This document shows, piece by piece, positions 1 to 26,857 of a stretch of DNA of 26,857 nucleotides; positions within the stretch are counted from its first letter, which is position 1, and the number at the start of each line of letters is the position of its first letter. The notes under the pieces were generated by a model. The model searched no databases. It was not told where the DNA came from and worked only from the letters and a program-made list of their open reading frames with translations. Made by a program: the position numbers and the translations under genes. The stretch is taken from UHGV virus genome UHGV-0196088. One strand, given 5' to 3'. The DNA is from a virus.

Positions 1-411
1 CGACTGCCACCCTTGGTGCCGAACCGGTGGCGGATATAGCAGGCATGAGTGCAGTATTTACGCCCCGCGTTCCCATACGCCTCGAACCCCTCACCACAGT
101 AGGCGCACGTGAAGTTGTAGAAGGCTTTGCGGGTGCCTGCTTCTGGGTGGGTATGCCAGAACGCCCGCCGATGCTCGCTACAGCAAAATGATGGTTTCTT
201 CCCATCCGCGCGTTGCGACAGTTTGATTCCGCACCAGCGGCACCACCGCCCATCAGGGTCAGCTTTCGCTGTTGGTTCGATACCTGTGCGGGTGACATAG
301 GCGCGGATCTGATCGCGGCTGACCGCAAGACGTGCAGCGATCGCCTTATACCCAAGCCCGCCCAAGCGCATGCGCCTGGCTGCTTGTTTTTCTCTCTCAT
401 CTAACGCCATC
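1..411 (-). CDS. HTH (sigma-70 region 4 / LuxR-like) plus Cys-rich zinc-ribbon-like DNA-binding protein; C-terminus truncated by the window edge
   Basis: Minus-strand ORF with ATG near 411 and GGAGG about 7 nt upstream. N-terminus MALDEREKQAARRMRLGGLGYKAIAARLAVSRDQIRAYV looks like a region-4-type HTH, followed by Cys clusters (CRWCG, FCCSEH, CAYCG, YCTHAC). Not in the ORF track because it runs off position 1. Confidence 0.5.
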
Positions 412-536
412 ACTGGCCTCCTCTCCGTAGAAGGCCACGAATGCGTGCCGAGTTAACCCTTCGCCGGAGGTCGCGTGTGGGCCTTCTGCCCATACGCCCT
501 CGGGCACCTGCGAATCCGGACGGGTAAGAAAACCTC

Positions 537-606
537 AAGAATGATGAAAAGCCCCGCCACCACCGGCTCCCCGAGAATCTGGGAAGTCACAGTGGTGACG
601 GGGCTA
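537..606 (-). terminator. Intrinsic terminator candidate downstream of the endolysin gene
   Basis: On the minus-strand transcript, AGCCCCGUCACCAC pairs with GUGGUGGCGGGGCU (about 14 bp, one G-U) and is followed by UUUUCAUCAUUCUU. It sits just 3' of the endolysin stop at 627. Confidence 0.5.
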
Positions 607-626
607 AGTTCGTTGACCTCTAGCTG

Positions 627-1613
627 TTAGTAGCCGAGCTTGGCGTTGACTCGCGCCTGGACAGCGCTGTAGAGATTTCCGAGGCGGCGCTTACGCTCCT
701 CACCATTGCCATAATCACCGCGAATCACTGCATCAGCCAATGCGTCGATGTTGGGCCCTGCTGGCTTCGGGGCGGATGCGTTGCCGGAAAGCTTCTCGTT
801 CACTCGCTGCTGGACAGCCGCGTAGTTGGCTCCGAGACGTCGCTTACGCTCCTCCCCATTGCCATAGTCGCCACGGATCACGGCGTCAGCCAATGCGTCG
901 ATGTTGGGCCCCGCTGGCTTCGGGGCGGATGCGTTGCCGGAAAGCTTCTCGTTCACTCGCTGTTGGACAGCCGCGTAGTTGGCTCCGAGGCGGAGCTTAC
1001 GCTCCTCCCCGTTCCCGTACTCGCCGCGAATCACCGCGTCGGCGAGGGTGTCGATGTTCGGCGTTGCAGGAGCAGGTGCTGGTGCTGGTGCTGGTGCTGG
1101 GGTGTTGCCAGTCATCTGGTCATACCAAGACTGGGCGCGAGCCATGTAGGCGGTGTGCTGGGAGCCAGCAAGAGATGCCGGGCAAGCAGTCGCAGAAAAG
1201 TCCTTGTGCCCGAACACATTCTTCCCCCACTGGGGTCGGCCAAGACCGTAGAACTTACAGACAGCGGCTACGAGGTGTGCACCGTTATCCAGGCAGGCTT
1301 CGGATACCGCCCACGGGTTCGAGGACACGTCGGCGTGTTCGATGCCGATACTGGTGGTGTTGGCGGCAAAGTTGCCTGCATGCCAGGCGGTATCCCGGTC
1401 CCACACCAACTGGCCTATGCGTCCGTCGGATTGGACTTGGTAGTGGGCGGAAGCAGGACGGGACTGCCACACGTCGTAGCAGCCCCGGATGGTGAGGTTG
1501 CCTGCGTTGTGGTGGATGATCACCTTATCGATCTTTCGCCCGTTGCGTCCGGGTGTGTAGTGTGTGTTCATGATGAGGTCGATGTCAGCCTCCAGCGCGA
1601 GCCAATTCTTCAT
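627..1613 (-). CDS. Endolysin: N-acetylmuramoyl-L-alanine amidase (amidase_2/PGRP-like) with three C-terminal CW_7-like cell-wall-binding repeats
   Basis: 328-aa ORF. N-terminal domain has amidase_2 hallmarks (KVIIHHNAG, TAWHAGN, HLVAAVCKFYG). PAPAPAPAPA linker, then three ~50-aa repeats with the G-x-YGNGEER-x-RLG...VQ-x-VN pattern. AAGGAGA RBS; start overlaps the holin stop (TGATG). Confidence 0.9.
   Translation of the reverse strand: MKNWLALEADIDLIMNTHYTPGRNGRKIDKVIIHHNAGNLTIRGCYDVWQSRPASAHYQVQSDGRIGQLVWDRDTAWHAGNFAANTTSIGIEHADVSSNPWAVSEACLDNGAHLVAAVCKFYGLGRPQWGKNVFGHKDFSATACPASLAGSQHTAYMARAQSWYDQMTGNTPAPAPAPAPAPATPNIDTLADAVIRGEYGNGEERKLRLGANYAAVQQRVNEKLSGNASAPKPAGPNIDALADAVIRGDYGNGEERKRRLGANYAAVQQRVNEKLSGNASAPKPAGPNIDALADAVIRGDYGNGEERKRRLGNLYSAVQARVNAKLGY
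630..1060 (-). repeat. Three tandem in-frame ~150-bp repeats encoding the CW_7-like modules of the endolysin
   Basis: Near-identical DNA blocks recur with ~150-bp period (for example caatgcgtcgatgttgggccc near 738 and 888). The protein shows three PNID(A/T)LADAVIRG(D/E)YGNGEERK-RLG repeats. Confidence 0.85.
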
Positions 1614-2104
1614 CAGTGAATCTCCTTATCTGTTGAGTTTTTGGTGGTTGTTGTTTCGGTGAGTGAGGGTCTTGTTTCGGCGCGGTTAGCGATCGCATCG
1701 AGCGCCCCGCGCATTTGGGATGGGATGGGCAGTCCTAGGCGGGTGGCGTTCTCCACCAGCGAGATGCCTTCGTTGGATAAGTAGAAGAAAATGACCGCCG
1801 CGCGTAGCACACTGGGTGCGCCGAGGATGTGGACGTCGATCAGGTGGGCGAGGCCGACGAGGGTGAAGATGAGGATTTTGCGGCTGATTCCTCGGAAACC
1901 AACCGAGGAGCTGAGGCGGCGTTCGTTGATGGCGGCGAGCACCCCGGTGATGTAGTCGGCTATTGCGAAGACAATCAACGCGTAAACCAAACCGTCGAGC
2001 CCTCCAAGATAAGCGGCGAGCCACGCACCAATACCAGCGATCCCGGTTTGGATGGCGTGCCAGATGGCGTGTAGAGACATGAGAATGATTCCTTTCGTGG
2101 GCAT
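1613..2104 (-). CDS. Holin (Phage_holin_4_1-like); probable dual-start holin/antiholin
   Basis: Hydrophobic TM segments and a DYITG motif; lies immediately upstream of the endolysin with overlapping stop/start. Two in-frame starts (MPTKGIIL-MSLH...); the downstream ATG near 2077 has the better RBS (AAAGGAA). Polar C-terminal tail. Confidence 0.8.
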   Translation of the reverse strand: MPTKGIILMSLHAIWHAIQTGIAGIGAWLAAYLGGLDGLVYALIVFAIADYITGVLAAINERRLSSSVGFRGISRKILIFTLVGLAHLIDVHILGAPSVLRAAVIFFYLSNEGISLVENATRLGLPIPSQMRGALDAIANRAETRPSLTETTTTKNSTDKEIH

Positions 2105-2161
2105 AAAAAATTGCCCACACCCATCTGGGGTGAAGGCATCAAAAATTGGTGTAGCACTGGG

Positions 2162-2380
2162 CTACATGGTCGGGTCAGTCAAGACCTCAAGAATTGGCAG
2201 GCTCAAGTCGAACGAAGCTACCTGTGGTGCTGGGAGTTCTTGGGCTTCGATAGCCTCTGCTGGTGGTGAGGGCGTGGCATCGGACTCGACTGGGACGATG
2301 GGAAGTTGCACCTCATCACCGGAAGACGATTCATGAGCGGAGCGTTGGGTCAGCTCTGTTTTCTCGTTTTCAATGCTCAT
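2162..2380 (-). CDS. Small acidic, Pro-rich hypothetical protein
   Basis: 72-aa ORF between the Tal-proximal ORF and the holin; low-complexity acidic/proline-rich sequence, 4-nt overlap with the upstream ORF. No recognisable motif. Confidence 0.4.
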   Translation of the reverse strand: MSIENEKTELTQRSAHESSSGDEVQLPIVPVESDATPSPPAEAIEAQELPAPQVASFDLSLPILEVLTDPTM

Positions 2381-2799
2381 TGGTTGTCCTTGGTGATGGC
2401 GTCGTAGAGGACATCGTAGGCTTCGGCCGATTCGCCAGAAAGCTCACCCTCATAGCCATCAAGAAGTGCTTTCACGTCCTTGTCGTGGCCGTCGTAGGTT
2501 GGCCCCGACACTTCAGCGATCGACGCGAGCAGGGCTTGACGGGCTTCGAGGAATTCACTGGCTTTGTCGGGATCAGCGAGGACAAACGTTCCATCGTTTG
2601 CGAACACTGGGCGACCCTGATCGTCAAGTGTTGCGAATTGGGTGACGAGGTCGTATTCATCTTCCCCGAACCGTGCAATCGCCTCCCTCACCAACGTCAG
2701 AAGTTTCGAGCGGGCACGGGACTGCGCCGCCTTCAACGGCATATTGGTGAGTAGGTCTGCGATGGGTTGCAAATGGTGGTTGGTAATCATGATCTTCAT
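2377..2799 (-). CDS. Hypothetical phage protein (about 140 aa)
   Basis: The ORF track gives 2377..2868, but the ATG near 2799 (MKIMITNHH...) follows the Tal stop and is preferred. Positioned between the tail fibre and the lysis cassette. Confidence 0.5.
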   Translation of the reverse strand: MKIMITNHHLQPIADLLTNMPLKAAQSRARSKLLTLVREAIARFGEDEYDLVTQFATLDDQGRPVFANDGTFVLADPDKASEFLEARQALLASIAEVSGPTYDGHDKDVKALLDGYEGELSGESAEAYDVLYDAITKDNQ

Positions 2800-2813
2800 C
2801 AGTGTTTCCTTTT

Positions 2814-5645
2814 CTATGCGAGGTTGGTGGACATGGCCGATAAGCCAGTGTTGGAGAAGTACCGCCACGTGATGTTCGACCCGGTTCCGGAGATGGATGT
2901 GATCCAGCCTTGATTGAGCAGGCTGAGGATCGCGTTCATTCGCGACATCAAATCTTTGGTGCGGTCGAATAGGCGGGTCATGTTGTAATACGAGCCGTTA
3001 GTGACGACCATCAGGTCGTAGGTGTGGAAGACGATCTTGGACAGCCCGCTTTGTCCCACCCAGCCCGAATAGGTTCCCATGCCCGTCAGCGTGCAATCCT
3101 GCAACGTCACGTAGCGTGAGCCCGTCGTGTAGAACTTGTAGCCACCTGTTCGCAGATCGGAGCCGAGGTGGATACCTGCCTGCCCGTAAAACAATCCCTT
3201 CGGATCCAACGTCAAACACGTGTAGTAGGTGCCGCCGTCTGCCTTCTGGTAGGTCCAGGCCACGTAGTCGCCTTTGTAAGCAAGCTGGTTCACGATGCCT
3301 TGCACATTCGGCTTATCTTTATGAGCCCGCCGCGCGAACTCACCGATATAGCGGGTGCCGTACCAAAACTGCATCCCAGCGCTCGTGATCTTGCCTTCCA
3401 GGGTGGTCCCGTCATACCAGGCGATCTGCGTGGGCGTGATTCGGATAGATTGCGTCCAGCCAGCTAAGCCTACTTGGATGGCGTTGGTGGCGAGCTTGTC
3501 CGCCGTAATTGAGCGCGCCCCAATCCGAGCCGCCGACAACGTCCCGGTGGTGATCTTCCCCGCATCCAGCGAAGCAATCTTGGCCGATGTGACCGCAGCA
3601 TCTTTGATCATCGCGGACTGGATAAAACCGTTAGCGATGGTCAACTTGTCCGAGGTAATCGAACCGGCAGCAATCCGTGCAGCCGATAAAGTACCGGTCG
3701 TAATCTTGTTCGCGGATAGACTGCCAACCTTCGCATCCGTGATCGCCGCATTCGAGATCATCGCATTCGTAATAAACCCATTGGCGATCGTCAGCTTGTC
3801 CGAAGTGATGGATCCAGCCTGAATGCGCCCCGCTGCCAGGTAGCCGCTGGTGATCTTGCTCGCTGACAGGTTGGCGATTTTCGCGTCGGTGATCGCGGCA
3901 TCAGCGATTTGTGCGGTGCCGATTGCGGCATCTGCGATGTGTGCTTGGCTGATCGCTTTCGACCCGATCATCGCAGCCCCAACCGGTGTTGGTTCCCATT
4001 GGTTGTTGGTGAGGATGTATTGGCGGGCGATCACGCCTTCTACACGCACTTGCCACAGCGCGCCCTCCGGTCGGCCAGCCGCGTCCGCTACGCTCGGGTC
4101 AACAGCAGCAACCGTGAGCCGCCCATCCGAGGTCACCGCAACGTCGTGGGCATCCTGCGCCAACTGGGTAGCACCAGCGGCGGCGGTCTTGGCCTGGTCG
4201 ATCTCCACCTGCGCCGAAGCCATCTGAGTGGCGACAGCATCGGCGGCGGTTTGTGCGTCGTGTGCAGCGGCGAGGGCTTGGTCGACCTCTGCGCGGGCGG
4301 CGTCGAGTTCGGCCTGCACCTGTGCATGGTTCAGATCAGTAGCGAGAGCGACCCAGCCGGGCTGCCCGGTGTCGGTGAGACGGTAGATCCAGATTTCGGT
4401 GGTTTCGCCGTTGCTTTTAAACCATGTGTCACCCAGCCTGGCATTGGCGGGCTGGATGCTGCCGTAGTGGTTGGTGTTCTTCCCATCCGCACTAGCCAAC
4501 GCGAACCCTGCCGCATCCGACGCAGCCACCGCCGTATTGATGGCGGTCTTGACTTGCCGGGTGACAGACGTGAACTTCCGAGCTACGGTTCCAAGTTCGA
4601 CCGAGATGTATTGACCTGTGAGTGGGTTGTATTCGTAAGCGACCACCCGCGCCGTGAGCGCAACACCCAGATCAGCGTGACGGACGGTAACGGTATCGCC
4701 AATCTCCACGGTCTCTAGCCGTGCAAGATCAGCGTATTCACGGGTTTGTGAAAGGTCAGAGAAGCGGATCTTGTACGAGCCAGACGGCTCATCCACATGT
4801 CTCGCACTGAATTCCGCTGCCGCCAGACGGCGCAACTGCGCGTGTGCTTGATCGAGCGGAAGCTCCCCCTCACGCGGATTGTCCTTATCCGTGATGGCTT
4901 TCACCTGCCCGTAGCGGATGACGCGGATACGCGGCACCACATAATCGCCCAACTTCAGCGAATCCACATAGAGCTCAGGCAAGAGTAGGCCGTCGTAGCC
5001 CACCGGCAAAATCCGCGTCACCACCGTCGAAAAATCAATAGATGATTCGAAGCCAGTGAGGTTCTTGCGGTCACGGATGACCACCCCGTGGTTGGCTCCG
5101 CGCATGAGTGTGTGATGGATATGGAAATTATCGCGGGCCAGTTCGCCGCCCCAACGCGAGATGAGCGTGTTGTCCTCGCCGGTATCCATGAGAGCGGCGG
5201 CGATGGGCATGCGCACCACCCGAGCACTCGCCCGAGTCGTGGTGTCGGAGCTGGTGGCGGTGAACCTGTGGGGCGTGTTCGCAGCACCCAGCAGCTGGTC
5301 GAGAGCGGCCTTGGCGGTCTTGTTGACCACGTAGGTGTCGGCGATGAGGTTCGCCGCCAGATCATAGAACACGTGAAACGCGCTCACTTCGAGAAAGCCG
5401 TCAAGGGTGGTGACGACCTCGCTAATCCGGAAACCCTGACGTTGCTCCAGCCCTGGCACGGGCGCGGCCACAATGTTTTCCACTACGAGGTACGCGGCTG
5501 AAGGGTCGTCTGCCGGGTAGGTGAAGGTCAGGGAGAATTCGCCACCTAGTTCTTCCGTCACGATCGGGCTGATGATCTCCCGATCCAAGACTCCTAGCCC
5601 GGTGGTGGTAAATGTCGTGGCGGTGCGGTCGTGAACCGTAATCAT
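2814..5645 (-). CDS. Tail-associated protein (Tal) / receptor-binding tail fibre protein with internal repeats
   Basis: About 944 aa from the ATG near 5645 (GGAGGG RBS; N-terminus MITVHDRTATTF...). The ORF track extends to a TTG at 5735. It sits immediately after Dit, and the N-terminal domain resembles prophage tail proteins. The central region has repeated (A/S)KIT(T/S)G.L.A.RI.AGSITSDKLTIANGFI motifs; the C-terminal region is lower in G+C. Confidence 0.8.
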   Translation of the reverse strand: MITVHDRTATTFTTTGLGVLDREIISPIVTEELGGEFSLTFTYPADDPSAAYLVVENIVAAPVPGLEQRQGFRISEVVTTLDGFLEVSAFHVFYDLAANLIADTYVVNKTAKAALDQLLGAANTPHRFTATSSDTTTRASARVVRMPIAAALMDTGEDNTLISRWGGELARDNFHIHHTLMRGANHGVVIRDRKNLTGFESSIDFSTVVTRILPVGYDGLLLPELYVDSLKLGDYVVPRIRVIRYGQVKAITDKDNPREGELPLDQAHAQLRRLAAAEFSARHVDEPSGSYKIRFSDLSQTREYADLARLETVEIGDTVTVRHADLGVALTARVVAYEYNPLTGQYISVELGTVARKFTSVTRQVKTAINTAVAASDAAGFALASADGKNTNHYGSIQPANARLGDTWFKSNGETTEIWIYRLTDTGQPGWVALATDLNHAQVQAELDAARAEVDQALAAAHDAQTAADAVATQMASAQVEIDQAKTAAAGATQLAQDAHDVAVTSDGRLTVAAVDPSVADAAGRPEGALWQVRVEGVIARQYILTNNQWEPTPVGAAMIGSKAISQAHIADAAIGTAQIADAAITDAKIANLSASKITSGYLAAGRIQAGSITSDKLTIANGFITNAMISNAAITDAKVGSLSANKITTGTLSAARIAAGSITSDKLTIANGFIQSAMIKDAAVTSAKIASLDAGKITTGTLSAARIGARSITADKLATNAIQVGLAGWTQSIRITPTQIAWYDGTTLEGKITSAGMQFWYGTRYIGEFARRAHKDKPNVQGIVNQLAYKGDYVAWTYQKADGGTYYTCLTLDPKGLFYGQAGIHLGSDLRTGGYKFYTTGSRYVTLQDCTLTGMGTYSGWVGQSGLSKIVFHTYDLMVVTNGSYYNMTRLFDRTKDLMSRMNAILSLLNQGWITSISGTGSNITWRYFSNTGLSAMSTNLA
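3470..3960 (-). repeat. In-frame tandem repeats (~117 bp, about 39 aa) inside the Tal gene
   Basis: Repeated DNA blocks (gatcatcgc...ggcgatcgtcagcttgtccga...) encode the repeated AITDAK...GSITSDKLTIANGFI protein units. Boundaries are approximate. Confidence 0.6.
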
Positions 5646-5719
5646 GAGGAGCCCTCCAAACAAAAATAGCGGCCGCCCAGGCAAAGGGGATGACCATCGG
5701 AACTTGCGTGAGTTGGGTG

Positions 5720-6412
5720 TTAGGGGTTGCGCCAATTCGGCACAATGAGCACTTGTGAGATGCCAGTACCGAGAGTGATCCGATTGACCCCAGGCTTGAA
5801 GGTTGGGAATGCTTCACTGAGCGCATCGGTCTGGACTTTCCCGTGGGCGTGTGCGACGAGACGCGCGCTGTCGAGCGTGACGGAACCTGCTGGCGAATTC
5901 ACGTGATAGACGCGCGCATTGATCGTCAGCGAGAGCGCGCCCGTGCCTGTAACAGTGATGATCGGATCGGCATCGAGTAGGCCGGGGTTGGTGATCGTCC
6001 CAGACTCCGACATCGTTACCGACTTCAAGCCCTCAGACAAATAGCTGAAGGGCTGGCAGGTGAGCCGCGCGGTGAACAGCCCCCACCCCGACAGCTCCCG
6101 GCGCAACTCGCCAACTTCGCAGTGCTTAACCTTCCGATACACACCCGACTCACCAGTGAACGCGATAATGGACGCGCCCGTCAGCTCGTGAGAAGCCTGT
6201 CTATACTGGTGTAGCCCGTCACGGATAGACACGGCGAGCTCAAGCTCGATCTCGGTATCCTCCCAGCCCGTGAAGCGCGTGAGGGTCCCGGCGCGGCCTT
6301 CGACCTCAATATCATCCACCGCACGGACGGCGGCGGGAATCGCCACCGGTGCCGTGAGTCGCAGACCAAGCGACGCCGAAGTCACCGTGTTGTTCAGGGT
6401 GAAGCCAAACAT
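5720..6412 (-). CDS. Distal tail protein (Dit)
   Basis: 230-aa ORF immediately downstream of the tape measure gene (ATG 2 nt after the TMP stop) and upstream of Tal, the canonical Dit position; size fits. Confidence 0.7.
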   Translation of the reverse strand: MFGFTLNNTVTSASLGLRLTAPVAIPAAVRAVDDIEVEGRAGTLTRFTGWEDTEIELELAVSIRDGLHQYRQASHELTGASIIAFTGESGVYRKVKHCEVGELRRELSGWGLFTARLTCQPFSYLSEGLKSVTMSESGTITNPGLLDADPIITVTGTGALSLTINARVYHVNSPAGSVTLDSARLVAHAHGKVQTDALSEAFPTFKPGVNRITLGTGISQVLIVPNWRNP

Positions 6413-6414
6413 GA

Positions 6415-9093
6415 TCAGTAGCCTCCTGCCATCACAGTCTGCCGCCGATCAAGGCGCGCGAGTTGCTTGTCGAGAGCGGGTGCGAGCTTGCCCACCAGCG
6501 TCCCATCCGACAACGTCACTGAAATATCCAAAGACCCGAGGATGCGTTTTGCTGTTGCATCGACGATGCTCGCGACATCCACACGCTCACTATCAGCACC
6601 GCCATTCGTATCGCGACTGATAGCTATGGGTTGTGGGGTGAGGTCAACGGCAGGTACCTGTAGATCCGCAACCGCCTCGATCGGGACGCTCAGCCCGTCT
6701 TCAAGGTCGGCGAAGGCGTCCATCGTGTCCCTAGCTAAACCAGTAGCGGCGGTGACGGCTTTGTTGCCGTCCGTGCGGATGGAGCCTGCGAGGCCTTCGA
6801 CAAGCATCTGTCCTGCCCACGCCATCTTGCGAGATGGTGAGTGGATACCGAAGAAGCCGGTGATCGAGTCCCAAATTCCGCTTGCCCAGTTCGAGACCCG
6901 ATTCCACAACCAGCCCGCCAAGCCTTGGATGCCATTCCACAGGCCGTAGACGAGGTTCTTACCCGCCTCCACCATCTGCCACACGCCCTGCCCAACAGCA
7001 GACACAATCCCAGAAATAATCGATGGGATTGCTGCGACGATTGTGGAAATGATCTGCGGCAGGTTTCGCACCAACGCGGTGAGGAGTTGGATTCCTGCTT
7101 GGACGAGTTGCGGGATAGCCCCACCAATCGCCGATACAATACTGGCGATAATCTGCGGGAGCGCGGCGACGATCGTCGTGATGATCTGCGGTAGCGCCCC
7201 AATCAACGCCGTCAACAACTGAATGCCTGCTTGGATCAGTTGTGGGATCGCACCCACCACGCCGCTGACGATCGCGGTAATAATCTGTGGGAGTGCTGCG
7301 ACGATTGCTGTGATGATCTGAGGCAGCGCCCCGATCAGAGCCGTCAAGAGTTGGATTCCTGCTTCGATGATTTGTGGAATCGCCCCGACGAGGAAGGTCA
7401 CTATGCCGGTGATGATCTGTGGGAGGGCTTCGATGATGATGGGAATTGATGCGATGAGTCCTTCGGTAAGTCCGGTGATGAGCTGCAACGCCGCATCAAG
7501 AAGCAACGGGAGGTTATCGACCAGGCCCTGCACTAAAGCCATGAGCATCTCCACCGCCGCAGGAACCAGTTCCGGTAGTGCTTCGCCGATACCAGAGACG
7601 AGGGTGGCGATGATCTGAATCGCCGCCTCCAACAAAGACGGCAACGTTTCGATGATTGCTTCTACTAAAGCGATGATCAGCGTCACGGCTGTTTCTGCTA
7701 CTTGTGGCAACACCTTGATAATGCCTTCAAGGAGCGCGGTCAAAATGCTCATGCCGGTCTCGACCACCATCGGTAGCTGCTCGGTAATAAATGCGAGAGC
7801 TTCCTGTAACACGGTGCCGAGGGTGTCAATCAGGGCAGGCGTGCCTCCTTCTTCGAACGCTGTCGTGAGTTCGTCGATCCAGCCGTTGACCATCGGCAAC
7901 ACCGAACCCGCCAACGCCTCAGAGACTCCGCCTGCGAGGAGGCCTTTGAGGTTTTCGATCCCGTCCTGCATTGTTGCGAGCTGGCCGCTAAAAGTCTTGG
8001 ATTGGGCGTCCATCGCCCCATAGAACCGGCCACCCTCGGCCGTGGCAGAAGCAAACGCGTCCGCAACCATGTCCGCAGAGATAGCTCCCTTGGCCATTTC
8101 CTCCTTGAGCTCACCAATGCTTTTGCCGGTCTTGCGGCTGATCTCTTCGAGCGGGTTGAATCCGGCGTTGATCATCTGCAGCAAGTCCTGACCCGTGAGC
8201 TTGCCGGTCGAGGACATTTGGGCGAAGGCGAGCGTGAGCGATTCCATCTTCACCGCATCTCCTTGGGAGATGTCGCCGATTTCGTTGAGGTGCTTTTTCG
8301 CATCCTCCAGGCTCATTCCGAAGCTCAGGAGGGTTTGCATGTTGCCCGCGAGGTCCTCCATACCAAACGGAGTCTTCGCCGCCTGGGCCTTCAAATCATT
8401 CACAAGCTTCTGAGCCTTGGCTTGGTCACCCAGCATCGTCGTAAAGGATGTGGTGTATTGCTCCATGCGGGCGTTGTACTCCACGCCTTCCTTCAACGCG
8501 CCTACCATGCCGCGACCGATCGAGGCGATCGCATGCCCGATACCTTTGACTCCGGCGATGATCGCTTCGGAGGCGAGGTTCGCTTTCAACACGTCACCGA
8601 AGATGCGGGTCTTGCCAGAAGTCGAGTCCATCTCGTCGCCGAGATCATCGACTGCACCCTCGAGTTTGCCCGCGTCCTTGGCGGCGTCTTTAGCATCGTC
8701 ACCGGCACCGTCTGCTTCGTCCCCGAAATCCGACAGGGCGTCATTATTCGATTTGAGTTCACTTTCGAGCCGGTTGAGCTCCGCACCCGCGTTATTAAGC
8801 TGGATTTGCCAGTTCTTCGTCCGGCTATCGTTCTCACCAAACGATGAGGCAGAGTTCTCCAGCGCGGCGCGCAGGGTCTCAATCTTCGACTTTTGAGCCT
8901 CGATCTCTTTGCCAAGCACTTGGTTACGGGCCGTGAGGGCTTCGGCGGACTTGTCGTTCTTATCAAACGAGGAGGCTACGAGCTTCATCTCACTGCCAAG
9001 CACTCGCATCTCACGGTTAATATCCGTGATCGCGCGCTTGAACTCCCGCTCACCCTCAAGCCCAATCTTCAAACCAAACGAACTGTCAGCCAT
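6415..9093 (-). CDS. Tape measure protein
   Basis: 892 aa. N-terminal coiled-coil-like region, long central hydrophobic repeat region (LPQIITAIVAALPQII...GAIPQLIQAGIQLLTALIGA), C-terminal GIHSPSR-containing part. Largest gene in the tail module. Confidence 0.9.
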   Translation of the reverse strand: MADSSFGLKIGLEGEREFKRAITDINREMRVLGSEMKLVASSFDKNDKSAEALTARNQVLGKEIEAQKSKIETLRAALENSASSFGENDSRTKNWQIQLNNAGAELNRLESELKSNNDALSDFGDEADGAGDDAKDAAKDAGKLEGAVDDLGDEMDSTSGKTRIFGDVLKANLASEAIIAGVKGIGHAIASIGRGMVGALKEGVEYNARMEQYTTSFTTMLGDQAKAQKLVNDLKAQAAKTPFGMEDLAGNMQTLLSFGMSLEDAKKHLNEIGDISQGDAVKMESLTLAFAQMSSTGKLTGQDLLQMINAGFNPLEEISRKTGKSIGELKEEMAKGAISADMVADAFASATAEGGRFYGAMDAQSKTFSGQLATMQDGIENLKGLLAGGVSEALAGSVLPMVNGWIDELTTAFEEGGTPALIDTLGTVLQEALAFITEQLPMVVETGMSILTALLEGIIKVLPQVAETAVTLIIALVEAIIETLPSLLEAAIQIIATLVSGIGEALPELVPAAVEMLMALVQGLVDNLPLLLDAALQLITGLTEGLIASIPIIIEALPQIITGIVTFLVGAIPQIIEAGIQLLTALIGALPQIITAIVAALPQIITAIVSGVVGAIPQLIQAGIQLLTALIGALPQIITTIVAALPQIIASIVSAIGGAIPQLVQAGIQLLTALVRNLPQIISTIVAAIPSIISGIVSAVGQGVWQMVEAGKNLVYGLWNGIQGLAGWLWNRVSNWASGIWDSITGFFGIHSPSRKMAWAGQMLVEGLAGSIRTDGNKAVTAATGLARDTMDAFADLEDGLSVPIEAVADLQVPAVDLTPQPIAISRDTNGGADSERVDVASIVDATAKRILGSLDISVTLSDGTLVGKLAPALDKQLARLDRRQTVMAGGY
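6980..7420 (-). repeat. In-frame tandem repeats within the tape measure gene
   Basis: DNA blocks of ~120 bp recur (gatgatctg(c/a)gg(t/c)agcgcccc...), matching the repeated LPQII/GAIPQL protein units. Boundaries are approximate. Confidence 0.6.
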
Positions 9094-9152
9094 AGGTCTG
9101 TATTCCTTCGCGTTGCTGGGGGTTAAAATTGGCTAGAGGATGAGGAGGAATC

Positions 9153-9353
9153 GTGTGGACCAATGTTGTAACTAATCGCCGGTGGGTATGGCCGTTGTTT
9201 GCTTTACTCGTCATCGGTACGGTCGTTTTCGCTGTTTTGTGGATGAGCGGTGTCGTGCATCCCGTCACGGGCATCGCTAATGCAGCAGGTTTCGCAATAT
9301 GTGCGATCGGGCTTGTAGCGTGGCATCTTGCCACTCGTGGTTTGCAGCGATGA
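9153..9353 (+). CDS. Small membrane protein (2 predicted TM helices), opposite-strand accessory gene
   Basis: 66-aa ORF with a GTG start preceded by GAGGAGGAA (strong RBS, ~5-nt spacing). Two hydrophobic helices (WVWPLFALLVIGTVVFAVLWM, AAGFAICAIGLVAW). Its stop overlaps the next start (ATGA). Confidence 0.6.
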   Translation: MWTNVVTNRRWVWPLFALLVIGTVVFAVLWMSGVVHPVTGIANAAGFAICAIGLVAWHLATRGLQR

Positions 9354-9967
9354 GCACTCCGGTGCTTTTCCTCCACGGACTCGGTGAGACCCCGCAAGCT
9401 TGGAATGGCGTCATCAACGAGTTCGAGAGTATTGACGCTCTCACGCCCACTGTTTTCGATCAGCCATCAGGAACGCCATGGTCGTTACATGAGCGCACGG
9501 ACGAACTCGCCGCGTCACTGAATGATCCAGTCGACGTGGTTGGGCTATCTCTTGGCGCGGTGATGGGTCTTGATCTGGCAATTCGGCACCCGCACATGGT
9601 TCGGTCGCTGTTTCTTTCAGCTCCGCAGGCGCGCCCTCCTAAAGCATTGATGCGCATTCAAAGCGTTCTCATGCGAGTCTTGCCTGAGCGTCTCGTGTGC
9701 CCATCACAGATTTCCAAGCAACAGTTGCTGGAAATCCTGCGTCAAATATCAGCCATTGATTTCGAGCCAGAGCTTGGAAATATCACGGTTCCAACGACGA
9801 TTGCGTGCGGCTCGAAAGACCGCGCGAATCTTCCTGCCGCCCGCACCATCAGCCAACAGATCCCACATGCCCGCCTCATCGTTGTGCCAGACGCGGGTCA
9901 TCAATGGCATCAATTAATGCCCACACAATTCGCTCACGAACTAAAAGCCCACTGGAACAGTATCTAA
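9350..9967 (+). CDS. Alpha/beta-hydrolase fold protein (esterase/lipase-like)
   Basis: About 205 aa from the ATG overlapping the upstream stop. HG oxyanion motif (FLHGLG), nucleophile elbow G-L-S-L-G, C-terminal Asp (GSKDR) and His (DAGHQ) candidates for the triad. Confidence 0.8.
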   Translation: MSTPVLFLHGLGETPQAWNGVINEFESIDALTPTVFDQPSGTPWSLHERTDELAASLNDPVDVVGLSLGAVMGLDLAIRHPHMVRSLFLSAPQARPPKALMRIQSVLMRVLPERLVCPSQISKQQLLEILRQISAIDFEPELGNITVPTTIACGSKDRANLPAARTISQQIPHARLIVVPDAGHQWHQLMPTQFAHELKAHWNSI

Positions 9968-10079
9968 ATCCCGGCAGGAATTACATCGTCGATGAACCAT
10001 TGACGTAGCGGCTGGGCTCTGCCGGTTTCTAGCCGCCAGCAGTCGACCAGATCCAACAGCTCACCAAACACGGTTAAGC

Positions 10080-10112
10080 CCACCTCCACTTTGCTGAGGT
10101 GAAGGTGGGCCA
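10080..10112. terminator. Hairpin between convergent genes (possible bidirectional terminator)
   Basis: cccacctccac...gtgaaggtggg forms an ~11-bp stem with one mismatch, between the hydrolase stop (9967) and the chaperone stop (10158). No strong U-tract, so weak. Confidence 0.3.
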
Positions 10113-10157
10113 TCCCGATATAGGTAAGCCGCGTGAAGACAGCATTATCGTTTTCGA

Positions 10158-10577
10158 CTATGCGTCCACCTGCGCTGGTGCTTTTGGGGCTGGTTCGGTG
10201 AGGATGTCTCGGCGGGTGCCTCGCTGGAGGGCTTCGGCGATCGCGCCACGATAGTCCGCCAGATCAGCAGGCACAGTGAGTAGTTCAACCTCGTCCTCGG
10301 TCAGCTCTGGGCGCTTGTCGTCTGGGTGGCGGTGGTTGTGGATTTGGACTGACTGGTTGGCCAGCAGTGTGATCAGCCAAATCACCTCACCGAGTGTCTT
10401 GCCTAGATCGTCGGAGGTTTCAAGGGCGTTACCGAGATGTTCGAGTCCGCCGTAACGCTCGGCGATCAGACGCGTGGCTTTCGTTGTCAGGACGAGCTCA
10501 TATTCTTCCCCGCCGATCGAGACGATCGCGGAGCGTCCCGGTTCGACAACTGATTCAGTCTTCTTCTTGGTTGTCAT
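10158..10577 (-). CDS. Tail assembly chaperone (candidate)
   Basis: 139-aa acidic ORF immediately downstream of the major tail protein gene, the conserved position of the tail assembly chaperone. Confidence 0.55.
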   Translation of the reverse strand: MTTKKKTESVVEPGRSAIVSIGGEEYELVLTTKATRLIAERYGGLEHLGNALETSDDLGKTLGEVIWLITLLANQSVQIHNHRHPDDKRPELTEDEVELLTVPADLADYRGAIAEALQRGTRRDILTEPAPKAPAQVDA

Positions 10578-10589
10578 GATGTGTGTTCA

Positions 10590-11186
10590 TTAGGCTCCAG
10601 ATGTGGTGGCGGCTGGTTCGTAAACCTGTGCATACCAATTAGTGATCGTCTCAGGCTTGACCCCGGTGCTGCCCTCTAGCACTTCGGCCTTCCACGGATG
10701 ACGCCCCTTCGCATCTGGCTTGTTACGCCGCAAAATCGTGCCCTCAATGCTCGGGGTCGAGAACGTAATCGAGTCGGCTTTGGTGGCCAGCGTTTCGGTT
10801 GGGAGGGCAAACTTGACCCGGTAAAGCCAGAAATACTGATACTTACCGTTGGAGCGTGCGGCGCGGAACCCGATCGCCACTGGAGCCCCGCCGTCCTCGG
10901 AGGCTGAGATGAGCACCCCGTTTGCATCCACGGTCGCCCCAGTCAAGGCGGCGGCTGCTTCACCACCCAGATCATCAATGCCGAGGGTGAGGGTGCCGGA
11001 TTTGAATTCCTTGACGATCTCGGAAGGGCCGTCATCGGCATACAGGATCGCTTCAGCAACCTCAACACTCAGTTCTGCGCTGATGGCTTTAGCTAAGGGT
11101 TTGGGTTTGGCGTAGGTTTCCTCACCCGTATCGGGGTTTTCGGTGATGGTGGCGTAGTAGAGCTTGTCTAAACCAATCGTTGCCAT
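10590..11186 (-). CDS. Major tail protein
   Basis: 198 aa; N-terminus MATIGLDKLYYATITE... is typical of siphovirus major tail proteins; lies between the head-tail connector genes and the chaperone. Confidence 0.85.
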   Translation of the reverse strand: MATIGLDKLYYATITENPDTGEETYAKPKPLAKAISAELSVEVAEAILYADDGPSEIVKEFKSGTLTLGIDDLGGEAAAALTGATVDANGVLISASEDGGAPVAIGFRAARSNGKYQYFWLYRVKFALPTETLATKADSITFSTPSIEGTILRRNKPDAKGRHPWKAEVLEGSTGVKPETITNWYAQVYEPAATTSGA

Positions 11187-11198
11187 GAGAAATTCTCC

Positions 11199-11543
11199 TT
11201 ATCTGTAGGTGTGGTGGGTTGCGACGTCTATCGCGTAGTGGTGGAATCCGGTATCAGCTTCAAAGCCGACGTAGGCGCGGCCAGTGATGGTTAGTTCTGC
11301 GTCGAGCAGGACGCGAGTGATGAGGTTGCGCAGGTCGAGATAGTTAGATTTCGTGAAAAGTGCGAGGCGAACTTCCTCAACCTCGATACTGGGTTGATTG
11401 TCGGCGAACACGTCCAACATGTCTGTCAGCGGGGTTGCCACCAGATACGTATCTGGTGCTGGCGTATTCGAGTAGAGGCCGACTTCGAACGGTAGCCCGA
11501 GCTTGTCAGCGATCATCGTGAGTTGTTCCAATAACGCGGTCAT
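11199..11543 (-). CDS. Tail completion / tail terminator-like protein (head-tail joining set)
   Basis: 114-aa ORF between the gp10-like gene and the major tail protein gene; 4-nt overlap with the upstream gene. Called on position and size only. Confidence 0.45.
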   Translation of the reverse strand: MTALLEQLTMIADKLGLPFEVGLYSNTPAPDTYLVATPLTDMLDVFADNQPSIEVEEVRLALFTKSNYLDLRNLITRVLLDAELTITGRAYVGFEADTGFHHYAIDVATHHTYR

Positions 11544-11977
11544 GGCCCCACCTGCTCAATGCGCGCGGTGAGCGCCGCTTTCATGGCTTCGATCGCACCC
11601 CTGCGGGTTTGCGACCTGGTGGGTGCCAGAAATGGGCGTGCAGGCTGATTGCTGCGGCCGTGTTCGAGGACGTTGGCGATCAGCGCATTCGCTCTGCCGT
11701 CGCGGCGATTTTCAGCGAAGCCGACTTTAATGTTGTGATCGCCTCGACTGTTTACTTTCACCGAGGTTGTACCAAGCGCGCTGAGTAGTTGCCCGGTTGA
11801 GCGTGAGGGCTGCTTGGTGGCCCGTCCGATCGCGCCCGTGAGGTTGGCTCGCATGCGTGGCTCGACTACGGCGGCTCCTGCCTCGAGCACTTCATCTGCC
11901 GAGGTTTCGAGTACACGACTGGCAGCGTCAAGGGAGTCAATGAACGCGTTGGGCAGGCGGATCTGCACTCTAGCCAT
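11540..11977 (-). CDS. HK97 gp10-family head-tail joining protein
   Basis: The ORF track gives 11540..12022; the likely start is MARVQIRLPNAF near 11977. Contains VLEHGRSNQPARPFL-type and ...TGAIGRATKQPSRSTGQL motifs typical of the family. Confidence 0.6.
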   Translation of the reverse strand: MARVQIRLPNAFIDSLDAASRVLETSADEVLEAGAAVVEPRMRANLTGAIGRATKQPSRSTGQLLSALGTTSVKVNSRGDHNIKVGFAENRRDGRANALIANVLEHGRSNQPARPFLAPTRSQTRRGAIEAMKAALTARIEQVGP

Positions 11978-12308
11978 GGGCCTCTCCTTCGGGCGTGGTC
12001 TGATGGGCAAGAATCTCGACATACCGGCCGATGACTTCGACTGCGTCGATCACATACCGCCCGTCTGGGCCACTGATCTCCATATTCGTGGTCACGGATA
12101 GTCCGGGGATGGCGCGAATGCGGAAGAGGACGTCGGCCTGTGAGTATGCTGCGCGGTTCACCCACGCGCTCGATGCGTGCCGCACCTCGATTTGCGCCCG
12201 CACGGTTGCTCGCACTTCATCGCGTGTGGTTGTGAATCCCGCCTTATCCCGAACAACTGTCAGCTGGATGAGGTCGATCGAGGTGCGCATGGATCCCAAA
12301 GAAGCCAT
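11970..12308 (-). CDS. Head closure / head-tail adaptor protein
   Basis: 112-aa ORF in the canonical position after the gp6-like connector gene; size and position are typical. Confidence 0.55.
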   Translation of the reverse strand: MASLGSMRTSIDLIQLTVVRDKAGFTTTRDEVRATVRAQIEVRHASSAWVNRAAYSQADVLFRIRAIPGLSVTTNMEISGPDGRYVIDAVEVIGRYVEILAHQTTPEGEAHG

Positions 12309-12320
12309 GAGTTGTTCTCC

Positions 12321-12647
12321 TTAGACTTTCCAATCTCGATCCAGACGCAGCAGATTGTTCACCGCGCTCCACACTGCCCGAGCAGCATCTGGCTTATCTG
12401 CCCAGAAGCCTGCCGTGGAACCATCACGCGACTCATAGAAATGAGAGGCGAGCATGACAACGCCCTGCCTGGTTGCCCCAGACATCTCGTGTGTCTCGTA
12501 GTGGTTTTCGGGCAGGTGCTGAAAAGCGGTCGCGTAGGAGGTGGCCGCATTGACCAATGCGACAAGCAGCTTGTCGTCATTGTTGAAGGTGATGAGCAGG
12601 TTCGCCTTCACCAGGTCGACGAGCTCTGTTGTGGTCATTGCGGCCAC
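12321..12647 (-). CDS. gp6-like head-tail connector protein
   Basis: 108 aa; TTELVDLVKANLLITFNNDDKLLVALVNAATSYATAF resembles the gp6-like family; immediately after the major capsid gene. Confidence 0.65.
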   Translation of the reverse strand: MAAMTTTELVDLVKANLLITFNNDDKLLVALVNAATSYATAFQHLPENHYETHEMSGATRQGVVMLASHFYESRDGSTAGFWADKPDAARAVWSAVNNLLRLDRDWKV

Positions 12648-12673
12648 CTCCTATCCGTGTGTAGAACCGCTGG

Positions 12674-13900
12674 TTATGCTCCTGCCTTTTGGGTGAGCAG
12701 CTTGACTGCTTCGGGTAGGACGAGCTTGCCGTCCAGTCGCTGCGAGGCGAGGAATCCGACCTGCCCGGTGGTGGCGAACAGTTCGTTCAGCCGCTTGAAA
12801 GAGCGGCCTTGGCGGTCGGCGATCCAGTAATACGACAAGTCACCGAAAGCAACCGTGGACGCACCAGCCTTGATTTCCGGCACGAAGGTGCTCGTGTGGA
12901 CGGGGCGGCCAAGGACAAGGTCTGGGGTTCCTGTGGTCAGGGCTGGCTGCCACAGATACTGGCCGTTGCCGTCCTTGAGCTTGCGGATGGTTTTCACGGT
13001 CGAGTCGTTCATCAGCCATACCGCGTTCTTCCGATACGGGCCGCGCAAACCGTAGTGCAGATCGATGAGTTCATCAGCCGTAATATCGCTCGCCTTGCCC
13101 GTAGTCAGTGCCTTCTCACCACCACCAGTGGCTGCGAAAATACCGGTGGGCTTGCCCTTTCCGTCCCCGGTGAGGAAGGCTTCTTCTTCGGCAGCTCCGA
13201 TACGGCGAGCAAACTCCGCCGCCAGGTACTGCTCGACATTAAACGCCGCATCATTCAGCAGTTCTTCGGAGATTTTGAGGAAGGTGCCGAGCTTAAACGC
13301 ACTCAATGTGACCTGAGTAAAGGCTTCATCAGATTCCGTATACGGCTTGCCCTCATCGAGCCAGCCTGCGGTGCCGTGGGTGGAGACGACCGGGATTTTC
13401 CGATCCCCACTGGTGGTTTGAATGACCTTCGCTAGGGAGCGCATGATGTTCTGATCTTCCAGTGAGGAGATCAGGGTGCGTTCGAACTCATCAGGCACAA
13501 GGTAGCCGCCCTCGGTATCGACGCCTTCGGACAGTGCGTTGCGTACTTCCATCGGAGAAGCGTTGAGCCGCATCGCATCCCAAAACGCCCGTTTGTACGA
13601 GGCTGAAGCGCGCGGCGTAGTCGGTTTGGCTTCATCATCAGGATTCATGCCTGGCATGGACGTGAGCGGCATGTTCGTTGCTCGTGCTAGGTCGGCATCC
13701 CGGCGCAGGGCTCGTTCGGAGCGTGCGATCTCGTTGGTGAGACGATCGATCTCGGCTTCCATCTTCGCGTAAGCCTGATCATCTTCAGCAGACAGACAGC
13801 CCGATGTAGCATCGCGTCGCTCATCGAGGAATGCCTTCGCCTTCTCCCAAACATCTGCGCGCTTGGTGCGAAGGTCAGAAACAGTCATAGAGGTTGTCAT
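12674..13900 (-). CDS. Major capsid protein (HK97 fold)
   Basis: 408 aa with an N-terminal coiled-coil delta/scaffold-like region, following the prohead protease gene; size and organisation are typical of HK97-family capsid proteins. Confidence 0.9.
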   Translation of the reverse strand: MTTSMTVSDLRTKRADVWEKAKAFLDERRDATSGCLSAEDDQAYAKMEAEIDRLTNEIARSERALRRDADLARATNMPLTSMPGMNPDDEAKPTTPRASASYKRAFWDAMRLNASPMEVRNALSEGVDTEGGYLVPDEFERTLISSLEDQNIMRSLAKVIQTTSGDRKIPVVSTHGTAGWLDEGKPYTESDEAFTQVTLSAFKLGTFLKISEELLNDAAFNVEQYLAAEFARRIGAAEEEAFLTGDGKGKPTGIFAATGGGEKALTTGKASDITADELIDLHYGLRGPYRKNAVWLMNDSTVKTIRKLKDGNGQYLWQPALTTGTPDLVLGRPVHTSTFVPEIKAGASTVAFGDLSYYWIADRQGRSFKRLNELFATTGQVGFLASQRLDGKLVLPEAVKLLTQKAGA

Positions 13901-13914
13901 CGGTGGTGGTCCTT

Positions 13915-14796
13915 TCAGTGGGGTTGATTGACTAGTTCGGCGTACAAATCACAAACCCGCCGACCAACAGGTGCAGCGGGTTGAATAGTTGGGCGTGGTG
14001 GTCGCACCGACTTCGACGACGACGGTGGTGATGTGGCGGTCAGATGTGCGACGAGTTTTTGCTCGGCTGCTCGGCGTGAAAACACCGTGCCAAGTCCTGC
14101 GTTCTTGGGTGGGAACGGCAGGCGCTTCGGCTCATCGCCGTCGTCCTCATCGGAACCATCTAGCGACTCAACTTCATCGGCTTCGTCACCGTCAGGTTCT
14201 TCGTCCGGCTCAATCGCAAACATTGGGTTGCGTTCGCCTGTCAGGAGTTCGTCGGCAAATCCCATGTCGATCGCAGCCCGAGCATCCATCCACGTCTCGG
14301 CGTCCATGAGCTTGGACAGCTTAGCCCGACTCATGCCCGTCTTTTCCTGGTAAGCGTTCAGGATCGATTCTTTGACCGAATCAAGCATGCTCATGGCGCG
14401 TGCGAGTTCGTCCTTATCACCAACCGCCATGGTGGCCGGGTTGTGAATCATCAACATCGACACCGGACTCATGGCGACCTTCGTGGCGGCCATGGCAATC
14501 ACGGACGCGGCCGATGCGGCGATGCCGTCGATATTGACGGTGACTGTGCCTGGGTAGTCGATGAGCATGTTGTAGATCTGCGCCGCAGCCACCACGTCCC
14601 CTCCGGGACTGTTGAGCCAGATCGTCACCGGCCCAGACCCAGCATTGAGCTCACTAGCGAAGATGCCTGGTGTGATGTCGTCATCGAACCAAGATTCTTC
14701 AGCGATCGTGCCGCTAATGCGCAAAACCCGGGCTGCATCTGCGTCCGGGTCAGTGTTGTGTGGCTCGGGTGTGAGCCAGTTCCAAAAACGTCTCAT
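13915..14796 (-). CDS. Prohead maturation protease (ClpP/S14-like) with acidic C-terminal extension
   Basis: 293 aa with ClpP-like core motifs (IWLNSPGGDV, AASAASVIAMAATK, MIHNP); lies between portal and capsid; overlaps the portal gene end by 4 nt. Confidence 0.85.
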   Translation of the reverse strand: MRRFWNWLTPEPHNTDPDADAARVLRISGTIAEESWFDDDITPGIFASELNAGSGPVTIWLNSPGGDVVAAAQIYNMLIDYPGTVTVNIDGIAASAASVIAMAATKVAMSPVSMLMIHNPATMAVGDKDELARAMSMLDSVKESILNAYQEKTGMSRAKLSKLMDAETWMDARAAIDMGFADELLTGERNPMFAIEPDEEPDGDEADEVESLDGSDEDDGDEPKRLPFPPKNAGLGTVFSRRAAEQKLVAHLTATSPPSSSKSVRPPRPTIQPAAPVGRRVCDLYAELVNQPH

Positions 14797-16124
14797 ATCC
14801 TCCTCCTTACAGAAGATTCACTTGTAGATTCCACAGCCGGTTCAGGCTCCAGTTCGGGTTGGGCTGGTTCGTCGGCTTGGGTGGCGGCGTAAGCCCCCGC
14901 AAGACCGAGCGGGAGCATGTTCCCGTTTACCAGGTAGAGGTCGCCGCCAGCCTCGGCAGGGATCTTGTCGAGGTTTTCTAGCTCGCGGATATCGTTGGCG
15001 CTCATCCACCCGTTCTGGCGTGCCACCGCATACCCATCCATCCGTGACTTATAGTCACCTCGCAGGAGGCCTTCGAGGTTGAACTTCACGTAGATCTGCG
15101 GCTTCTCACGCGAGCTGAGCAGGGTTTTAGTGATGGCTTGTTCGAAGCGGATCACCCACGGGTCCAACGTGTACTTCACAAACTCCAGCGACTGCTGCTC
15201 AATATTGGAGAAGCTGGATTTTTCCAGGTCGCCAATCATGTGCGGCGGAATACGGAAGATTCGAGCAATTTCGTTGATCTGAAACTTCCTCGTCTCCAAA
15301 AACTGAGCTTGTTCGGGGCTGACGGAGATGGGCGTGTATTTCATGCCCTCTTCCAACACCGCGATCTTGTTGGAGTTCCTCGCGCCGCCGAACGTTGCCT
15401 GCCAGGACTCCCTAACTCTGGCGGGGTCTTTGATCGTGCCCGGATGCTCCAACACCCCACCAGGAGCAGCACCGTTAGCAAAAAACGATGCGCCGTAGTC
15501 TTCTGTTGCTTGGGCGAGGCCGATGGCGTTTTTCGCCATCGCAATCGGGCTATAACCAACCAGGCCGTCAAAGCCCAGGCCGGGAATATGGAGGACATCG
15601 CGCGCGGCCAACGTGACGGTCTCGTATCTTCCTGTTGGTTCGTCCCATGTGCGCTGATACTCGTAATACAAACGCCCGGCTTCGTCGCGTCCGACGGTCA
15701 TGCGGTTGGGCATCAACGGATACAGGCCGATGACCTCGTCGCGGCCGTTACGGATCACCTGAGCAAACGCATTACCCCAGAGCAGTAGGTGGGTCATCAG
15801 CGTTTCCCTAAAGACAAAGGATGTCATTTCAGGGTTCGGCTCATCATGCAACAACCTGTAGAGCGGATGGTCGAGCGCCTTCACCTTCGCCCCATCACTG
15901 CTCTGCCGGTAAACATGCAACGGCAAACCAGCGATTGCTTCAGCCAAAATCCGCACACACGAATACACGGCGCTCATCTGCATAGCGGACCGTTCCGTCA
16001 CCGGACGACCAGACGACGTCGCCCCAAAGAAGAAGCTATAACCAGTACCGATCGCATGATCTTCGGCGGTGCGGGTGGTGTCGCCGCGCAGCCAATTCAG
16101 GAAACCCATGCGGTGTCCTTTCAC
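14793..16124 (-). CDS. Portal protein (HK97-family type)
   Basis: 443 aa; N-terminal GFLNWLRG...SAVYSCVRILAEAIAGLPLHVY is typical of HK97-family portals; downstream of the large terminase. Confidence 0.9.
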   Translation of the reverse strand: MKGHRMGFLNWLRGDTTRTAEDHAIGTGYSFFFGATSSGRPVTERSAMQMSAVYSCVRILAEAIAGLPLHVYRQSSDGAKVKALDHPLYRLLHDEPNPEMTSFVFRETLMTHLLLWGNAFAQVIRNGRDEVIGLYPLMPNRMTVGRDEAGRLYYEYQRTWDEPTGRYETVTLAARDVLHIPGLGFDGLVGYSPIAMAKNAIGLAQATEDYGASFFANGAAPGGVLEHPGTIKDPARVRESWQATFGGARNSNKIAVLEEGMKYTPISVSPEQAQFLETRKFQINEIARIFRIPPHMIGDLEKSSFSNIEQQSLEFVKYTLDPWVIRFEQAITKTLLSSREKPQIYVKFNLEGLLRGDYKSRMDGYAVARQNGWMSANDIRELENLDKIPAEAGGDLYLVNGNMLPLGLAGAYAATQADEPAQPELEPEPAVESTSESSVRRRI

Positions 16125-16139
16125 ATGTAGAATTGGAAT

Positions 16140-16511
16140 ATGAAAGCGCCCTCAAAACAGTCGTGGGCACTGATGAGTGTCCTGCTAGTGGCATTTTGGT
16201 TGTTGCCGCTCATCTCCATGTGGATCAGCAGGCTGAGCGATCCCAACGCCAAGTGGTTCATCGCGTTGCTCTTCCTCGCGTTTCCACTACTCACCATCGT
16301 TTTGAGCGTTATCGATGGGGCACGCCACGGGTTCGGCTGGTGGTGGCTACTGGTCCCGTTCGCAGGGTTCTTGACCACACTGTTCGTGTACTACAACGAT
16401 TCAGCTCTCATCTACGGCGTCGCCTACTCGATCTTGGGACTGATCGGCACAGGCATCGGCGCGTTCATCCATGCGCGTACTCACAGCACGAGTAGGCCGC
16501 GTTCGTCATAA
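16140..16511 (+). CDS. Four-TM integral membrane protein, opposite-strand accessory gene
   Basis: 123-aa ORF with four clear hydrophobic helices. It occupies the gap between the TerL stop and the portal start and overlaps the TerL 3' end convergently by about 30 nt. A TAGAAT -10-like hexamer lies just upstream, implying a short or absent leader. Confidence 0.6.
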   Translation: MKAPSKQSWALMSVLLVAFWLLPLISMWISRLSDPNAKWFIALLFLAFPLLTIVLSVIDGARHGFGWWWLLVPFAGFLTTLFVYYNDSALIYGVAYSILGLIGTGIGAFIHARTHSTSRPRSS

Positions 16512-18112
16512 ACACTGCCGCTGACGTGCCCGCTGCCGTTTCGGATAGCGCGGTCAAGAGCCATGATGGTGGCGACCACGCCGTCAATCTTCTCCGTGGA
16601 CTTTTGCTTGTCGGGTTTGATGTTTCCTGCTGGGTCGGTGCGAACGTGAATGTTGTCTACCATCCATGACAGGACTGGGTGACCGCCATGGGCGAGCTTA
16701 CCTTCGAGTGCGAGCTTCATCAGCTCCTTCGACGGCGGGCTCATATCCTTAAAGCCCTGCCCGAAGGGAACGACGGTGAAACCGAGGCCTTCGAGGTTTT
16801 GACTCATTTGCACAGCACCCCACCGGTCGAACGCAATCTCACGAATATCAAACCGTTCACCTAGCTGTTCAATGAAGGCTTCAATCGCTCCGTAATGAAC
16901 GACGTTGCCCTCAGTCGTCTCTAGGTAGCCTTTTTGCTGCCACAGGTCGTAGGGCACATGGTCACGGGCTACTCGCAGTTTGAGGTTGTCTTGCGGTATC
17001 CAGAACCATGGCGCAATCACATACCGCTCGTCACCGGTTTCGGGTGGGAAGACGAGCACGAACGCGGTGATATCCGTCGTCGAGGCAAGATCGAGCCCGC
17101 CGTAACACACCCGCCCCTCCAAATCTGACAGGTCGACGGGTGCGTTGTTTTGGTTCCACACGTGCATGGGCATCCACCGCACGCTTTGTTTGACCCATTG
17201 GTTGAGGCGAAGTTGTCGGAACGTGTTCTCCTCAGCCGGATTCTGCCTGGCCGAGGTGCAGGCTTGGCGGACTTTCTCAATCGGAACCGTGATCCCCAAG
17301 CTCGGATTAGCCTTATGCCACACGTCCTCGTCGGTCCAGTCATCCTCTCTGTCAGCACCGTAGATGACCGGGTAGAACGTCGGGTCATGTTTCTTGCCTG
17401 CGAGGATGTCTTCAGCTTTCTCATGCTGCTCATAACAAATCGAATGCGTGTCGGTACCGGCCGTCGTGATGAGGAAGTACAACGGCTGCGTGCGAGCATC
17501 ACCCGAACCCTTGGTCATCACGTCGAACAAGGCACGGCCCGGTTGGGTGTGGAGTTCGTCGAAGACGACACCAGAAATGTTGAACCCGTGCTTCGAATAC
17601 GCCTCAGCGCTCAACACTTGATAGAAGGAGTTGGTGGGCTTGTAAATAATCCGCTTCTGCGAGGCAAGAATCTTGACACGCTTGGACAACGCTGGACTCA
17701 TGCGGATCATGTCCGCCGCGACCTCAAACACAATCGAGGCTTGCTGGCGGTCTGCCGCACACCCATACACTTCAGCGCGTTCTTCACCATCCCCGCAGGT
17801 GAGCAGGAGCGCGACCGCTGCGGCAAGCTCCGACTTGCCCATCTTCTTCGGAATCTCGACATAGGCGGTGGTGAACTGGCGGTAACCGTCCGCTTTGACG
17901 GTGCCGAACAGGTCACGGATGATCTGCTCTTGCCAATCAATGAGCTGGAACGGTTTGCCTGACCAGCGGCCCTTCGTGTGCTTGAGCGCTTGAATGAAGG
18001 CCACCGCATAGTCGGCTTTGCGCTTGTCATAGCGTGAGCCGTCAGCCATGAACCGGGTTGGCGTATAGGTTTCTAGTTGACGCATCGTGTCCCACCTCCT
18101 CTCCAGTGGCAT
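16481..18112 (-). CDS. Terminase large subunit
   Basis: ORF-track coordinates; the probable true start is the ATG near 18085 (MRQLETYTPTRF...), preceded by GGAGAGGAGGTG. Contains a TKGRWSGKPFQLIDWQ motif, an ATPase Walker-A-like KKMGKSELAA, and a C-terminal nuclease domain. Confidence 0.9.
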   Translation of the reverse strand: MPLERRWDTMRQLETYTPTRFMADGSRYDKRKADYAVAFIQALKHTKGRWSGKPFQLIDWQEQIIRDLFGTVKADGYRQFTTAYVEIPKKMGKSELAAAVALLLTCGDGEERAEVYGCAADRQQASIVFEVAADMIRMSPALSKRVKILASQKRIIYKPTNSFYQVLSAEAYSKHGFNISGVVFDELHTQPGRALFDVMTKGSGDARTQPLYFLITTAGTDTHSICYEQHEKAEDILAGKKHDPTFYPVIYGADREDDWTDEDVWHKANPSLGITVPIEKVRQACTSARQNPAEENTFRQLRLNQWVKQSVRWMPMHVWNQNNAPVDLSDLEGRVCYGGLDLASTTDITAFVLVFPPETGDERYVIAPWFWIPQDNLKLRVARDHVPYDLWQQKGYLETTEGNVVHYGAIEAFIEQLGERFDIREIAFDRWGAVQMSQNLEGLGFTVVPFGQGFKDMSPPSKELMKLALEGKLAHGGHPVLSWMVDNIHVRTDPAGNIKPDKQKSTEKIDGVVATIMALDRAIRNGSGHVSGSVYDERGLLVL

Positions 18113-18116
18113 AAGA

Positions 18117-18140
18117 AAAGCCCCAACAAGCGGGGCGAAA
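18117..18140 (-). terminator. Weak intrinsic terminator candidate upstream of TerL
   Basis: On the minus transcript: GCCCC-GCUUGUU-GGGGC followed by UUUUCUUAU, between the small ORF ending at 18195 and the TerL RBS. Confidence 0.3.
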
Positions 18141-18194
18141 AGTTCTCAGCGCACAGCGCCCAAACCATGTAGGTACAGGCGCGTTGCGCAGGGT

Positions 18195-18389
18195 TTAGAT
18201 CAGGGCGTCGAGCGCGGCATATTCAGCGCGACGCTGGTCGAGCTGGTGGGCGATGATGGAGGAGCGGAAGCCGTTCTTCTCCCGTCCCAGCTTGTTTTCT
18301 AGGGCGGTGATCTCGGCCTTGCGACGTTTCATCACCTCGATCGTGTCGCCGCCTTGGATTGCTTGCTTGTCGCGTTCGAAACTGTTCAT
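18195..18389 (-). CDS. Small hypothetical protein (64 aa, charged, predicted helical)
   Basis: The ORF track extends to 18518, but the ATG near 18389 (MNSFERDKQ...) is 8 nt downstream of AAGGAG. Preceded by leader element copy A. Confidence 0.5.
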   Translation of the reverse strand: MNSFERDKQAIQGGDTIEVMKRRKAEITALENKLGREKNGFRSSIIAHQLDQRRAEYAALDALI

Positions 18390-18395
18390 GACCAT

Positions 18396-18490
18396 CTCTC
18401 CTTCTCTTGTTTGGTCATGTACATACAGCCATAGACCCGCGACTATATCCAGTCGTTTTCGGCGTATTTTCAAGGGAAAATAGCGATGGT
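18396..18490 (-). promoter_or_regulatory. Conserved leader element, copy A (candidate promoter/operator plus RBS)
   Basis: Core CTTGTTTGGTCATGTACATACAGCCATA (plus strand) with flanking conservation (TATCCAGTCGT, GAAAATAG); about 95 bp near-identical to copy B. Contains the palindrome ATGTACAT and ends in the RBS of the downstream ORF. Confidence 0.6.
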
Positions 18491-18606
18491 CGCCACTCGC
18501 GCACTGAGGCGTTGTCACGAGCCAAACAAGACGGAAGATGCGCCCAGTATGTAAGTGGCAAGCCCAGATCCGTGCCCTGGTCGGTGTGGGTTGGGGCTAG
18601 CGCGGT

Positions 18607-18879
18607 TTAGAGAGCGTTGATCATGCCGATCGCCCAGGCAGTTGCGTGGCCTTCGTCGGTGAAGGCTTCATCGGATTCGGCAGCGAGCATCACTGGGGCG
18701 TTCTTACCTTGGCCTAGGATCTGGAAGATCGCTACGAAATGCTCGTAGGTGCCGAGGGAGTCGTTCCAGATGCGGTTGGTGGCGATCAGGTGAGTGCCGT
18801 AGCGCATCGCGTGTCCCAGGATCTTGTAGTGCTTGGCAACCGCTGTGGTGGTCTTCAAGGCTGTAAGTTCGTTGTTCAT
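18607..18879 (-). CDS. Small hypothetical protein (90 aa)
   Basis: ATG preceded by AAGGAG at ~7-nt spacing, directly after leader element copy B. No recognisable motif. Confidence 0.55.
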   Translation of the reverse strand: MNNELTALKTTTAVAKHYKILGHAMRYGTHLIATNRIWNDSLGTYEHFVAIFQILGQGKNAPVMLAAESDEAFTDEGHATAWAIGMINAL

Positions 18880-18885
18880 GACCTT

Positions 18886-18985
18886 GCTCCTTCTCTTGTT
18901 TGATCATGTACATACAGCCATACGTCGCCGCGCATATCCAGTCGTCTTCCGCGTATTCACGAGGAAAATAGAGATTCTGGTCTCT
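18886..18985 (-). promoter_or_regulatory. Conserved leader element, copy B
   Basis: Same core as copy A with one mismatch (CTTGTTTGATCATGTACATACAGCCATA) and the same flanking blocks. Confidence 0.6.
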
Positions 18986-18999
18986 CGCTTCTGCTCGGG

Positions 19000-19647
19000 T
19001 TATTCGGCCGGGTGTGGCGCGGTTTTCCACGCCGCATTACCTTCCAAATTCGCAAGTAACACCCGGCGGGCGGTCTTGTATCCCTCGCCAAGCATTCCCA
19101 GGCGTAGGAGCCAGCAGCGCATCGCATACTTATCATTCCCTGGTTCAGGTGGTTTCGGTGAGATGCGGGTGGAGGTCTTGGCTTGCTCGATCATCAGCTG
19201 GATAAGCACGCTAGCCACCTCAATCACCTCCGCCTCAGGAAGCTGATCGAACCAAGCAAACTCAACCGTTCCTTCCACCTCGTCCATCTTCATGGGCGTG
19301 GCCGGAATATCGAGTGCCTTGGCGATGAGTGCTCCCTTGGCGGCGAGCAGGGCTTCGAGCTTCGCTGCTGTGGCCTCGTCCCACCCGGTCGTGGGGAATG
19401 CGAGCGTCAGCCCGTACTCCTCGCCCGTGGGCGCAAAACCAGCCGTAATCGCCGCCTCGGTGAGGGAGTCGGTGTCGATGTCCTCTGGGAGGTGGAGCAC
19501 CCAATCCCGATCTAGCCGGGCTTGCCCGATCAGGTAGTCGAAAGAAGGCGTACCCGCATACACGGGGTTCACGCCGAGATGGGCGGCGAGGGCTTCGGCG
19601 AGTTTCTTGCGCCCTCTCTTGTTCGGGGAGAAAGGAATCCGGGTCAT
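19000..19647 (-). CDS. Hypothetical protein (about 215 aa), translationally coupled to the upstream acidic ORF
   Basis: Likely start MTRIPFSPNKRGRKK... at the ATG near 19647, preceded by GGAGGTG inside the 3' end of the upstream ORF. Basic N-terminus, acidic central region. No recognisable family. Confidence 0.55.
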   Translation of the reverse strand: MTRIPFSPNKRGRKKLAEALAAHLGVNPVYAGTPSFDYLIGQARLDRDWVLHLPEDIDTDSLTEAAITAGFAPTGEEYGLTLAFPTTGWDEATAAKLEALLAAKGALIAKALDIPATPMKMDEVEGTVEFAWFDQLPEAEVIEVASVLIQLMIEQAKTSTRISPKPPEPGNDKYAMRCWLLRLGMLGEGYKTARRVLLANLEGNAAWKTAPHPAE

Positions 19648-19829
19648 GCTGCCACCTCCTGGTCGAACCAAGATGCGATGAAACCGAGATAGTCATCTGG
19701 GTAGTCGTTGATGCAGGTTGCGGCTAGCTCGAAGTCGTGTTCGCAGGCGTACCCGAATGCTTCAGCACGGTTCCACAGGTCGACGCCTGCTTCTAGCATT
19801 TCGGTCAGTTCAATATGTAGTTCGCTCAT
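19644..19829 (-). CDS. Small strongly acidic protein (about 61 aa)
   Basis: MSELHIELTEMLEAGVDLWNRAEAFGYACEHDFELAATCINDYPDDYLGFIASWFDQEVAA: about 14 Asp/Glu against one Arg. GGAGG RBS; the same ATGGTCATGA start context as the ORF at 18389; leader element copy C upstream. Confidence 0.55.
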   Translation of the reverse strand: MSELHIELTEMLEAGVDLWNRAEAFGYACEHDFELAATCINDYPDDYLGFIASWFDQEVAA

Positions 19830-19866
19830 GACCATCCTCCAATTCGTGTTTCCCCCAGTTAGGGAT

Positions 19867-19925
19867 CTTGTTTGGTCATGTACATACAGCCATAGGTGCG
19901 CCCGCTTATCCAGTCGTATTGGCTG
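19867..19925 (-). promoter_or_regulatory. Conserved leader element, copy C
   Basis: Identical 28-bp core (CTTGTTTGGTCATGTACATACAGCCATA) plus the TATCCAGTCGT block; located just 3' of the C5-MTase stop and about 38 nt upstream of the acidic ORF start. Confidence 0.55.
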
Positions 19926-21417
19926 CTTTTTGTAGCCTGTTTAGGACGTATTTCACTACTGGTAATGCCACCCCATTTCCCCACAGTTTGTACTGTGCTG
20001 AATCAGTTGGCGCGGTTTTCAGCCAAGTAGTGATTTGGCTGCGAGTTTTCGGTTTCACGCCCCGTCCTAGGTTCCAGTTCTTCCACACGCCCTCCCAGTA
20101 CCTGATTTCGTCTTCGTCTGGGTCGAGGTTTGTGAGGTTGTCACACCAATAGTCCGGGAAGCCTTGTAGACGAGAACATTCGAGGGGTGTGAGTTTGCGT
20201 GGGCGAAGCATCGTATTAGCGACAATAGGTGGCTGGTGTGAATCACTTGCCAAAAGTGCACCAGCAACATTTGTAGTTGCCCTCGTGAAATGATCAGATT
20301 TCGAAGAAGCATAGATCGGTTCGAGAATGACCATTCCGCCTTGATTGCATGCGGGATTACCGCCAGCTAAATCAAGAGTTTTTGCCACAGTGGTTTCGTA
20401 ACCGCATTCACCACCATATTTACGATTGTCGTGGACGGAATTTATACCGTATACAGGTTGGTCGAGTAGGAGTGGAACATTTCCACCTCCTGTTCCCATT
20501 CGTGAAGTTAAGGTTTGACTTGTTACCTGGTCGCCAATTTCGATGCGCGAATCATTGGGATGGTAATCAAGCATCACCTGCATGCTAGGTTTAAATAAGA
20601 CTTGGTCAGCACCAGTTCCTAATGTGCCTGAAAGGTCATGCTGAATCAACGGCCCTTTACCACCGCCTGGCTTACCGGCACGCATACGAAGAGTTAACGC
20701 CCCGCACCGGTTGCCTGTAGTGCTTGGGCTAATTGCTCGGGCAGGGTTTTGTTTTTCTTCTTTGCTCGCGTCAGGATTCCTTGTGCTGCTTTGGGACTCA
20801 AATAGAATCTCGGGTGCGGATTGTCCTGCAAAATCTGCGACAAGGAAGATACGACGACGACGTTGGGGCACTCCGAAAAATTGAGCATCGAGCACTCGCC
20901 ATGCAAGTGATGCCCCATCTGCCAAGACGTATCCGCTGGTTGCCCAGCTGGTTTCAGGAACAGGAATGCGTGGCGTTTGCTGGCAGGACACCTCGATAAA
21001 CGCTTGCAAGACCGCGGCAAAGTCGGCCCCGTGGTTTGAGGAGAATACGCCCGGCACGTTTTCCCACACAGCATATCTTGGGTAGACACCATGAGTTGCT
21101 TGCCTCATTTCTTCAATAATCCGCACAGCTTGGTAAAACAGTGAGGAGCGAGACCCATCAATCCCGCTCCGCTTACCTGCGATAGATAAATCCTGACAAG
21201 GTGAACCAAACGTGATCACATCCACCGGCTGTAACCGGCCACCATCTAACAAATTAATATCGCCAACATGGCGAACTTCAGGCAGATTTTTCCTCGTTAC
21301 CCGGATAGCGAAGGGGTCTACCTCAGATGCCCACATCGGTTTGATACCAACCATTTTGGCAGCTAAAGGGAAACCGCCCGAACCATCAAACAAGGAACCC
21401 AACGTCAAAGCACTCAC
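19906..21417 (-). CDS. DNA (cytosine-5)-methyltransferase
   Basis: 503 aa with motif I (LFDGSGG), motif IV (GSPCQDLSIAG), motif VI (ENVPG), motif VIII (QRRRRIFLVA), a large variable target-recognition region, and a C-terminal GFPDYW motif. GTG start overlaps the stop of the upstream MTase (GTGA). Confidence 0.95.
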   Translation of the reverse strand: MSALTLGSLFDGSGGFPLAAKMVGIKPMWASEVDPFAIRVTRKNLPEVRHVGDINLLDGGRLQPVDVITFGSPCQDLSIAGKRSGIDGSRSSLFYQAVRIIEEMRQATHGVYPRYAVWENVPGVFSSNHGADFAAVLQAFIEVSCQQTPRIPVPETSWATSGYVLADGASLAWRVLDAQFFGVPQRRRRIFLVADFAGQSAPEILFESQSSTRNPDASKEEKQNPARAISPSTTGNRCGALTLRMRAGKPGGGKGPLIQHDLSGTLGTGADQVLFKPSMQVMLDYHPNDSRIEIGDQVTSQTLTSRMGTGGGNVPLLLDQPVYGINSVHDNRKYGGECGYETTVAKTLDLAGGNPACNQGGMVILEPIYASSKSDHFTRATTNVAGALLASDSHQPPIVANTMLRPRKLTPLECSRLQGFPDYWCDNLTNLDPDEDEIRYWEGVWKNWNLGRGVKPKTRSQITTWLKTAPTDSAQYKLWGNGVALPVVKYVLNRLQKAANTTG

Positions 21418-22715
21418 GATTCACCCCGATCAACATCCCGCACCAAATCCAAATACGCGTATTCCTTGCCCTCACGCAAACAGGTGATACCTGCCGCGTC
21501 CCCGGTGTGTTCGGCATACCGGCGCAAAATCACGGAGGCGTATTTCTCGTCGAGCTCCATCGCATAACAGATGCGGTCGCTGGCCTCGCACGCCATCAAG
21601 GTTGAGCCTGAGCCTGCGAACGTGTCGAGCACGATCGCGTTCGCCTGAGTGGAGTTCCCAATCGGATAAGCCAACAAATCCAGCGGTTTAGAGGTGGGGT
21701 GGTCGGCGTTGCGGCGTGGCTTAGCGAAATTCCAGATCGTGGTCTGCTTACGATCCGCATACCAGCGATGCTTACCCGTCTTCACCCATCCAAAGAGCAC
21801 CGGCTCGTGCTGCCACTGATACGGGGAACGTCCCAATACGAGGGAATCTTTGACCCAGATGCAACATCCGGAGAGGTAGAAGCCAGCGTCTTGGAAGGCT
21901 CTGCGGAAGTTTAAGCCTTCAGTGTCAGCGTGAAAAACGTAGGCGGACGCGCCCTTCTCACACACGCCCGCCATATTCGTAAACGCTGCGAGAAGGAAGT
22001 CGTAGAACTTATCGCCATCCATCTTGTCGTTCTTAATCGACAAACCCGACCCTGATTCGAAGGCGACGTTATATGGCGGATCGGTCAACACAAGATTCGC
22101 ACGCTTACCATCCATCAACAACTCGACGTCCTCGGCGCTGGTGGCGTCGCCACAGACAAGTCGGTGGCGGCCGACTGTCCACACATCCCCACGCTCCACG
22201 AAAGTAGCAGCTTCTAACGCGGCGGTGAGGTCGAAATCATCATCCTCCACATCACCCTCATCCAATGAGCCGATAAGCTGCGCGATCTCAGCATCGTCAA
22301 AACCGGTCAGTTCAGCATCGAAATCCGAAGAGTCAAGGTCAGCGATGAGGAGGGCAAGTTTGTCGTTGTCCCATTCGCCACTGATCTTGTTCATCGCAAC
22401 GTTCAGCGCCTTTTCGCGCATTTCGTCAAGTTCGACGACGACGCAGTCCACGGTTTCTTGTCCCAAGTGTTTGAGAACGGACAATCGCTGATGACCAGAG
22501 ATGACGGTGTTGTCATTCGCCGCGTTAACCACCACTAGCTCGACGTAGCCGAACTCAGTCAGGGAGCGCTTAAGCTTTTCAAACTCAGCATCGCCAGGCT
22601 TGAGTTCCTTACGCGGGTTATATGCGGCAGGTTTCAGTTCAGCTATCGGTAGCTGCTTGATTATCATGGACATAGGTGGAGCCTTTCTTGAATAAGAAGC
22701 TGGCTGATGCCCCAA
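21414..22715 (-). CDS. ParB-like nuclease domain fused to an N6-adenine (DPPY-type, beta-class) DNA methyltransferase
   Basis: N-terminal ParB-like region (IAELKPAAYNPRK...ISGHQRL), then DPPY (LVLTDPPYNV) followed by FAGSGST. The likely true start is MSMIIKQ near 22673, which would reduce the overlap with the HNH gene. Confidence 0.9.
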   Translation of the reverse strand: MGHQPASYSRKAPPMSMIIKQLPIAELKPAAYNPRKELKPGDAEFEKLKRSLTEFGYVELVVVNAANDNTVISGHQRLSVLKHLGQETVDCVVVELDEMREKALNVAMNKISGEWDNDKLALLIADLDSSDFDAELTGFDDAEIAQLIGSLDEGDVEDDDFDLTAALEAATFVERGDVWTVGRHRLVCGDATSAEDVELLMDGKRANLVLTDPPYNVAFESGSGLSIKNDKMDGDKFYDFLLAAFTNMAGVCEKGASAYVFHADTEGLNFRRAFQDAGFYLSGCCIWVKDSLVLGRSPYQWQHEPVLFGWVKTGKHRWYADRKQTTIWNFAKPRRNADHPTSKPLDLLAYPIGNSTQANAIVLDTFAGSGSTLMACEASDRICYAMELDEKYASVILRRYAEHTGDAAGITCLREGKEYAYLDLVRDVDRGES

Positions 22716-23206
22716 TCGCCAATAAGTTCGTAGACACGTTTCGTTTCTGCTTCAACCTTCGGGTGGCACGAGCGGCAAAGAACTGCGAGATTATTGCCCC
22801 AGCGCTCGCCTCCACATTTGGTTGGGATGATGTGGTGCACAATGAGATTGCACCTGCTTCCACACCGTCTGCAGATCCCGCGTTTGCGAAGCTTTTGAGA
22901 GAGCTGCTGCCAGTGATAGTCATAGGGACCATACGTGCGCATCGCCTGAGCGTTTTGCCTCAAGACGTTAGTTAGTCGCTGTCTTTTCGAATCGGAGTAT
23001 TCACGCCATTTGCAAGATGTGTGCGCACCGATTTTCGCTTTTGTTTCGGGCGAATGATAGTTCTCACCAAGAGCCTCCTTGCGTCGTCTGAGGCCTGCCG
23101 AAACTTTCTTTCTAAACTCAGGATCTTTGTTCTTCTCAATGAGGTCTTTGCGGCTCTTTTGCCATTCATTTTGACAAGGCACCGAACAAAAGAATTGAGA
23201 AGGCAC
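22664..23206 (-). CDS. HNH endonuclease
   Basis: C-terminal HNH/zinc motif (CRRCGSRCNLIVHHIIPTKCGGERWGNNLAVLCRSCH) and a basic N-terminal region. The gene is visibly lower in G+C than its neighbours. The start is uncertain (GTG at 23206 or an internal ATG). Confidence 0.8.
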   Translation of the reverse strand: MPSQFFCSVPCQNEWQKSRKDLIEKNKDPEFRKKVSAGLRRRKEALGENYHSPETKAKIGAHTSCKWREYSDSKRQRLTNVLRQNAQAMRTYGPYDYHWQQLSQKLRKRGICRRCGSRCNLIVHHIIPTKCGGERWGNNLAVLCRSCHPKVEAETKRVYELIGDWGISQLLIQERLHLCP

Positions 23207-23261
23207 CCGATTTCAGGCATACCTACGCGTTCCCCGCACACCGCATGTGGCGCATTCGTAT

Positions 23262-24440
23262 TCAACCTTCATGCCTTGTAATCGCTTTCTTTAGCGCGTC
23301 GACGTGAGCGAACGAGTTTTCCCAATGCAGACCTGTATGACCGAAGTGCCCATAGGTTGAATACTGTGTAAAGCTAGGCTTGCGAAGGTTCAAGGCATCG
23401 ATGATTGCTCCAGGGCGCAGCGAGAATACTTCGCGTGCTGCCTCGGTCAGGATCTCGTCGGAGTATTCACCACTGCCGAGGGTGTCAACAGTGAAGGCGA
23501 CTGGGTCAGCCTTCCCAATCGCATAAGAAATGCTTACTTGGCACTCGATGGCCAACCGTGCGTCGACGATCGTTTTCGCGATCAGGCGCGCCATATAGGC
23601 ACCCGAACGATCCACTTTCGAGGCGTCCTTGCCTGAGAACGCACCACCACCATGGAGCGCGAGACCGCCGTAAGTATCAACCATCAACTTGCGACCCGTC
23701 AGACCCGTGTCCGCCTTCGGCCCACCCACCGTAAACAAGCCTGAGGGATTCACCAGAATCTCGGTGTCAGCGCTAATCGGCAGGTACAGCTTACAAGCGG
23801 GTGCGACGATCAGTGTTTTGACCTCAGCTGCAAGCTCATCTAGATCCTTGATCTTCTCGTGTTGGATCGACACCACCACGGTCTCAATCGCCAGCGGTTG
23901 TCCGGCGGCGTCGTAGCGAACCGTCACCTGCGCCTTACCATCGGACTTGATACCGGTGATCGTGCCTTGCTTGCGGGCATTGTCGAGCCGGGCGCAAATC
24001 TCATGAGAGAGCACAAGCGGCAGCGGCAAACGCTCCGGAGTCTCACGAGTGGCATAACCGTAAACAGTGCCTTGATCGCCAGCACCCTGCAAAGCGAATT
24101 CGGTGTCATCCCCAAAGCGTGCCTCTAAGGACTTGGAGACTCCGGCATTGATATCTGGGGATTGGCGGCGTGTCCAGACGAAGACGAGGAACTTCCACGG
24201 CACATAACCCGCCTCCATCAACGCGTAACGCACCGACTCACGAATGCGCGGACGAACCTTCGAAGTGATCTCGCCAGTGACGATGATCCGATGCCCGCTA
24301 GCCATCACTTCTACTGCGACGCGGGCAGCAGGATCCTCGTAGAGGATATCGTCAAGGATCGTGTCAGCGATCAGGTCGCAGAGCTTATCGGGATGGCCGA
24401 CACACACGGCCTCAGCAGTCTTCGTAACAGACATACACAC
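23262..24440 (-). CDS. metK: S-adenosylmethionine synthetase (methionine adenosyltransferase)
   Basis: MetK signature motifs by eye: GHPDKLCD near the N-terminus, GAGDQG, DTYGG, GGGAFSGKDASKVDRSGAY, and a YAIG C-terminal region. The probable start is the ATG two codons in (MSVTKTAEAV...). Confidence 0.95.
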   Translation of the reverse strand: MCMSVTKTAEAVCVGHPDKLCDLIADTILDDILYEDPAARVAVEVMASGHRIIVTGEITSKVRPRIRESVRYALMEAGYVPWKFLVFVWTRRQSPDINAGVSKSLEARFGDDTEFALQGAGDQGTVYGYATRETPERLPLPLVLSHEICARLDNARKQGTITGIKSDGKAQVTVRYDAAGQPLAIETVVVSIQHEKIKDLDELAAEVKTLIVAPACKLYLPISADTEILVNPSGLFTVGGPKADTGLTGRKLMVDTYGGLALHGGGAFSGKDASKVDRSGAYMARLIAKTIVDARLAIECQVSISYAIGKADPVAFTVDTLGSGEYSDEILTEAAREVFSLRPGAIIDALNLRKPSFTQYSTYGHFGHTGLHWENSFAHVDALKKAITRHEG

Positions 24441-24464
24441 TCACTTTCCAAGGAATCGGGACAT

Positions 24465-24495
24465 AGAAAAGTGCCCACCCATCCGGGGCAGGCAC
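24465..24495 (-). terminator. Intrinsic terminator candidate between TerS and metK
   Basis: On the minus transcript: GUGCCUGCCC-CGGAU-GGGUGGGCAC (~10-bp stem with G-U pairs) followed by UUUUCUAU. Coordinates are approximate. Confidence 0.3.
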
Positions 24496-24513
24496 ACGAA
24501 AATCAAAGGGGTG

Positions 24514-25086
24514 TTAGGAGCGTGCTTTGAGCAGTTGCTCCATCACGTCATCACCCGGAGCCGTGCCCGAGTAGTCGGTGGTGCAGGTGGCGCGGACGAT
24601 CTCGTAAATCTCGTACCAGTACACGTTCGCTTGCTTCCCGAACGACTGGGACATGGCGACGAAGGGGGACGCGATTGCAGCCCCTGTGGTTGGGTGCTTG
24701 CCAAGTAGGCCGAACTTGGAGATCGCCTGCTCACACTGCACATAGCGCGCGAACGCCTGCGCATAGGCTTCGATCAGACGTGGGGCGACGAACTGGGAAC
24801 AGCCACGTTGATCGAGCCATTGCCACGTTTCTCGGTAGACCAGGTCAGCACCGAGTGGTTTGCCATCCCGCTGAACCTCAGACAAATACTCGCTAGGTTC
24901 TGGCATGGTCTCCCCGGCGAGCACTGCGCCCTCACCCACATCGGAGCCGCTGAAATCAAACACGTCCTCAAGCGGATCATGCAACCTAGTCGCAGGGCTG
25001 CCTTTGGCAACCTTCTCACTCAACGCATCCGGCTTCGCACCCGCACGCACCCGACGTCCACCCCTGTTAGTACCATCCTTAGCCAT
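24514..25086 (-). CDS. Terminase small subunit (P27-family-like)
   Basis: 190 aa; basic N-terminus (MAKDGTNRGGRRVRAGAKP), central ...LIEAYAQAFARYVQCEQAISKFGLLGKHPTTGAAIASPFVAM... resembling P27-type small terminases. GGAGG RBS. First late gene after an AT-rich promoter region. Confidence 0.6.
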   Translation of the reverse strand: MAKDGTNRGGRRVRAGAKPDALSEKVAKGSPATRLHDPLEDVFDFSGSDVGEGAVLAGETMPEPSEYLSEVQRDGKPLGADLVYRETWQWLDQRGCSQFVAPRLIEAYAQAFARYVQCEQAISKFGLLGKHPTTGAAIASPFVAMSQSFGKQANVYWYEIYEIVRATCTTDYSGTAPGDDVMEQLLKARS

Positions 25087-25101
25087 GGGAATCCTCCCCT
25101 C

Positions 25102-25130
25102 TTGCTGGACGTGCTGATACTCTATATAAT
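25102..25130 (+). promoter_or_regulatory. Near-consensus sigma-70-type promoter (TTGCTG - 17 nt - TATAAT) facing the plus-strand membrane gene
   Basis: Read directly in the AT-rich spacer between the TerS start and the plus-strand ORF; a TTGACA hexamer lies a few nt downstream. The same region probably holds the divergent promoter for TerS. Confidence 0.45.
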
Positions 25131-25185
25131 TTCACCAGTTGACATAATTAGCATCGGTAATGGAGAGTCTTCGTGGACTACTGAG

Positions 25186-25638
25186 ATGGAAGCGACCAAT
25201 AACTTATCCAATCGTGGGATTCGGTATAGATGGCTGCTAGGTATTACCTTTGTATTTTTCGCTTGCCATGTTTCCTACACCGTTTTAGCTCTTACGCTTC
25301 CGAGTATTCAGCTACTCGGGTCACTTTTGATCGCTGTATCAATACCCGTTAGCGCTCTTTTTGGTTGTGTCCTGCCACTCAGAGGGTTTAACTCTCGATT
25401 CTTGATTAAATCTGGGTTCTCTATTTTCGTTGGCATTGTAGCGGCTTACGCCACGGCACAACTAGCTGAGAGTGGCAATTTATCAGTGCGAGCAATGCTC
25501 TGCGGGCACCTCGCACTCAATCTGACAATCTACACTTTAATGTGTGGTTTAACGACAATCTATATTCGCCGTCAGCAAACTGGGTGTACTCGACGCCCAG
25601 AAACCACTGAGGATCAACAACTAGACGACAATCAATAG
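25186..25638 (+). CDS. Integral membrane protein (about 150 aa, ~4 TM helices) in a low-G+C island
   Basis: In-frame ATG within track ORF 24808..25638. Hydrophobic helices (WLLGITFVFFA, LLGSLLIAVSIPVSALFGCVL, GFSIFVGIVAAYATA, LALNLTIYTLMCGL). The region is visibly AT-richer than the phage genes. Confidence 0.55.
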   Translation: MEATNNLSNRGIRYRWLLGITFVFFACHVSYTVLALTLPSIQLLGSLLIAVSIPVSALFGCVLPLRGFNSRFLIKSGFSIFVGIVAAYATAQLAESGNLSVRAMLCGHLALNLTIYTLMCGLTTIYIRRQQTGCTRRPETTEDQQLDDNQ

Positions 25639-25673
25639 TCTACAGGTGCCCAACAACCCTACCCTCTTACTGA

Positions 25674-26183
25674 TCATTTCTCCGACTCAGGTAGGCTTTT
25701 CGTTCCTTTGTTCAACGCGTCAGTGAGGTTTTCAATAAACGATTCACTATGATCAATGATTACCGTTGCCCCATCTTTGATCACAACATGCACGGACGTT
25801 GTATTCGGGTAGTTGGCGTTTACCTCTGTCAATTTGCCATCATATGTAAACCAACGAAGTGTTATATCGCTACGGGAAATTTTACGTGCAGACTCTGAAC
25901 AGACCTGATGTGGTACATCAGCTGGTGATGCTGAGTGAGTGTCAACGCATACCTGGCCTTTAGTTTGATAAACGTCAACGGTATTGTTGCCAGAGTCGGC
26001 TCTAGCCACCAAATACTTCGCATCGATTTTGGGAGAGGTAACCACGACTCCAGGGATTAGATTGAAATAGAGCGCGATTAAAATTCCGAGGATAGAGAGC
26101 GCGCAGGCAGCAATAATGAGTGCTATTTTTCTTATTCTGAGAACAAGAATTCTAGTTTTCACATTGTTGCTGCCTGCGTTCAT
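25674..26183 (-). CDS. N-terminally membrane-anchored protein with ~120-aa extracytoplasmic domain
   Basis: 169 aa: basic stretch (KTRILVLRIRK), then one TM helix (IALIIAACALSILGILIALYF), then a soluble domain with two Cys. Low G+C; immediately downstream of the next ORF. Confidence 0.55.
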   Translation of the reverse strand: MNAGSNNVKTRILVLRIRKIALIIAACALSILGILIALYFNLIPGVVVTSPKIDAKYLVARADSGNNTVDVYQTKGQVCVDTHSASPADVPHQVCSESARKISRSDITLRWFTYDGKLTEVNANYPNTTSVHVVIKDGATVIIDHSESFIENLTDALNKGTKSLPESEK

Positions 26184-26195
26184 TGCTTTGCGCTC

Positions 26196-26857
26196 CTATC
26201 CAGCTGCTCCGATTGCCACCAGCCCTCCGACTAGCCCAGCTTCGGGTGCGACGACAACTACAACGGCAGCGAGTGCCACGAGCGCGACAACACCGACTGC
26301 TACAGCAACTGCCTCGCCAGAAACCTCGGGTAGTCGCAATTCTACACCTAGCGTTGGATGCAGGGTGACCTCATAGGTGACAGTCACGGACATGGTGGAC
26401 TTTACTGCGGTGTTTCCGCTTGCAAGGTTATCTGAATCCACTCGAATCCATGCCTGCAATGAAGTGGGATCCACAACTGTGAGTCCATATGAAATATTTC
26501 CTGACTTAACAGACCCTGCTATACGTTTGATTTTTGAGGCGAAGTCACCATTGGAACCGAGATCTTTCACATCGAAGGTTGCGCTTGCGGAGTCAATTGA
26601 ACTGAGAGTCGAGGCTGACAGTTCTCCCGCATTGTTTACCGTGATGTTAGTTGAAAACAATTCATTAGAGGATGTCGTCGCTTGAGTCGCGATATGTGCT
26701 GAGACCTTCATGTCGAAAGTTGGCGTATGCACATTGCCAAGCTCAAGTGTCTGGCCGTATTCCCAGCCAACAGAAGAAAAGCTTGGGTAGTAACCCAAGG
26801 GCTCAAGTACACGTCGCACGAAAGTTTCTCGTGCGATCTCGAGCAGATTACGTCGGT
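26196..26857 (-). CDS. Ser/Thr-rich surface-type protein with hydrophobic C-terminal segment; 5' end probably beyond the window
   Basis: The ORF stays open to the window edge. Beta-rich Ser/Thr/Asn-rich sequence ending in a long hydrophobic Ala/Val/Gly stretch preceded by LPEVSG. Confidence 0.45.
   Translation of the reverse strand, partial: RRNLLEIARETFVRRVLEPLGYYPSFSSVGWEYGQTLELGNVHTPTFDMKVSAHIATQATTSSNELFSTNITVNNAGELSASTLSSIDSASATFDVKDLGSNGDFASKIKRIAGSVKSGNISYGLTVVDPTSLQAWIRVDSDNLASGNTAVKSTMSVTVTYEVTLHPTLGVELRLPEVSGEAVAVAVGVVALVALAAVVVVVAPEAGLVGGLVAIGAAG

What the first reader, a model, noticed from the sequence alone, without database searches (positions are those of the whole stretch)
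16125..16511. Four-TM membrane protein gene on the opposite strand, wedged between large terminase and portal
Seen in sequence: a 123-aa plus-strand ORF with four clear hydrophobic helices fills the gap between the TerL stop and the portal start and overlaps the TerL 3' end convergently. A TAGAAT -10-like hexamer lies just upstream with almost no leader. Established knowledge: TerL and portal genes are usually adjacent. Inference: a small membrane gene expressed from the prophage, a candidate for superinfection exclusion or membrane-level defence.
Basis: partly seen in the sequence, partly recalled or inferred. Interest (0 to 1): 0.55.

Follow-up and report, generated by a model that had tools for sequence, protein, structure and literature searches.

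The report
Host-derived membrane-protein moron between TerL and portal
A real, conserved gene for a small four-helix membrane protein, copied from a bacterial chromosomal family of unknown function, sits backwards in a prophage's terminase–portal junction as a classic add-on ("moron") gene that has recently spread among related phages; what it does for the cell is untested.

Summary
ORF 16140-16511 (+) encodes a 123-aa protein. AlphaFold2 models it as a four-helix membrane bundle (pLDDT 94), and charge distribution predicts N-in/C-in topology. It fills the 371-bp gap between the TerL stop (16481) and the portal start (ATG 16109) and overlaps the TerL 3' end by 31 bp.

It is a genuine gene from a family of at least 300 clusters at 50% identity. 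NCBI already names it "DUF2651 family protein", although it scores just under Pfam's cut-off. Most relatives (36-50% identical) are chromosomal Actinomyces-type genes outside phages, so the phage gene is host-derived.

Among 131 non-redundant related junctions, TerL and portal abut in 67 and carry unrelated cargo in 64. The slot is a cargo hot spot and the ORF fits the definition of a moron. A -10-like hexamer lies exactly 6 nt before the ATG in all 27 family loci, which predicts a leaderless transcript from the gene's own promoter.

Three alleles only 33-50% identical occupy the same slot. The window's allele is a low-diversity island: 1.8% pairwise difference against 13-15% in the flanks, implying recent spread.

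The function is unknown. Superinfection exclusion is plausible by analogy with HK97 gp15, but no homology supports it. Interest is moderate.

The parts
16140..16511 (+). ORF123: 123-aa DUF2651-like four-helix inner-membrane protein, predicted N-in/C-in topology
16128..16133 (+). TAGAAT, a -10-like (TANNNT) hexamer 6 nt upstream of the ATG; predicted promoter of a leaderless mRNA
   Evidence: the same hexamer + 6 nt + ATG geometry in all 27 family loci (TA(G/A)AAT, TATCAT, TATGAT, GATTAT, AAAAAT, AAAATA). The sigma-70 consensus scan found nothing.
16110..16480 (.). Inserted cassette (moron): everything between the portal start codon and the TerL stop codon
   Evidence: relatives have a 0-30 bp gap here or unrelated cargo
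16481..16511 (.). 31-bp convergent overlap with the TerL 3' end. It encodes the C-terminal tail (about the last 9 residues, HSTSRPRSS), which the chromosomal homologues lack.
16050..16550 (.). Low-diversity island: 95-100% nucleotide identity to 8 related prophages whose flanks are a 62-100% mosaic
16481..18112 (-). Large terminase gene (context, flank of the slot)
14793..16109 (-). Portal gene (context); conserved start ATG 16109, RBS AAAGGA at 16116-16121

Best explanation
ORF123 is a moron: a self-contained accessory gene inserted exactly between the TerL stop and the portal start of a Heliusvirales-type (Actinomycetaceae-infecting) prophage, in the opposite orientation to the late operon. 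It derives from a chromosomal family of small membrane proteins (DUF2651-like) found in Actinomyces-type bacteria. I infer that it is transcribed from its own -10-only promoter as a leaderless mRNA while the late operon is silent in the lysogen. I further infer that the protein inserts into the cytoplasmic membrane as an N-in/C-in four-helix bundle and benefits the lysogen at the envelope. The specific mechanism I rank first, at about 0.3, is HK97-gp15-like superinfection exclusion: a host-derived inner-membrane protein that interferes with DNA entry by incoming related phages. Retention of the chromosomal family's native, still unknown membrane role ranks just behind at about 0.3. Shown here: the gene is real, it belongs to a host-derived family, the slot is variable, the promoter geometry is conserved, the fold is a confident four-helix bundle, and the allele spread recently. 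Inferred: expression in the lysogen, membrane topology, and any phenotype.
For: The gene is real and conserved. A profile search finds 351 clusters at 90% identity and 300 at 50% identity. All 18 full-length close copies are intact, with dN/dS of roughly 0.1-0.9 on 6-25 substitutions per pair. The AF2 model has pLDDT 94.3. It has a host origin: relatives at 36-50% identity (P0030, P0104, P0106, P0129) lie in a conserved non-phage neighbourhood on contigs up to 244 kb. It meets the moron criterion: among 131 non-redundant related junctions, 67 abut and 64 carry cargo falling into about 60 unrelated protein clusters of at least 60 aa, and in the actinobacterial clade 25 of 30 cargo genes are on the opposite strand. 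The promoter geometry (hexamer + 6 nt + ATG) is conserved in 27 loci against a 0.25% background. Topology: family mean K+R is 6.4 on the N-terminus, loop 2 and C-terminus versus 0.75 on loops 1 and 3. Dissemination: the cassette differs by 1.8% pairwise against 15.5% in portal and 13.2% in TerL; dS is 0.025-0.064 against 0.56-1.0; no equal-sized window outside the island falls below 11%. Seven further viral contigs show the same pattern. Three alleles that are 33-50% identical share the slot while TerL stays 83-87% identical. The ORF is kept intact beside truncated TerL and portal genes in L004-L006. Precedent: HK97 gp15 is a late-operon moron derived from the chromosomal YebO family and blocks DNA injection (PMC3594210).
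Against: There is no transcript or protein evidence. No sigma-70 consensus promoter and no terminator were found, and the region after the stop folds no better than shuffles (z = 0.73). The cassette's GC content does not differ from its flanks (55.3% vs 56.8%), so two classical moron hallmarks are missing. There were no PADLOC, PHROGs or NCBIfam hits. Fold searches returned only generic helical bundles. The family's conserved residues (P49, G60, G64, N86, S88, A89, Y92, Y96, G107) are all retained in the phage allele. That favours the ancestral function over a new anti-phage one. Other cargo in the slot looks metabolic or transport-related rather than defensive. A low-diversity island is expected for any young single-origin insertion whose flanks recombine with cassette-less relatives, so it does not by itself prove positive selection.
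Confidence: 0.62

Rival explanations
1. Lysogenic-conversion gene that simply supplies the native activity of the chromosomal DUF2651-like family (an unknown membrane role, possibly small-molecule or ion handling, or a subunit of a membrane complex) to hosts that lack or under-express it. It would have no anti-phage role.
Against: The alleles in the slot are only 33-50% identical while the backbone is 83-87% identical. That is faster turnover than expected for a housekeeping role. The LucB similarity is not seen at profile level. I could not test whether hosts carrying the phage copy lack a chromosomal copy.
Confidence: 0.3
2. Neutral or selfish hitch-hiker: a recently captured host gene fragment that persists only because it sits in a permissive slot and gives the lysogen no benefit.
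For: The low-diversity island is what a young single-origin insertion shows even without selection. dN/dS among close copies is only moderately below 1 (mostly 0.2-0.6) and is based on few substitutions.
Against: All 18 full-length close copies are intact, across at least 6 host genera and including degraded prophages. Alleles B and C keep the four-helix architecture and motifs at 33-50% identity, with dN/dS about 0.25-0.34 against allele A. The promoter geometry is conserved.
Confidence: 0.07
3. Lytic-cycle membrane function: a holin, antiholin or lysis-timing protein, or the membrane partner of a RexAB-like abortive-infection pair.
For: It is a four-TM small protein, like RexB, Sbash gp31 and Butters gp31 (PMC7542560) and like some holins.
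Against: A dedicated holin (Phage_holin_4_1, 1613-2104) and endolysin (627-1613) lie elsewhere in the window. The ORF is antisense to the late operon. There is no room for a cytoplasmic partner gene in the 371-bp cassette. The ORF is absent from most relatives, and it hits no holin or PADLOC model.
Confidence: 0.03
4. Not a gene: a chance ORF in a non-coding spacer.
For: The window contains many long spurious ORFs.
Against: Hundreds of homologues exist, including chromosomal ones. The predicted structure is high-confidence. GC3 is 0.76 in frame. Copies stay intact across 33-98% identity.
Confidence: 0.01

Closest known systems
Phage morons (Juhala et al. 2000; Cumby et al. 2012, PMC3594210)
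   Same: It is an extra gene between two genes that are adjacent in related phages. It appears to be an independent transcription unit inside a late operon, it has bacterial homologues outside prophages, and it has been disseminated horizontally among phage genomes.
   Different: It has no recognisable terminator: the ORF reads 31 bp into the antisense of TerL. It shows no GC deviation from its flanks. Its promoter is a bare -10 box driving a leaderless mRNA, the actinobacterial style.
HK97 gp15 (YebO-derived superinfection-exclusion moron)
   Same: It is a small inner-membrane protein encoded by a moron within the structural-gene operon. It derives from a chromosomal family of unknown function and has a C-terminus that differs from the chromosomal homologues.
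   Different: There is no sequence or fold relationship. gp15 lies between the tail chaperone and tape-measure genes, whereas this gene lies between TerL and portal. Exclusion activity is demonstrated for gp15 and untested here. Here the family's conserved residues are all retained.
Pfam DUF2651 (PF10852; Bacillus YbeF-type small membrane proteins)
   Same: The match covers helices 2-4 (residues 43-109 align to model positions 1-67 of 73). NCBI names the close homologues 'DUF2651 family protein'.
   Different: The score of 21.8 bits is below the 25-bit gathering cut-off. Only 10 of 76 diverse relatives match at E <= 0.01. The actinobacterial proteins have an extra N-terminal helix. The family has no known function, and I found no paper mentioning it.
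Four-TM membrane components of prophage Abi pairs (lambda RexB, Sbash gp31, Butters gp31)
   Same: They are four-pass membrane proteins expressed from actinobacteriophage or lambdoid prophages.
   Different: Those work with an adjacent cytoplasmic sensor (RexA or gp30). ORF123 is a solitary gene in a 371-bp cassette and hits no PADLOC model.

Membership tests
Moron | Inserted between two genes that are adjacent in related phage genomes | tested here: met
   67 of 131 non-redundant related junctions have TerL and portal abutting (gap under 60 bp); the others hold unrelated cargo.
Moron | Own promoter allowing expression from the repressed prophage | tested here: inconclusive
   A -10-like hexamer exactly 6 nt before the ATG is conserved in 27 family loci, but there is no sigma-70 consensus hit and no transcript data.
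Moron | Own transcription terminator | tested here: not met
   No terminator-like site on the plus strand. The 146 nt after the stop fold no better than shuffles (z = 0.73). The ORF ends inside TerL.
Moron | Base composition differing from the surrounding genes | tested here: not met
   Cassette GC is 55.3% versus 56.9% for portal and 56.8% for TerL. This is consistent with a donor from the same bacterial family.
Moron | Disseminated among phage genomes by horizontal transfer | tested here: met
   Cassette pairwise difference is 1.8% versus 13-15% in the flanks; dS is 0.03-0.06 versus 0.6-1.0; the same holds in 7 further viral contigs.
Pfam DUF2651 (PF10852) | Score at or above the curated gathering threshold (25 bits) | tested here: not met
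   21.8 bits, E = 3.1e-4, covering 67 of 73 model positions. 10 of 76 relatives match at E <= 0.01. Precomputed PF10852.15 hits and NCBI naming exist for close homologues. Best described as DUF2651-like and peripheral to the family.
Known superinfection-exclusion or defence proteins | Sequence or structural homology to a described Sie or defence protein | tested here: not met
   No PADLOC hit, no PHROGs hit, no significant BFVD or PDB match.
Known superinfection-exclusion or defence proteins | Blocks infection or DNA entry of incoming phage when expressed | not testable with these tools
   Requires plating and DNA-entry assays.
RexAB-like two-component Abi | Adjacent cytoplasmic sensor partner gene | tested here: not met
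   The cassette holds a single ORF; the next genes on either side are TerL and portal.
Holin | Located in a lysis cassette, co-oriented with late genes, and matching a holin family | tested here: not met
   The Phage_holin_4_1 gene at 1613-2104 sits next to the amidase endolysin at 627-1613. ORF123 is antisense to the late genes and matches no holin model.

The most novel reading that the evidence does not exclude
The DUF2651-like protein is a new, fast-turning-over superinfection-exclusion or envelope-defence determinant. It would have been co-opted from a host membrane family, as gp15 was from YebO, and be sweeping through prophages of at least six Actinomycetaceae genera. The TerL-portal junction would then be a previously undescribed, order-wide cargo hot spot of Ca. 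Heliusvirales from which further such determinants could be mined.
Probability: 0.25. Interest if true: 0.6.

Novelty: new member of a known kind. Interest (0 to 1): 0.4.

Why it matters
If the protein protects lysogens, it would give a first function to an uncharacterised membrane-protein family (DUF2651-like). It would also be a second worked example of a host membrane protein co-opted by a phage, after HK97 gp15/YebO, this time in clinically relevant urogenital Actinomycetaceae (Varibaculum, Winkia, Mobiluncus, Actinobaculum, Arcanobacterium, Trueperella). Whatever the function turns out to be, the data point to a compact, well-delimited cargo slot between TerL and portal across a widespread gut and urogenital phage order. 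About half of the genomes carry something there. That makes it a convenient place to look for accessory genes and to study how morons spread by recombination through conserved flanks.

Tried and rejected
- **Immunity-protein idea:** I asked whether the 59-aa ORF that always precedes the chromosomal homologues is a bacteriocin-like peptide. It is a Cys-rich, soluble-looking protein with no leader peptide, so the idea gained no support.
- **Foldseek searches:** nothing below E = 0.26 against PDB or BFVD. The afdb50 library was unavailable.
- **Family libraries:** NCBIfam, PHROGs and PADLOC gave no hits for the ORF.
- **Literature:** no papers mention DUF2651, and searches for B. subtilis ybeF returned only the unrelated E. 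coli YbeF regulator.
- **Profile-based scan of viral contigs:** failed because the alignment had no conserved stretch to search with. I replaced it with an exact 24-mer scan. That scan found the cassette only in the TerL-portal slot, so there is no evidence that it moves to other positions.
- **Other ORFs in the gap:** 16133-16495 (+, 120 aa) and 16121-16378 (-, 85 aa) were rejected, because the protein family and the GC3 phase belong to the 16140 frame.
- **Alternative start at Met12 (16173), used by some gene callers:** rejected in favour of ATG 16140, based on alignment with the homologues' N-termini and the conserved hexamer spacing.

Full report
**1. The observation**

The window carries an ATG-initiated ORF at 16140-16511 on the plus strand, encoding 123 aa. 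It lies between two minus-strand genes. One is the large terminase at 16481-18112 (Pfam TerL_ATPase and TerL_nuclease; PHROG 9). The other is the portal gene at 14793-16124 (Pfam Phage_portal, 442 bits).

The ORF overlaps the last 31 bp of TerL convergently. A hydropathy scan shows four hydrophobic segments. The hexamer TAGAAT lies at 16128-16133, exactly 6 nt before the ATG.

One correction concerns the portal start. Relatives align from Met6 of the GTG-started translation, and ATG 16109 has a good RBS (AAAGGA at 16116-16121, minus strand). The gap between the two late genes is therefore 371 bp. The ORF and portal are divergent, with starts 30 bp apart.

**2. Is it a gene?**

ORF length alone means little here: the window has 59 ORFs of at least 110 aa, many of them overlapping real genes in other frames. 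The evidence comes from elsewhere.

- GC3 in the ORF's frame is 0.76, as high as or higher than in neighbouring genes.
- A single-sequence search found close homologues and one at 34% identity.
- A five-sequence profile found 351 clusters at 90% identity and 300 representatives at 50% identity out of 1.84 billion proteins. Nearly all are 100-140 aa.
- With a 76-sequence alignment, AlphaFold2 gives a confident four-helix bundle (pLDDT 94.3, pTM 0.85; helices 6-32, 39-63, 68-84, 87-118).
- Across the family, Lys+Arg average 6.4 on the N-terminus, loop 2 and C-terminus, against 0.75 on loops 1 and 3. The positive-inside rule therefore predicts N-in/C-in topology.
- The most conserved positions are P49, G60, G64, F65, N86, S88, A89, Y92, Y96 and G107. 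They cluster at the two membrane faces (the helix 2-3 loop and the helix 3-4 turn).

**3. What family?**

Pfam gives only a sub-threshold match to DUF2651 (21.8 bits against a 25-bit cut-off), covering helices 2-4. Only 10 of 76 diverse relatives match that model at E <= 0.01.

NCBI nevertheless names the near-identical proteins "DUF2651 family protein" in Winkia neuii, Varibaculum cambriense, Trueperella abortisuis and "MULTISPECIES Actinomycetaceae". So the gene is already annotated in public records, with no function assigned.

**4. Where do relatives live?**

The more distant relatives (36-50% identity; P0030 alone is indexed in 353 blocks of the collection) are not in phages. They sit on contigs up to 244 kb in a conserved chromosomal neighbourhood:

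- a CoA-disulfide-reductase/rhodanese protein,
- a CsoR-like repressor,
- a Cys-rich 59-aa ORF,
- the DUF2651-like gene,
- a SAM methyltransferase, a hydrolase, a GyrI-like protein, YbjQ, and a giant S8 peptidase.

The one member with an organism name is from an uncultured Actinomyces. The phage gene is therefore a captured member of a host chromosomal family. The 59-aa neighbour is not bacteriocin-like, so an "orphan immunity gene" reading gained no support.

**5. The slot**

The window is the late region of a Heliusvirales-type prophage. Its closest deposited phages are Ca. Heliusvirales at about 70% nucleotide identity. The paper describing that order places an Actinomycetaceae-infecting subfamily, Ca. 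Nitavirinae, within it (PMC11283538).

I fetched 160 loci encoding TerL at 77-96% identity and measured the TerL-portal junction in each. Results for 131 non-redundant junctions:

| Clade | Junctions | Abutting (gap < 60 bp) | With cargo (218-3254 bp) | Largest cargo ORF opposite / same strand as TerL |
|---|---|---|---|---|
| Actinobacterial (TerL >= 82%) | 38 | 8 | 30 | 25 / 5 |
| Mostly Bacillota (TerL < 82%) | 93 | 59 | 34 | 17 / 17 |
| Total | 131 | 67 | 64 | 42 / 22 |

The cargo falls into about 60 mutually unrelated protein clusters of at least 60 aa. Identified cargo includes:

- PAPS reductase,
- DUF1643,
- an HXXEE membrane protein,
- an ArsP permease,
- a GNAT acetyltransferase,
- many unknowns.

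None of the nine alternative cargo proteins tested hits PADLOC. Phages whose TerL is 93-95% identical to the window's can carry entirely different cargo (L014, L015, L019, L094, L099).

This is the textbook definition of a moron: extra DNA between genes that are adjacent in relatives (PMC3594210). The slot is a hot spot. The Heliusvirales paper mentions morons and AMGs in general, but in the passages I retrieved it does not describe this junction.

**6. Expression signals**

The sigma-70 consensus scan finds no promoter and no plus-strand terminator. The 146 nt after the stop fold no better than shuffles (z = 0.73).

However, every family locus examined has an A/T-rich -10-like hexamer exactly 6 nt before the start codon:

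- TA(G/A)AAT in 9 allele-A phage loci,
- TATCAT, TATGAT or GATTAT in 13 chromosomal loci,
- AAAAAT or AAAATA in the 5 divergent phage loci.

The strict pattern TANNNT-N6-ATG occurs at only 0.25% of the window's ATGs. It is established that many actinobacterial genes are leaderless, with promoters that are little more than a TANNNT -10 box placed so that transcription begins at the start codon.

I therefore infer a leaderless mRNA starting at ATG 16140. This also settles the start codon: some gene callers chose Met12, but the N-terminus MKAPSKQSW aligns with MRWxTKSTW of the homologues.

With no terminator, transcription would run antisense into TerL. The last nine or so residues (HSTSRPRSS) are encoded by the antisense of the TerL C-terminus and are absent from chromosomal homologues. 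The capture apparently fused the gene's 3' end onto the TerL stop.

**7. Evolution in the slot**

Three alleles occupy the same position and orientation:

| Allele | Loci |
|---|---|
| A | the window, plus 18 other full-length copies and one partial copy |
| B | L029, L103, L110, L111 |
| C | L039 |

| Comparison | Amino-acid identity |
|---|---|
| A vs B | 31-36% |
| A vs C | 35-36% |
| B vs C | 48-50% |
| C vs chromosomal clade | 45-50% |
| A vs chromosomal clade | 35-40% |
| TerL of the window vs phages carrying B or C | 83-87% |

Within allele A the picture reverses. Between the window and five non-redundant loci, synonymous divergence is 0.56-1.0 in TerL and 0.70-0.95 in portal, but only 0.025-0.064 in the ORF.

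A sliding-window comparison shows 95-100% nucleotide identity over about 16050-16550 in all eight comparisons. The flanks are a 62-100% mosaic. Mean pairwise difference is 1.8% in the cassette, 15.5% in portal and 13.2% in TerL. No 371-bp window outside the island is below 11.1%.

An exact 24-mer scan of IMG/VR found seven more contigs with the cassette. All carry it in the same slot, at 97-100% cassette identity against mostly 82-90% in the flanks. Allele B shows no such island.

The allele-A cassette therefore has a much younger common ancestor than the backbones it sits in. It has been carried, by recombination through the conserved TerL 3' and portal 5' ends, across phages now found in Arcanobacterium, Actinobaculum, Mobiluncus, Varibaculum, Winkia and Trueperella.

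This fits positive selection, but a neutral young insertion whose flanks recombine with cassette-less relatives would look similar. All 18 full-length allele-A copies besides the window's are intact. That includes three loci (L004-L006) where TerL and portal are truncated or rearranged. dN/dS among close copies is mostly 0.2-0.6, on few substitutions. Between alleles it is about 0.25-0.34.

**8. Mechanism**

The following are shown: a real, host-derived, four-helix membrane-protein gene; a variable cargo slot; conserved leaderless-promoter geometry; and recent horizontal spread. Expression from the repressed prophage, insertion into the cytoplasmic membrane N-in/C-in, and any benefit to the lysogen are inferred.

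For the specific action I rank HK97-gp15-like superinfection exclusion first, at about 0.3. gp15 is also a late-operon moron. It encodes a small inner-membrane protein derived from a chromosomal family of unknown function (YebO), and it blocks DNA injection by related phages (PMC3594210). Allele turnover in the slot combined with the recent spread of one allele is the kind of dynamic expected of such a gene.

Almost as likely, at about 0.3, is that the phage copy simply supplies the native activity of the chromosomal family. All family-conserved residues are retained, and other cargo in the slot looks metabolic or transport-related.

Other readings fare worse:

- A neutral hitch-hiker is less likely (about 0.07).
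- A lysis or RexB-like role is unlikely (about 0.03). The window has its own holin and endolysin at 627-2104, the ORF is antisense to the late operon, and the cassette has no room for a partner gene (compare PMC7542560).
- "Not a gene" is excluded.

**9. Novelty and verdict**

The kind of element is well known, and the protein is already annotated in public databases as a DUF2651-family protein. I could not find the following described elsewhere:

- the recognition that this family is phage cargo of chromosomal origin,
- the order-wide TerL-portal cargo hot spot,
- the conserved leaderless geometry,
- the low-diversity island marking recent spread.

I rate it a new member of a known kind, with interest 0.4. 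It is a good, compact experimental target rather than a surprise.

Noticed in passing
window 9299-9967 (+): A second opposite-strand accessory gene, an alpha/beta-hydrolase (Pfam Abhydrolase_6). It lies between a probable tail chaperone (10158-10577, -) and the tape-measure gene (6415-9093, -), the same position as the original HK97 gp15 moron. In related contigs L189 and L191 this slot holds about 530-540 bp of unrelated DNA instead of 870 bp, so it is another variable cargo slot.
   Followed up: partly
window 18195-24440: TerS (24514-25086) and TerL (16481-18112) are separated by 6.4 kb of accessory and DNA-modification genes: SAM synthetase MetK (23262-24440), HNH endonuclease (22664-23206), ParB-N6/N4 methylase (21414-22715), C5 cytosine methylase (19906-21417), Nmad4 (18607-18879) and two unknown ORFs.
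   Followed up: no
L013-L172 (TerL-related loci): TerL is 77-80% identical in amino acids between prophages of Actinomycetota and Bacillota (Bacillus, Clostridium, Oscillospiraceae, Lachnospiraceae), which is unusually high conservation across phyla. A few hits lie on contigs binned as Akkermansia, Bacteroidaceae or gammaproteobacterial MAGs, which may be binning errors.
   Followed up: no
L013, L016, L017, L018; proteins P0007-P0010: Prophages with TerL at least 93% identical, carrying the same cassette, occur in at least six genera of Actinomycetaceae (Arcanobacterium, Actinobaculum, Mobiluncus, Varibaculum, Winkia, Trueperella). This implies a broad host range or very recent inter-genus transfer.
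   Followed up: partly
L004 5633-6477; L005 4115-5399; L006 1713-2606: The ORF is intact in what look like degraded or rearranged prophages: TerL is reduced to its C-terminal nuclease part and portal to an N-terminal fragment. In L004 the cassette, with short TerL and portal stubs, is inverted next to a second, complete portal gene and DUF1643-like genes.
   Followed up: partly
L173-L184 (chromosomal homologue loci): The chromosomal DUF2651-like genes lie downstream of a CoA-disulfide-reductase/rhodanese gene, a CsoR/CstR-like repressor and a Cys-rich 59-aa ORF, which might link them to sulfide or persulfide stress. In L178, L179 and L181, NADAR-DarT1 genes are inserted just downstream, and L181 also has an ApeA_NTD1 gene, suggesting a variable, defence-island-like spot.
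   Followed up: no
L015 5606-8860; L026 5596-7734: These are the largest cargo loads in the TerL-portal slot. L015 carries 3.25 kb with about seven ORFs, several with predicted TM segments. L026 and L107 carry 2.25 kb including a 392-aa ArsP-type permease on the opposite strand.
   Followed up: partly
window 2263-2868: Overlapping candidate ORFs on both strands (2263-2754 + and 2377-2868 -, 163 aa each) lie between the tail gene and the holin. The plus-strand candidate has no Pfam hit; the minus-strand one was not scanned, so which is real is unresolved.
   Followed up: no
L189 6345-7384: A related contig has about 1 kb of extra DNA between the positions matching window 11221 and 11189 (head-tail connector region), a further possible cargo site.
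   Followed up: no

What the first reader, a model, noticed from the sequence alone, without database searches (positions are those of the whole stretch)
18113..25086. Small and large terminase genes separated by about 6.4 kb of accessory genes
Seen in sequence: the TerS-like gene ends near 24514 and TerL starts near 18085, with metK, HNH, two MTases and four small ORFs between them. Terminator-like hairpins lie after TerS and just before TerL. Established knowledge: TerS and TerL are usually adjacent. Inference: this junction is a hotspot for accessory cargo in this phage lineage, or the TerS call is wrong and the true TerS is one of the unassigned ORFs nearer TerL.
Basis: partly seen in the sequence, partly recalled or inferred. 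Interest (0 to 1): 0.45.

Follow-up and report, generated by a model that had tools for sequence, protein, structure and literature searches.

The report
Split terminase genes flanking DNA-methylation module
In this prophage the small and large terminase genes really are 6.4 kb apart, but this is the normal, inherited gene order of a very widespread phage lineage, in which a conserved DNA-methylation gene set sits between them, so it is ordinary rather than strange.

Summary
TerS (24514-25086, minus strand) and TerL (start 18085) are 6,428 nt apart. Between them lie MetK, an HNH gene, a ParB-fused N6/N4 methylase, a C5 methylase and four small ORFs. Terminator-like hairpins follow TerS and precede TerL.

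The TerS call holds: PF05119 is above its cut-off, PHROG 83 scores 8e-28, and there is a profile match to a canonical P27 TerS. No ORF near TerL is TerS-like.

The split is not local. In 62 of 63 non-redundant related loci TerS and TerL are 2.5-8.4 kb apart. The interval has a conserved core, ParB-methylase (57/63) and a 215-aa protein (61/63). MetK, Dcm, Nmad4, amidase, GGCT and HNH are variable extras.

The arrangement marks one TerL subclade of the Heliusvirales-like phages. Sister clades such as phi1207.3 keep the same module but have a canonical TerS abutting TerL. The same gene order was reported for a Bacillus cereus prophage in 2012.

The HNH here is a recent ~600-bp insertion.

I also found a conserved 40-nt promoter-like motif, present three times here and always upstream of TerL in relatives. 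It suggests, without proving, that terS and terL lie in different transcription units.

Interest is low to moderate.

The parts
24514..25086 (-). terS: a divergent P27-family small terminase subunit of 190 aa.
24471..24495 (-). Terminator-like hairpin directly after terS, followed by TTTTCT.
   Evidence: Found. Hairpins with different stems sit at the same place in many Actinomycetaceae-phage relatives. They are absent in Firmicute relatives, where the next gene abuts terS.
23262..24434 (-). metK: S-adenosylmethionine synthetase.
   Evidence: PF00438, PF02772 and PF02773 all match strongly. The GAGDQG motif is readable in the translation. Present in 37/63 related intervals. Some Firmicute relatives carry a shorter 260-aa protein with only the MetK N-terminal domain.
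22664..23206 (-). Free-standing HNH endonuclease gene (180 aa, GTG start), a recent insertion.
   Evidence: PF01844 at 6.9e-9. It is a clean ~600-bp insertion at the MetK/ParB-methylase junction relative to L012, L014 and L020. It occurs in only 4/63 intervals. Its best homolog (61% identity) occupies the same position in Erysipelothrix phage phi1605. Gene callers on the source contigs missed it.
21414..22673 (-). DNA methyltransferase with a ParB N-terminal domain fused to an N6-adenine/N4-cytosine methylase domain.
   Evidence: PF02195 plus PF01555, and phrog_498 at 8.7e-176. The DPPY motif is readable. Present in 57/63 intervals, always next to TerS or MetK.
19906..21417 (-). C5-cytosine DNA methyltransferase (503 aa).
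   Evidence: PF00145 at 7.9e-47. The PCQ and ENV motifs are readable. Present in 25/63 intervals.
19876..19915 (-). Copy 3 of the conserved two-box motif GACTGGATA-N12-TATGGCTGTATGTACATGA. It lies upstream of the 63-aa ORF and overlaps the end of the C5 methylase gene.
19644..19835 (-). 63-aa ORF with no family match. Its stop overlaps the start of the 215-aa gene (ATGA).
19000..19647 (-). 215-aa protein conserved across the lineage, labelled 'virulence protein' in databases.
18904..18943 (-). Copy 2 of the conserved two-box motif, upstream of Nmad4.
18607..18879 (-). Nmad4 (nucleotide modification associated domain 4) protein, 90 aa.
   Evidence: PF18756 at 2.8e-22. Nmad4-like ORFs occur in at least 30/63 intervals and often sit directly before TerL.
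18415..18454 (-). Copy 1 of the conserved two-box motif, upstream of the 66-aa ORF.
18195..18395 (-). 66-aa ORF with no family match, the last gene before terL.
   Evidence: Present in only 13/63 intervals, so it is not a universal packaging component.
18120..18136 (-). Terminator-like hairpin followed by TTTTCTTATGCC, 35 nt before the terL start codon.
   Evidence: Found. A hairpin at the same position occurs in most relatives, including Firmicute and Gardnerella phages. The stems differ while the tail is conserved.
16481..18085 (-). terL: large terminase subunit (534 aa from the ATG at 18085; the open frame begins at 18112).
   Evidence: PF03354 plus PF20441, and phrog_9 at 1.4e-189. It is 74.5-79% identical to the TerL of records labelled Ca. 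Heliusvirales.

Best explanation
**Shown.** The 190-aa gene is this phage's small terminase, a divergent P27-family member. The window is part of a temperate, HK97-like siphophage that infects Actinomycetaceae. It belongs to, or sits right next to, the proposed order Ca. Heliusvirales. In one TerL-defined subclade of that lineage, terS lies just after the packaging-associated HNH gene and ahead of a conserved DNA-modification module. That module therefore separates terS from terL. Its usual content is a SAM synthetase, a ParB-fused N6/N4 methylase, often a C5 methylase, a 215-aa ligase-like protein, Nmad4 and some small ORFs. The separation is inherited and typical of the clade. Only part of the content is variable cargo, and the HNH at 22664-23206 is a recent mobile insertion.

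**Inferred: how it works.** TerS and TerL are separate proteins that assemble in trans, so their genes need not be adjacent. The module most likely methylates replicated phage DNA before or during packaging, using its own SAM supply, so that progeny genomes resist host restriction. Placing these genes with the packaging genes times their expression correctly.

**More tentative.** A conserved two-box motif is repeated three times after the methylases. Together with a hairpin right before terL, it suggests that terS and the methylases are transcribed separately from a late unit that begins just upstream of terL.
For: **TerS identity**.
- PF05119 is above its cut-off and phrog_83 scores 8e-28.
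- NCBI names homologs as P27 TerS.
- There is a profile match to a canonical TerS.
- It shares the N-terminal basic motif, NRGGRRVRAGAKP here against QRGRKPKP in phi1207.3 Orf38.

**Lineage-wide split**.
- The gene order TerS-[MetK]-ParB-methylase-...-TerL is seen in Javan105, TPDSL_ph1, an Anaerosphaera phage, NatCom_2329, Gardnerella vB_Gva_AB1 and phi1605.
- Across 63 non-redundant loci the median gap is 4,466 nt, and 62 of 63 gaps are at least 2.5 kb.

**Complementary distribution of the two TerS types**.
- The 32 phage records with TerL at least 74.5% identical to the window's coincide with the TerS-190 set.
- Records with TerL at 65-72% carry a canonical PF05119 TerS (105-111 bits) abutting TerL, and no 190-aa homolog.
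- No canonical TerS is found in any of the 91 TerS-190 loci.

**Precedent.** Xu et al. 2012 (PMC3592412) list the order Vrr-nuclease, integrase, HNH, TerS (Bce_0390), ParB-MTase, C5 MTase in a B. cereus prophage, with TerL at Bce_0397.

**Lineage.** De Jonge et al. 2024 (PMC11283538) report the C5 methylase in 67% and SAM synthetase in 58.9% of Heliusvirales genomes.

**Enzymes look intact.** The DPPY, PCQ/ENV, GAGDQG and HNH motifs can all be read.

**Motif**. There are 3 exact copies against 0 expected. In IMG/VR, all 151 hits in loci that contain the TerL start are on TerL's strand, 335-2,648 nt upstream.
Against: - The match to curated TerS models is weak. TIGR01558 scores 16.2 against a cut-off of 45.6, and hhalign probability is only 65%.
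- No sequence-level PDB hit was found.
- Packaging function, methylation of virion DNA and transcription units were not and cannot be tested here.
- One 7-kb metagenomic contig (L047) lacks the whole module. There TerS is fused to an Nmad4-like tail next to TerL. So the module may be dispensable, or that contig may be defective.
- In sister clades the slot before the ParB-methylase holds an unrelated HTH/zinc-ribbon protein. This leaves some room for the idea that whatever sits in that slot serves the methylase.
Confidence: 0.8

Rival explanations
1. The TerS call is wrong, and the true small terminase is one of the unassigned ORFs close to TerL.
For: The fit of the 190-aa protein to curated TerS models is weak. 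Adjacency of terS and terL is the common rule, from established knowledge.
Against: None of the 63-, 215-, 90- or 66-aa products matches any TerS family in Pfam, PHROGs or NCBIfam. The ORF next to TerL differs between relatives: the 66-aa ORF occurs in 13/63 loci, and elsewhere Nmad4 or nothing sits there. The 215-aa protein is alpha/beta and ligase-like. A TerS-190 profile finds no second copy near TerL.
Confidence: 0.03
2. The junction is simply a hotspot where unrelated accessory genes have accumulated between two once-adjacent terminase genes in this particular phage.
For: Interval length and content vary (2.5-8.4 kb, with sporadic MetK, Dcm, amidase, GGCT and HNH). The HNH is demonstrably a recent insertion. 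Repeated leader motifs could act as recombination joints.
Against: The ParB-methylase (57/63) and the 215-aa protein (61/63) are near-universal and keep a fixed order. The same module exists in sister clades where TerS abuts TerL. So the module predates the split and was not assembled piecemeal between terS and terL.
Confidence: 0.1
3. The 190-aa protein derives from TerS but now serves the modification module, for example by loading the ParB-methylase onto DNA. Packaging would then use no small subunit, or an unrecognised one.
For: It is always next to MetK or the ParB-methylase. It is separated from TerL by hairpins and by the promoter-like motif. In sister clades the same slot holds another small DNA-binding protein (HTH plus zinc ribbon) while a canonical TerS sits by TerL.
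Against: The two TerS types are mutually exclusive and track the TerL subclade. This is what functional replacement predicts. The ParB-methylase works in genomes without the 190-aa protein. Its position right after the packaging HNH is the classical terS position in HK97/P27-type phages (Xu et al. 2012; Kala et al. 2014, from my own knowledge).
Confidence: 0.06
4. The arrangement is an assembly chimera or a decaying, rearranged prophage.
For: The region upstream of TerS has lower GC (0.47-0.48) and carries a lysin-like gene out of its usual place.
Against: The identical TerS protein lies on 17 contigs, and the six places shown, from separate samples, have the same gene order. All enzymes have intact motifs. 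Cultured-phage genomes share the order.
Confidence: 0.01

Closest known systems
Bacillus cereus ATCC 10987 prophage packaging region (Xu et al. 2012, NAR 41:378, PMC3592412)
   Same: The gene order is HNH endonuclease, terminase S, ParB-MTase, C5 MTase, with TerL several genes further on (TerS Bce_0390, TerL Bce_0397). This is the same split and the same first genes in the interval.
   Different: The host phylum differs. That paper mentions neither a SAM synthetase nor a second HNH. The paper did not discuss the split itself. The ParB-MTase there was reported to nick DNA non-specifically, which is untested here.
Streptococcus phage phi1207.3 / phi-m46.1 group and other Ca. Heliusvirales subclades (Iannelli et al. 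2014, PMC4260502; de Jonge et al. 2024, PMC11283538)
   Same: TerL, portal and ParB-methylase are homologous (64%, 63% and 57% identity). The module order is the same: MetK-HNH-ParB-methylase-Dcm-small ORFs. The promoter-like motif is also the same.
   Different: There a canonical 157-159-aa PF05119 TerS abuts TerL and the module lies upstream of it. Here the divergent 190-aa TerS lies upstream of the module and nothing TerS-like abuts TerL.
HK97 / P27-type packaging triad HNH-TerS-TerL (Kala et al. 2014 PNAS, cited from my own knowledge; HK97 TerS structure 8POP)
   Different: The triad is interrupted twice here. A 3.7-kb lysin-like cassette lies between HNH and terS, and the 6.4-kb module lies between terS and terL.
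Late-gene control by phage sigma-like activators (RinA/ArpU/LtrC superfamily, Quiles-Puchalt et al. 2013) and by the lambda PR'-tR' promoter-terminator pair (both cited from my own knowledge)
   Same: A 152-aa activator or sigma-like gene (phrog_248/36/351) lies upstream of the packaging genes. A conserved promoter-like motif and a terminator-like hairpin lie just before the first late gene.
   Different: There is no evidence here for binding, transcription starts or antitermination. The motif does not fit sigma-70 spacing. This is an analogy only.

Membership tests
P27-family phage terminase small subunit (Pfam PF05119 / TIGR01558) | The score reaches the curated Pfam gathering threshold for PF05119. 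| tested here: met
   27.3 bits against a cut-off of 24.7, covering residues 83-156. Many close homologs carry a precomputed PF05119 hit.
P27-family phage terminase small subunit (Pfam PF05119 / TIGR01558) | The score reaches the NCBIfam equivalog cut-off for TIGR01558. | tested here: not met
   16.2 bits against a cut-off of 45.6. The protein is therefore a divergent member rather than a typical one.
P27-family phage terminase small subunit (Pfam PF05119 / TIGR01558) | Homology to a canonical member over the whole domain. | tested here: met
   hhalign of alignment A1 against phi1207.3 Orf38 gives E 5.9e-5, 96 columns and probability 65%. BLASTP gives E 4e-5.
P27-family phage terminase small subunit (Pfam PF05119 / TIGR01558) | A small-terminase fold. 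| tested here: inconclusive
P27-family phage terminase small subunit (Pfam PF05119 / TIGR01558) | The gene is adjacent to terL. | tested here: not met
   It lies 6,428 nt from TerL. This is a habit of the family rather than a requirement, and the whole subclade shares the exception.
P27-family phage terminase small subunit (Pfam PF05119 / TIGR01558) | Binds the packaging site and activates TerL. | not testable with these tools
   This needs biochemistry or genetics.
Ca. Heliusvirales (de Jonge et al. 2024) | TerL falls in the lineage's TerL clade. | tested here: met
   TerL is 74.5-79% identical to records whose taxonomy line reads Ca. Heliusvirales. No tree was built.
Ca. Heliusvirales (de Jonge et al. 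2024) | The other marker genes are present: portal, major capsid protein, head protease, helicase, nuclease and DNA polymerase I. | tested here: inconclusive
   Portal, ClpP-type protease, capsid, SNF2 helicase, VRR-NUC and D5 primase are seen on the source contigs. DNA polymerase I lies outside the DNA fetched and was not checked.
ParB-fused DNA methyltransferase of prophages | A ParB N-terminal domain plus an N6_N4 methylase domain with a DPPY motif. | tested here: met
   PF02195 plus PF01555. 'LTDPPYN' is readable in the translation.
ParB-fused DNA methyltransferase of prophages | Methylation and/or nicking activity. | not testable with these tools
   Nicking was reported for the B. cereus homolog (cited in PMC3592412).
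Free-standing HNH homing endonuclease (for the gene at 22664-23206) | An HNH catalytic motif, presence/absence polymorphism at one precise site, and the same site occupied in distant genomes. | tested here: met
   PF01844. A clean insertion relative to L012, L014 and L020. A 61% homolog sits between MetK and the ParB-methylase in phi1605.
Free-standing HNH homing endonuclease (for the gene at 22664-23206) | Cleaves the empty target site. | not testable with these tools
   This needs an enzyme assay on the MetK/ParB-methylase junction of an HNH-less relative.
Rfam RNA families (for the repeated leader motif and the hairpins) | A match to any curated covariance model. | tested here: not met
   No hit at gathering threshold in the window. 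Only chance-level snoRNA hits at E up to 10 in 18050-20050.

The most novel reading that the evidence does not exclude
In this subclade terS may have been moved out of the late operon. On this reading, terS and the methylases form an earlier transcription unit closed by the hairpin after terS. A lineage-specific array of 1-4 promoter-like elements, read by the phage's own sigma-like activator, plus a terminator checkpoint 35 nt before terL, starts the true late unit. Recognition and methylation of the DNA would then be separated in time from the arrival of the packaging motor. The complementarity between the motif and the downstream start codons would add translational gating of the small ORFs.
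Probability: 0.3. Interest if true: 0.5.

Novelty: new member of a known kind. Interest (0 to 1): 0.3.

Why it matters
**Annotation.** The rule 'terS sits next to terL' fails systematically in a very common group of gut, oral and vaginal prophages.
- In the phage collection, the feature under the 190-aa TerS match was labelled 'hypothetical protein' in 27 of the 30 records listed.
- In at least one genome the HNH gene is labelled 'terminase small subunit' instead.

**Biology.**
- A self-sufficient methylation kit (SAM synthetase plus two methylases) is hard-wired into the packaging region across hosts from two phyla. This fits anti-restriction protection of progeny DNA.
- The conserved motif and the hairpin before terL give concrete, testable handles on late-gene control in a lineage that has almost no experimental work.

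Tried and rejected
- **Rfam scans.** The whole window at gathering threshold gave nothing. Region 18050-20050 at E up to 10 gave only chance-level hits.
- **tRNA scan.** Nothing found.
- **Near-identity DNA search of the region against phage genomes.** This found only a 54-nt hit, so no close cultured relative exists.
- **Sequence and profile searches of TerS against PDB chains.** Nothing found.
- **RNAalifold on 13 pre-TerL leaders.** The hairpins are therefore supported only by single-sequence folds.
- **TPDSL_ph1 genome ends.** I looked to see whether they mark a cos site next to terL. The record simply starts at the first codon of terL, so it says nothing about the physical ends.
- **The 163-168-aa proteins upstream of the ParB-methylase in sister clades.** I tested whether they are hidden TerS-190 homologs. 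They are not: hhalign probability is 0.4%, and they look like HTH plus zinc-ribbon proteins.
- **Fitting the motif to sigma-70 -35/-10 spacing, by eye.** No convincing fit. The simple promoter scan found nothing on the coding strand.
- **Literature search for Nmad4.** Nothing relevant was returned.

Full report
**1. What is in the sequence**

Every gene of the region is on the minus strand. Reading in the direction of transcription, the order is as follows.

| Feature | Coordinates | Evidence |
|---|---|---|
| terS, 190 aa | 24514-25086 | PF05119 27.3 bits vs cut-off 24.7; phrog_83 8e-28 |
| terminator-like hairpin, then TTTTCT | 24495-24471 | |
| metK | 23262-24434 | three MetK domains |
| HNH gene, 180 aa | 22664-23206 | PF01844 |
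| ParB_N + N6/N4 methylase | 21414-22673 | |
| C5 methylase | 19906-21417 | |
| 63-aa ORF | 19644-19835 | overlaps the next gene by ATGA |
| 215-aa ORF | 19000-19647 | middle part of phrog_2443 'amidoligase' |
| Nmad4 | 18607-18879 | PF18756 |
| 66-aa ORF | 18195-18395 | no family match |
| hairpin, then TTTTCTTATG | 18136-18120 | |
| terL | from the ATG at 18085 to 16481 | PF03354 + PF20441 |

The distance from the terS stop to the terL start is 6,428 nt. Catalytic motifs can be read directly in the translations: DPPY in the ParB-methylase, PCQ and ENV in the C5 methylase, GAGDQG in MetK, and the CxxC...HH...N...CxxH pattern in the HNH. None of these looks like a pseudogene.

**2. Is the TerS call right?**

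Several independent lines say yes.
- NCBI names close homologs 'P27 family phage terminase small subunit'. They come from Actinomycetaceae such as Arcanobacterium, Mobiluncus and Trueperella, which also identifies the likely host group.
- A profile of 30 family members aligns with phi1207.3 Orf38 over 96 columns, up to the C-terminus, with E 5.9e-5 and probability 65%. Orf38 is a canonical TerS that its authors report as PF05119 at 8e-31.
- Both proteins start with a similar basic Gly/Arg/Lys-Pro motif.

Weaknesses should be stated. TIGR01558 is far below its cut-off, at 16.2 against 45.6. There is no sequence match in the PDB.

The ORFs near terL fail every TerS test.
- They have no family hits.
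- The ORF adjacent to terL differs from relative to relative.
- A profile of the 190-aa family finds nothing among 417 interval ORFs except a split duplicate in L038.

**3. The split is the rule in this lineage**

Annotated relatives all show TerS, then MetK or a MetK-like protein, then the ParB-methylase, often a C5 methylase, a 'virulence protein' that matches the 215-aa family, small ORFs and only then TerL. This holds for Streptococcus phage Javan105, Terrisporobacter phage TPDSL_ph1, an Anaerosphaera phage, Ruminococcus phage NatCom_2329, Gardnerella phage vB_Gva_AB1 and Erysipelothrix phage phi1605. Several of these records carry the taxonomy line Ca. Heliusvirales.

A scan of IMG/VR with TerS found at least 590 related stretches. 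Among 63 non-redundant loci that contain both genes, the gap has a median of 4,466 nt and a range of 276-8,378 nt. It is at least 2.5 kb in 62 of 63.

Clustering the interval ORFs gives these frequencies:

| Gene family | Loci (of 63) |
|---|---|
| 215-aa protein | 61 |
| ParB-methylase | 57 |
| MetK | 37 |
| Nmad4-like | 30 |
| C5 methylase | 25 |
| amidase | 18 |
| 66-aa ORF | 13 |
| the HNH | 4 |
| GGCT | 3 |

The interval is thus a conserved core with variable additions.

The single exception, the 7-kb contig L047, has TerS fused in frame to the tail of an Nmad4-like ORF directly before TerL. This is a deletion of the whole module.

The identical TerS protein occurs on 17 contigs. The six places shown, from separate samples, have the window's gene order apart from a truncated methylase in L010. 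This rules out an assembly artefact.

**4. Where the split came from**

phi1207.3 has homologous TerL (64%), portal (63%), ParB-methylase (57%) and MetK (41%). Its module order is MetK-HNH-Orf31-ParB-methylase-Dcm-small ORFs. But its TerS is a canonical 158-aa protein abutting TerL, and it has no 190-aa homolog.

The same is true of the Heliusvirales phages of Blautia (L198) and Clostridium (L199). There PF05119 scores 105-111 bits for a TerS that touches TerL. The slot upstream of the ParB-methylase holds an unrelated HTH/zinc-ribbon protein, with hhalign probability 0.4% against the TerS-190 profile.

In the phage collection the two TerS types are mutually exclusive and track TerL identity.
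- The 32 records with TerL at least 74.5% identical to the window's are the TerS-190 set. Of these, 29 are listed, and three further records in that call were not listed.
- Records at 65-72% have the canonical, adjacent TerS.

The simplest reading is one event at the base of this subclade. Either terS was relocated, or it was replaced by a divergent P27 terS placed right after HNH, and the TerL-adjacent copy was lost.

The order HNH, TerS, ParB-MTase, C5 MTase, with TerL seven locus tags on, was already tabulated for a Bacillus cereus prophage in 2012 (PMC3592412). De Jonge et al. 2024 note that C5 methylase and SAM synthetase are the commonest 'auxiliary' genes of Heliusvirales, at 67% and 58.9% (PMC11283538). 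Neither paper discusses the split as such.

**5. Recent cargo**

The HNH at 22664-23206 is a clean ~600-bp insertion exactly at the MetK/ParB-methylase junction, where close relatives have overlapping stop and start codons. It occurs only in the window's own strain among the 63 loci. Its best homolog, at 61% identity, sits at the same junction in phi1605, a phage of another phylum. This is the signature of a site-specific homing endonuclease.

The canonical packaging HNH (125 aa) lies further upstream on the source contig. It is separated from terS by a 734-aa lysin-like gene and a 169-aa membrane protein of lower GC. Both sides of terS have therefore taken up cargo in this strain.

**6. Cis elements found on the way**

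*The two-box motif.* An 82-105-nt repeat occurs three times, each copy ending 19-46 nt before the start codon of a small ORF. Its core is GACTGGATA-N12-TATGGCTGTATGTACATGA. It is present three times exactly in the window, against none in 100 shuffles.
- Close relatives have 1-4 copies.
- A pattern scan of 2.9 million viral contigs found 193 hits. All 151 hits in loci that include the TerL start lie on TerL's strand, 335-2,648 nt upstream of it, with a median of 858 nt.
- A recognisably related two-box element, roughly GACTKG, a spacer, TTTAGAG, then GATATATGTAC, occurs at the same place in Firmicute and Gardnerella relatives and in the sister clades.
- In phi1207.3 two copies precede the MetK block, and one precedes Orf37-TerS-TerL.
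- Its fixed box spacing, its conservation across host phyla and the presence of a phage gene for a sigma-like or transcriptional activator (phrog_248/36/351) make a phage-specific late promoter the most economical reading. It does not fit sigma-70 spacing, and nothing was measured.
- In 65 of 82 distinct copies, a helix of at least 7 base pairs can form between the motif and the start-codon region. The recurring pairings are CATGACC/GGTCATG, ATGGCTGT/ACAGCCAT and ACCAAAC/GTTTGGT. This could mean translational gating or merely shared ancestry.

*The pre-terL hairpin.* A terminator-like hairpin within about 40 nt of the TerL start is present in most loci. The stems are lineage-specific, and the tail TTTTCTTATGCC is conserved even in Ruminococcus and Gardnerella phages. 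There is no room for a promoter between it and terL, so terL transcripts must read through it.

Together these elements suggest, but do not show, that terS plus the methylases and terL plus the structural genes are separate transcription units in this subclade.

**7. Verdict**

The explanation is an inherited genome architecture of a known, very widespread phage lineage, with a conserved DNA-methylation module between the terminase genes and some strain-specific cargo. It is a new member of a known kind. The parts that may be new are the clade-specific position of terS, and the conserved motif and hairpin in front of terL. These deserve a transcript-mapping experiment.

Noticed in passing
window 18415-18454, 18904-18943, 19876-19915 (minus strand): The two-box motif GACTGGATA-N12-TATGGCTGTATGTACATGA occurs three times. 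Each copy ends 19-46 nt before the start codon of a small ORF. In IMG/VR it is found only upstream of TerL on TerL's strand (151 of 151 hits). A related form occurs in Firmicute relatives. It may be a phage-specific late promoter or an RNA leader.
   Followed up: partly
window 18380-18440, 18870-18930, 19825-19890 (minus strand), and 82 copies in loci L006-L063: The sequence around the downstream start codon is complementary to part of the motif (CATGACC/GGTCATG, ATGGCTGT/ACAGCCAT or ACCAAAC/GTTTGGT) in 65 of 82 distinct copies. This could occlude the start codon, or it may reflect common descent.
   Followed up: partly
window 18100-18136 (minus strand); L003, L004, L005, L013, L036, L044, L048, L066 upstream of TerL: A hairpin directly before the TerL ribosome-binding site has different stems in different phages, but its tail TTTTCTTATGCC is conserved across host phyla. 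In L004 the same element also precedes the HNH gene (9145-9192).
   Followed up: partly
window 22664-23206 (minus strand): The HNH gene was not called on any of the source contigs, which instead list a 99-aa ORF on the opposite strand. It is a clean ~600-bp insertion with a 61% homolog at the same junction in Erysipelothrix phage phi1605.
   Followed up: yes
window 25674-26857 (minus strand) and L006 6687-9413: A lower-GC cassette (0.47-0.48) lies between the packaging HNH and terS. It holds a 734-aa PG_binding_1 + Rv2525c-like lysin-type protein and a 169-aa membrane protein. This is an unusual place for lysis-like genes.
   Followed up: partly
window 25087-25673: About 590 nt upstream of terS carry no called gene and are AT-richer than the rest. 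A possible 4-TM ORF on the plus strand (within 24808-25638) was not called by the source annotations. Javan105 also has about 590 nt without an annotated gene before its terS. This is a candidate region for the packaging site or a promoter.
   Followed up: no
window 16188-16511 (plus strand): A DUF2651 membrane-protein ORF lies on the opposite strand between terL and portal and overlaps the end of terL. The same junction holds a MerR regulator in Javan105 and an aminoglycoside nucleotidyltransferase in phi1605, so it is a second cargo site.
   Followed up: no
L047 3713-4552: A 7-kb metagenomic contig in which TerS is fused in frame to the tail of an Nmad4-like ORF, directly before TerL. This is a deletion of the whole modification module.
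   Followed up: partly
L038 12329-12925: A second, split copy of the 190-aa terS lies inside the TerS-TerL interval. This explains the largest gap seen (8,378 nt).
   Followed up: no
L004 9198-9545; phage records: There are annotation errors in public records. The 190-aa TerS match falls on a 'hypothetical protein' in 27 of the 30 records listed. In NatCom_2329 the HNH gene is labelled 'terminase small subunit'.
   Followed up: yes
L001 12577-13359; L002 12544-13329; L005 10505-11290: Firmicute and Gardnerella relatives carry a 260-aa protein after TerS that matches only the N-terminal domain of SAM synthetase. It may be a shortened or diverged MetK of unknown activity.
   Followed up: no
L198 2395-2901; L199 1287-1778; L092 12384-12788: In sister clades the slot directly upstream of the ParB-methylase holds a small protein with weak HTH and zinc-ribbon matches, unrelated to TerS. 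It may be a controller or DNA-binding partner of the methylase.
   Followed up: partly
window 19000-19647 (minus strand): The lineage-wide 215-aa 'virulence protein' has a confident predicted fold that weakly resembles the Pup ligase/deamidase (carboxylate-amine ligase) family, but it is less than half their size. Relatives pair it with a full amidoligase and a gamma-glutamyl cyclotransferase, both of which this phage lacks.
   Followed up: partly

What the first reader, a model, noticed from the sequence alone, without database searches (positions are those of the whole stretch)
18396..19925. Three copies of a conserved ~55-95 bp leader element, each immediately 5' of a small ORF
Seen in sequence: the 28-bp core CTTGTTTGGTCATGTACATACAGCCATA (plus strand) occurs at about 18405, 18895 (one mismatch) and 19867, each with the flanking block TATCCAGTCGT. 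Copies A and B stay similar for about 95 bp. On the minus strand each copy sits directly upstream of the RBS of a small ORF, and two of those ORFs share the start context ATGGTCATGA. The core contains the palindrome ATGTACAT. Inference: a repeated promoter/operator for one regulator, or a conserved boundary that lets small-gene cassettes be swapped, a typical anti-defence or accessory locus architecture.
Basis: partly seen in the sequence, partly recalled or inferred. Interest (0 to 1): 0.66.

Follow-up and report, generated by a model that had tools for sequence, protein, structure and literature searches.

The report
Conserved phage promoter-leader cassette masking start codons
The three repeats are copies of a roughly 50-base control element that a widespread family of prophages places in front of small swappable accessory genes, and part of the element can base-pair with each gene's start codon, so it probably controls both transcription and translation.

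Summary
The 28-mer occurs three times, where none is expected by chance. All genes in the window are on the minus strand, so each copy lies upstream of a small gene in the sense orientation.

The element is bipartite: CTGGATA, 12 variable nt, then TATGGCTGTATGTACATGACCAAAC. It is preceded by phased A/T tracts.

The same element occurs 1-4 times per phage in about 90 related prophage loci of Actinomycetaceae, Corynebacterium and others (Ca. Heliusvirales, actinomycete branch). It always lies between the methyltransferase genes and terL, ahead of variable cassettes.

A homologous form, CTTGCTAT-N8-TTTAGAGTGATATATGTACATACCAAAA, is found in at least 120 Firmicutes phage loci. One copy there sits upstream of an integrase gene.

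New finding: the invariant core is complementary to the start-codon region of the gene behind it. CAUGACC pairs with GGUCAUG, or AUGGCUGU pairs with ACAGCCAU. The two pairing states co-vary inside homologous gene families.

Best reading (about 0.45): a non-canonical promoter plus leader, whose promoter-embedded sequence masks the start codon in read-through transcripts, as in IS10 fold-back inhibition. Recombination between copies shuffles the cassettes.

No transcription start is mapped and no regulator is shown. It matches no Rfam family, and the papers searched do not mention it.

The parts
19867..19917 (-). Element copy C. ACGACTGGATA is at 19917-19907, the variable 12-nt spacer at 19906-19895 and the 28-nt core at 19894-19867. 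The TAA stop codon of the upstream Dcm gene (19908-19906) lies inside CTGGATAA.
19827..19866 (-). Leader C. It contains a CCCUAACUGGGG hairpin, the SD GGAGG, and the start region GGUCAUG (19833-19827), which is complementary to CAUGACC of the core (19880-19874).
19000..19829 (-). Cassette 1. A small acidic protein p63 (19829 or 19835 to 19644) and a 215-aa protein (19647-19000; phrog_2443, 'amidoligase'-associated; called 'virulence-related protein' in Streptococcus phage Javan630).
18963..18988 (-). Hairpin AGAGACCAGAAUCUCU followed by AUUUUCC, downstream of the 215-aa gene and upstream of copy B. It belongs to the conserved AGAGAUG...AUCUCU palindrome seen upstream of internal copies.
   Evidence: (D4)
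18895..18945 (-). Element copy B. ACGACTGGATA is at 18945-18935, the spacer at 18934-18923 and the core at 18922-18895. The core carries CAUGAUC, which still pairs with GGUCAUG through one G-U pair.
18607..18883 (-). Cassette 2. The start region GGUCAUG (18883-18877) and the Nmad4 gene (18879-18607; PF18756, E=2.8e-22).
18475..18500 (-). Hairpin GCGAGUGGCGACCAUCGC followed by UAUUUUCCC, upstream of copy A.
   Evidence: (D4)
18406..18456 (-). Element copy A. ACGACTGGATA is at 18456-18446, the spacer at 18445-18434 and the core at 18433-18406.
18195..18393 (-). Cassette 3. The start region GGUCAUG (18393-18387) and a 64-aa ORF (start 18389; an alternative ATG at 18395; stop 18195). It has no family match.
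18110..18136 (-). Intrinsic-terminator-like hairpin GCCCCGCUUGUUGGGGC plus a U run, between the last cassette and terL.
19906..25086 (-). Conserved upstream block of the same operon direction: terS (25086-24514), metK (24440-23262), an HNH endonuclease (23206-22664; found only in this window), ParB-N6/N4 methyltransferase (22715-21414) and C5 methyltransferase (21417-19906).
16481..18112 (-). terL (probable start at 18085), the conserved downstream boundary of the cassette region.

Best explanation
Each copy is a lineage-specific promoter-plus-leader cassette of a Heliusvirales-type temperate phage (actinomycete branch; the nearest genomes are Mobiluncus curtisii prophages). DNA level (inferred): three phased A/T tracts act as an UP-like or curved region. 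CTGGATA supplies a -35-like hexamer (TGGATA, 4 of 6). The AT-rich 5' half of the core (CTGTATGTACAT), 17-18 bp further on, is the melting region. Transcripts are predicted to start near ...CAUG|ACCAAAC. Because no canonical -10 is present, initiation probably needs a phage factor; the lineage encodes small sigma-70-region-4-like regulators. RNA level: complementarity and covariation are shown, function is inferred. The invariant core is complementary to the start-codon region of whichever gene follows. RNA that contains the whole core, that is, transcripts reading in from the upstream terS-metK-methyltransferase operon or from a preceding cassette, therefore folds back and masks the start codon. 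RNA started inside the element has an unstructured, open leader. The cassette genes would then be translated only from their own promoter, the logic of IS10 fold-back inhibition. Evolutionary level (shown comparatively): the repeated copies serve as crossover points that add, delete and exchange cassettes between the methyltransferase genes and terL.
For: The element is real and conserved. There are 3 copies against 0 expected. The exact 19-mer core is in 55 IMG/VR loci and 23 genome loci spanning Actinomycetaceae, Corynebacterium, Propionibacteriaceae, Helcobacillus and Atopobium. CTGGATA-N12-core spacing is invariant in 59-110 unique copies.

Context is constant: terS-metK-MTase(-Dcm)-[EL]-cassettes-terL, with 1-4 copies per locus.

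Promoter-like anatomy. A/T tracts lie at -30..-26, -18..-13 and -7..-4 (85-99% A/T in loci of 58% GC), at the same positions as in the Firmicutes homologue. The Firmicutes form reads as TTGCTA, 17 nt, then GAATAT or GATATA, then about 7 nt, then ACC(A/G)AAA. A gap-free three-way alignment, including an intermediate form found in actinobacterial phages, links the versions. In Javan630 a second copy lies directly upstream of the integrase gene. Some copies directly follow intrinsic terminators.

RNA pairing. ACAGCCATG occurs 45 times within 25-75 nt downstream of a core and 3 times elsewhere in 1.66 Mb; GTTTGGTGATG occurs 21 times versus 1. Cores with CATGACC go with GGTCATG starts. Cores that have lost CATGACC go with ACAGCCATG starts. 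Both states occur within each of the four largest of the five homologous protein clusters. In a permutation test, own TIR versus others gives z=6.9. Across 103 unique RNAs that include the core, mean z is -1.80, 92% are below 0, and the start codon is unpaired with p=0.28. The same RNAs cut at core+18 give z=0.04 and p=0.66. The window's own three copies behave the same way. In Firmicutes, anti-SD strings (CCTCCCTTT, CTCCTTT and similar) sit in the variable stretch between CTTGCTAT and TTTAGAG (z=4.2), and SD accessibility is 0.40 with that stretch versus 0.67 without it.

Read-through is plausible. The Dcm stop codon lies inside copy C, and only about 12% of copies have a terminator-like site within 130 nt upstream.

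Candidate factor. A syntenic 152-159-aa protein matches the same PHROG transcription-activator families as Javan630_0044, which has DUF1492 and Sigma70_r4 domains.

Cassette exchange. L034 carries a B/A hybrid copy where the Nmad4 cassette is absent.
Against: No transcription start has been mapped. The consensus scan finds no sigma-70 promoter in 17900-20200. Copies B and C contain no TANNNT hexamer, and every candidate -10 in the actinobacterial core lacks A-11 or T-7. Three promoter registers are arguable, and only one of them (TGGATA as the -35) places both anti-TIR segments upstream of the start. The helices are short, 7-9 bp. Single-sequence fold z-scores for the window copies are only -0.7 to -1.1. 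Some cassettes show no start-codon pairing (MARTTT..., MNTEML..., and some copies in L046 and L050). The sequences compared are related, so the counts overstate the number of independent events. The conserved TTTAGAG (Firmicutes) and TATGG (actinobacterial) blocks are not explained by sigmaA recognition alone. No binding of the sigma-r4-like protein has been shown, and its gene is not in the window.
Confidence: 0.45

Rival explanations
1. Pure RNA operator with no promoter in the element. The whole element would be part of a 5' UTR or intercistronic RNA. The core would keep the start codon paired by default, and a phage- or host-encoded RNA-binding factor (or sRNA) that recognises the invariant single-stranded blocks would free it, in the manner of Mu Com activating mom translation.
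For: Core-TIR complementarity and covariation. There is no canonical promoter. Most copies have no terminator upstream, so they are transcribed from upstream anyway, and the Dcm stop lies inside copy C. The invariance of the whole 25-nt core exceeds what 7-9 bp of pairing requires. The downstream genes are associated with nucleotide modification, as mom is.
Against: The conserved blocks form no covarying helices among themselves, and the N12 spacer shows no covariation. Phased A/T tracts upstream, conserved across two phyla, and a -35-like hexamer at fixed distance are DNA-type features. In Firmicutes the element reads as a fair sigmaA promoter and sometimes directly follows a strong terminator. 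There is no Rfam match. No candidate RNA-binding protein or complementary sRNA was found in the window (both strands).
Confidence: 0.25
2. Operator sites for the prophage repressor or another DNA-binding regulator. The invariant core, with its ATGTACAT palindrome, and CTGGATA would be bound by one protein that shuts these genes off, or blocks elongation, in the lysogen. This resembles repeated operators or mycobacteriophage stoperators.
For: Asymmetric, orientation-fixed, highly invariant repeats in intergenic spaces. There is a short palindrome in the core, and a second conserved palindrome, AGAGATG-N3-ATCTCT, upstream of internal copies. In Firmicutes the element also precedes the integrase gene.
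Against: The palindrome is only 8 bp. Copies number 1-4 per phage and, among exact copies, are confined to one region. This model does not explain the start-codon complementarity or its covariation. It is compatible with, rather than an alternative to, a promoter.
Confidence: 0.12
3. Recombination boundary only. The repeats would persist because they mediate cassette exchange, as homing or linker sequences do, and would have no role in expression.
For: Cassette number and content vary between collinear phages, and L034 has a hybrid copy.
Against: A conserved-variable-conserved pattern with fixed spacing and exact conservation across hosts of several orders, together with a diverged homologue in Firmicutes, indicates selection on the sequence itself. 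The strict sense orientation and distance to start codons, and the TIR complementarity, are expression features.
Confidence: 0.05
4. Upstream mini-ORF mechanism. The core encodes AUG GCU GUA UGU ACA UGA (MAVCT*), and translating it would open the CAUGACC:GGUCAUG helix, giving leader-peptide coupling or attenuation.
For: The mini-ORF is present in all three window copies, and its stop codon overlaps the anti-TIR segment.
Against: The common variants GTATATACATACCG..., CATGACA... and similar lose the in-frame stop. The frame relation to the main ORF takes all three values (d=50-55). There is a non-synonymous G-to-A variant, and no SD precedes the mini-ORF.
Confidence: 0.03

Closest known systems
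PeSL (promoter-early stem-loop) mobile regulatory cassettes of T4-type phages (PMC2839356, PMC4122927)
   Same: Short conserved regulatory cassettes repeated upstream of small non-essential ORFs in a hyperplastic region that is flanked by conserved core genes. Recombination between copies inserts, deletes and replaces genes.
   Different: PeSLs are strong canonical sigma-70 early promoters joined to an effective terminator stem-loop. Here there is no canonical -10, and a terminator-like site lies within 130 nt upstream in only about 12% of copies. The phage is temperate and siphovirus-like, and infects Gram-positive hosts. The start-codon complementarity has no PeSL counterpart. There is no sequence similarity.
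IS10/Tn10 fold-back inhibition, and SD sequestration in IS200 tnpA (IS10: my own knowledge, Davis, Simons & Kleckner 1985; IS200: PMC4513863)
   Same: Sequence lying upstream of the element's own transcription start is complementary to the translation initiation region, so transcripts entering from outside are translationally silent.
   Different: Those are transposase genes of insertion sequences. Here the logic would apply to accessory cassettes inside a phage late-operon region. The position of the start site relative to the anti-TIR segment is inferred, not mapped.
Phage morons (my own knowledge: Juhala et al. 2000, HK97/HK022)
   Same: Extra genes sit between conserved late genes (terS...terL), with signals for autonomous expression. 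The last cassette is followed by an intrinsic terminator.
   Different: Morons have individual, unrelated sigma-70 promoters and often deviant base composition. Here one invariant element is reused for all cassettes, and the composition matches the neighbouring sequence.
Lambda CII-dependent promoters (pRE, pI, paQ) and int retroregulation (my own knowledge)
   Same: A family of weak, non-canonical promoters shares one motif. They serve integrase and establishment functions, and expression depends on where the transcript originates.
   Different: The motif TTGC-N6-TTGC is absent. The mechanism of origin discrimination differs: RNase III acting at sib, versus fold-back on the TIR. No activator is shown here.
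Mu Com-mom translational activation (my own knowledge)
   Same: A DNA-modification-type gene whose start codon is sequestered in a leader helix.
   Different: Com binds a specific site next to the helix. No such protein or site is identified here.
Mycobacteriophage stoperators and start-associated sequences (my own knowledge)
   Same: Asymmetric, orientation-fixed conserved repeats in short intergenic spaces of actinobacteriophages.
   Different: Those are 13-bp sites, with roughly 20-30 copies spread over the genome, or they lie directly against start codons. Here the bipartite element is about 47 bp, has 1-4 copies, and lies 38-66 nt from the start codon.

Membership tests
Canonical sigma-70/sigmaA promoter | -35 (TTGACA-like) and -10 (TATAAT / TANNNT, with A at -11 and T at -7) hexamers 16-19 bp apart | tested here: not met
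   The consensus scan of 17900-20200 found 0 sites. By eye, only copy A has a TANNNT (TATAGT), and it is not conserved in B, C or the related copies. TGGATA matches the -35 consensus at 4 of 6 positions. Every -10 candidate in the core lacks A-11 or T-7.
Canonical sigma-70/sigmaA promoter | A/T-rich UP-like region upstream of the -35 | tested here: met
   A/T tracts at -30..-26, -18..-13 and -7..-4 relative to CTGGATA are 85-99% A/T in loci of 58% GC. The positions are the same in the Firmicutes homologue.
Canonical sigma-70/sigmaA promoter | Mapped transcription start | not testable with these tools
   No transcript data are available.
T4-type PeSL regulatory cassette | Repeated cassette upstream of small non-essential ORFs in a hyperplastic region between core genes | tested here: met
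   There are 1-4 copies between the MTase genes and terL in about 90 loci, with variable cassette content.
T4-type PeSL regulatory cassette | Strong sigma-70 promoter joined to a terminator stem-loop | tested here: not met
   There is no canonical promoter. A terminator-like hairpin plus T run lies within 130 nt upstream in 14 of 113 actinobacterial copies and 12 of 133 Firmicutes copies. The conserved AGAGATG..ATCTCT hairpin is often followed by an A run rather than a T run.
T4-type PeSL regulatory cassette | Recombination between copies shuffles genes | tested here: inconclusive
   The L034 copy is a B/A hybrid at the site where the Nmad4 cassette is absent, and the flanks are mosaic. No recombination event has been observed directly.
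Fold-back inhibition (IS10 type) | Complementarity between an upstream segment and the translation initiation region | tested here: met
   for Firmicutes.
Fold-back inhibition (IS10 type) | The anti-TIR segment lies upstream of the element's own transcription start, and read-through RNA is not translated | not testable with these tools
   This holds only under the TGGATA = -35 register (predicted start at core position 18-19). It needs 5'-end mapping and fusions.
Described cis-regulatory RNA families (Rfam 15) | Match to a covariance model | tested here: not met
   There is no relevant hit at E<=10 on the region and none at gathering score on the window, L212, L091 or L106.
Moron | Own promoter and terminator, and deviant base composition | tested here: inconclusive
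   A terminator follows the last cassette. The promoter is unproven. GC is 0.56-0.575, the same as the neighbouring sequence.
Stoperator / start-associated sequence | Short (13 bp) site present in many copies across the genome, or abutting start codons | tested here: not met
   There are 1-4 copies confined to one region, 38-66 nt from the start codon.
Integron attC-type recombination site | Imperfect inverted repeats that fold as single-stranded DNA | tested here: not met
   No inverted repeat lies within the element beyond the 8-bp ATGTACAT.

The most novel reading that the evidence does not exclude
This would be a cross-phylum cis-regulatory module of the Heliusvirales phages. A non-canonical promoter, read with the help of a phage sigma-region-4-like factor, carries inside its own untranscribed part an anti-start-codon or anti-SD sequence. 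Each accessory gene, and in Firmicutes the integrase, would then be translated only from element-initiated transcripts and stay silent in the read-through late or replication transcripts. That would be transcript-origin discrimination by fold-back, not previously described for phage gene cassettes. The same element would also be the crossover point that shuffles the cassettes.
Probability: 0.35. Interest if true: 0.75.

Novelty: new variant of a known kind. Interest (0 to 1): 0.6.

Why it matters
Heliusvirales-type prophages are reported as very widespread in human-associated bacteria (PMC11283538), yet nothing is known about how their accessory genes are controlled. This element provides four things:
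- a sequence tag that finds the variable accessory-gene region in hundreds of prophages;
- a testable two-level control logic, a specialised promoter plus masking of the start codon;
- a concrete mechanism for gain and loss of small genes next to the DNA-methylation genes;
- a compact, portable regulatory part that apparently works in both Actinomycetota and Firmicutes.

If the fold-back reading is right, it extends a mechanism known from insertion sequences to phage gene cassettes.

Tried and rejected
1. Host guess of Bifidobacterium, from GC content and RBS. Rejected: the genome scan gives Actinomycetaceae, Corynebacterium and others, and p63 is identical to a protein in Mobiluncus curtisii genomes.
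2. Known RNA family. No Rfam hit.
3. Canonical promoter. None found by the scan.
4. Mini-ORF MAVCT* in the core. It is not conserved in the variants.
5. Each copy preceded by a terminator, giving strict moron or PeSL architecture. True for only about 12% of copies. The conserved upstream hairpin is often followed by an A run.
6. The variable 12-nt spacer pairing with the TIR or ORF. No covariation.
7. The near-match ACGATTGGATA at 25205-25215. It lies inside a + strand membrane-protein ORF and is a chance hit.
8. An element upstream of terS. A different conserved region is there, not this element.
9. Literature search for the sequence. 0 papers. The Heliusvirales paper does not mention promoters or intergenic repeats.
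10. Function of the cassette proteins. NCBIfam and PDB sequence searches gave nothing.
11. One viral scan was wasted on a mis-specified Firmicutes pattern and was corrected.
12. Megablast against isolated phages found no close relative.
Full report
**Observation.** The 28-mer is present at 18406-18433, 18895-18922 (one mismatch) and 19867-19894. No other match exists at up to three mismatches, and none appears in 100 shuffles. The second block (ACGACTGGATA in sense orientation) is present at all three copies, always 12 nt from the core. Copies A and B are similar over about 105 nt. All credible genes of the window lie on the minus strand:
- lysis genes, tail and head genes, portal and terL (16481-18112);
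- three small cassettes;
- a C5 methyltransferase, a ParB-N6/N4 methyltransferase, an HNH endonuclease, metK and terS.

The element must therefore be read on the minus strand, where each copy precedes a small gene. The three genes are a 61/63-aa ORF followed by a 215-aa ORF (copy C), Nmad4 (copy B) and a 64/66-aa ORF (copy A).

**Anatomy in sense orientation.** The order is: phased A/T tracts, (A)CTGGATA, 12 variable GC-rich nt, TATGGCUGUAUGUACAUGACCAAAC, 10-40 variable nt, SD, start codon. In 110 unique related copies the CTGGATA-to-core spacing never varies. A/T tracts at -30..-26, -18..-13 and -7..-4 relative to CTGGATA are 85-99% A/T, in loci of 58% GC.

**Distribution.** The exact 19-nt core occurs in 55 IMG/VR loci. 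It also occurs in 23 loci of reference genomes: ten Actinomycetaceae genera, two Corynebacterium, Propionibacteriaceae/Tessaracoccus, Helcobacillus, Atopobium and one record labelled Tissierella. A G-to-A variant adds 11 more loci. In the loci compared (L001-L078) the layout is the same: terS - metK - ParB-MTase - (Dcm) - [element] p63 - p215 - [element] x - [element] y - terL - portal. TerS and TerL are 74-100% identical to the window at the protein level, and there are 1-4 elements per locus. The HNH gene at 23206-22664 is found only in the window.

The exact p63 protein is encoded in Mobiluncus curtisii genomes, and one of them has the same cassette order as the window. TerL is 75-79% identical to TerL of Firmicutes phages classified as Ca. 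Heliusvirales. The paper describing that order notes an actinomycete-infecting subfamily but says nothing about promoters or intergenic repeats.

**Homologue in Firmicutes.** Streptococcus phage Javan630 has, upstream of its p215 homologue, CTTGCTATATAAGTGTTTTAGAGTGATATATGTACATACCAAAACAAAGGAGG. NatCom_35866 has two copies. An intermediate form, CTTGCTATT-N7-AATAGAGCGTGTATGTACATGACC, occurs as the first element in some actinobacterial phages. This allows a gap-free three-way alignment, whose universal part is CTnGnTA ... TRTATRTACAT(G)ACCRAAA.

In Firmicutes the element reads as follows: A/T tracts at the same three positions, TTGCTA (-35-like), 17-19 nt, GAATAT / GATATA / TG-A-TATATR, about 7 nt, then ACC(A/G)AAA. 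A second Javan630 copy lies directly upstream of the serine-integrase gene. The element is therefore a general expression signal of the lineage, not something tied to terS-terL.

**RNA-level finding.** The start regions of the downstream genes are complementary to the invariant core. Three registers recur:
- GGUCAUG pairs with CAUGACC. This applies to all three window copies; copy B pairs through one G-U.
- ACAGCCAUG pairs with UAUGGCUGU.
- GGUUUGGUGAUGAUAGGACAGCUAUA pairs with the whole core.

ACAGCCATG occurs 45 times within 25-75 nt downstream of a core and 3 times elsewhere in 1.66 Mb of both strands. GTTTGGTGATG occurs 21 times versus 1.

The downstream proteins fall into five homologous clusters. 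Within each of the four largest clusters both states occur and match. Cores with CATGACC have GGTCATG starts. Cores that have lost CATGACC (CATACCG, CATGACA, CATGAAA) have ACAGCCATG starts. In a permutation test, own versus other TIRs gives z=6.9 for core positions 12-27. The 12-nt spacer shows no such signal.

Over 103 unique copies, RNA that includes the core folds better than dinucleotide shuffles: mean z is -1.80 and 92% are below 0. The start codon is mostly paired, with unpaired probability 0.28. The same RNAs cut at core position 18 give z=0.04 and 0.66. The window copies behave alike, but their single-sequence z-scores are modest, at -0.7 to -1.1.

In Firmicutes the partner is often an anti-SD string (CCTCCCTTT, CTCCTTT, TTTTGCC...) in the variable stretch between CTTGCTAT and TTTAGAG (z=4.2). 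SD accessibility is 0.40 with that stretch and 0.67 without it. Some cassettes show no pairing. The sequences are related, so the number of independent events is smaller than the raw counts.

**Promoter question.** The window contains no canonical sigma-70 promoter, and no TANNNT is shared by the copies. Three registers are arguable.

| Register | -35 | -10 | Predicted start | Comment |
|---|---|---|---|---|
| M1 | an upstream TTGAYN | GATAAG | upstream of the core | Puts the proximal A tract in the spacer; has no -35 for first copies, which lie inside Dcm coding sequence |
| M2 | TGGATA | CTGTAT or TGTATG | at core G18/A19, so RNA begins (G)ACCAAAC | Preferred; see below |
| M3 | AYGACT | TATGGC | within the core, downstream of TATGGC | Leaves the invariant CTGGATA unexplained |

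M2 fits three things best. It agrees with the position of the A/T tracts as an UP-like element. It agrees with the Firmicutes version (TTGCTA-17-GAATAT). It also accounts for the conserved ACCRAAA as the initial transcribed sequence.

None of the three registers gives a proper -10 in the actinobacterial form, so a helper factor is likely. The lineage encodes small sigma-70-region-4-like regulators. Javan630_0044 has DUF1492 and Sigma70_r4 domains, and Javan630_0052 has Sigma70_r4_2. A syntenic 152-159-aa protein in the actinobacterial phages matches the same PHROG activator families. These genes lie outside the window, and nothing links them to the element experimentally.

**Synthesis.** Under M2, and for the Firmicutes anti-SD under any of the three registers, the sequence that masks the TIR lies upstream of the element's own start. 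The masking helix would then exist only in RNA that reads into the element from upstream. Such RNA must be common. The Dcm stop codon lies inside copy C, and only about 12% of copies have a terminator-like site within 130 nt upstream. This is the logic of IS10 fold-back inhibition (my own knowledge) and is related to SD sequestration in IS200 (PMC4513863).

Element-initiated RNA would carry an open, A-rich, unstructured leader. The main rival is that there is no promoter, and the element is an RNA operator opened by a trans-acting factor. I rate the combined promoter plus fold-back model at 0.45 and the RNA-operator model at 0.25.

**Cassette exchange.** Cassette number and content differ between otherwise collinear phages. 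The phage of L033/L034 is 100% identical to the window in p63, p66 and its TerL fragment, but it lacks the Nmad4 cassette. Its single element has the leader of window copy B fused to the p66 gene of copy A. This is what crossing-over between two copies would produce. The closest described analogue is the PeSL cassette of T4-type phages (PMC2839356, PMC4122927), but the defining canonical promoter and terminator are not met here.

**Verdict.** The element is a real, strongly conserved regulatory cassette that, as far as these searches show, has not been described. It is a new variant of known kinds (phage regulatory cassettes, fold-back translational masking) rather than a new category. The mechanism is only partly established: conservation, context, complementarity and covariation are shown, while promoter activity, the start site, any factor and the function of the pairing are inferred.

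Noticed in passing
window 22664-23206 (-): An HNH endonuclease gene sits between metK and the ParB-methyltransferase gene. tblastn finds no copy at this position in any of the related loci. In relatives, the HNH gene sits upstream of terS next to a conserved cos-like region. It looks like a displaced or separately acquired, possibly mobile, HNH gene.
   Followed up: partly
L214/L215 11463-14093; also L001, L004, L015, L032, L048 (split TerL hits): In several relatives, including Mobiluncus curtisii ATCC 35241, TerL is 876 aa long and carries a LAGLIDADG domain. This suggests an intein or intron-encoded endonuclease inside terL. The window's terL (543 aa) lacks it.
   Followed up: partly
window 25100-25660; + strand ORF 25186-25638: A low-GC stretch (0.47) upstream of terS holds the only convincing + strand gene, a roughly 150-aa predicted membrane protein. 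Next to it are two minus-strand ORFs with no functional family assignment (25674-26183 and 26196-26819). Relatives instead have helicase, a sigma-r4-like regulator and HNH at this position, so this looks like an insertion.
   Followed up: partly
L016, L005, L007, L035 and others, about 45-70 nt upstream of CTGGATA; window 18970-18985: A conserved palindrome, (T)AGAGATG-N3-ATCTCT(A), lies upstream of internal copies. It sometimes contains ATGTACAT and is followed by either a T run or an A run. The sequence itself is conserved, not only the structure, so it may be a protein-binding site.
   Followed up: no
L002, L012, L031, L042, L044, L051, L063 and L083, about 40-160 nt upstream of terS: A strongly conserved non-coding region (...GGTCAGCGGGCGGGGCCAACCGTACGCAAAAAGACCGATTCAAACAGGGTATTAACCCGC...) lies between the HNH gene and terS. 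It may be the cos site or the late promoter. It is absent from the window, where other DNA is inserted.
   Followed up: no
window 18137-18194 (-): Between the last cassette and the terminator lies CCUGUACCUACAUGGUUUGGG. It resembles the core (CUGUAnnUACAUG) and is followed by the complement of CCAAAC. It may be a remnant of a copy or a pairing partner.
   Followed up: no
window 19837-19860 (-) and p63-type leaders in L003, L007, L009, L010, L020 and L046: p63-type leaders carry a hairpin of the form CCCC...GGGG. Its stem sequence changes in a compensatory way between phages (CCCCAAG/CUUGGGG, CCCCCAC/..GGGGG, CGCC/GGCG). It is specific to this cassette.
   Followed up: no
L212 (Javan630) 10783-11143: An unannotated HNH endonuclease ORF lies between Javan630_0044 and the terS-like gene. 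The public annotation leaves this 600-bp stretch empty.
   Followed up: no

Follow-up and report, generated by a model that had tools for sequence, protein, structure and literature searches.

A hyper-acidic DUF5049-like protein and a putative pseudo-amidoligase encoded by a coupled gene pair downstream of phage DNA methylase genes

Two adjoining genes in a 26,857-nucleotide stretch of virus DNA (hereafter the window) encode an acidic protein of 61 residues and a protein of 215 residues. Comparative sequence analysis leads us to regard the first as a divergent, hyper-acidic and lineage-specific relative of DUF5049, and the second as a full-length homologue of the Amidoligase_2 enzymes that has degenerated catalytically, i.e., a paralogue that is likely to be a pseudoenzyme. 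Our confidence that these two identities are secure is high. An earlier note made from the sequence of the window could assign a motif to neither protein, a statement that no longer holds, as both fall in database families that are known but uncharacterised and misleadingly named. As to function, the reading that we favor, with the caution due to a proposal whose chances are somewhat short of even, is that the acidic protein and the pseudo-amidoligase constitute a non-enzymatic complex accessory to an island for DNA modification and restriction evasion.

The Gene Pair and Its Island

When read from its first ATG the small ORF extends over 19644..19835 and encodes 63 aa, while initiation at the ATG at 19829, which has GGAGG before it at a spacing of 6 nt, gives a product of 61 aa, the same length as its database homologues (Table 1). 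The TGA of this ORF overlaps the ATG of the 215-aa ORF in the sequence ATGA and each ORF has a separate Shine-Dalgarno sequence, that of the 215-aa ORF being situated within the small ORF, as the earlier note had reported. The ATGA overlap indicates that the two ORFs are probably coupled translationally. Coupling had been suggested previously on the basis of a stop codon 2 nt from the next start; the coupling stands but the spacing does not, as the junction is tighter than this. Both ORFs are real genes, the first since it has conserved relatives that are all acidic and an AlphaFold2 model with a pLDDT of 92, and the second since it has hundreds of homologues and a model with a pLDDT of 87. 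The GC content of the pair is that of the remaining phage and so gives no sign of recent foreign origin.

Table 1. Features of the terS-terL island in the window, and defence cargo found before the pseudo-amidoligase gene in other loci
Feature	Position or locus	Strand	Basis
Small terminase subunit terS (Terminase_4), upstream island boundary	24514..25086	minus	Pfam
Phage S-adenosylmethionine synthetase (MetK)	23262..24440	minus	Pfam
HNH gene	22664-23206	minus	
ParB_N + N6/N4 DNA methyltransferase	21414..22715	minus	Pfam
C5 cytosine DNA methyltransferase, immediately upstream of pair	19906..21417	minus	Pfam PF00145, E 7.9e-47
Leader copy 3 (GNCTGGATA-N12-TATGGCTGTATGTACATGACCAAACAAG), before pair	19859..19940	minus	repeat family D4, alignment
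GGAGG Shine-Dalgarno of 61-aa ORF, 6 nt before ATG 19829	19836..19840	minus	direct reading
61-aa hyper-acidic ORF	19644..19829	minus	sequence and composition
AGGAGG Shine-Dalgarno of 215-aa ORF, within small ORF, 7 nt before ATG	19655..19660	minus	direct reading
ATGA stop/start overlap of both ORFs	19644..19647	minus	direct sequence reading
215-aa ORF, putative pseudo-amidoligase	19000..19647	minus	PHROG 2443 match
Leader copy 2, before Nmad4 gene	18887..18968	minus	repeat family, alignment
Nmad4 (PF18756) protein, next cassette of island	18607..18879	minus	Pfam, E 2.8e-22
Leader copy 1, before 66-aa ORF	18398..18479	minus	repeat family, alignment
66-aa ORF behind leader copy 1	18195-18395	minus	no family match
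Large terminase subunit terL, downstream island boundary	16481..18112	minus	jackhmmer profile and position
Abi_2 + type IIG R-M enzyme, before pseudo-amidoligase	L088-L095		
Type I HsdR, before pseudo-amidoligase	L046		
HsdS, before pseudo-amidoligase	L062		
HsdM-like methylase + HsdS, before pseudo-amidoligase	L039		
AbiEii, before pseudo-amidoligase	L081		

On the minus strand the genes run in the order terS, MetK, HNH, ParB_N-methylase, C5 methylase, leader, 61-aa ORF and 215-aa ORF, followed by leader, Nmad4, leader, 66-aa ORF, terL, portal, ClpP-like protease and the late head/tail genes. The terL gene was called by means of a jackhmmer profile for which the TerL of locus L084 (Pfam TerL_ATPase/TerL_nuclease) served as seed, and its place is that of the Pfam-annotated TerL in an Actinotignum prophage (L001). 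Relative to that prophage, the window is missing DUF4314 and has an additional cassette, that of the 66-aa ORF. The nearby methyltransferases of the earlier note were identified as the ParB_N + N6/N4 and C5 enzymes upstream of the pair, and the leader element it had placed before the pair is the third copy of a repeated leader. A 19-mer of this leader is identical in five related prophages, and the element is probably a promoter/operator joined to a conserved 5′ UTR. Two more specific candidates for the leader were rejected, a structured RNA (covariation was absent and the energy from RNAalifold was -1.35 kcal/mol, and there was no Rfam match at E ≤ 1) and a sigma-70 promoter (no match to the consensus). 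A similar 13-mer is present 5′ of the amidoligase gene in one Bacillota locus (L024), at about the frequency expected by chance.

The 215-aa Protein, a Candidate Pseudo-Amidoligase

The 215-aa protein matches phrog_2443, "amidoligase enzyme," in PHROGs (E 1.4e-42); it has no Pfam match at E ≤ 1, and NCBIfam and PADLOC gave nothing. Its family and the Amidoligase_2 genes that are carried by some of the same prophages are cross-recruited by jackhmmer, and by BLASTP residues 124-209 of the protein align with the C-terminus of the L084 amidoligase with 42% identity (E 1e-16). Comparison by hhalign of a profile of 43 family members (A1) with nine prophage amidoligases gave a probability of 99.84% (E 3e-30) over 203 columns. 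The Amidoligase_2 family (PF12224; PHROG 2443; GS/GCS2-like carboxylate-amine ligases) is homologous to the 215-aa protein over its full length (PHROG region 142-418 for an active enzyme and 164-417 for the 215-aa protein), and members of both are found in the same island. The 215-aa protein differs from these enzymes in being ~90 aa shorter, in the deletion of a segment of ~70 aa, in the replacement of the candidate catalytic residues, in failing the Pfam model and in occurring mostly without an active ligase.

A joint alignment (amidoligase numbering is used in this paragraph) enabled us to trace the fate of the active site. Of the 43 polar positions that are invariant in the active enzymes, the 215-aa family fully keeps R28, N269, R275 and R292, and R60, W62 and R306 are partly kept. 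The family has lost a ~70-aa catalytic insert, the GxExE strand (across the 43 members E20 is replaced by N, R, G or P and E22 by T, N or S), the HxH motif (H116 is replaced by T and H118 by A or V) and the E-x-R motif. In addition E79 is deleted, E218 is variable, R220 is replaced by P or A, and the segment 157-213, which carried R194, H197, Y198, S201, R202, Y203, N207 and H209, is deleted. There are 27 invariant columns in the 43 sequences, none of which is Asp, Glu or His. As each candidate catalytic Glu, His or Arg has been replaced, deleted or is unconserved, and there is no invariant Asp, Glu or His, the protein is most readily understood as a pseudoenzyme, and ATP-dependent ligase activity is predicted to be absent. 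What it seems to retain is the core of the fold and a basic C-terminal helical hairpin, whose motif is strongly kept (NDKYAMRCWLLRLG..G..YK..RR.LL.NL.GN.AW; in its full form NDKYAMRCWLLRLGxxGxxYKxxRRxLLxNLxGNxAW) and is common to the 215-aa family and the active amidoligases at 42-47% identity.

Searches by sequence among solved structures gave no significant match to the 215-aa family, DUF5049, the active amidoligases or DUF4314, the sole near-match being a designed DPBB protein for DUF4314 (E 0.034).

The 61-aa Protein and Its Relationship to DUF5049

The count of about 14 Asp/Glu against a single Arg given for the small ORF in the earlier note proved accurate: there are 14 Asp/Glu, one Arg and no Lys. 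With a net charge of -13 and a pI of 4.05 the protein is the most acidic in the window (-21 per 100 aa vs. -7.9 for the next), and its AlphaFold2 model is compact, with four or five helices. It has no match in Pfam, NCBIfam or PADLOC, in PHROGs it matches only phrog_5421 at an insignificant E of 0.23, and tblastn against 50,697 phage records found nothing. A word-indexed search recovered only three near-identical clusters, one of them labeled "cell division protein," a name that is clearly arbitrary. When 1.84 billion representatives were scanned exhaustively with HMMER there were 13 matches, of which 11 are genuine small proteins with 41-57% identity. The relatives have 39-57% identity and are all acidic (net -6 to -15), and the family is confined to Actinomycetaceae prophages. 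The residues conserved in its alignment (A2), S2, L4, E10, G15, A28, W54 and F55, and also E3, H5, E7, A14, L35 and Y47, are mostly hydrophobic or aromatic, with the exception of an N-terminal acidic motif, SELHxE.

An HMM made from A2 and run on the six-frame ORFs of the fetched loci matched only small ORFs (E 8e-4 to 0.1), located 3′ of the pseudo-amidoligase gene in ~25 Bacillota loci. The matches outside its own family were all of the DUF5049 type among the 27 ORFs inspected, and representatives of the Bacillota ORFs are DUF5049 by Pfam (PF16468, E about 1e-30). Alignment of A2 with DUF5049 by hhalign gave a probability of 90-91% (E 1.4e-6, 49 columns), with a score of 33.3 vs. 9.4 ± 1.7 (maximum 13.8) in 60 column shuffles and 10.6 for the reversed alignment. 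DUF5049 proteins (PHROG 8677) are like the 61-aa protein in their length (~60 aa), helical nature and location in the terS-terL island, and G, A, L, Y and F-I positions are common to both. However, the invariant R-x2-G-x-T-N-M-F-D motif of DUF5049 is not kept in the acidic family, where only the G and, in part, the aromatic-D remain (E-A-G-V-D-L-W-N/D), so that V-D-L-W-D/N stands in place of T-N-M-F-D. The net charge also differs (-13 vs. -2 to -7 for DUF5049), as does the position of the gene, which is upstream of and coupled to the pseudo-amidoligase gene. The Pfam DUF5049 model had no match at E ≤ 1 in either the window protein or the Mobiluncus/Actinobaculum homologue, and as a consequence of this and of the missing T-N-M-F-D motif we describe the protein as DUF5049-like, not as a member of the family.

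The acidity of the 61-aa protein invites comparison with the DNA mimics T7 Ocr, ArdA and phi29 p56, which are likewise small, extremely negatively charged and encoded by phages beside restriction-evasion genes. By this alternative, the 61-aa protein alone would inhibit a host restriction enzyme or another DNA-binding defence protein, and the 215-aa protein would act against defence independently of it, as a second factor. The charge (net -13 over 61 aa, and -6 to -15 in the family), the compact helical fold and the site after two methylases are all in keeping with such a role, and some known DNA mimics are acidic dimers of very small size. No fold or sequence similarity of the protein to Ocr, ArdA or p56 was detected, however, and we consider a DNA mimic acting alone to be unlikely. 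The structure search that the earlier note had proposed was run and found no fold similarity to a DNA mimic or anti-defence protein; by structure or by sequence, neither protein of the pair was found to be like a characterised anti-restriction, anti-CRISPR or DNA-mimic protein.

There is also a resemblance, by analogy only, to Pup with PafA/Dop of the Actinobacteria, a small acidic protein with a GS-like ligase/deamidase. Membership in that system was rejected, as the 61-aa protein has a well-folded predicted model (pLDDT 92) and a VAA terminus in place of GGQ/GGE, and its GS-like partner is without the catalytic residues.

Distribution and Conserved Gene Set

The 215-aa protein had 295 relatives in a word-indexed search, and in a scan of species-representative genomes at least 572 stretches contained relatives (572 of the 600 candidates examined were confirmed). 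Those of the 295 that bear a source name are called "virulence protein," "Phage-associated protein" or "hypothetical protein." The window has its closest relatives among prophages of Actinotignum urinale, Actinobaculum massiliense, Mobiluncus, Winkia and Varibaculum. When the region was compared by megablast with the 50,697 phage records, no close relative emerged and the match was limited to 54 bp. In cultured phages, the family is represented by the "virulence(-related) protein" of Streptococcus Javan191/105/108/112, Erysipelothrix phi1605 and Gardnerella vB_Gva_AB1 (24-36% identity over >90% of the length), which is also encoded after methylases and before terL. These phages differ from the window in that small genes of the DUF4314/DUF5049 type are downstream and no acidic gene is coupled upstream. 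Their "virulence protein" is an annotation only, and for the 215-aa family this label and "amidoligase enzyme" are both misleading. A solitary 221-aa subtype of the pseudo-amidoligase, to which at least 7,800 protein clusters were matched, occurs in small satellite-like elements with HTH_17, D5_N primase, a capsid gene and Tn916-Xis, where it directly follows variable defence cargo (Table 1).

To describe the gene neighborhood we surveyed the best-matching 80 genome loci, 67 of which had at least 2.5 kb downstream and 67 at least 2.5 kb upstream. The gene after the pseudo-amidoligase is DUF4314 in 56 of 67 loci (84%); DUF5049 is downstream in 38/67 and TerL within 6 kb downstream in 53/67, whereas upstream there is a ParB-methylase in 55/67, terS in 54/67 and MetK in 41/67. 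The set is found directly downstream of the ParB-methylase, Dcm and MetK genes. From these sequence comparisons the pair appears to be part of a conserved set (pseudo-amidoligase, DUF4314 and DUF5049) that is inserted in the terS-terL interval of HK97-like prophages. The window carries a variant of it, in which a hyper-acidic DUF5049-like gene has moved upstream and become coupled, and DUF4314 has been lost; as DUF4314 is missing here, the set is not obligatory.

The acidic type, which among the surveyed loci occurs in those of Actinomycetaceae only, was never seen together with DUF5049 of the canonical type (in 0 of the 59 loci for which both flanks were present), and this mutual exclusion fits the two being equivalents. 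Fusions were found of the pseudo-amidoligase with DUF4314 (P0053) and of DUF4314 with DUF5049 (L019 and L028), and the partner to which the acidic gene is coupled in L096 is a fusion of DUF4314 with an N-truncated pseudo-amidoligase. In three loci (L097-L099) the acidic gene lies between Nmad4 and DUF6900/terL, apart from the pseudo-amidoligase gene.

That the entire set is confined between terS and terL could also be explained if it were a packaging accessory, with DUF5049-type proteins working with the large terminase and the pseudo-amidoligase acting there as a scaffold or regulator. It is consistent with this that DUF5049 is often immediately before terL, even with an amidoligase and GGACT upstream (L043, L055, L059, L061, L063 and L064), and that the acidic protein is encoded near terL in L097. 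However, most HK97-like phages package without these genes, and the set is variable: 15 loci with terL have neither small protein and DUF4314 is missing in the window. Homologues are also present without a terminase neighbor, beside R-M or Abi cargo in satellite-like elements, and in the window the acidic gene is at the end of the island far from terL. A role in packaging seems improbable to us.

Active enzymes follow the pseudo-amidoligase and DUF4314 in a minority of loci, Amidoligase_2 in 16 and GGACT in 15 of 67 (e.g., L084), raising the question of whether the pair is what is left of a gamma-glutamyl-type modification system (Amidoligase_2 + GGACT), or its regulatory half. In such a system the active ligase would receive its substrate, be it a phage protein, a small molecule or a DNA base, from the dead paralogue, and in the window, where the enzymes would have been lost, the pair would be vestigial or repurposed. 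Pairs of an enzyme and a dead paralogue are common regulatory arrangements, and the C-terminal motif that the two paralogues have in common agrees with this proposal. Set against it are the 51 of 67 loci, this window included, in which the pseudo-amidoligase is without an active ligase. Strong conservation of the family (27 invariant columns in 43 sequences) although there is mostly no ligase implies that the pseudo-amidoligase must have a function independent of one, and we doubt that the gamma-glutamyl proposal accounts for the pair.

We think it very unlikely that the pair is cargo for lysogenic conversion or superinfection exclusion, which the prophage would express via the leader to benefit the host and not phage infection. 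In favor of this are the conserved leader of every cassette, which may be a promoter, the defence cargo that solitary homologues adjoin and the historical annotation "virulence(-related) protein." However, neither protein has a PADLOC match or a toxin- or effector-like domain, the leader does not match the sigma-70 consensus, and the neighboring orphan methylases and MetK protect phage DNA rather than the host.

Proposed Role of the Pair

In the reading that we favor, namely a non-enzymatic complex of the two proteins, the pair would supply two parts of an accessory set in the terS-terL hot-spot of HK97-like temperate phages. The acidic protein would bind the pseudo-amidoligase, most simply via the C-terminal hairpin of the latter and its conserved basic residues R13, K104, R161, R177, R182, K191 and R194. 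We put the chances that the two proteins form a complex at about even, based on their translational coupling, the fusions that link the three families and the basic conserved surface of the one vs. the extreme acidity of the other. Such a complex would not work as a ligase; it would serve the purpose of the island, i.e., bringing modified phage DNA past host restriction, and to do so it might bind and block a host nuclease, or assist or regulate the neighboring methylases. That its role is in restriction evasion or DNA modification is possible, although here our judgment inclines toward the negative. An anti-restriction role for the pair, the suggestion of the earlier note, is plausible: the comparative context supports an anti-defence role in part, while the structure searches, which found no likeness to known anti-defence proteins, do not.

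Several observations stand against the favored reading. The pair lies among late/packaging genes, an unusual place for factors that must act early; the acidic gene is uncoupled from the pseudo-amidoligase in L097-L099; and terL is often directly preceded by canonical DUF5049, which could point to packaging. Moreover, defence and modification genes lie clustered on mobile elements in any case, and adjacency is consequently weak evidence.

It is conceivable, if rather unlikely, that the pseudo-amidoligase and its small partners (DUF5049 or its acidic variant, and DUF4314) represent restriction-evasion factors of a new, non-enzymatic and extremely widespread class, traveling with the methylases of phages and satellites. 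In one version their targets would be type IV (modification-dependent) nucleases, which they would neutralise; the phage, heavily self-methylated by the adjacent ParB-methylase/Dcm/MetK, would otherwise be exposed to these. The dead ligase fold would then be reused as a scaffold for binding, and the acidic protein would be a regulator or a bait resembling nucleic acid. If this were true, a pseudoenzyme scaffold with an acidic partner would constitute a new mechanistic class of anti-defence; if the role is not confirmed, the pair is one more variant of a common phage accessory module. In either case a dead enzyme encoded after methylases or R-M cargo together with small partners provides a concrete target for anti-restriction screening in phages of gut and urogenital Gram-positive bacteria.

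Relation to Earlier Reports

Our literature search found no mention of DUF5049 or DUF4314 and no link between amidoligase and anti-defence; for Nmad4 it returned only an unrelated plant paper, and these domains are unmentioned in the polyvalent-protein paper. Work on thymidine hypermodification noted uncharacterised genes with amidoligase domains in phage DNA-modification clusters (PMC8989533). In prophages of Clostridium clostridioforme, one "amidoligase enzyme" gene is beside a type I R-M system, and two PHROG-2443 genes flank one ORF and are followed by a gamma-glutamyl cyclotransferase (PMC11318856), an arrangement that is also the one found in the present loci.

Leader copies and cassette junctions

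Three copies of an element of ~82 nt, which we term the leader, were identified in the window, each immediately 5′ of one small-gene cassette (see table). The leader consists of a first box (GNCTGGATA), a 12-nt GC-rich spacer and a second box (TATGGCTGTATGTACATGAyCrAACAAG) followed by a Shine-Dalgarno sequence; both boxes are conserved among the three copies, while the spacer is variable. Identical copies of a 19-mer core of the leader are present in five further prophages of Actinomycetaceae (L001-L007). The leader forms no RNA structure, matches nothing in Rfam and lacks a sigma-70 consensus. It is probably a phage-specific promoter/operator joined to a conserved 5′ UTR, and its copies mark the junctions between cassettes. 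The related Gardnerella phage vB_Gva_AB1 (L086) encodes a small protein annotated "RNA polymerase sigma-70"; a phage sigma factor or late activator of this type could recognize leader-type elements.

Features of the window and of L086, with positions in the respective sequence
Feature	Position	Strand	Location
Leader copy 1	18398-18479	minus	
Leader copy 2	18887-18968	minus	
Leader copy 3	19859-19940	minus	
66-aa basic ORF	18195-18395	minus	behind leader copy 1
85-aa ORF	16121-16378	minus	between terL and portal
HNH endonuclease gene	22664-23206	minus	between MetK and ParB-methylase
Three 153-nt copies	637-1095	minus	inside ORF 627-1613
Three 132-nt copies with 33-nt sub-repeats	7016-7632	minus	inside ORF 6415-9093
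"RNA polymerase sigma-70" (L086)	2174-2602		just 5′ of HNH and terS

Gene content between terS and terL

A DUF4314 gene directly follows the pseudo-amidoligase (a catalytically degenerate Amidoligase_2 homolog) in 56 of the 67 related loci that have at least 2.5 kb of downstream sequence, including the closest relative, the Actinotignum prophage L001 (10651-10839). The window has no DUF4314 gene at this place (18880-19002) and instead carries an additional cassette ahead of terL, comprising a leader and the 66-aa ORF, for which searches of four libraries gave no significant match (the best was Pfam Asp_Glu_race_2, E 0.06).

Canonical DUF5049 very often lies immediately 5′ of terL (Bacillota loci L043, L055, L059, L061, L063, and L064), and it stays adjacent to terL even in Bacillota loci where an amidoligase and GGACT are inserted between DUF5049 and DUF4314. 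This arrangement hints that DUF5049 is connected with terL or with the end of the island.

An HNH endonuclease gene has also been inserted in the island; Streptococcus phage Javan191 has a "homing endonuclease" at a similar position, between the two methylase genes.

Variants of the pseudo-amidoligase

The Bacillota pseudo-amidoligases (L084, 8001-8879; P0094-P0120) have a low-complexity acidic insert and an additional acidic C-terminal tail (...GDPELAEALADELLIQQVNASFGEE..), whereas the Actinomycetaceae versions have neither. Solitary 221-aa homologs, which account for more than 7,800 clusters among the matches listed, are carried by small capsid-encoding, satellite-like elements (L088-L095, L046, L058, L039, L062, and L081), immediately 3′ of variable defense cargo (Abi_2, type IIG R-M, type I HsdR/HsdS, or AbiEii).

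Other ORFs

The 85-aa ORF had no match in Pfam. Two large ORFs of the late region contain tandem in-frame repeats.

What the first reader, a model, noticed from the sequence alone, without database searches (positions are those of the whole stretch)
19906..24440. Phage-borne SAM synthetase (MetK) grouped with two DNA methyltransferases between the terminase subunits
Seen in sequence: an intact-looking MetK (GHPDK, DTYGG, GGGAFSGKD-SKVDRS motifs) is followed by an HNH gene, then a ParB-domain/DPPY N6-adenine MTase and a C5-cytosine MTase whose stop and start overlap (GTGA). All lie between TerS and TerL. Established knowledge: SAM synthetase is normally a host housekeeping enzyme, and SAM is the methyl donor for both MTases. 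Inference: the phage carries its own SAM supply to guarantee rapid methylation of its DNA, or to resist host defences that sense or deplete SAM. A MetK plus dual-MTase anti-restriction module would be an unusual, poorly described arrangement.
Basis: partly seen in the sequence, partly recalled or inferred. Interest (0 to 1): 0.72.

Follow-up and report, generated by a model that had tools for sequence, protein, structure and literature searches.

The report
Phage MetK plus DNA methyltransferase module
A prophage carries an intact SAM-synthetase gene next to two DNA methyltransferase genes, but this same arrangement is common in a widespread, already described phage lineage, so it is a typical member and not an oddity.

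Summary
On the minus strand, between TerS and TerL, lie an intact MetK, an HNH gene, a ParB-domain/DPPY methyltransferase and a C5-cytosine methyltransferase. The last two overlap in GTGA.

MetK passes the NCBIfam metK equivalog cut-off and keeps 17 of 17 E. coli active-site residues checked. It is not a recent host fragment. It belongs to a phage-only MetK clade marked by a shared 7-residue deletion. In 80 IMG/VR relatives, TerS lies upstream in 68/68 loci and the ParB-MTase directly downstream in 69/69.

The arrangement is not unusual or undescribed. The same order (MetK, HNH, ParB-methylase, C5-methylase) was published for Streptococcus prophage Phi1207.3 in 2014, with the same "methyl donor" idea. 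It also occurs in phi-SsUD.1 and the Javan phages. metK and dcm are reported in 59% and 67% of Ca. Heliusvirales genomes.

The HNH gene is a roughly 600-bp insertion absent from nearly all relatives. The C5 MTase is a variable cassette.

SAM supply for self-methylation remains the best reading, but it is untested.

One side finding: many relatives carry a 261-residue "mini-MetK" in the same slot.

Verdict: a new member of a known kind, of low to moderate interest.

The parts
24514..25086 (-). Terminase small subunit (P27/Terminase_4 type); upstream boundary of the block
   Evidence: PF05119 E 5e-6; phrog_83 E 8e-28. A TerS homolog lies upstream of MetK in 68/68 related loci.
24471..24495 (-). 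Terminator-like GC-rich hairpin plus T-run between TerS and MetK
   Evidence: Scan hit with 10 pairs followed by TTTTCT. A hairpin is present at the same place in relatives, and 5 of 8 pairs show compensatory changes. No Rfam family or riboswitch matches.
23262..24440 (-). MetK, S-adenosylmethionine synthetase (methionine adenosyltransferase). Likely start is ATG 24434, giving 390 aa.
   Evidence: Three Pfam domains. TIGR01034 401 bits, above the 309 cut-off. 17/17 E. coli active-site residues conserved at 45% identity. The exact 390-aa product is on record in an ENA metagenome contig. It sits in a phage-only clade with a shared 7-aa deletion.
22664..23206 (-). Free-standing HNH endonuclease gene, inserted between MetK and the ParB-MTase
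   Evidence: PF01844 E 7e-9; intact HNH core and two CxxC pairs. DNA homology to close relatives breaks at 22649 and resumes at 23270. Homologs of 52-61% identity sit at the same junction only in L003, L087, L103, L106 and L170. The stop TGA at 22666-22664 overlaps ATG 22667.
21414..22715 (-). ParB N-terminal domain fused to a beta-class N6A/N4C DNA methyltransferase. Likely start is ATG 22673, giving 419 aa.
   Evidence: PF02195 27.9 bits and PF01555 E 2e-23; phrog_498 E 9e-176. DPPY (motif IV) precedes FAGSG (motif I). The public record calls a 419-aa gene. The nearest solved MTases include both m6A and m4C enzymes.
19906..21417 (-). C5-cytosine DNA methyltransferase with a ~230-aa variable region; its start overlaps the ParB-MTase stop (GTGA)
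   Evidence: PF00145 E 8e-47. Motifs I, IV, VI, VIII, IX and X found. Overlap verified. It is 98-99% identical in L006 and L015 but only ~50% identical, or absent, in other relatives.
19644..19835 (-). 63-aa ORF, function unknown
   Evidence: No family match. Homologs at the same position in many relatives.
19000..19671 (-). Conserved 215-223-aa protein of unknown function, annotated 'virulence-related protein' in Streptococcus phages
18607..18879 (-). Nmad4 (nucleotide modification associated domain 4) protein, 90 aa
   Evidence: PF18756 E 3e-22. Present only sporadically in relatives.
18195..18518 (-). 107-aa ORF, function unknown
   Evidence: No family match. Partial homologs in relatives.
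16481..18112 (-). Terminase large subunit; downstream boundary of the block
   Evidence: PF20441 E 4e-51 and PF03354 E 2e-21; phrog_9 E 1e-189. 74-79% identical to TerL of Javan630, NatCom_35866 (Ca. Heliusvirales) and phi1605.

Best explanation
The region is the conserved accessory block between the terminase genes of a temperate siphovirus. The phage is related to Ca. Heliusvirales and the Streptococcus Phi1207.3/Javan phages, and its host is probably a member of the Actinomycetaceae.

MetK is an active SAM synthetase that has been carried by this phage lineage for a long time. It is transcribed and translated together with a ParB-domain adenine (or N4-cytosine) methyltransferase, and here also with an exchangeable C5-cytosine methyltransferase.

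During lytic growth the two orphan methyltransferases would methylate progeny phage DNA around the time of packaging, so that it survives restriction in the next host. MetK would raise the local SAM supply so that methylation of many genome copies is fast and complete.

The HNH gene is a separate selfish (homing-type) insertion at the MetK/MTase junction and not a working part of the module.

What is shown: gene identities, intact motifs, synteny, and insertion/cassette polymorphism. What is inferred: enzymatic activity, late expression, SAM limitation, and the anti-restriction benefit.
For: - MetK is intact. It exceeds the metK equivalog cut-off, keeps 17/17 active-site residues and matches solved MetKs at E 1e-108.
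- Both MTases have complete catalytic motifs.
- Linkage is tight. The ParB-MTase lies directly downstream of MetK in 69/69 loci, with a median gap of -4 nt, which suggests translational coupling. TerS lies upstream in 68/68.
- Seen from the MTase side, 60 of 73 ParB-MTase relatives have a MetK-family gene abutting the MTase start: 35 full-length and 25 of 261 aa.
- MetK identity co-varies with ParB-MTase (r 0.77) and TerL (r 0.80).
- The window MetK belongs to a phage-only clade with a shared 7-aa deletion that is absent from the four cellular MetKs in the alignment.
- No restriction enzyme partner was recognised. The block sits inside the packaging/structural gene array.
- The C5 MTase varies as a cassette, as expected for anti-restriction specificity.
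- The HNH gene coincides exactly with a break in DNA homology.
- Published authors reached the same reading for Phi1207.3 and for the Heliusvirales MTase. Kieft et al. report conserved residues, purifying selection and separate clustering of viral MetK.
Against: - There is no direct evidence that SAM is limiting or that MetK affects phage methylation.
- Orthologous ParB-MTases occur without any MetK-family gene in 13/73 loci. About 41% of Heliusvirales lack metK. MetK is therefore dispensable for the MTase.
- In a Streptococcus agalactiae prophage, metK deletion changed lysogen aggregation and biofilm, which points to a host-directed role.
- A conserved terminator-like hairpin separates TerS from MetK, so simple co-transcription with the late operon is not certain.
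- More SAM could also feed SAM-dependent host defences such as Type I R-M and BREX (background).
- The base specificity of the ParB-MTase (m6A or m4C) cannot be decided from sequence.
Confidence: 0.55

Rival explanations
1. MetK is an auxiliary metabolic or lysogenic-conversion gene. It would be expressed to reprogramme host methionine/SAM metabolism (polyamines, quorum signals, cell-wall and biofilm traits), and its position next to the MTases would be historical, not functional.
For: Deleting or complementing metK in GBS prophage 12/111phiA altered flocculation, chain length and glycocalyx (PMC8223999). Kieft et al. classify viral metK as an organosulfur AMG, and report metK among the AMG families expressed in a lake metatranscriptome. 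Terminator-like hairpins flank the MetK-to-orf107 block, as in a moron-like unit.
Against: MetK is always immediately followed by the ParB-MTase, usually with overlapping stop and start (69/69). Where full MetK is missing, a minimal MetK often fills the same slot (25/73). This argues for a functional pair. No promoter-like site was found on the coding strand, though the scan covers only sigma-70 consensus. The block lies in the late packaging region.
Confidence: 0.2
2. The HNH protein is functional within the block. It could be the terminase-associated HNH needed for cos cleavage in HK97-like phages, or a small HNH restriction enzyme whose sites are protected by the adjacent MTases, making the block a phage-borne R-M system.
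For: Relatives carry an HNH gene just upstream of TerS (L015; phi1605), whereas the window has none there. The window HNH stop overlaps the ParB-MTase start. HNH homologs always sit directly upstream of the ParB-MTase, even in L170, which has no MetK.
Against: The closest relative L011 is 92% identical on both sides and lacks the gene: about 16 bp separate the two homology blocks there, against ~620 bp in the window. Only 6 of roughly 160 loci carry it. It shares only the HNH core (50% identity over 26 aa) with the TerS-adjacent HNH of L015. The MTases are stable without it.
Confidence: 0.15
3. MetK is a counter-defence device independent of the phage MTases. It would restore SAM when a host system or a competing phage depletes it, or over-supply SAM to disturb SAM-sensing regulation.
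For: SAM levels are a known battleground: T3 SAMase degrades SAM and inhibits host MetK to escape Type I R-M and BREX. The phage MetK clade has a distinctive deletion that could change regulation or inhibitor sensitivity. That last point is speculation.
Against: No SAM-depleting defence was found in the papers consulted here. Strict adjacency to an MTase is not predicted by this model. Extra SAM would favour SAM-dependent restriction.
Confidence: 0.08

Closest known systems
Streptococcus prophages Phi1207.3 / Phi-m46.1 / phi-SsUD.1 / Javan25-type (MetK, endonuclease, ParB-adenine methylase, C5-cytosine methylase, terminase)
   Same: Same four gene types in the same order. The two MTase genes overlap by 4 nt. 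The block is next to the terminase genes. The same 'methyl donor' interpretation was published in 2014.
   Different: In those phages the block lies upstream of TerS, not between TerS and TerL. Their MetK is shorter (about 345-353 aa) and only 42-45% identical. Their ParB-MTase is 55-56% identical and their C5 MTase ~30%. The hosts are Firmicutes.
Ca. Heliusvirales and close relatives (NatCom_35866, Streptococcus phage Javan630, Erysipelothrix phage phi1605)
   Same: Identical synteny: TerS, MetK, (HNH), ParB-MTase, 'virulence-related protein', small ORFs, TerL, portal, Clp protease, capsid. TerL is 74-79% identical, MetK 56-57% and ParB-MTase 60-64%. metK is reported in 58.9% and dcm in 67% of genomes.
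   Different: Those phages infect Firmicutes. The nearest relatives of the window come from Actinomycetaceae, Cutibacterium and Corynebacterium genomes. No deposited phage genome has a MetK more than 57% identical.
Viral metK/dcm auxiliary metabolic genes (Kieft et al., bioRxiv 10.1101/2021.01.05.425418)
   Same: Viral MetK with conserved substrate-binding motifs, under purifying selection, clustering apart from bacterial MetK, and co-occurring with dcm on one genome.
   Different: That work reads metK as organosulfur/methionine-degradation metabolism. It does not describe the obligate adjacency to a ParB-MTase.
Phage T3 SAM lyase (SAMase)
   Same: A phage enzyme that manipulates the host SAM pool in the contest with restriction and BREX.
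   Different: Opposite strategy and an unrelated protein. T3 destroys SAM and blocks host MetK, whereas this phage makes SAM and methylates itself.
ParB-CTPase-fold / N6_N4 methyltransferase fusions of phages and plasmids
   Same: The ParB_N + PF01555 architecture. A 2025 survey reports it as enriched in prophages, with an anti-defence role only suggested (PMC12704722).
   Different: No member has been shown to work with a dedicated SAM synthetase. Nucleotide binding by the ParB domain of this protein is untested.

Membership tests
MetK / methionine adenosyltransferase (TIGR01034, EC 2.5.1.6) | Three-domain S-AdoMet synthetase architecture (N, central, C) | tested here: met
   PF00438, PF02772 and PF02773 are all above their gathering scores.
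MetK / methionine adenosyltransferase (TIGR01034, EC 2.5.1.6) | Score above the curated equivalog cut-off | tested here: met
   401.4 bits against a cut-off of 309.4.
MetK / methionine adenosyltransferase (TIGR01034, EC 2.5.1.6) | Catalytic and substrate-binding residues (E. coli His14, Asp16, Lys17, Glu42, Glu55, Gln98, Asp118, Asp163, Lys165, Phe230, Asp238, Arg244, Lys245, Lys265, Lys269, Asp271, Ile302) | tested here: met
   17/17 are identical in a global alignment to E. coli MetK. The reference sequence was verified as identical to PDB 7ll3_A.
MetK / methionine adenosyltransferase (TIGR01034, EC 2.5.1.6) | ATP + methionine to SAM activity | not testable with these tools
   Needs an enzyme assay or complementation of a conditional metK mutant.
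Beta-class N6-adenine/N4-cytosine DNA methyltransferase (PF01555) fused to ParB_N | Motif IV (D/S)PP(Y/F) preceding SAM-binding motif I FxGxG | tested here: met
   DPPY at residue 212 and FAGSG at residue 366. PF01555 E 2e-23.
Beta-class N6-adenine/N4-cytosine DNA methyltransferase (PF01555) fused to ParB_N | N-terminal ParB/Srx-fold domain | tested here: met
   PF02195 27.9 bits against a cut-off of 26.3. phrog_620 E 3e-45. Matches Spo0J/ParB structures.
   The nearest solved enzymes include DpnA-type m6A and N4-cytosine MTases with similar scores. DPPY favours m6A from general knowledge, but this is not decisive.
C5-cytosine DNA methyltransferase (PF00145 / dcm superfamily) | Conserved motifs I (FxGxG), IV (PCQ with catalytic Cys), VI (ENV), VIII (QxRxR), IX and X (GNG) | tested here: met
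   All six found, in order. PF00145 E 8e-47. TIGR00675 143 bits against a cut-off of 101.
Free-standing HNH homing endonuclease | Intact HNH core with zinc-binding Cys pairs | tested here: met
   HHIIPTKCGGERWGNNLAVLCRSCH plus CRRC. PF01844 E 7e-9.
Free-standing HNH homing endonuclease | Presence/absence polymorphism at one precise site between conserved genes in otherwise collinear relatives | tested here: met
   Homology to L011, L005, L012 and L015 breaks at 22649 and resumes at 23270. Homologs occur at the same junction in only 6 of roughly 160 loci.
Free-standing HNH homing endonuclease | Cleavage of the intron-less or HEG-less allele | not testable with these tools
   Needs an in vitro cleavage assay.
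Ca. Heliusvirales (de Jonge et al. 2024) | TerL within the Heliusvirales clade (authors' TerL HMM bit-score above 700) | tested here: inconclusive
   TerL is 79% identical to NatCom_35866, which is annotated as Ca. Heliusvirales. The authors' HMM and tree were not available.
Ca. Heliusvirales (de Jonge et al. 2024) | Nine marker genes (TerL, portal, protease, capsid, plus five replication genes) | tested here: inconclusive
   The four structural markers are present. The replication module lies outside the window. Relative L015 carries a D5-type primase gene and an SNF2 helicase upstream.
Phage orphan-methyltransferase self-protection (anti-restriction) module | MTases without a cognate restriction endonuclease | tested here: inconclusive
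   No recognised REase family was found among the neighbouring ORFs. The small HNH protein cannot be formally excluded as a nuclease partner.
Phage orphan-methyltransferase self-protection (anti-restriction) module | Methylated virion DNA and protection from restriction | not testable with these tools
   Needs methylome sequencing and plating assays.

The most novel reading that the evidence does not exclude
The MetK-family enzyme and the ParB-domain methyltransferase may form a dedicated two-protein machine and not merely be neighbours. The genes are translationally coupled, and a MetK-family gene abuts the MTase start in 60 of 73 relatives. SAM made by the phage synthetase would be handed locally to an MTase whose ParB (NTP-clamp-type) domain loads onto phage DNA near packaging, giving fast, self-fuelled methylation.

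The 261-residue 'mini-MetK' in the same slot keeps 15/17 active-site residues but lacks the gating loop. On this reading it would be a stripped-down synthetase specialised for the partnership, and much shorter than any cellular MetK compared here (377-430 residues among the solved structures matched).
Probability: 0.12. Interest if true: 0.6.

Novelty: new member of a known kind. Interest (0 to 1): 0.25.

Why it matters
If phage MetK really boosts self-methylation, it would be the mirror image of the T3 SAM-lyase strategy. It would also explain why metK is among the commonest 'metabolic' genes of a phage order found in most human guts: it would be an anti-restriction accessory, not a sulfur-metabolism gene. 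The tight MetK/ParB-MTase pairing and the minimal 261-residue MetK variant give simple, testable handles: enzyme assays, methylome comparison and co-purification. For this particular window the value is mostly in correct annotation. It extends a well-known module to prophages of Actinomycetaceae, and it identifies an HNH gene that the public gene calls missed.

Tried and rejected
- **SAM riboswitch or other known RNA upstream of metK.** An Rfam E-value scan of the whole window found nothing relevant.
- **Pseudogene or disrupted MetK.** Rejected.
- **Recent capture from the host.** Rejected on three grounds: synteny across 80 loci and across phyla, co-varying identities, and a phage-clade-specific 7-aa deletion. 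The window MetK also scores higher against PDB 7r3b (364 bits) than against a group of solved MetKs scoring 310-317 bits that I recognise from memory as mycobacterial. I could not obtain a housekeeping MetK from an Actinomycetaceae host, so that direct comparison is missing.
- **Sigma-70 promoter inside the block.** None was found on the coding strand. The scan does not cover actinobacterial promoters, so this is uninformative.
- **Nmad4 literature.** Nothing useful in the held library.
- **Papers on a minimal phage SAM synthetase.** None found.
- **ParB-MTase always needs MetK.** Rejected: 13/73 relatives have no MetK-family gene.
- **Not used:** Genome contigs and metagenome-contig scans, and the representative-protein search. 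The viral collection already gave enough loci.

Full report
**Observation.** The window is the late region of a siphovirus-type prophage, read on the minus strand. It runs from TerS through portal, Clp-type protease, HK97-type capsid, tape measure and tail proteins to holin and amidase. Between TerS (24514-25086) and TerL (16481-18112) lie, in order:
- MetK (23262-24440)
- an HNH gene (22664-23206)
- a ParB_N + N6_N4 methyltransferase (21414-22715)
- a C5-cytosine methyltransferase (19906-21417)
- a 63-aa ORF and a conserved 223-aa unknown
- an Nmad4-domain protein and a 107-aa ORF

The GTGA overlap of the ParB-MTase stop with the C5-MTase start is real, at 21417-21414. The HNH stop also overlaps an ATG of the ParB-MTase, and the likely MTase start is ATG 22673. 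The likely MetK start is ATG 24434. A 390-aa product with exactly that sequence is on record on a 40.8-kb ENA metagenome contig.

**Is MetK intact?** It matches all three S-AdoMet synthetase Pfam domains and exceeds the NCBIfam metK equivalog cut-off, 401 against 309 bits. It aligns end to end with solved MetKs at E 1e-108. I verified my E. coli reference as identical to PDB 7ll3_A. All 17 catalytic or substrate-binding positions I checked are identical. The only structural difference is a 7-residue deletion in the N-terminal domain.

**Is it a recent host fragment?** No.
- The closest proteins (64-95% identity) are annotated in genomes of Arcanobacterium, Trueperella, Mobiluncus, Actinotignum, Schaalia, Gleimia, Cutibacterium avidum and Corynebacterium striatum. 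The host is therefore probably an actinomycete.
- The viral-contig collection holds 330 relatives. In the best 80 loci, TerS lies upstream in 68/68 and the ParB-MTase directly downstream in 69/69, with a median gap of -4 nt.
- MetK identity tracks that of the ParB-MTase (r 0.77) and of TerL (r 0.80).
- The same synteny holds in the Firmicutes phages Javan630, NatCom_35866 (Ca. Heliusvirales) and Erysipelothrix phi1605. There MetK is 56-57%, ParB-MTase 60-64% and TerL 74-79% identical.
- In a neighbour-joining tree these phage MetKs form one clade. All share the 7-residue deletion, which is absent from the cellular MetKs of E. coli, S. aureus, Listeria and Enterococcus.

**Which parts are fixed and which are not?**
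- *C5 MTase.* A homolog is present in 33 of 61 loci. It is 95-99% identical in three loci but about 50% or lower in the rest. Against the L011 allele the main difference is a 33-residue indel in the variable region between motifs VIII and IX. This behaves like an exchangeable specificity cassette.
- *HNH gene.* DNA homology to the closest relatives stops at 22649 and resumes at 23270. In L011 the two blocks are about 16 bp apart. Full-length homologs (52-61% identity) sit at the same spot only in phi1605, L087, L103, L106 and L170, and L170 has no MetK. Relatives such as L015 carry a different HNH upstream of TerS, the usual place for the packaging-associated HNH. I read the window's HNH as a selfish, homing-type insertion. 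A role in packaging or as a small restriction enzyme is kept as a rival. The public gene calls for this contig missed it and called an antisense 99-aa ORF instead.

**Seen from the MTase side.** A scan with the ParB-MTase gave 79 further loci at 58-89% identity. Of the 73 with enough upstream sequence:
- 35 have a full-length MetK;
- 25 have a 261-residue MetK-like protein ending within a few bases of the MTase start;
- 13 have neither.

The 261-residue protein belongs to the same PHROG as MetK (phrog_1569, labelled 'unknown function') but reaches the Pfam threshold only for the N-terminal domain. It keeps 15 of the 17 active-site residues (Gln98 to Val, Phe230 to Trp) and lacks the gating loop and about 125 residues. 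MetK is therefore always accompanied by the MTase. The MTase usually, but not always, has a MetK-family partner.

**What is already known.**
- The Phi1207.3 paper (2014) lists orf29 SAM synthetase, orf30 HNH, orf32 ParB-domain methylase and orf33 C5 methylase. [quoted passage not shown]
- phi-SsUD.1 and Javan25 show the same order with a 4-nt MTase overlap.
- De Jonge et al. report dcm in 67% and metK in 58.9% of Ca. Heliusvirales genomes, and call the MTase a probable anti-restriction device (PMC11283538).
- Kieft et al. report conserved residues, purifying selection, separate clustering and metK+dcm co-occurrence for viral MetK.
- A GBS study deleted a prophage metK and saw changes in aggregation and biofilm (PMC8223999).
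- A 2025 survey found ParB-fold/N6_N4 MTase fusions enriched in prophages, with function unknown (PMC12704722).
- I found no paper that tests whether phage MetK affects phage DNA methylation.

**Best explanation (confidence about 0.55).** An active phage SAM synthetase is co-expressed with orphan DNA methyltransferases in the packaging-gene region. It raises SAM supply so that progeny genomes are methylated quickly and completely before packaging, which protects them from restriction in the next host.
- Shown here: gene identities, intact motifs, tight and ancient linkage, and cassette and insertion polymorphism.
- Inferred: activity, timing, SAM limitation and benefit.
- Against it: some orthologous MTases lack any MetK; the GBS phenotype suggests host-directed effects; a conserved terminator-like hairpin with compensatory changes lies between TerS and MetK; and extra SAM could also serve SAM-dependent defences.

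**Verdict.** However, the arrangement is a hallmark of a widespread, published phage lineage. This window is a new, actinomycete-associated member of a known kind. Interest is low to moderate. The most interesting leads are the near-obligate MetK-family/ParB-MTase pairing and the minimal 261-residue MetK found in relatives.

Noticed in passing
L126:2722-3507 (+), L101:2705-3490 (+), and 23 other related loci; not in the window: A 261-residue 'mini-MetK' occupies the slot between TerS and the ParB-MTase in 25 of 73 ParB-MTase relatives. It falls in phrog_1569 (E 1e-64) but only its N-terminal domain passes Pfam. It keeps 15/17 MetK active-site residues and lacks the gating loop and about 125 residues. 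I found no paper that characterises it; a GBS prophage paper mentions a MetK with a '135-aa truncation'.
   Followed up: partly
window 22664-23206 (-): The HNH gene is a ~600-bp insertion exactly at the MetK/ParB-MTase junction. It is absent from the closest relatives and present at the same junction in a few distant phages, including one without MetK (L170). The public gene calls for the matching ENA contig miss it and call an antisense 99-aa ORF instead.
   Followed up: yes
window 24471-24495 (-), and 18120-18136 (-): Terminator-like hairpins followed by T-runs bracket the MetK-to-orf107 block. The TerS-MetK hairpin is conserved in position across relatives, with compensatory changes in 5 of 8 pairs. 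It could be a terminator or antitermination point inside the packaging gene array. No Rfam match.
   Followed up: partly
[not shown]
   Followed up: partly
window 18607-18879 (-): A 90-aa Nmad4 (nucleotide modification associated domain 4) protein lies in the same block as MetK and the MTases and occurs sporadically in relatives. It hints at a further nucleotide-modification role, but its function is unknown.
   Followed up: no
window 23262-24440 (-), MetK residues ~81-84: A 7-residue deletion relative to cellular MetKs (E. coli 'HSDMGFD' loop) is shared by all phage-clade MetKs from both Actinomycetales and Firmicutes phages. The Streptococcus Javan25-type MetKs are shortened further. Its structural consequence is unknown.
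   Followed up: partly
window 25087-26857: The region upstream of TerS has low GC (about 47-48% against about 57% elsewhere). It contains a ~590-bp stretch with no gene called in the public record and two minus-strand ORFs (169 aa and at least 207 aa) with no family match. It is 92.6% identical in relative L011. No HNH gene lies here, unlike in L015 and phi1605.
   Followed up: partly
window 19007-22649 compared with L011 and L015: The window is mosaic. TerS-MetK and the structural genes are closest to L011 (92%), while the C5-MTase region is closest to L015 and L006 (98-99% protein identity). This indicates recombination that swapped the C5 MTase allele.
   Followed up: partly

What the first reader, a model, noticed from the sequence alone, without database searches (positions are those of the whole stretch)
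25087..26857. Low-G+C island upstream of the small terminase, with a near-consensus promoter and membrane/surface proteins
Seen in sequence: the region is visibly AT-richer than the phage genes (not computed). It contains TTGCTG-17-TATAAT on the plus strand driving a ~4-TM protein gene, then two convergent minus-strand genes, one for an N-terminally anchored extracytoplasmic protein and one for a Ser/Thr-rich protein with a hydrophobic C-terminus. Inference: horizontally acquired, constitutively expressed cargo, possibly surface remodelling or exclusion, or the edge of a larger system continuing beyond the window.
Basis: partly seen in the sequence, partly recalled or inferred. Interest (0 to 1): 0.55.

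Follow-up and report, generated by a model that had tools for sequence, protein, structure and literature searches.

The report
Phage-borne cell-wall enzyme cassette, AT-rich
The AT-rich stretch next to the small terminase gene is the visible half of a 3.6-kb swappable accessory cassette in a prophage, encoding a membrane-anchored peptidoglycan-binding, lysozyme-like enzyme and two small membrane partner proteins; it is separate from the phage's own lysis genes and its function is untested.

Summary

The cassette is 97-100% identical among phages whose backbones are 80-90% identical, so it is exchanged horizontally. The phage has its own holin and endolysin elsewhere. Sister phages carry a different YbfG-type enzyme plus a convergent membrane protein in the same slot. 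Best reading: accessory cell-wall enzyme with fast-evolving protective or regulatory membrane partners. It is not a sortase substrate and probably not the lysis cassette. Function is inferred, not shown.

The parts
24514..25086 (-). Small terminase gene (P27/Terminase_4 type). It is the backbone flank and marks the left edge of the cassette.
   Evidence: PF05119 E 4.9e-6 and phrog_83 E 7.9e-28. G+C 0.597, GC3 0.675. Identity to relatives drops from about 100% to about 86% at window 25097-25101 (L002), about 25002 (L009) or 24921 (L004).
25102..25130 (+). Candidate sigma-70-type promoter of the 4-TM gene, TTGCTG-17-TATAAT.
   Evidence: It holds the only TATAAT in the window. The composite is expected 0.06 times by chance. 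The -35 is 3/6 and the site was not called by the scanner. The sequence is not conserved in the 78%-identity lineage L017. Function is untested.
25186..25638 (+). 150-aa polytopic (4-TM, N-in/C-in) membrane protein with an acidic/basic C-terminal tail, transcribed convergently to the other two genes.
   Evidence: Four hydrophobic segments with basic residues in the N-terminus, the TM2-3 loop and the C-tail. A 41%-identical 147-aa homologue lies at the same convergent position in L017. There is no Pfam, PHROG, NCBIfam or PADLOC hit. Only 3 clusters were found among 1.84 billion representatives.
25639..25673 (.). 35-bp gap between the two convergent stop codons, with no terminator.
   Evidence: No terminator-like site. 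Folds of 25610-25720 on either strand are no better than shuffles, z -0.07 and +1.1.
25674..26183 (-). 169-aa bitopic membrane protein (p169). It has a basic N-terminus, one TM helix, and an extracytoplasmic eight-stranded beta domain followed by a helix. It is the co-inherited partner of the YbfG-type enzyme.
   Evidence: phrog_35626 (unknown function) E 4.5e-10. TM at 20-38. AF2 mean pLDDT 79.6, with the beta domain at 57-148 above 87. Homologues lie directly downstream of YbfG genes in L017, L020 (Boudabousia) and L021 (Lachnospiraceae). The family has 151 members.
26095..26200 (-). RNA hairpin spanning the ybfG stop codon, the p169 Shine-Dalgarno (GGAG) and p169 codons 1-29.
   Evidence: MFE -42.6 kcal/mol against -21.9 +/- 3.6 for shuffles, z -5.7, 0/200 shuffles as stable. 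The inner 11-bp helix is 96% paired in 5 sequences from 3 lineages, with 3 pairs changed on both sides. Covariation is 0.357 against 0.224, exceeded in 0/500 shuffles.
26196..26857 (-). 3' end (last 219 codons plus stop) of a 734-aa YbfG-family gene: the alpha/beta C-terminal domain and the C-terminal TM helix. The gene and its 280-bp upstream region continue about 1.8 kb beyond the window.

Best explanation
The 1.77-kb island is the terminase-proximal half of a discrete, AT-rich, horizontally exchanged 3.6-kb accessory cassette. It occupies the slot between the HNH endonuclease and small terminase genes of an HK97-like temperate siphovirus of human urogenital Actinomycetota.

The cassette encodes three proteins:
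1. A YbfG-family cell-wall enzyme. It has four peptidoglycan-binding repeats, an Rv2525c/GH25-like (muramidase-fold) TIM barrel, an alpha/beta domain and a C-terminal membrane helix. It has no signal peptide.
2. A small bitopic membrane protein (p169) with an extracytoplasmic beta domain. Its translation is tied to that of the enzyme by a hairpin that buries its ribosome-binding site.
3. A convergent 4-TM protein with its own -10 element.

Proposed working: the enzyme binds and cuts or remodels peptidoglycan at the membrane surface. The fast-evolving membrane partners restrain it or protect the producer, as an effector/immunity or enzyme/regulator set. This would give the lysogen a cell-wall-directed trait such as antagonism, exclusion or wall remodelling. 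It is not the phage's lysis system.

Shown here: anatomy, fold, synteny, module boundaries, composition and the hairpin. Inferred: enzymatic activity, topology of the enzyme, the partner's protective role, and timing of expression.
For: - Discrete module: G+C is 0.45-0.52 over L009 10000-13600 against 0.55-0.62 in the flanks. The block is 97-100% identical over 3.6 kb between phages with 80-90% identical backbones.
- The slot is empty in Gardnerella phage vB_Gva_AB1.
- Not the lysis cassette: the holin (phrog_199, PF05105) and endolysin (phrog_7698) sit after the tail genes at window 627-2104.
- Partner linkage: p169 homologues follow YbfG genes from Actinomycetota to Lachnospiraceae.
- Partners diverge faster than the enzyme. 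p169 is 56/30/26% identical where the enzyme is 78/60/44%. The 4-TM protein is 41% identical where the enzyme is 78%.
- Coupling hairpin: z -5.7 with compensatory changes.
- Sister phages in Mobiluncus, Varibaculum and Arcanobacterium (terS 88-91% aa identity) carry another YbfG-type enzyme in the same slot. It is 821-829 aa with no TM, and is followed by a convergent 149-aa polytopic membrane protein.
- Burroughs et al. 2025 (PMC12419801) predict that PGBD plus Rv2525c-like TIM-barrel proteins with rapidly evolving membrane or secreted partners are cell-wall conflict systems.
- In B. subtilis the ybfGFE operon also pairs YbfG with a membrane protein, YbfF, that affects beta-lactam survival.
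Against: - No activity has been shown for any Rv2525c-like or YbfG protein. PMC10480492 says Rv2525c activity is not established, and B. subtilis delta-ybfG had no beta-lactam phenotype.
- The enzyme has no signal peptide and only a C-terminal helix. A cytoplasmic N-terminal bulk (tail-anchor topology) cannot be excluded, and that would fit a holin-dependent lysin better.
- The C-terminal domain type does not co-vary with the partner family.
- The association between a C-terminal TM and a TM-bearing downstream gene is weak (21/29 against 10/22, p 0.08).
- The 4-TM gene has no detectable similarity to the 149-aa protein of the sister cassette.
- There are no PADLOC hits.
Confidence: 0.5

Rival explanations
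1. It is an auxiliary lysis module. The 4-TM protein with its charged C-tail acts as a holin or antiholin. The signal-less, tail-anchored muramidase-like enzyme waits on the cytoplasmic face until the membrane is permeabilised. p169 is a lysis accessory.
For: The enzyme lacks a signal peptide and has only a C-terminal helix. The GH25-like fold is shared with many endolysins, and phrog_13480 'endolysin' gives E 5.6e-25 on the TIM barrel. The 4-TM protein has holin-like size and a charged C-terminus. A PF05105 holin lies 2.3 kb from the chromosomal YbfG gene in L021-L023.
Against: The phage already has a canonical holin-endolysin pair after the tail genes. The 4-TM gene is on the opposite strand with its own promoter-like site and matches no holin family. 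A tblastn search of 50,697 phage records found only one full-length homologue, an unannotated fecal-sample fragment, plus an endolysin matching the TIM-barrel segment alone. Only 15 of 80 genome loci show any hit to this phage's backbone genes, so the family appears mostly chromosomal. The related phage vB_Gva_AB1 lacks the cassette entirely.
Confidence: 0.2
2. It is superinfection exclusion or lysogenic conversion by the membrane proteins. The 4-TM protein, and perhaps p169, blocks DNA entry or receptor access of incoming phages. It would be expressed from the prophage, like the HK97 gp15 moron. The enzyme would be incidental or act on the receptor layer.
For: There is a stand-alone promoter-like element in front of a small inner-membrane protein, in opposite orientation to the late genes. 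The gene is variable and lineage-restricted. The slot also collects other cargo such as IS elements and DUF1706 genes.
Against: There is no similarity to any known exclusion or defence protein. The p169-enzyme linkage extends to non-phage chromosomal loci, which points to a function tied to the enzyme rather than to phage entry.
Confidence: 0.15
3. It encodes a surface adhesin or sortase-anchored Ser/Thr-rich wall protein plus unrelated small ORFs.
For: The visible C-terminal fragment is Ser/Thr-rich. It ends in LPEVSG followed by a hydrophobic stretch.
Against: The fragment belongs to a 734-aa protein without an N-terminal signal peptide. LPEVSG is not LPXTG, and no basic tail follows the helix. 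The region folds as a compact alpha/beta domain.
Confidence: 0.02
4. The low G+C simply marks the prophage end and adjacent host DNA.
For: Proteins in the same clusters at 90% identity are named Gardnerella. A Gardnerella locus measured here is 36-45% G+C, closer to the island than to the backbone.
Against: Phage replication genes at 0.58-0.64 G+C resume immediately beyond the cassette: HNH, SNF2, D5 primase and Bro/ANT. The prophage end with its serine recombinases lies on the other side of the window, beyond the endolysin.
Confidence: 0.02

Closest known systems
YbfG of Bacillus subtilis (ybfGFE operon; Pfam Ybfg_C PF21015 family proteins)
   Same: Length is about 730 aa. The order of parts is the same: PG_binding_1 repeats, Rv2525c-like TIM barrel, C-terminal domain, C-terminal TM helix, and no signal peptide. 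A membrane-protein gene lies immediately downstream.
   Different: Identity is 38-41%. The downstream partner here is a 169-aa bitopic protein unrelated to polytopic YbfF. PF21015 itself does not score on the window protein. This copy is phage-borne. YbfG itself has no known function.
PGBD + Rv2525c-like TIM barrel + prok-TelC 'conflict modules' with 3TM-CCDN / duo-Ig / VanY partners (Burroughs, Nicastro & Aravind 2025, PMC12419801)
   Same: It shares the PGBD repeats fused to an Rv2525c-like hydrolase and the adjacent rapidly evolving membrane partner genes. Sister phages carry an 821-829-aa TM-less form, followed by a convergent polytopic membrane protein, in the same slot.
Rv2525c of Mycobacterium tuberculosis and GH25 muramidases (Cpl-1, Psm, PlyP40, LytC, SleM)
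   Different: Rv2525c is a single-domain Tat-exported protein. GH25 enzymes use a DxE motif, whereas here it is D391-F-D393. Activity of the Rv2525c clade is unproven.
Phage morons (for example HK97 gp15, lambda bor/lom)
   Same: It is extra DNA between conserved modules, with deviant base composition. It is present or absent among relatives and carries a promoter-like element of its own.
   Different: It holds three genes in two convergent units. No terminator was found. The same slot holds alternative alleles of the same enzyme family in sister phages, so it behaves more like a polymorphic cassette locus than a one-off insertion.

Membership tests
YbfG family | PG_binding_1 repeats N-terminal to an Rv2525c_GlyHyd-like domain | tested here: met
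YbfG family | Ybfg_C (PF21015) C-terminal domain | tested here: inconclusive
   PF21015 does not score on the window fragment or the full protein. It does score on the 44%-identical homologue P0064. The window C-terminus aligns with Lachnospiraceae C-termini at 31-37% identity, E 1e-24 to 1e-39.
YbfG family | C-terminal TM helix, no N-terminal signal peptide | tested here: met
   Hydropathy analysis finds one segment in the last 40 residues and none at the N-terminus. The same holds in Bacillus and Lachnospiraceae members.
GH25 muramidase | TIM-barrel fold with catalytic Asp on strand 1 and a DxE motif on strand 4 | tested here: inconclusive
GH25 muramidase | Measured muramidase activity | not testable with these tools
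   This needs a zymogram or muropeptide analysis.
PGBD-Rv2525c-TelC conflict module (PMC12419801) | C-terminal prok-TelC lipocone (all-helical) domain | tested here: not met
PGBD-Rv2525c-TelC conflict module (PMC12419801) | Adjacent rapidly evolving partner (3TM-CCDN or duo-Ig) and VanY peptidase | tested here: not met
   Fast-evolving partners do exist (p169 and the 4-TM protein). However, p169 is bitopic with a beta domain, the 4-TM protein lacks a conserved Asp, and there is no VanY gene in the cassette.
Phage moron | Deviant composition and presence/absence among related phages | tested here: met
Phage moron | Own promoter and terminator | tested here: inconclusive
   There is a unique TATAAT with TTG at -35, but the scanner made no call. 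No terminator was found between the convergent genes. No expression data are available.
Holin-endolysin lysis cassette | Holin-family membrane protein next to and co-oriented with the lysin, serving as the phage's only lysis genes | tested here: not met
   The 4-TM protein matches no holin family and is on the opposite strand. A canonical holin and endolysin are at window 627-2104.
Sortase (LPXTG) substrate | N-terminal signal peptide, LPXTG motif, hydrophobic segment, basic tail | tested here: not met
   There is no signal peptide. The motif is LPEVSG, and the C-terminus ...AIGAAG has no Arg or Lys.
Lysozyme inhibitor (PliI/PliC/MliC) for p169 | Eight-stranded beta fold matching a known inhibitor with significant score | tested here: inconclusive

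The most novel reading that the evidence does not exclude
The HNH-terS slot of this phage group may be a polymorphic 'cell-wall weapon' locus. Alternative YbfG-type effectors would each travel with their own fast-evolving membrane immunity proteins and sweep horizontally between phages of vaginal and urogenital Actinomycetota (Mobiluncus, Varibaculum, Arcanobacterium, and contigs named Gardnerella). The TM-anchored form is in the window and a TM-less form, possibly TelC-bearing, is in sister phages. Lysogens would use them for interbacterial antagonism or kin discrimination. The SD-sequestering hairpin would enforce that immunity is made whenever the effector is made.
Probability: 0.2. Interest if true: 0.65.

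Novelty: new variant of a known kind. Interest (0 to 1): 0.42.

Why it matters
YbfG and Rv2525c-like proteins are widespread in Gram-positive bacteria. More than 3,000 homologues and at least 575 genome loci were found here. None has a demonstrated function.

This prophage offers a compact natural test bed. The enzyme sits with two candidate partner genes in a cassette that is swapped between phages and has a different allele in sister phages.

If the effector/immunity reading holds, prophages of bacterial-vaginosis-associated Actinomycetota would carry cell-wall-directed competition factors. That bears on community dynamics in the vaginal microbiome and on the search for new lysins. If it does not hold, the finding remains a well-delimited example of a moron-type cassette.

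Tried and rejected
- Sortase substrate: rejected. There is no signal peptide, no LPXTG and no basic tail.
- Lipoprotein p169: rejected. IAAC at residues 24-27 looks like a lipobox, but the Cys lies inside a 20-residue hydrophobic helix and is not conserved in L017 or P0123.
- 4-TM protein as YbfF: rejected. A profile of 13 YbfF-like partners does not match it.
- 4-TM protein homologous to the 149-aa membrane protein of the sister cassette: no similarity.
- C-terminal domain co-varying with partner family: not seen.
- Association of a C-terminal TM with a TM partner: weak, p 0.08.
- TelC domain in the window protein: no evidence.
- Flanking direct or inverted repeats as insertion scars: only short chance-level matches.
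- Rfam families in the cassette: none.
- Defence-system models (PADLOC) and NCBIfam: nothing meaningful.
- DNA similarity of the island to 50,697 phage records: none.
- Host identification from flanks: ambiguous. The flanking ABC transporter is itself mobile across genera.
Full report
**Observation.** The region 25087-26857 has 47.4% G+C against 57.0% for the rest of the window. Every other 1771-nt window lies between 50.6% and 61.2% (mean 56.8, sd 2.2), so the island is about 4 sd low. Third-codon-position G+C is 0.42-0.46 for the three reading frames, against 0.63-0.71 for terminase, portal, capsid, tape-measure, tail, holin and endolysin genes. The motif TTGCTG-17-TATAAT is at 25102-25130. 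The TATAAT is the only one on either strand of the window, and TTG-N20-TATAAT is expected 0.06 times by chance. The -35 is only 3/6 and the consensus scanner did not report the site. The 150-aa gene (25186-25638, +) has four hydrophobic segments. Its basic residues lie at the N-terminus, in the TM2-TM3 loop and in the C-tail, which fits an N-in/C-in topology. The 169-aa gene (25674-26183, -) has a basic N-terminus and one TM helix. The third reading frame has no upstream stop before the window end.

**Extending the window.** Exact-protein look-ups found the 169-aa and 150-aa proteins on many contigs. One of them, L001, is 99.7% identical to window 21001-26857. On all of them the third frame is the end of a 734-aa gene carrying PF01471 (PG_binding_1) and PF08924 (Rv2525c_GlyHyd-like). 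Beyond it come an HNH endonuclease, an SNF2 helicase, a D5-type primase and a Bro/ANT gene at 0.58-0.64 G+C. The low-G+C block is therefore about 3.6 kb (L009 10000-13600). It sits between the replication and packaging modules.

**The phage.** The rest of the window is an HK97-like siphovirus. It carries terS, SAM synthetase, a ParB-methylase, a C5-methylase, TerL, portal, ClpP protease, capsid, tail genes, Dit and a Tal-like tail protein. A PF05105/phrog_199 holin (1613-2104) and a phrog_7698 endolysin (627-1613) follow. Two serine recombinases lie just beyond the left end of the window. The phage thus has its own lysis cassette.

Gardnerella phage vB_Gva_AB1 has the same backbone order, but its HNH gene is directly followed by terS. 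Backbone proteins 88-93% identical to the window's occur in prophages of Mobiluncus curtisii, Varibaculum cambriense and Arcanobacterium hippocoleae. Proteins clustering at 90% identity or more with the window's terS, 150-aa and 169-aa proteins carry the NCBI name Gardnerella sp. KA00735; the terS and 169-aa clusters also include DNF00502 members. The host is therefore a urogenital actinomycete. Which one remains unresolved (see 'noticed').

**A discrete, exchanged module.** L001 was aligned against L002, L004 and L007. Identity is about 80-90% over the replication genes. It falls to about 30% in a 300-bp stretch just upstream of the 734-aa gene. It is then 97-100% for 3.6 kb up to the terS start. 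Against the window, L002 is 100% identical from 25097 to 26855 but 86% identical over terS and metK. The junction lies at about 25002 in L009 and at 24921 in L004. The cassette has therefore moved recently between diverged phages by recombination near the terS 5' end. YbfG-type genes are also 5-10 points lower in G+C than their surroundings in Arcanobacterium, Boudabousia, Alloscardovia, Gardnerella, Bifidobacterium, Lachnospiraceae and the sister phages.

**The 734-aa protein.** The AF2 model has pLDDT 82 and pTM 0.73. It shows four three-helix PG-binding repeats (1-282), a TIM barrel (290-490), a long helix, an alpha/beta domain (550-680) and low-confidence C-terminal helices.
- Acidic residues D292, D391, D393, D450 and D470 are invariant in 31 homologues. 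The FAVDFD motif aligns with Rv2525c IDDNP.
- There is no N-terminal hydrophobic segment and one C-terminal TM.

Homologues number more than 3,000, and at least 575 genome loci span Actinomycetota and Bacillota. They include B. subtilis-group YbfG. JGI names one homologue 'ybfG', and PF21015 'Ybfg_C' scores on P0064. The family is nearly absent from 50,697 deposited phage genomes, although PHROGs holds it as phrog_15213, function unknown.

From the literature:
- YbfG sits in a putative ybfGFE operon. The polytopic membrane protein YbfF confers beta-lactam resistance, and delta-ybfG showed no such phenotype (10.64898/2026.05.13.724699).
- B. amyloliquefaciens YbfG was detected in pellicle and cell-free fractions (PMC12020853).
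- Rv2525c is counted among peptidoglycan hydrolases, but its activity is not established (PMC10480492).
- Burroughs et al. describe PGBD + Rv2525c-like + prok-TelC proteins with rapidly evolving 3TM-CCDN or duo-Ig partners as predicted cell-wall conflict modules (PMC12419801).

**The partners.** p169 homologues lie immediately downstream of the YbfG gene in three lineages: the 78%-identity phage lineage (L017), a Boudabousia prophage (L020), and a non-phage chromosomal locus in Lachnospiraceae (L021). A profile search found 151 members, many of them from Agathobacter. p169 diverges faster than the enzyme: it is 56, 30 and 26% identical where the enzyme is 78, 60 and 44%. The AF2 model (pLDDT 79.6) gives a TM helix, an eight-stranded beta domain (57-148, pLDDT above 87) and a short helix. 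Two cysteines (C79, C95) on neighbouring strands are conserved in the actinobacterial members, consistent with an extracytoplasmic domain; this last point is inference.

The 4-TM protein has a 41%-identical counterpart in the same convergent position in L017. Only three clusters exist in an exhaustive search of 1.84 billion representatives. No family match was found.

In the sister phages of Mobiluncus, Varibaculum and Arcanobacterium the same slot holds a different set. There is an 821-829-aa TM-less YbfG-type protein, followed by a convergent 149-aa polytopic membrane protein and a DUF1706/DinB-like gene. The 149-aa protein is not detectably similar to the window's 4-TM protein. Its size, orientation and position are the same.

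**A coupling hairpin.** The 12-nt gap between the ybfG stop (UAG, overlapping the GGAG of the p169 Shine-Dalgarno) and the p169 AUG lies inside a long hairpin at window 26095-26200, minus strand.
- MFE is -42.6 kcal/mol against -21.9 +/- 3.6 for shuffles, z -5.7.
- The outer stem pairs the GGAG. The inner 11-bp stem pairs codons 3-6 with codons 23-27.
- The inner stem is 96% paired in five sequences from three lineages, with three pairs changed on both sides.
- Covariation is 0.357 against 0.224, exceeded in 0 of 500 shuffles. Slid controls are 30-54% paired.
- L020 has an equivalent stem in another register.

With only three lineages this evidence is supportive rather than conclusive. The inference is that p169 is translated mainly when a ribosome finishing ybfG opens the stem.

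**Interpretation.** The anatomy is that of an accessory cassette: a peptidoglycan-binding, muramidase-fold enzyme tethered to the membrane, plus two fast-evolving small membrane proteins. Several features fit an enzyme with protective or regulatory partners better than a second lysis cassette:
- tight translational linkage of p169 to the enzyme;
- faster divergence of the partners than of the enzyme;
- alternative enzyme/partner alleles in the same slot of sister phages;
- recent horizontal spread of the cassette;
- mostly non-phage contexts among the genome loci examined, only 15 of 80 showing any hit to this phage's backbone genes;
- the separate canonical holin-endolysin pair in this phage.

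The main weakness is topology. The enzyme has no signal peptide, so how or whether the catalytic part reaches the wall is unknown. That keeps the holin-dependent auxiliary-lysin rival alive. The 4-TM gene may also be an independent exclusion-type moron. Activity, expression and interactions are all untested.

**Comparison and novelty.** The enzyme is a member of the YbfG family by architecture. It is not a member of the TelC-bearing conflict modules, because its C-terminal domain differs. It is not a sortase substrate, and nothing tested here supports a role as the phage's endolysin. The new elements are the phage slot, the p169 and 4-TM partner set, the allelic alternative in sister phages, and the coupling hairpin. 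I rate it a new variant of a known, functionally uncharacterised kind, of moderate interest.

Noticed in passing
window 26095-26200 (- strand): A very stable RNA hairpin (z -5.7) buries the Shine-Dalgarno and start region of the 169-aa gene. It is conserved, with compensatory changes, in three lineages.
   Followed up: yes
window 22664-23206 (- strand): A free-standing HNH endonuclease gene (PF01844; G+C 0.50, GC3 0.52) lies between the SAM synthetase and ParB-methylase genes. It is present in the window and L001. It is missing from L002, L004, L007 and L008, where the two flanking genes abut or overlap. It looks like a homing-endonuclease insertion.
   Followed up: partly
window 9299-9967 (+ strand): A 222-aa alpha/beta-hydrolase gene (PF12697 E 1.7e-13) lies on the opposite strand inside the tail module, just before the tape-measure gene. 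Relatives carry a different 154-aa gene at this site (L106, L107). This is a second variable cargo site.
   Followed up: partly
L002, L003, L006, L010-L015 (between the 4-TM gene and terS); L004/L005 11098-14950: The terS-proximal junction collects insertions. Several contigs hold IS elements (rve integrase, Transposase_mut). L004 and L005 hold a 3.8-kb block with two DUF1706 genes, a 328-aa gene and a duplicated terS 5' fragment. L003 is a decayed prophage.
   Followed up: partly
whole window; L049; L104: There is a host/composition puzzle. Proteins clustering at 90% identity or more with the window's are named Gardnerella sp. KA00735 (terS, 150-aa, 169-aa) and DNF00502 (terS, 169-aa). A Gardnerella locus measured here is 36-45% G+C and Gardnerella phage vB_Gva_AB1 is 39.55%, while this phage is 57%. 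The closest backbones in reference genomes are in Mobiluncus, Varibaculum and Arcanobacterium. Either the phage crosses genera or some assignments are unreliable.
   Followed up: partly
L008/L009 (GCA_001398375.1, CVOA01000001.1): A 63.5-kb contig carrying this phage region (cassette about 99.8% identical to the window) is deposited under 'Chlamydia trachomatis'. It is almost certainly DNA of a co-sampled vaginal actinomycete or phage in a clinical-swab assembly.
   Followed up: no
L003 18270-20057; L105 19385-20987: A 595-aa ABC transporter next to the prophage belongs to a cluster at 90% identity that spans Corynebacterium, Actinomyces, Arthrobacter and other genera. The flank itself is therefore a mobile element shared across genera.
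   Followed up: no
L049 (Gardnerella sp. KA00747), L083/L084 (Helcococcus bovis): More distant phages of the same backbone type carry a YbfG-type gene between the SNF2 helicase and HNH genes instead of between HNH and terS. One host, Helcococcus, is a member of the Bacillota.
   Followed up: no
window 19906-21417 (- strand): The C5 cytosine methylase has low GC3 (0.45) compared with its neighbours. Its length varies among relatives (503 against 468 aa), which suggests another exchanged segment.
   Followed up: no
L021-L023 10564-14247: In the Lachnospiraceae chromosomal locus, the YbfG/p169 pair lies 2.3 kb from a PF05105 holin gene and next to an HTH + LytTR response regulator + HATPase_c_5 kinase set. 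That is the kind of quorum-sensing unit that controls bacteriocin or fratricide loci.
   Followed up: no
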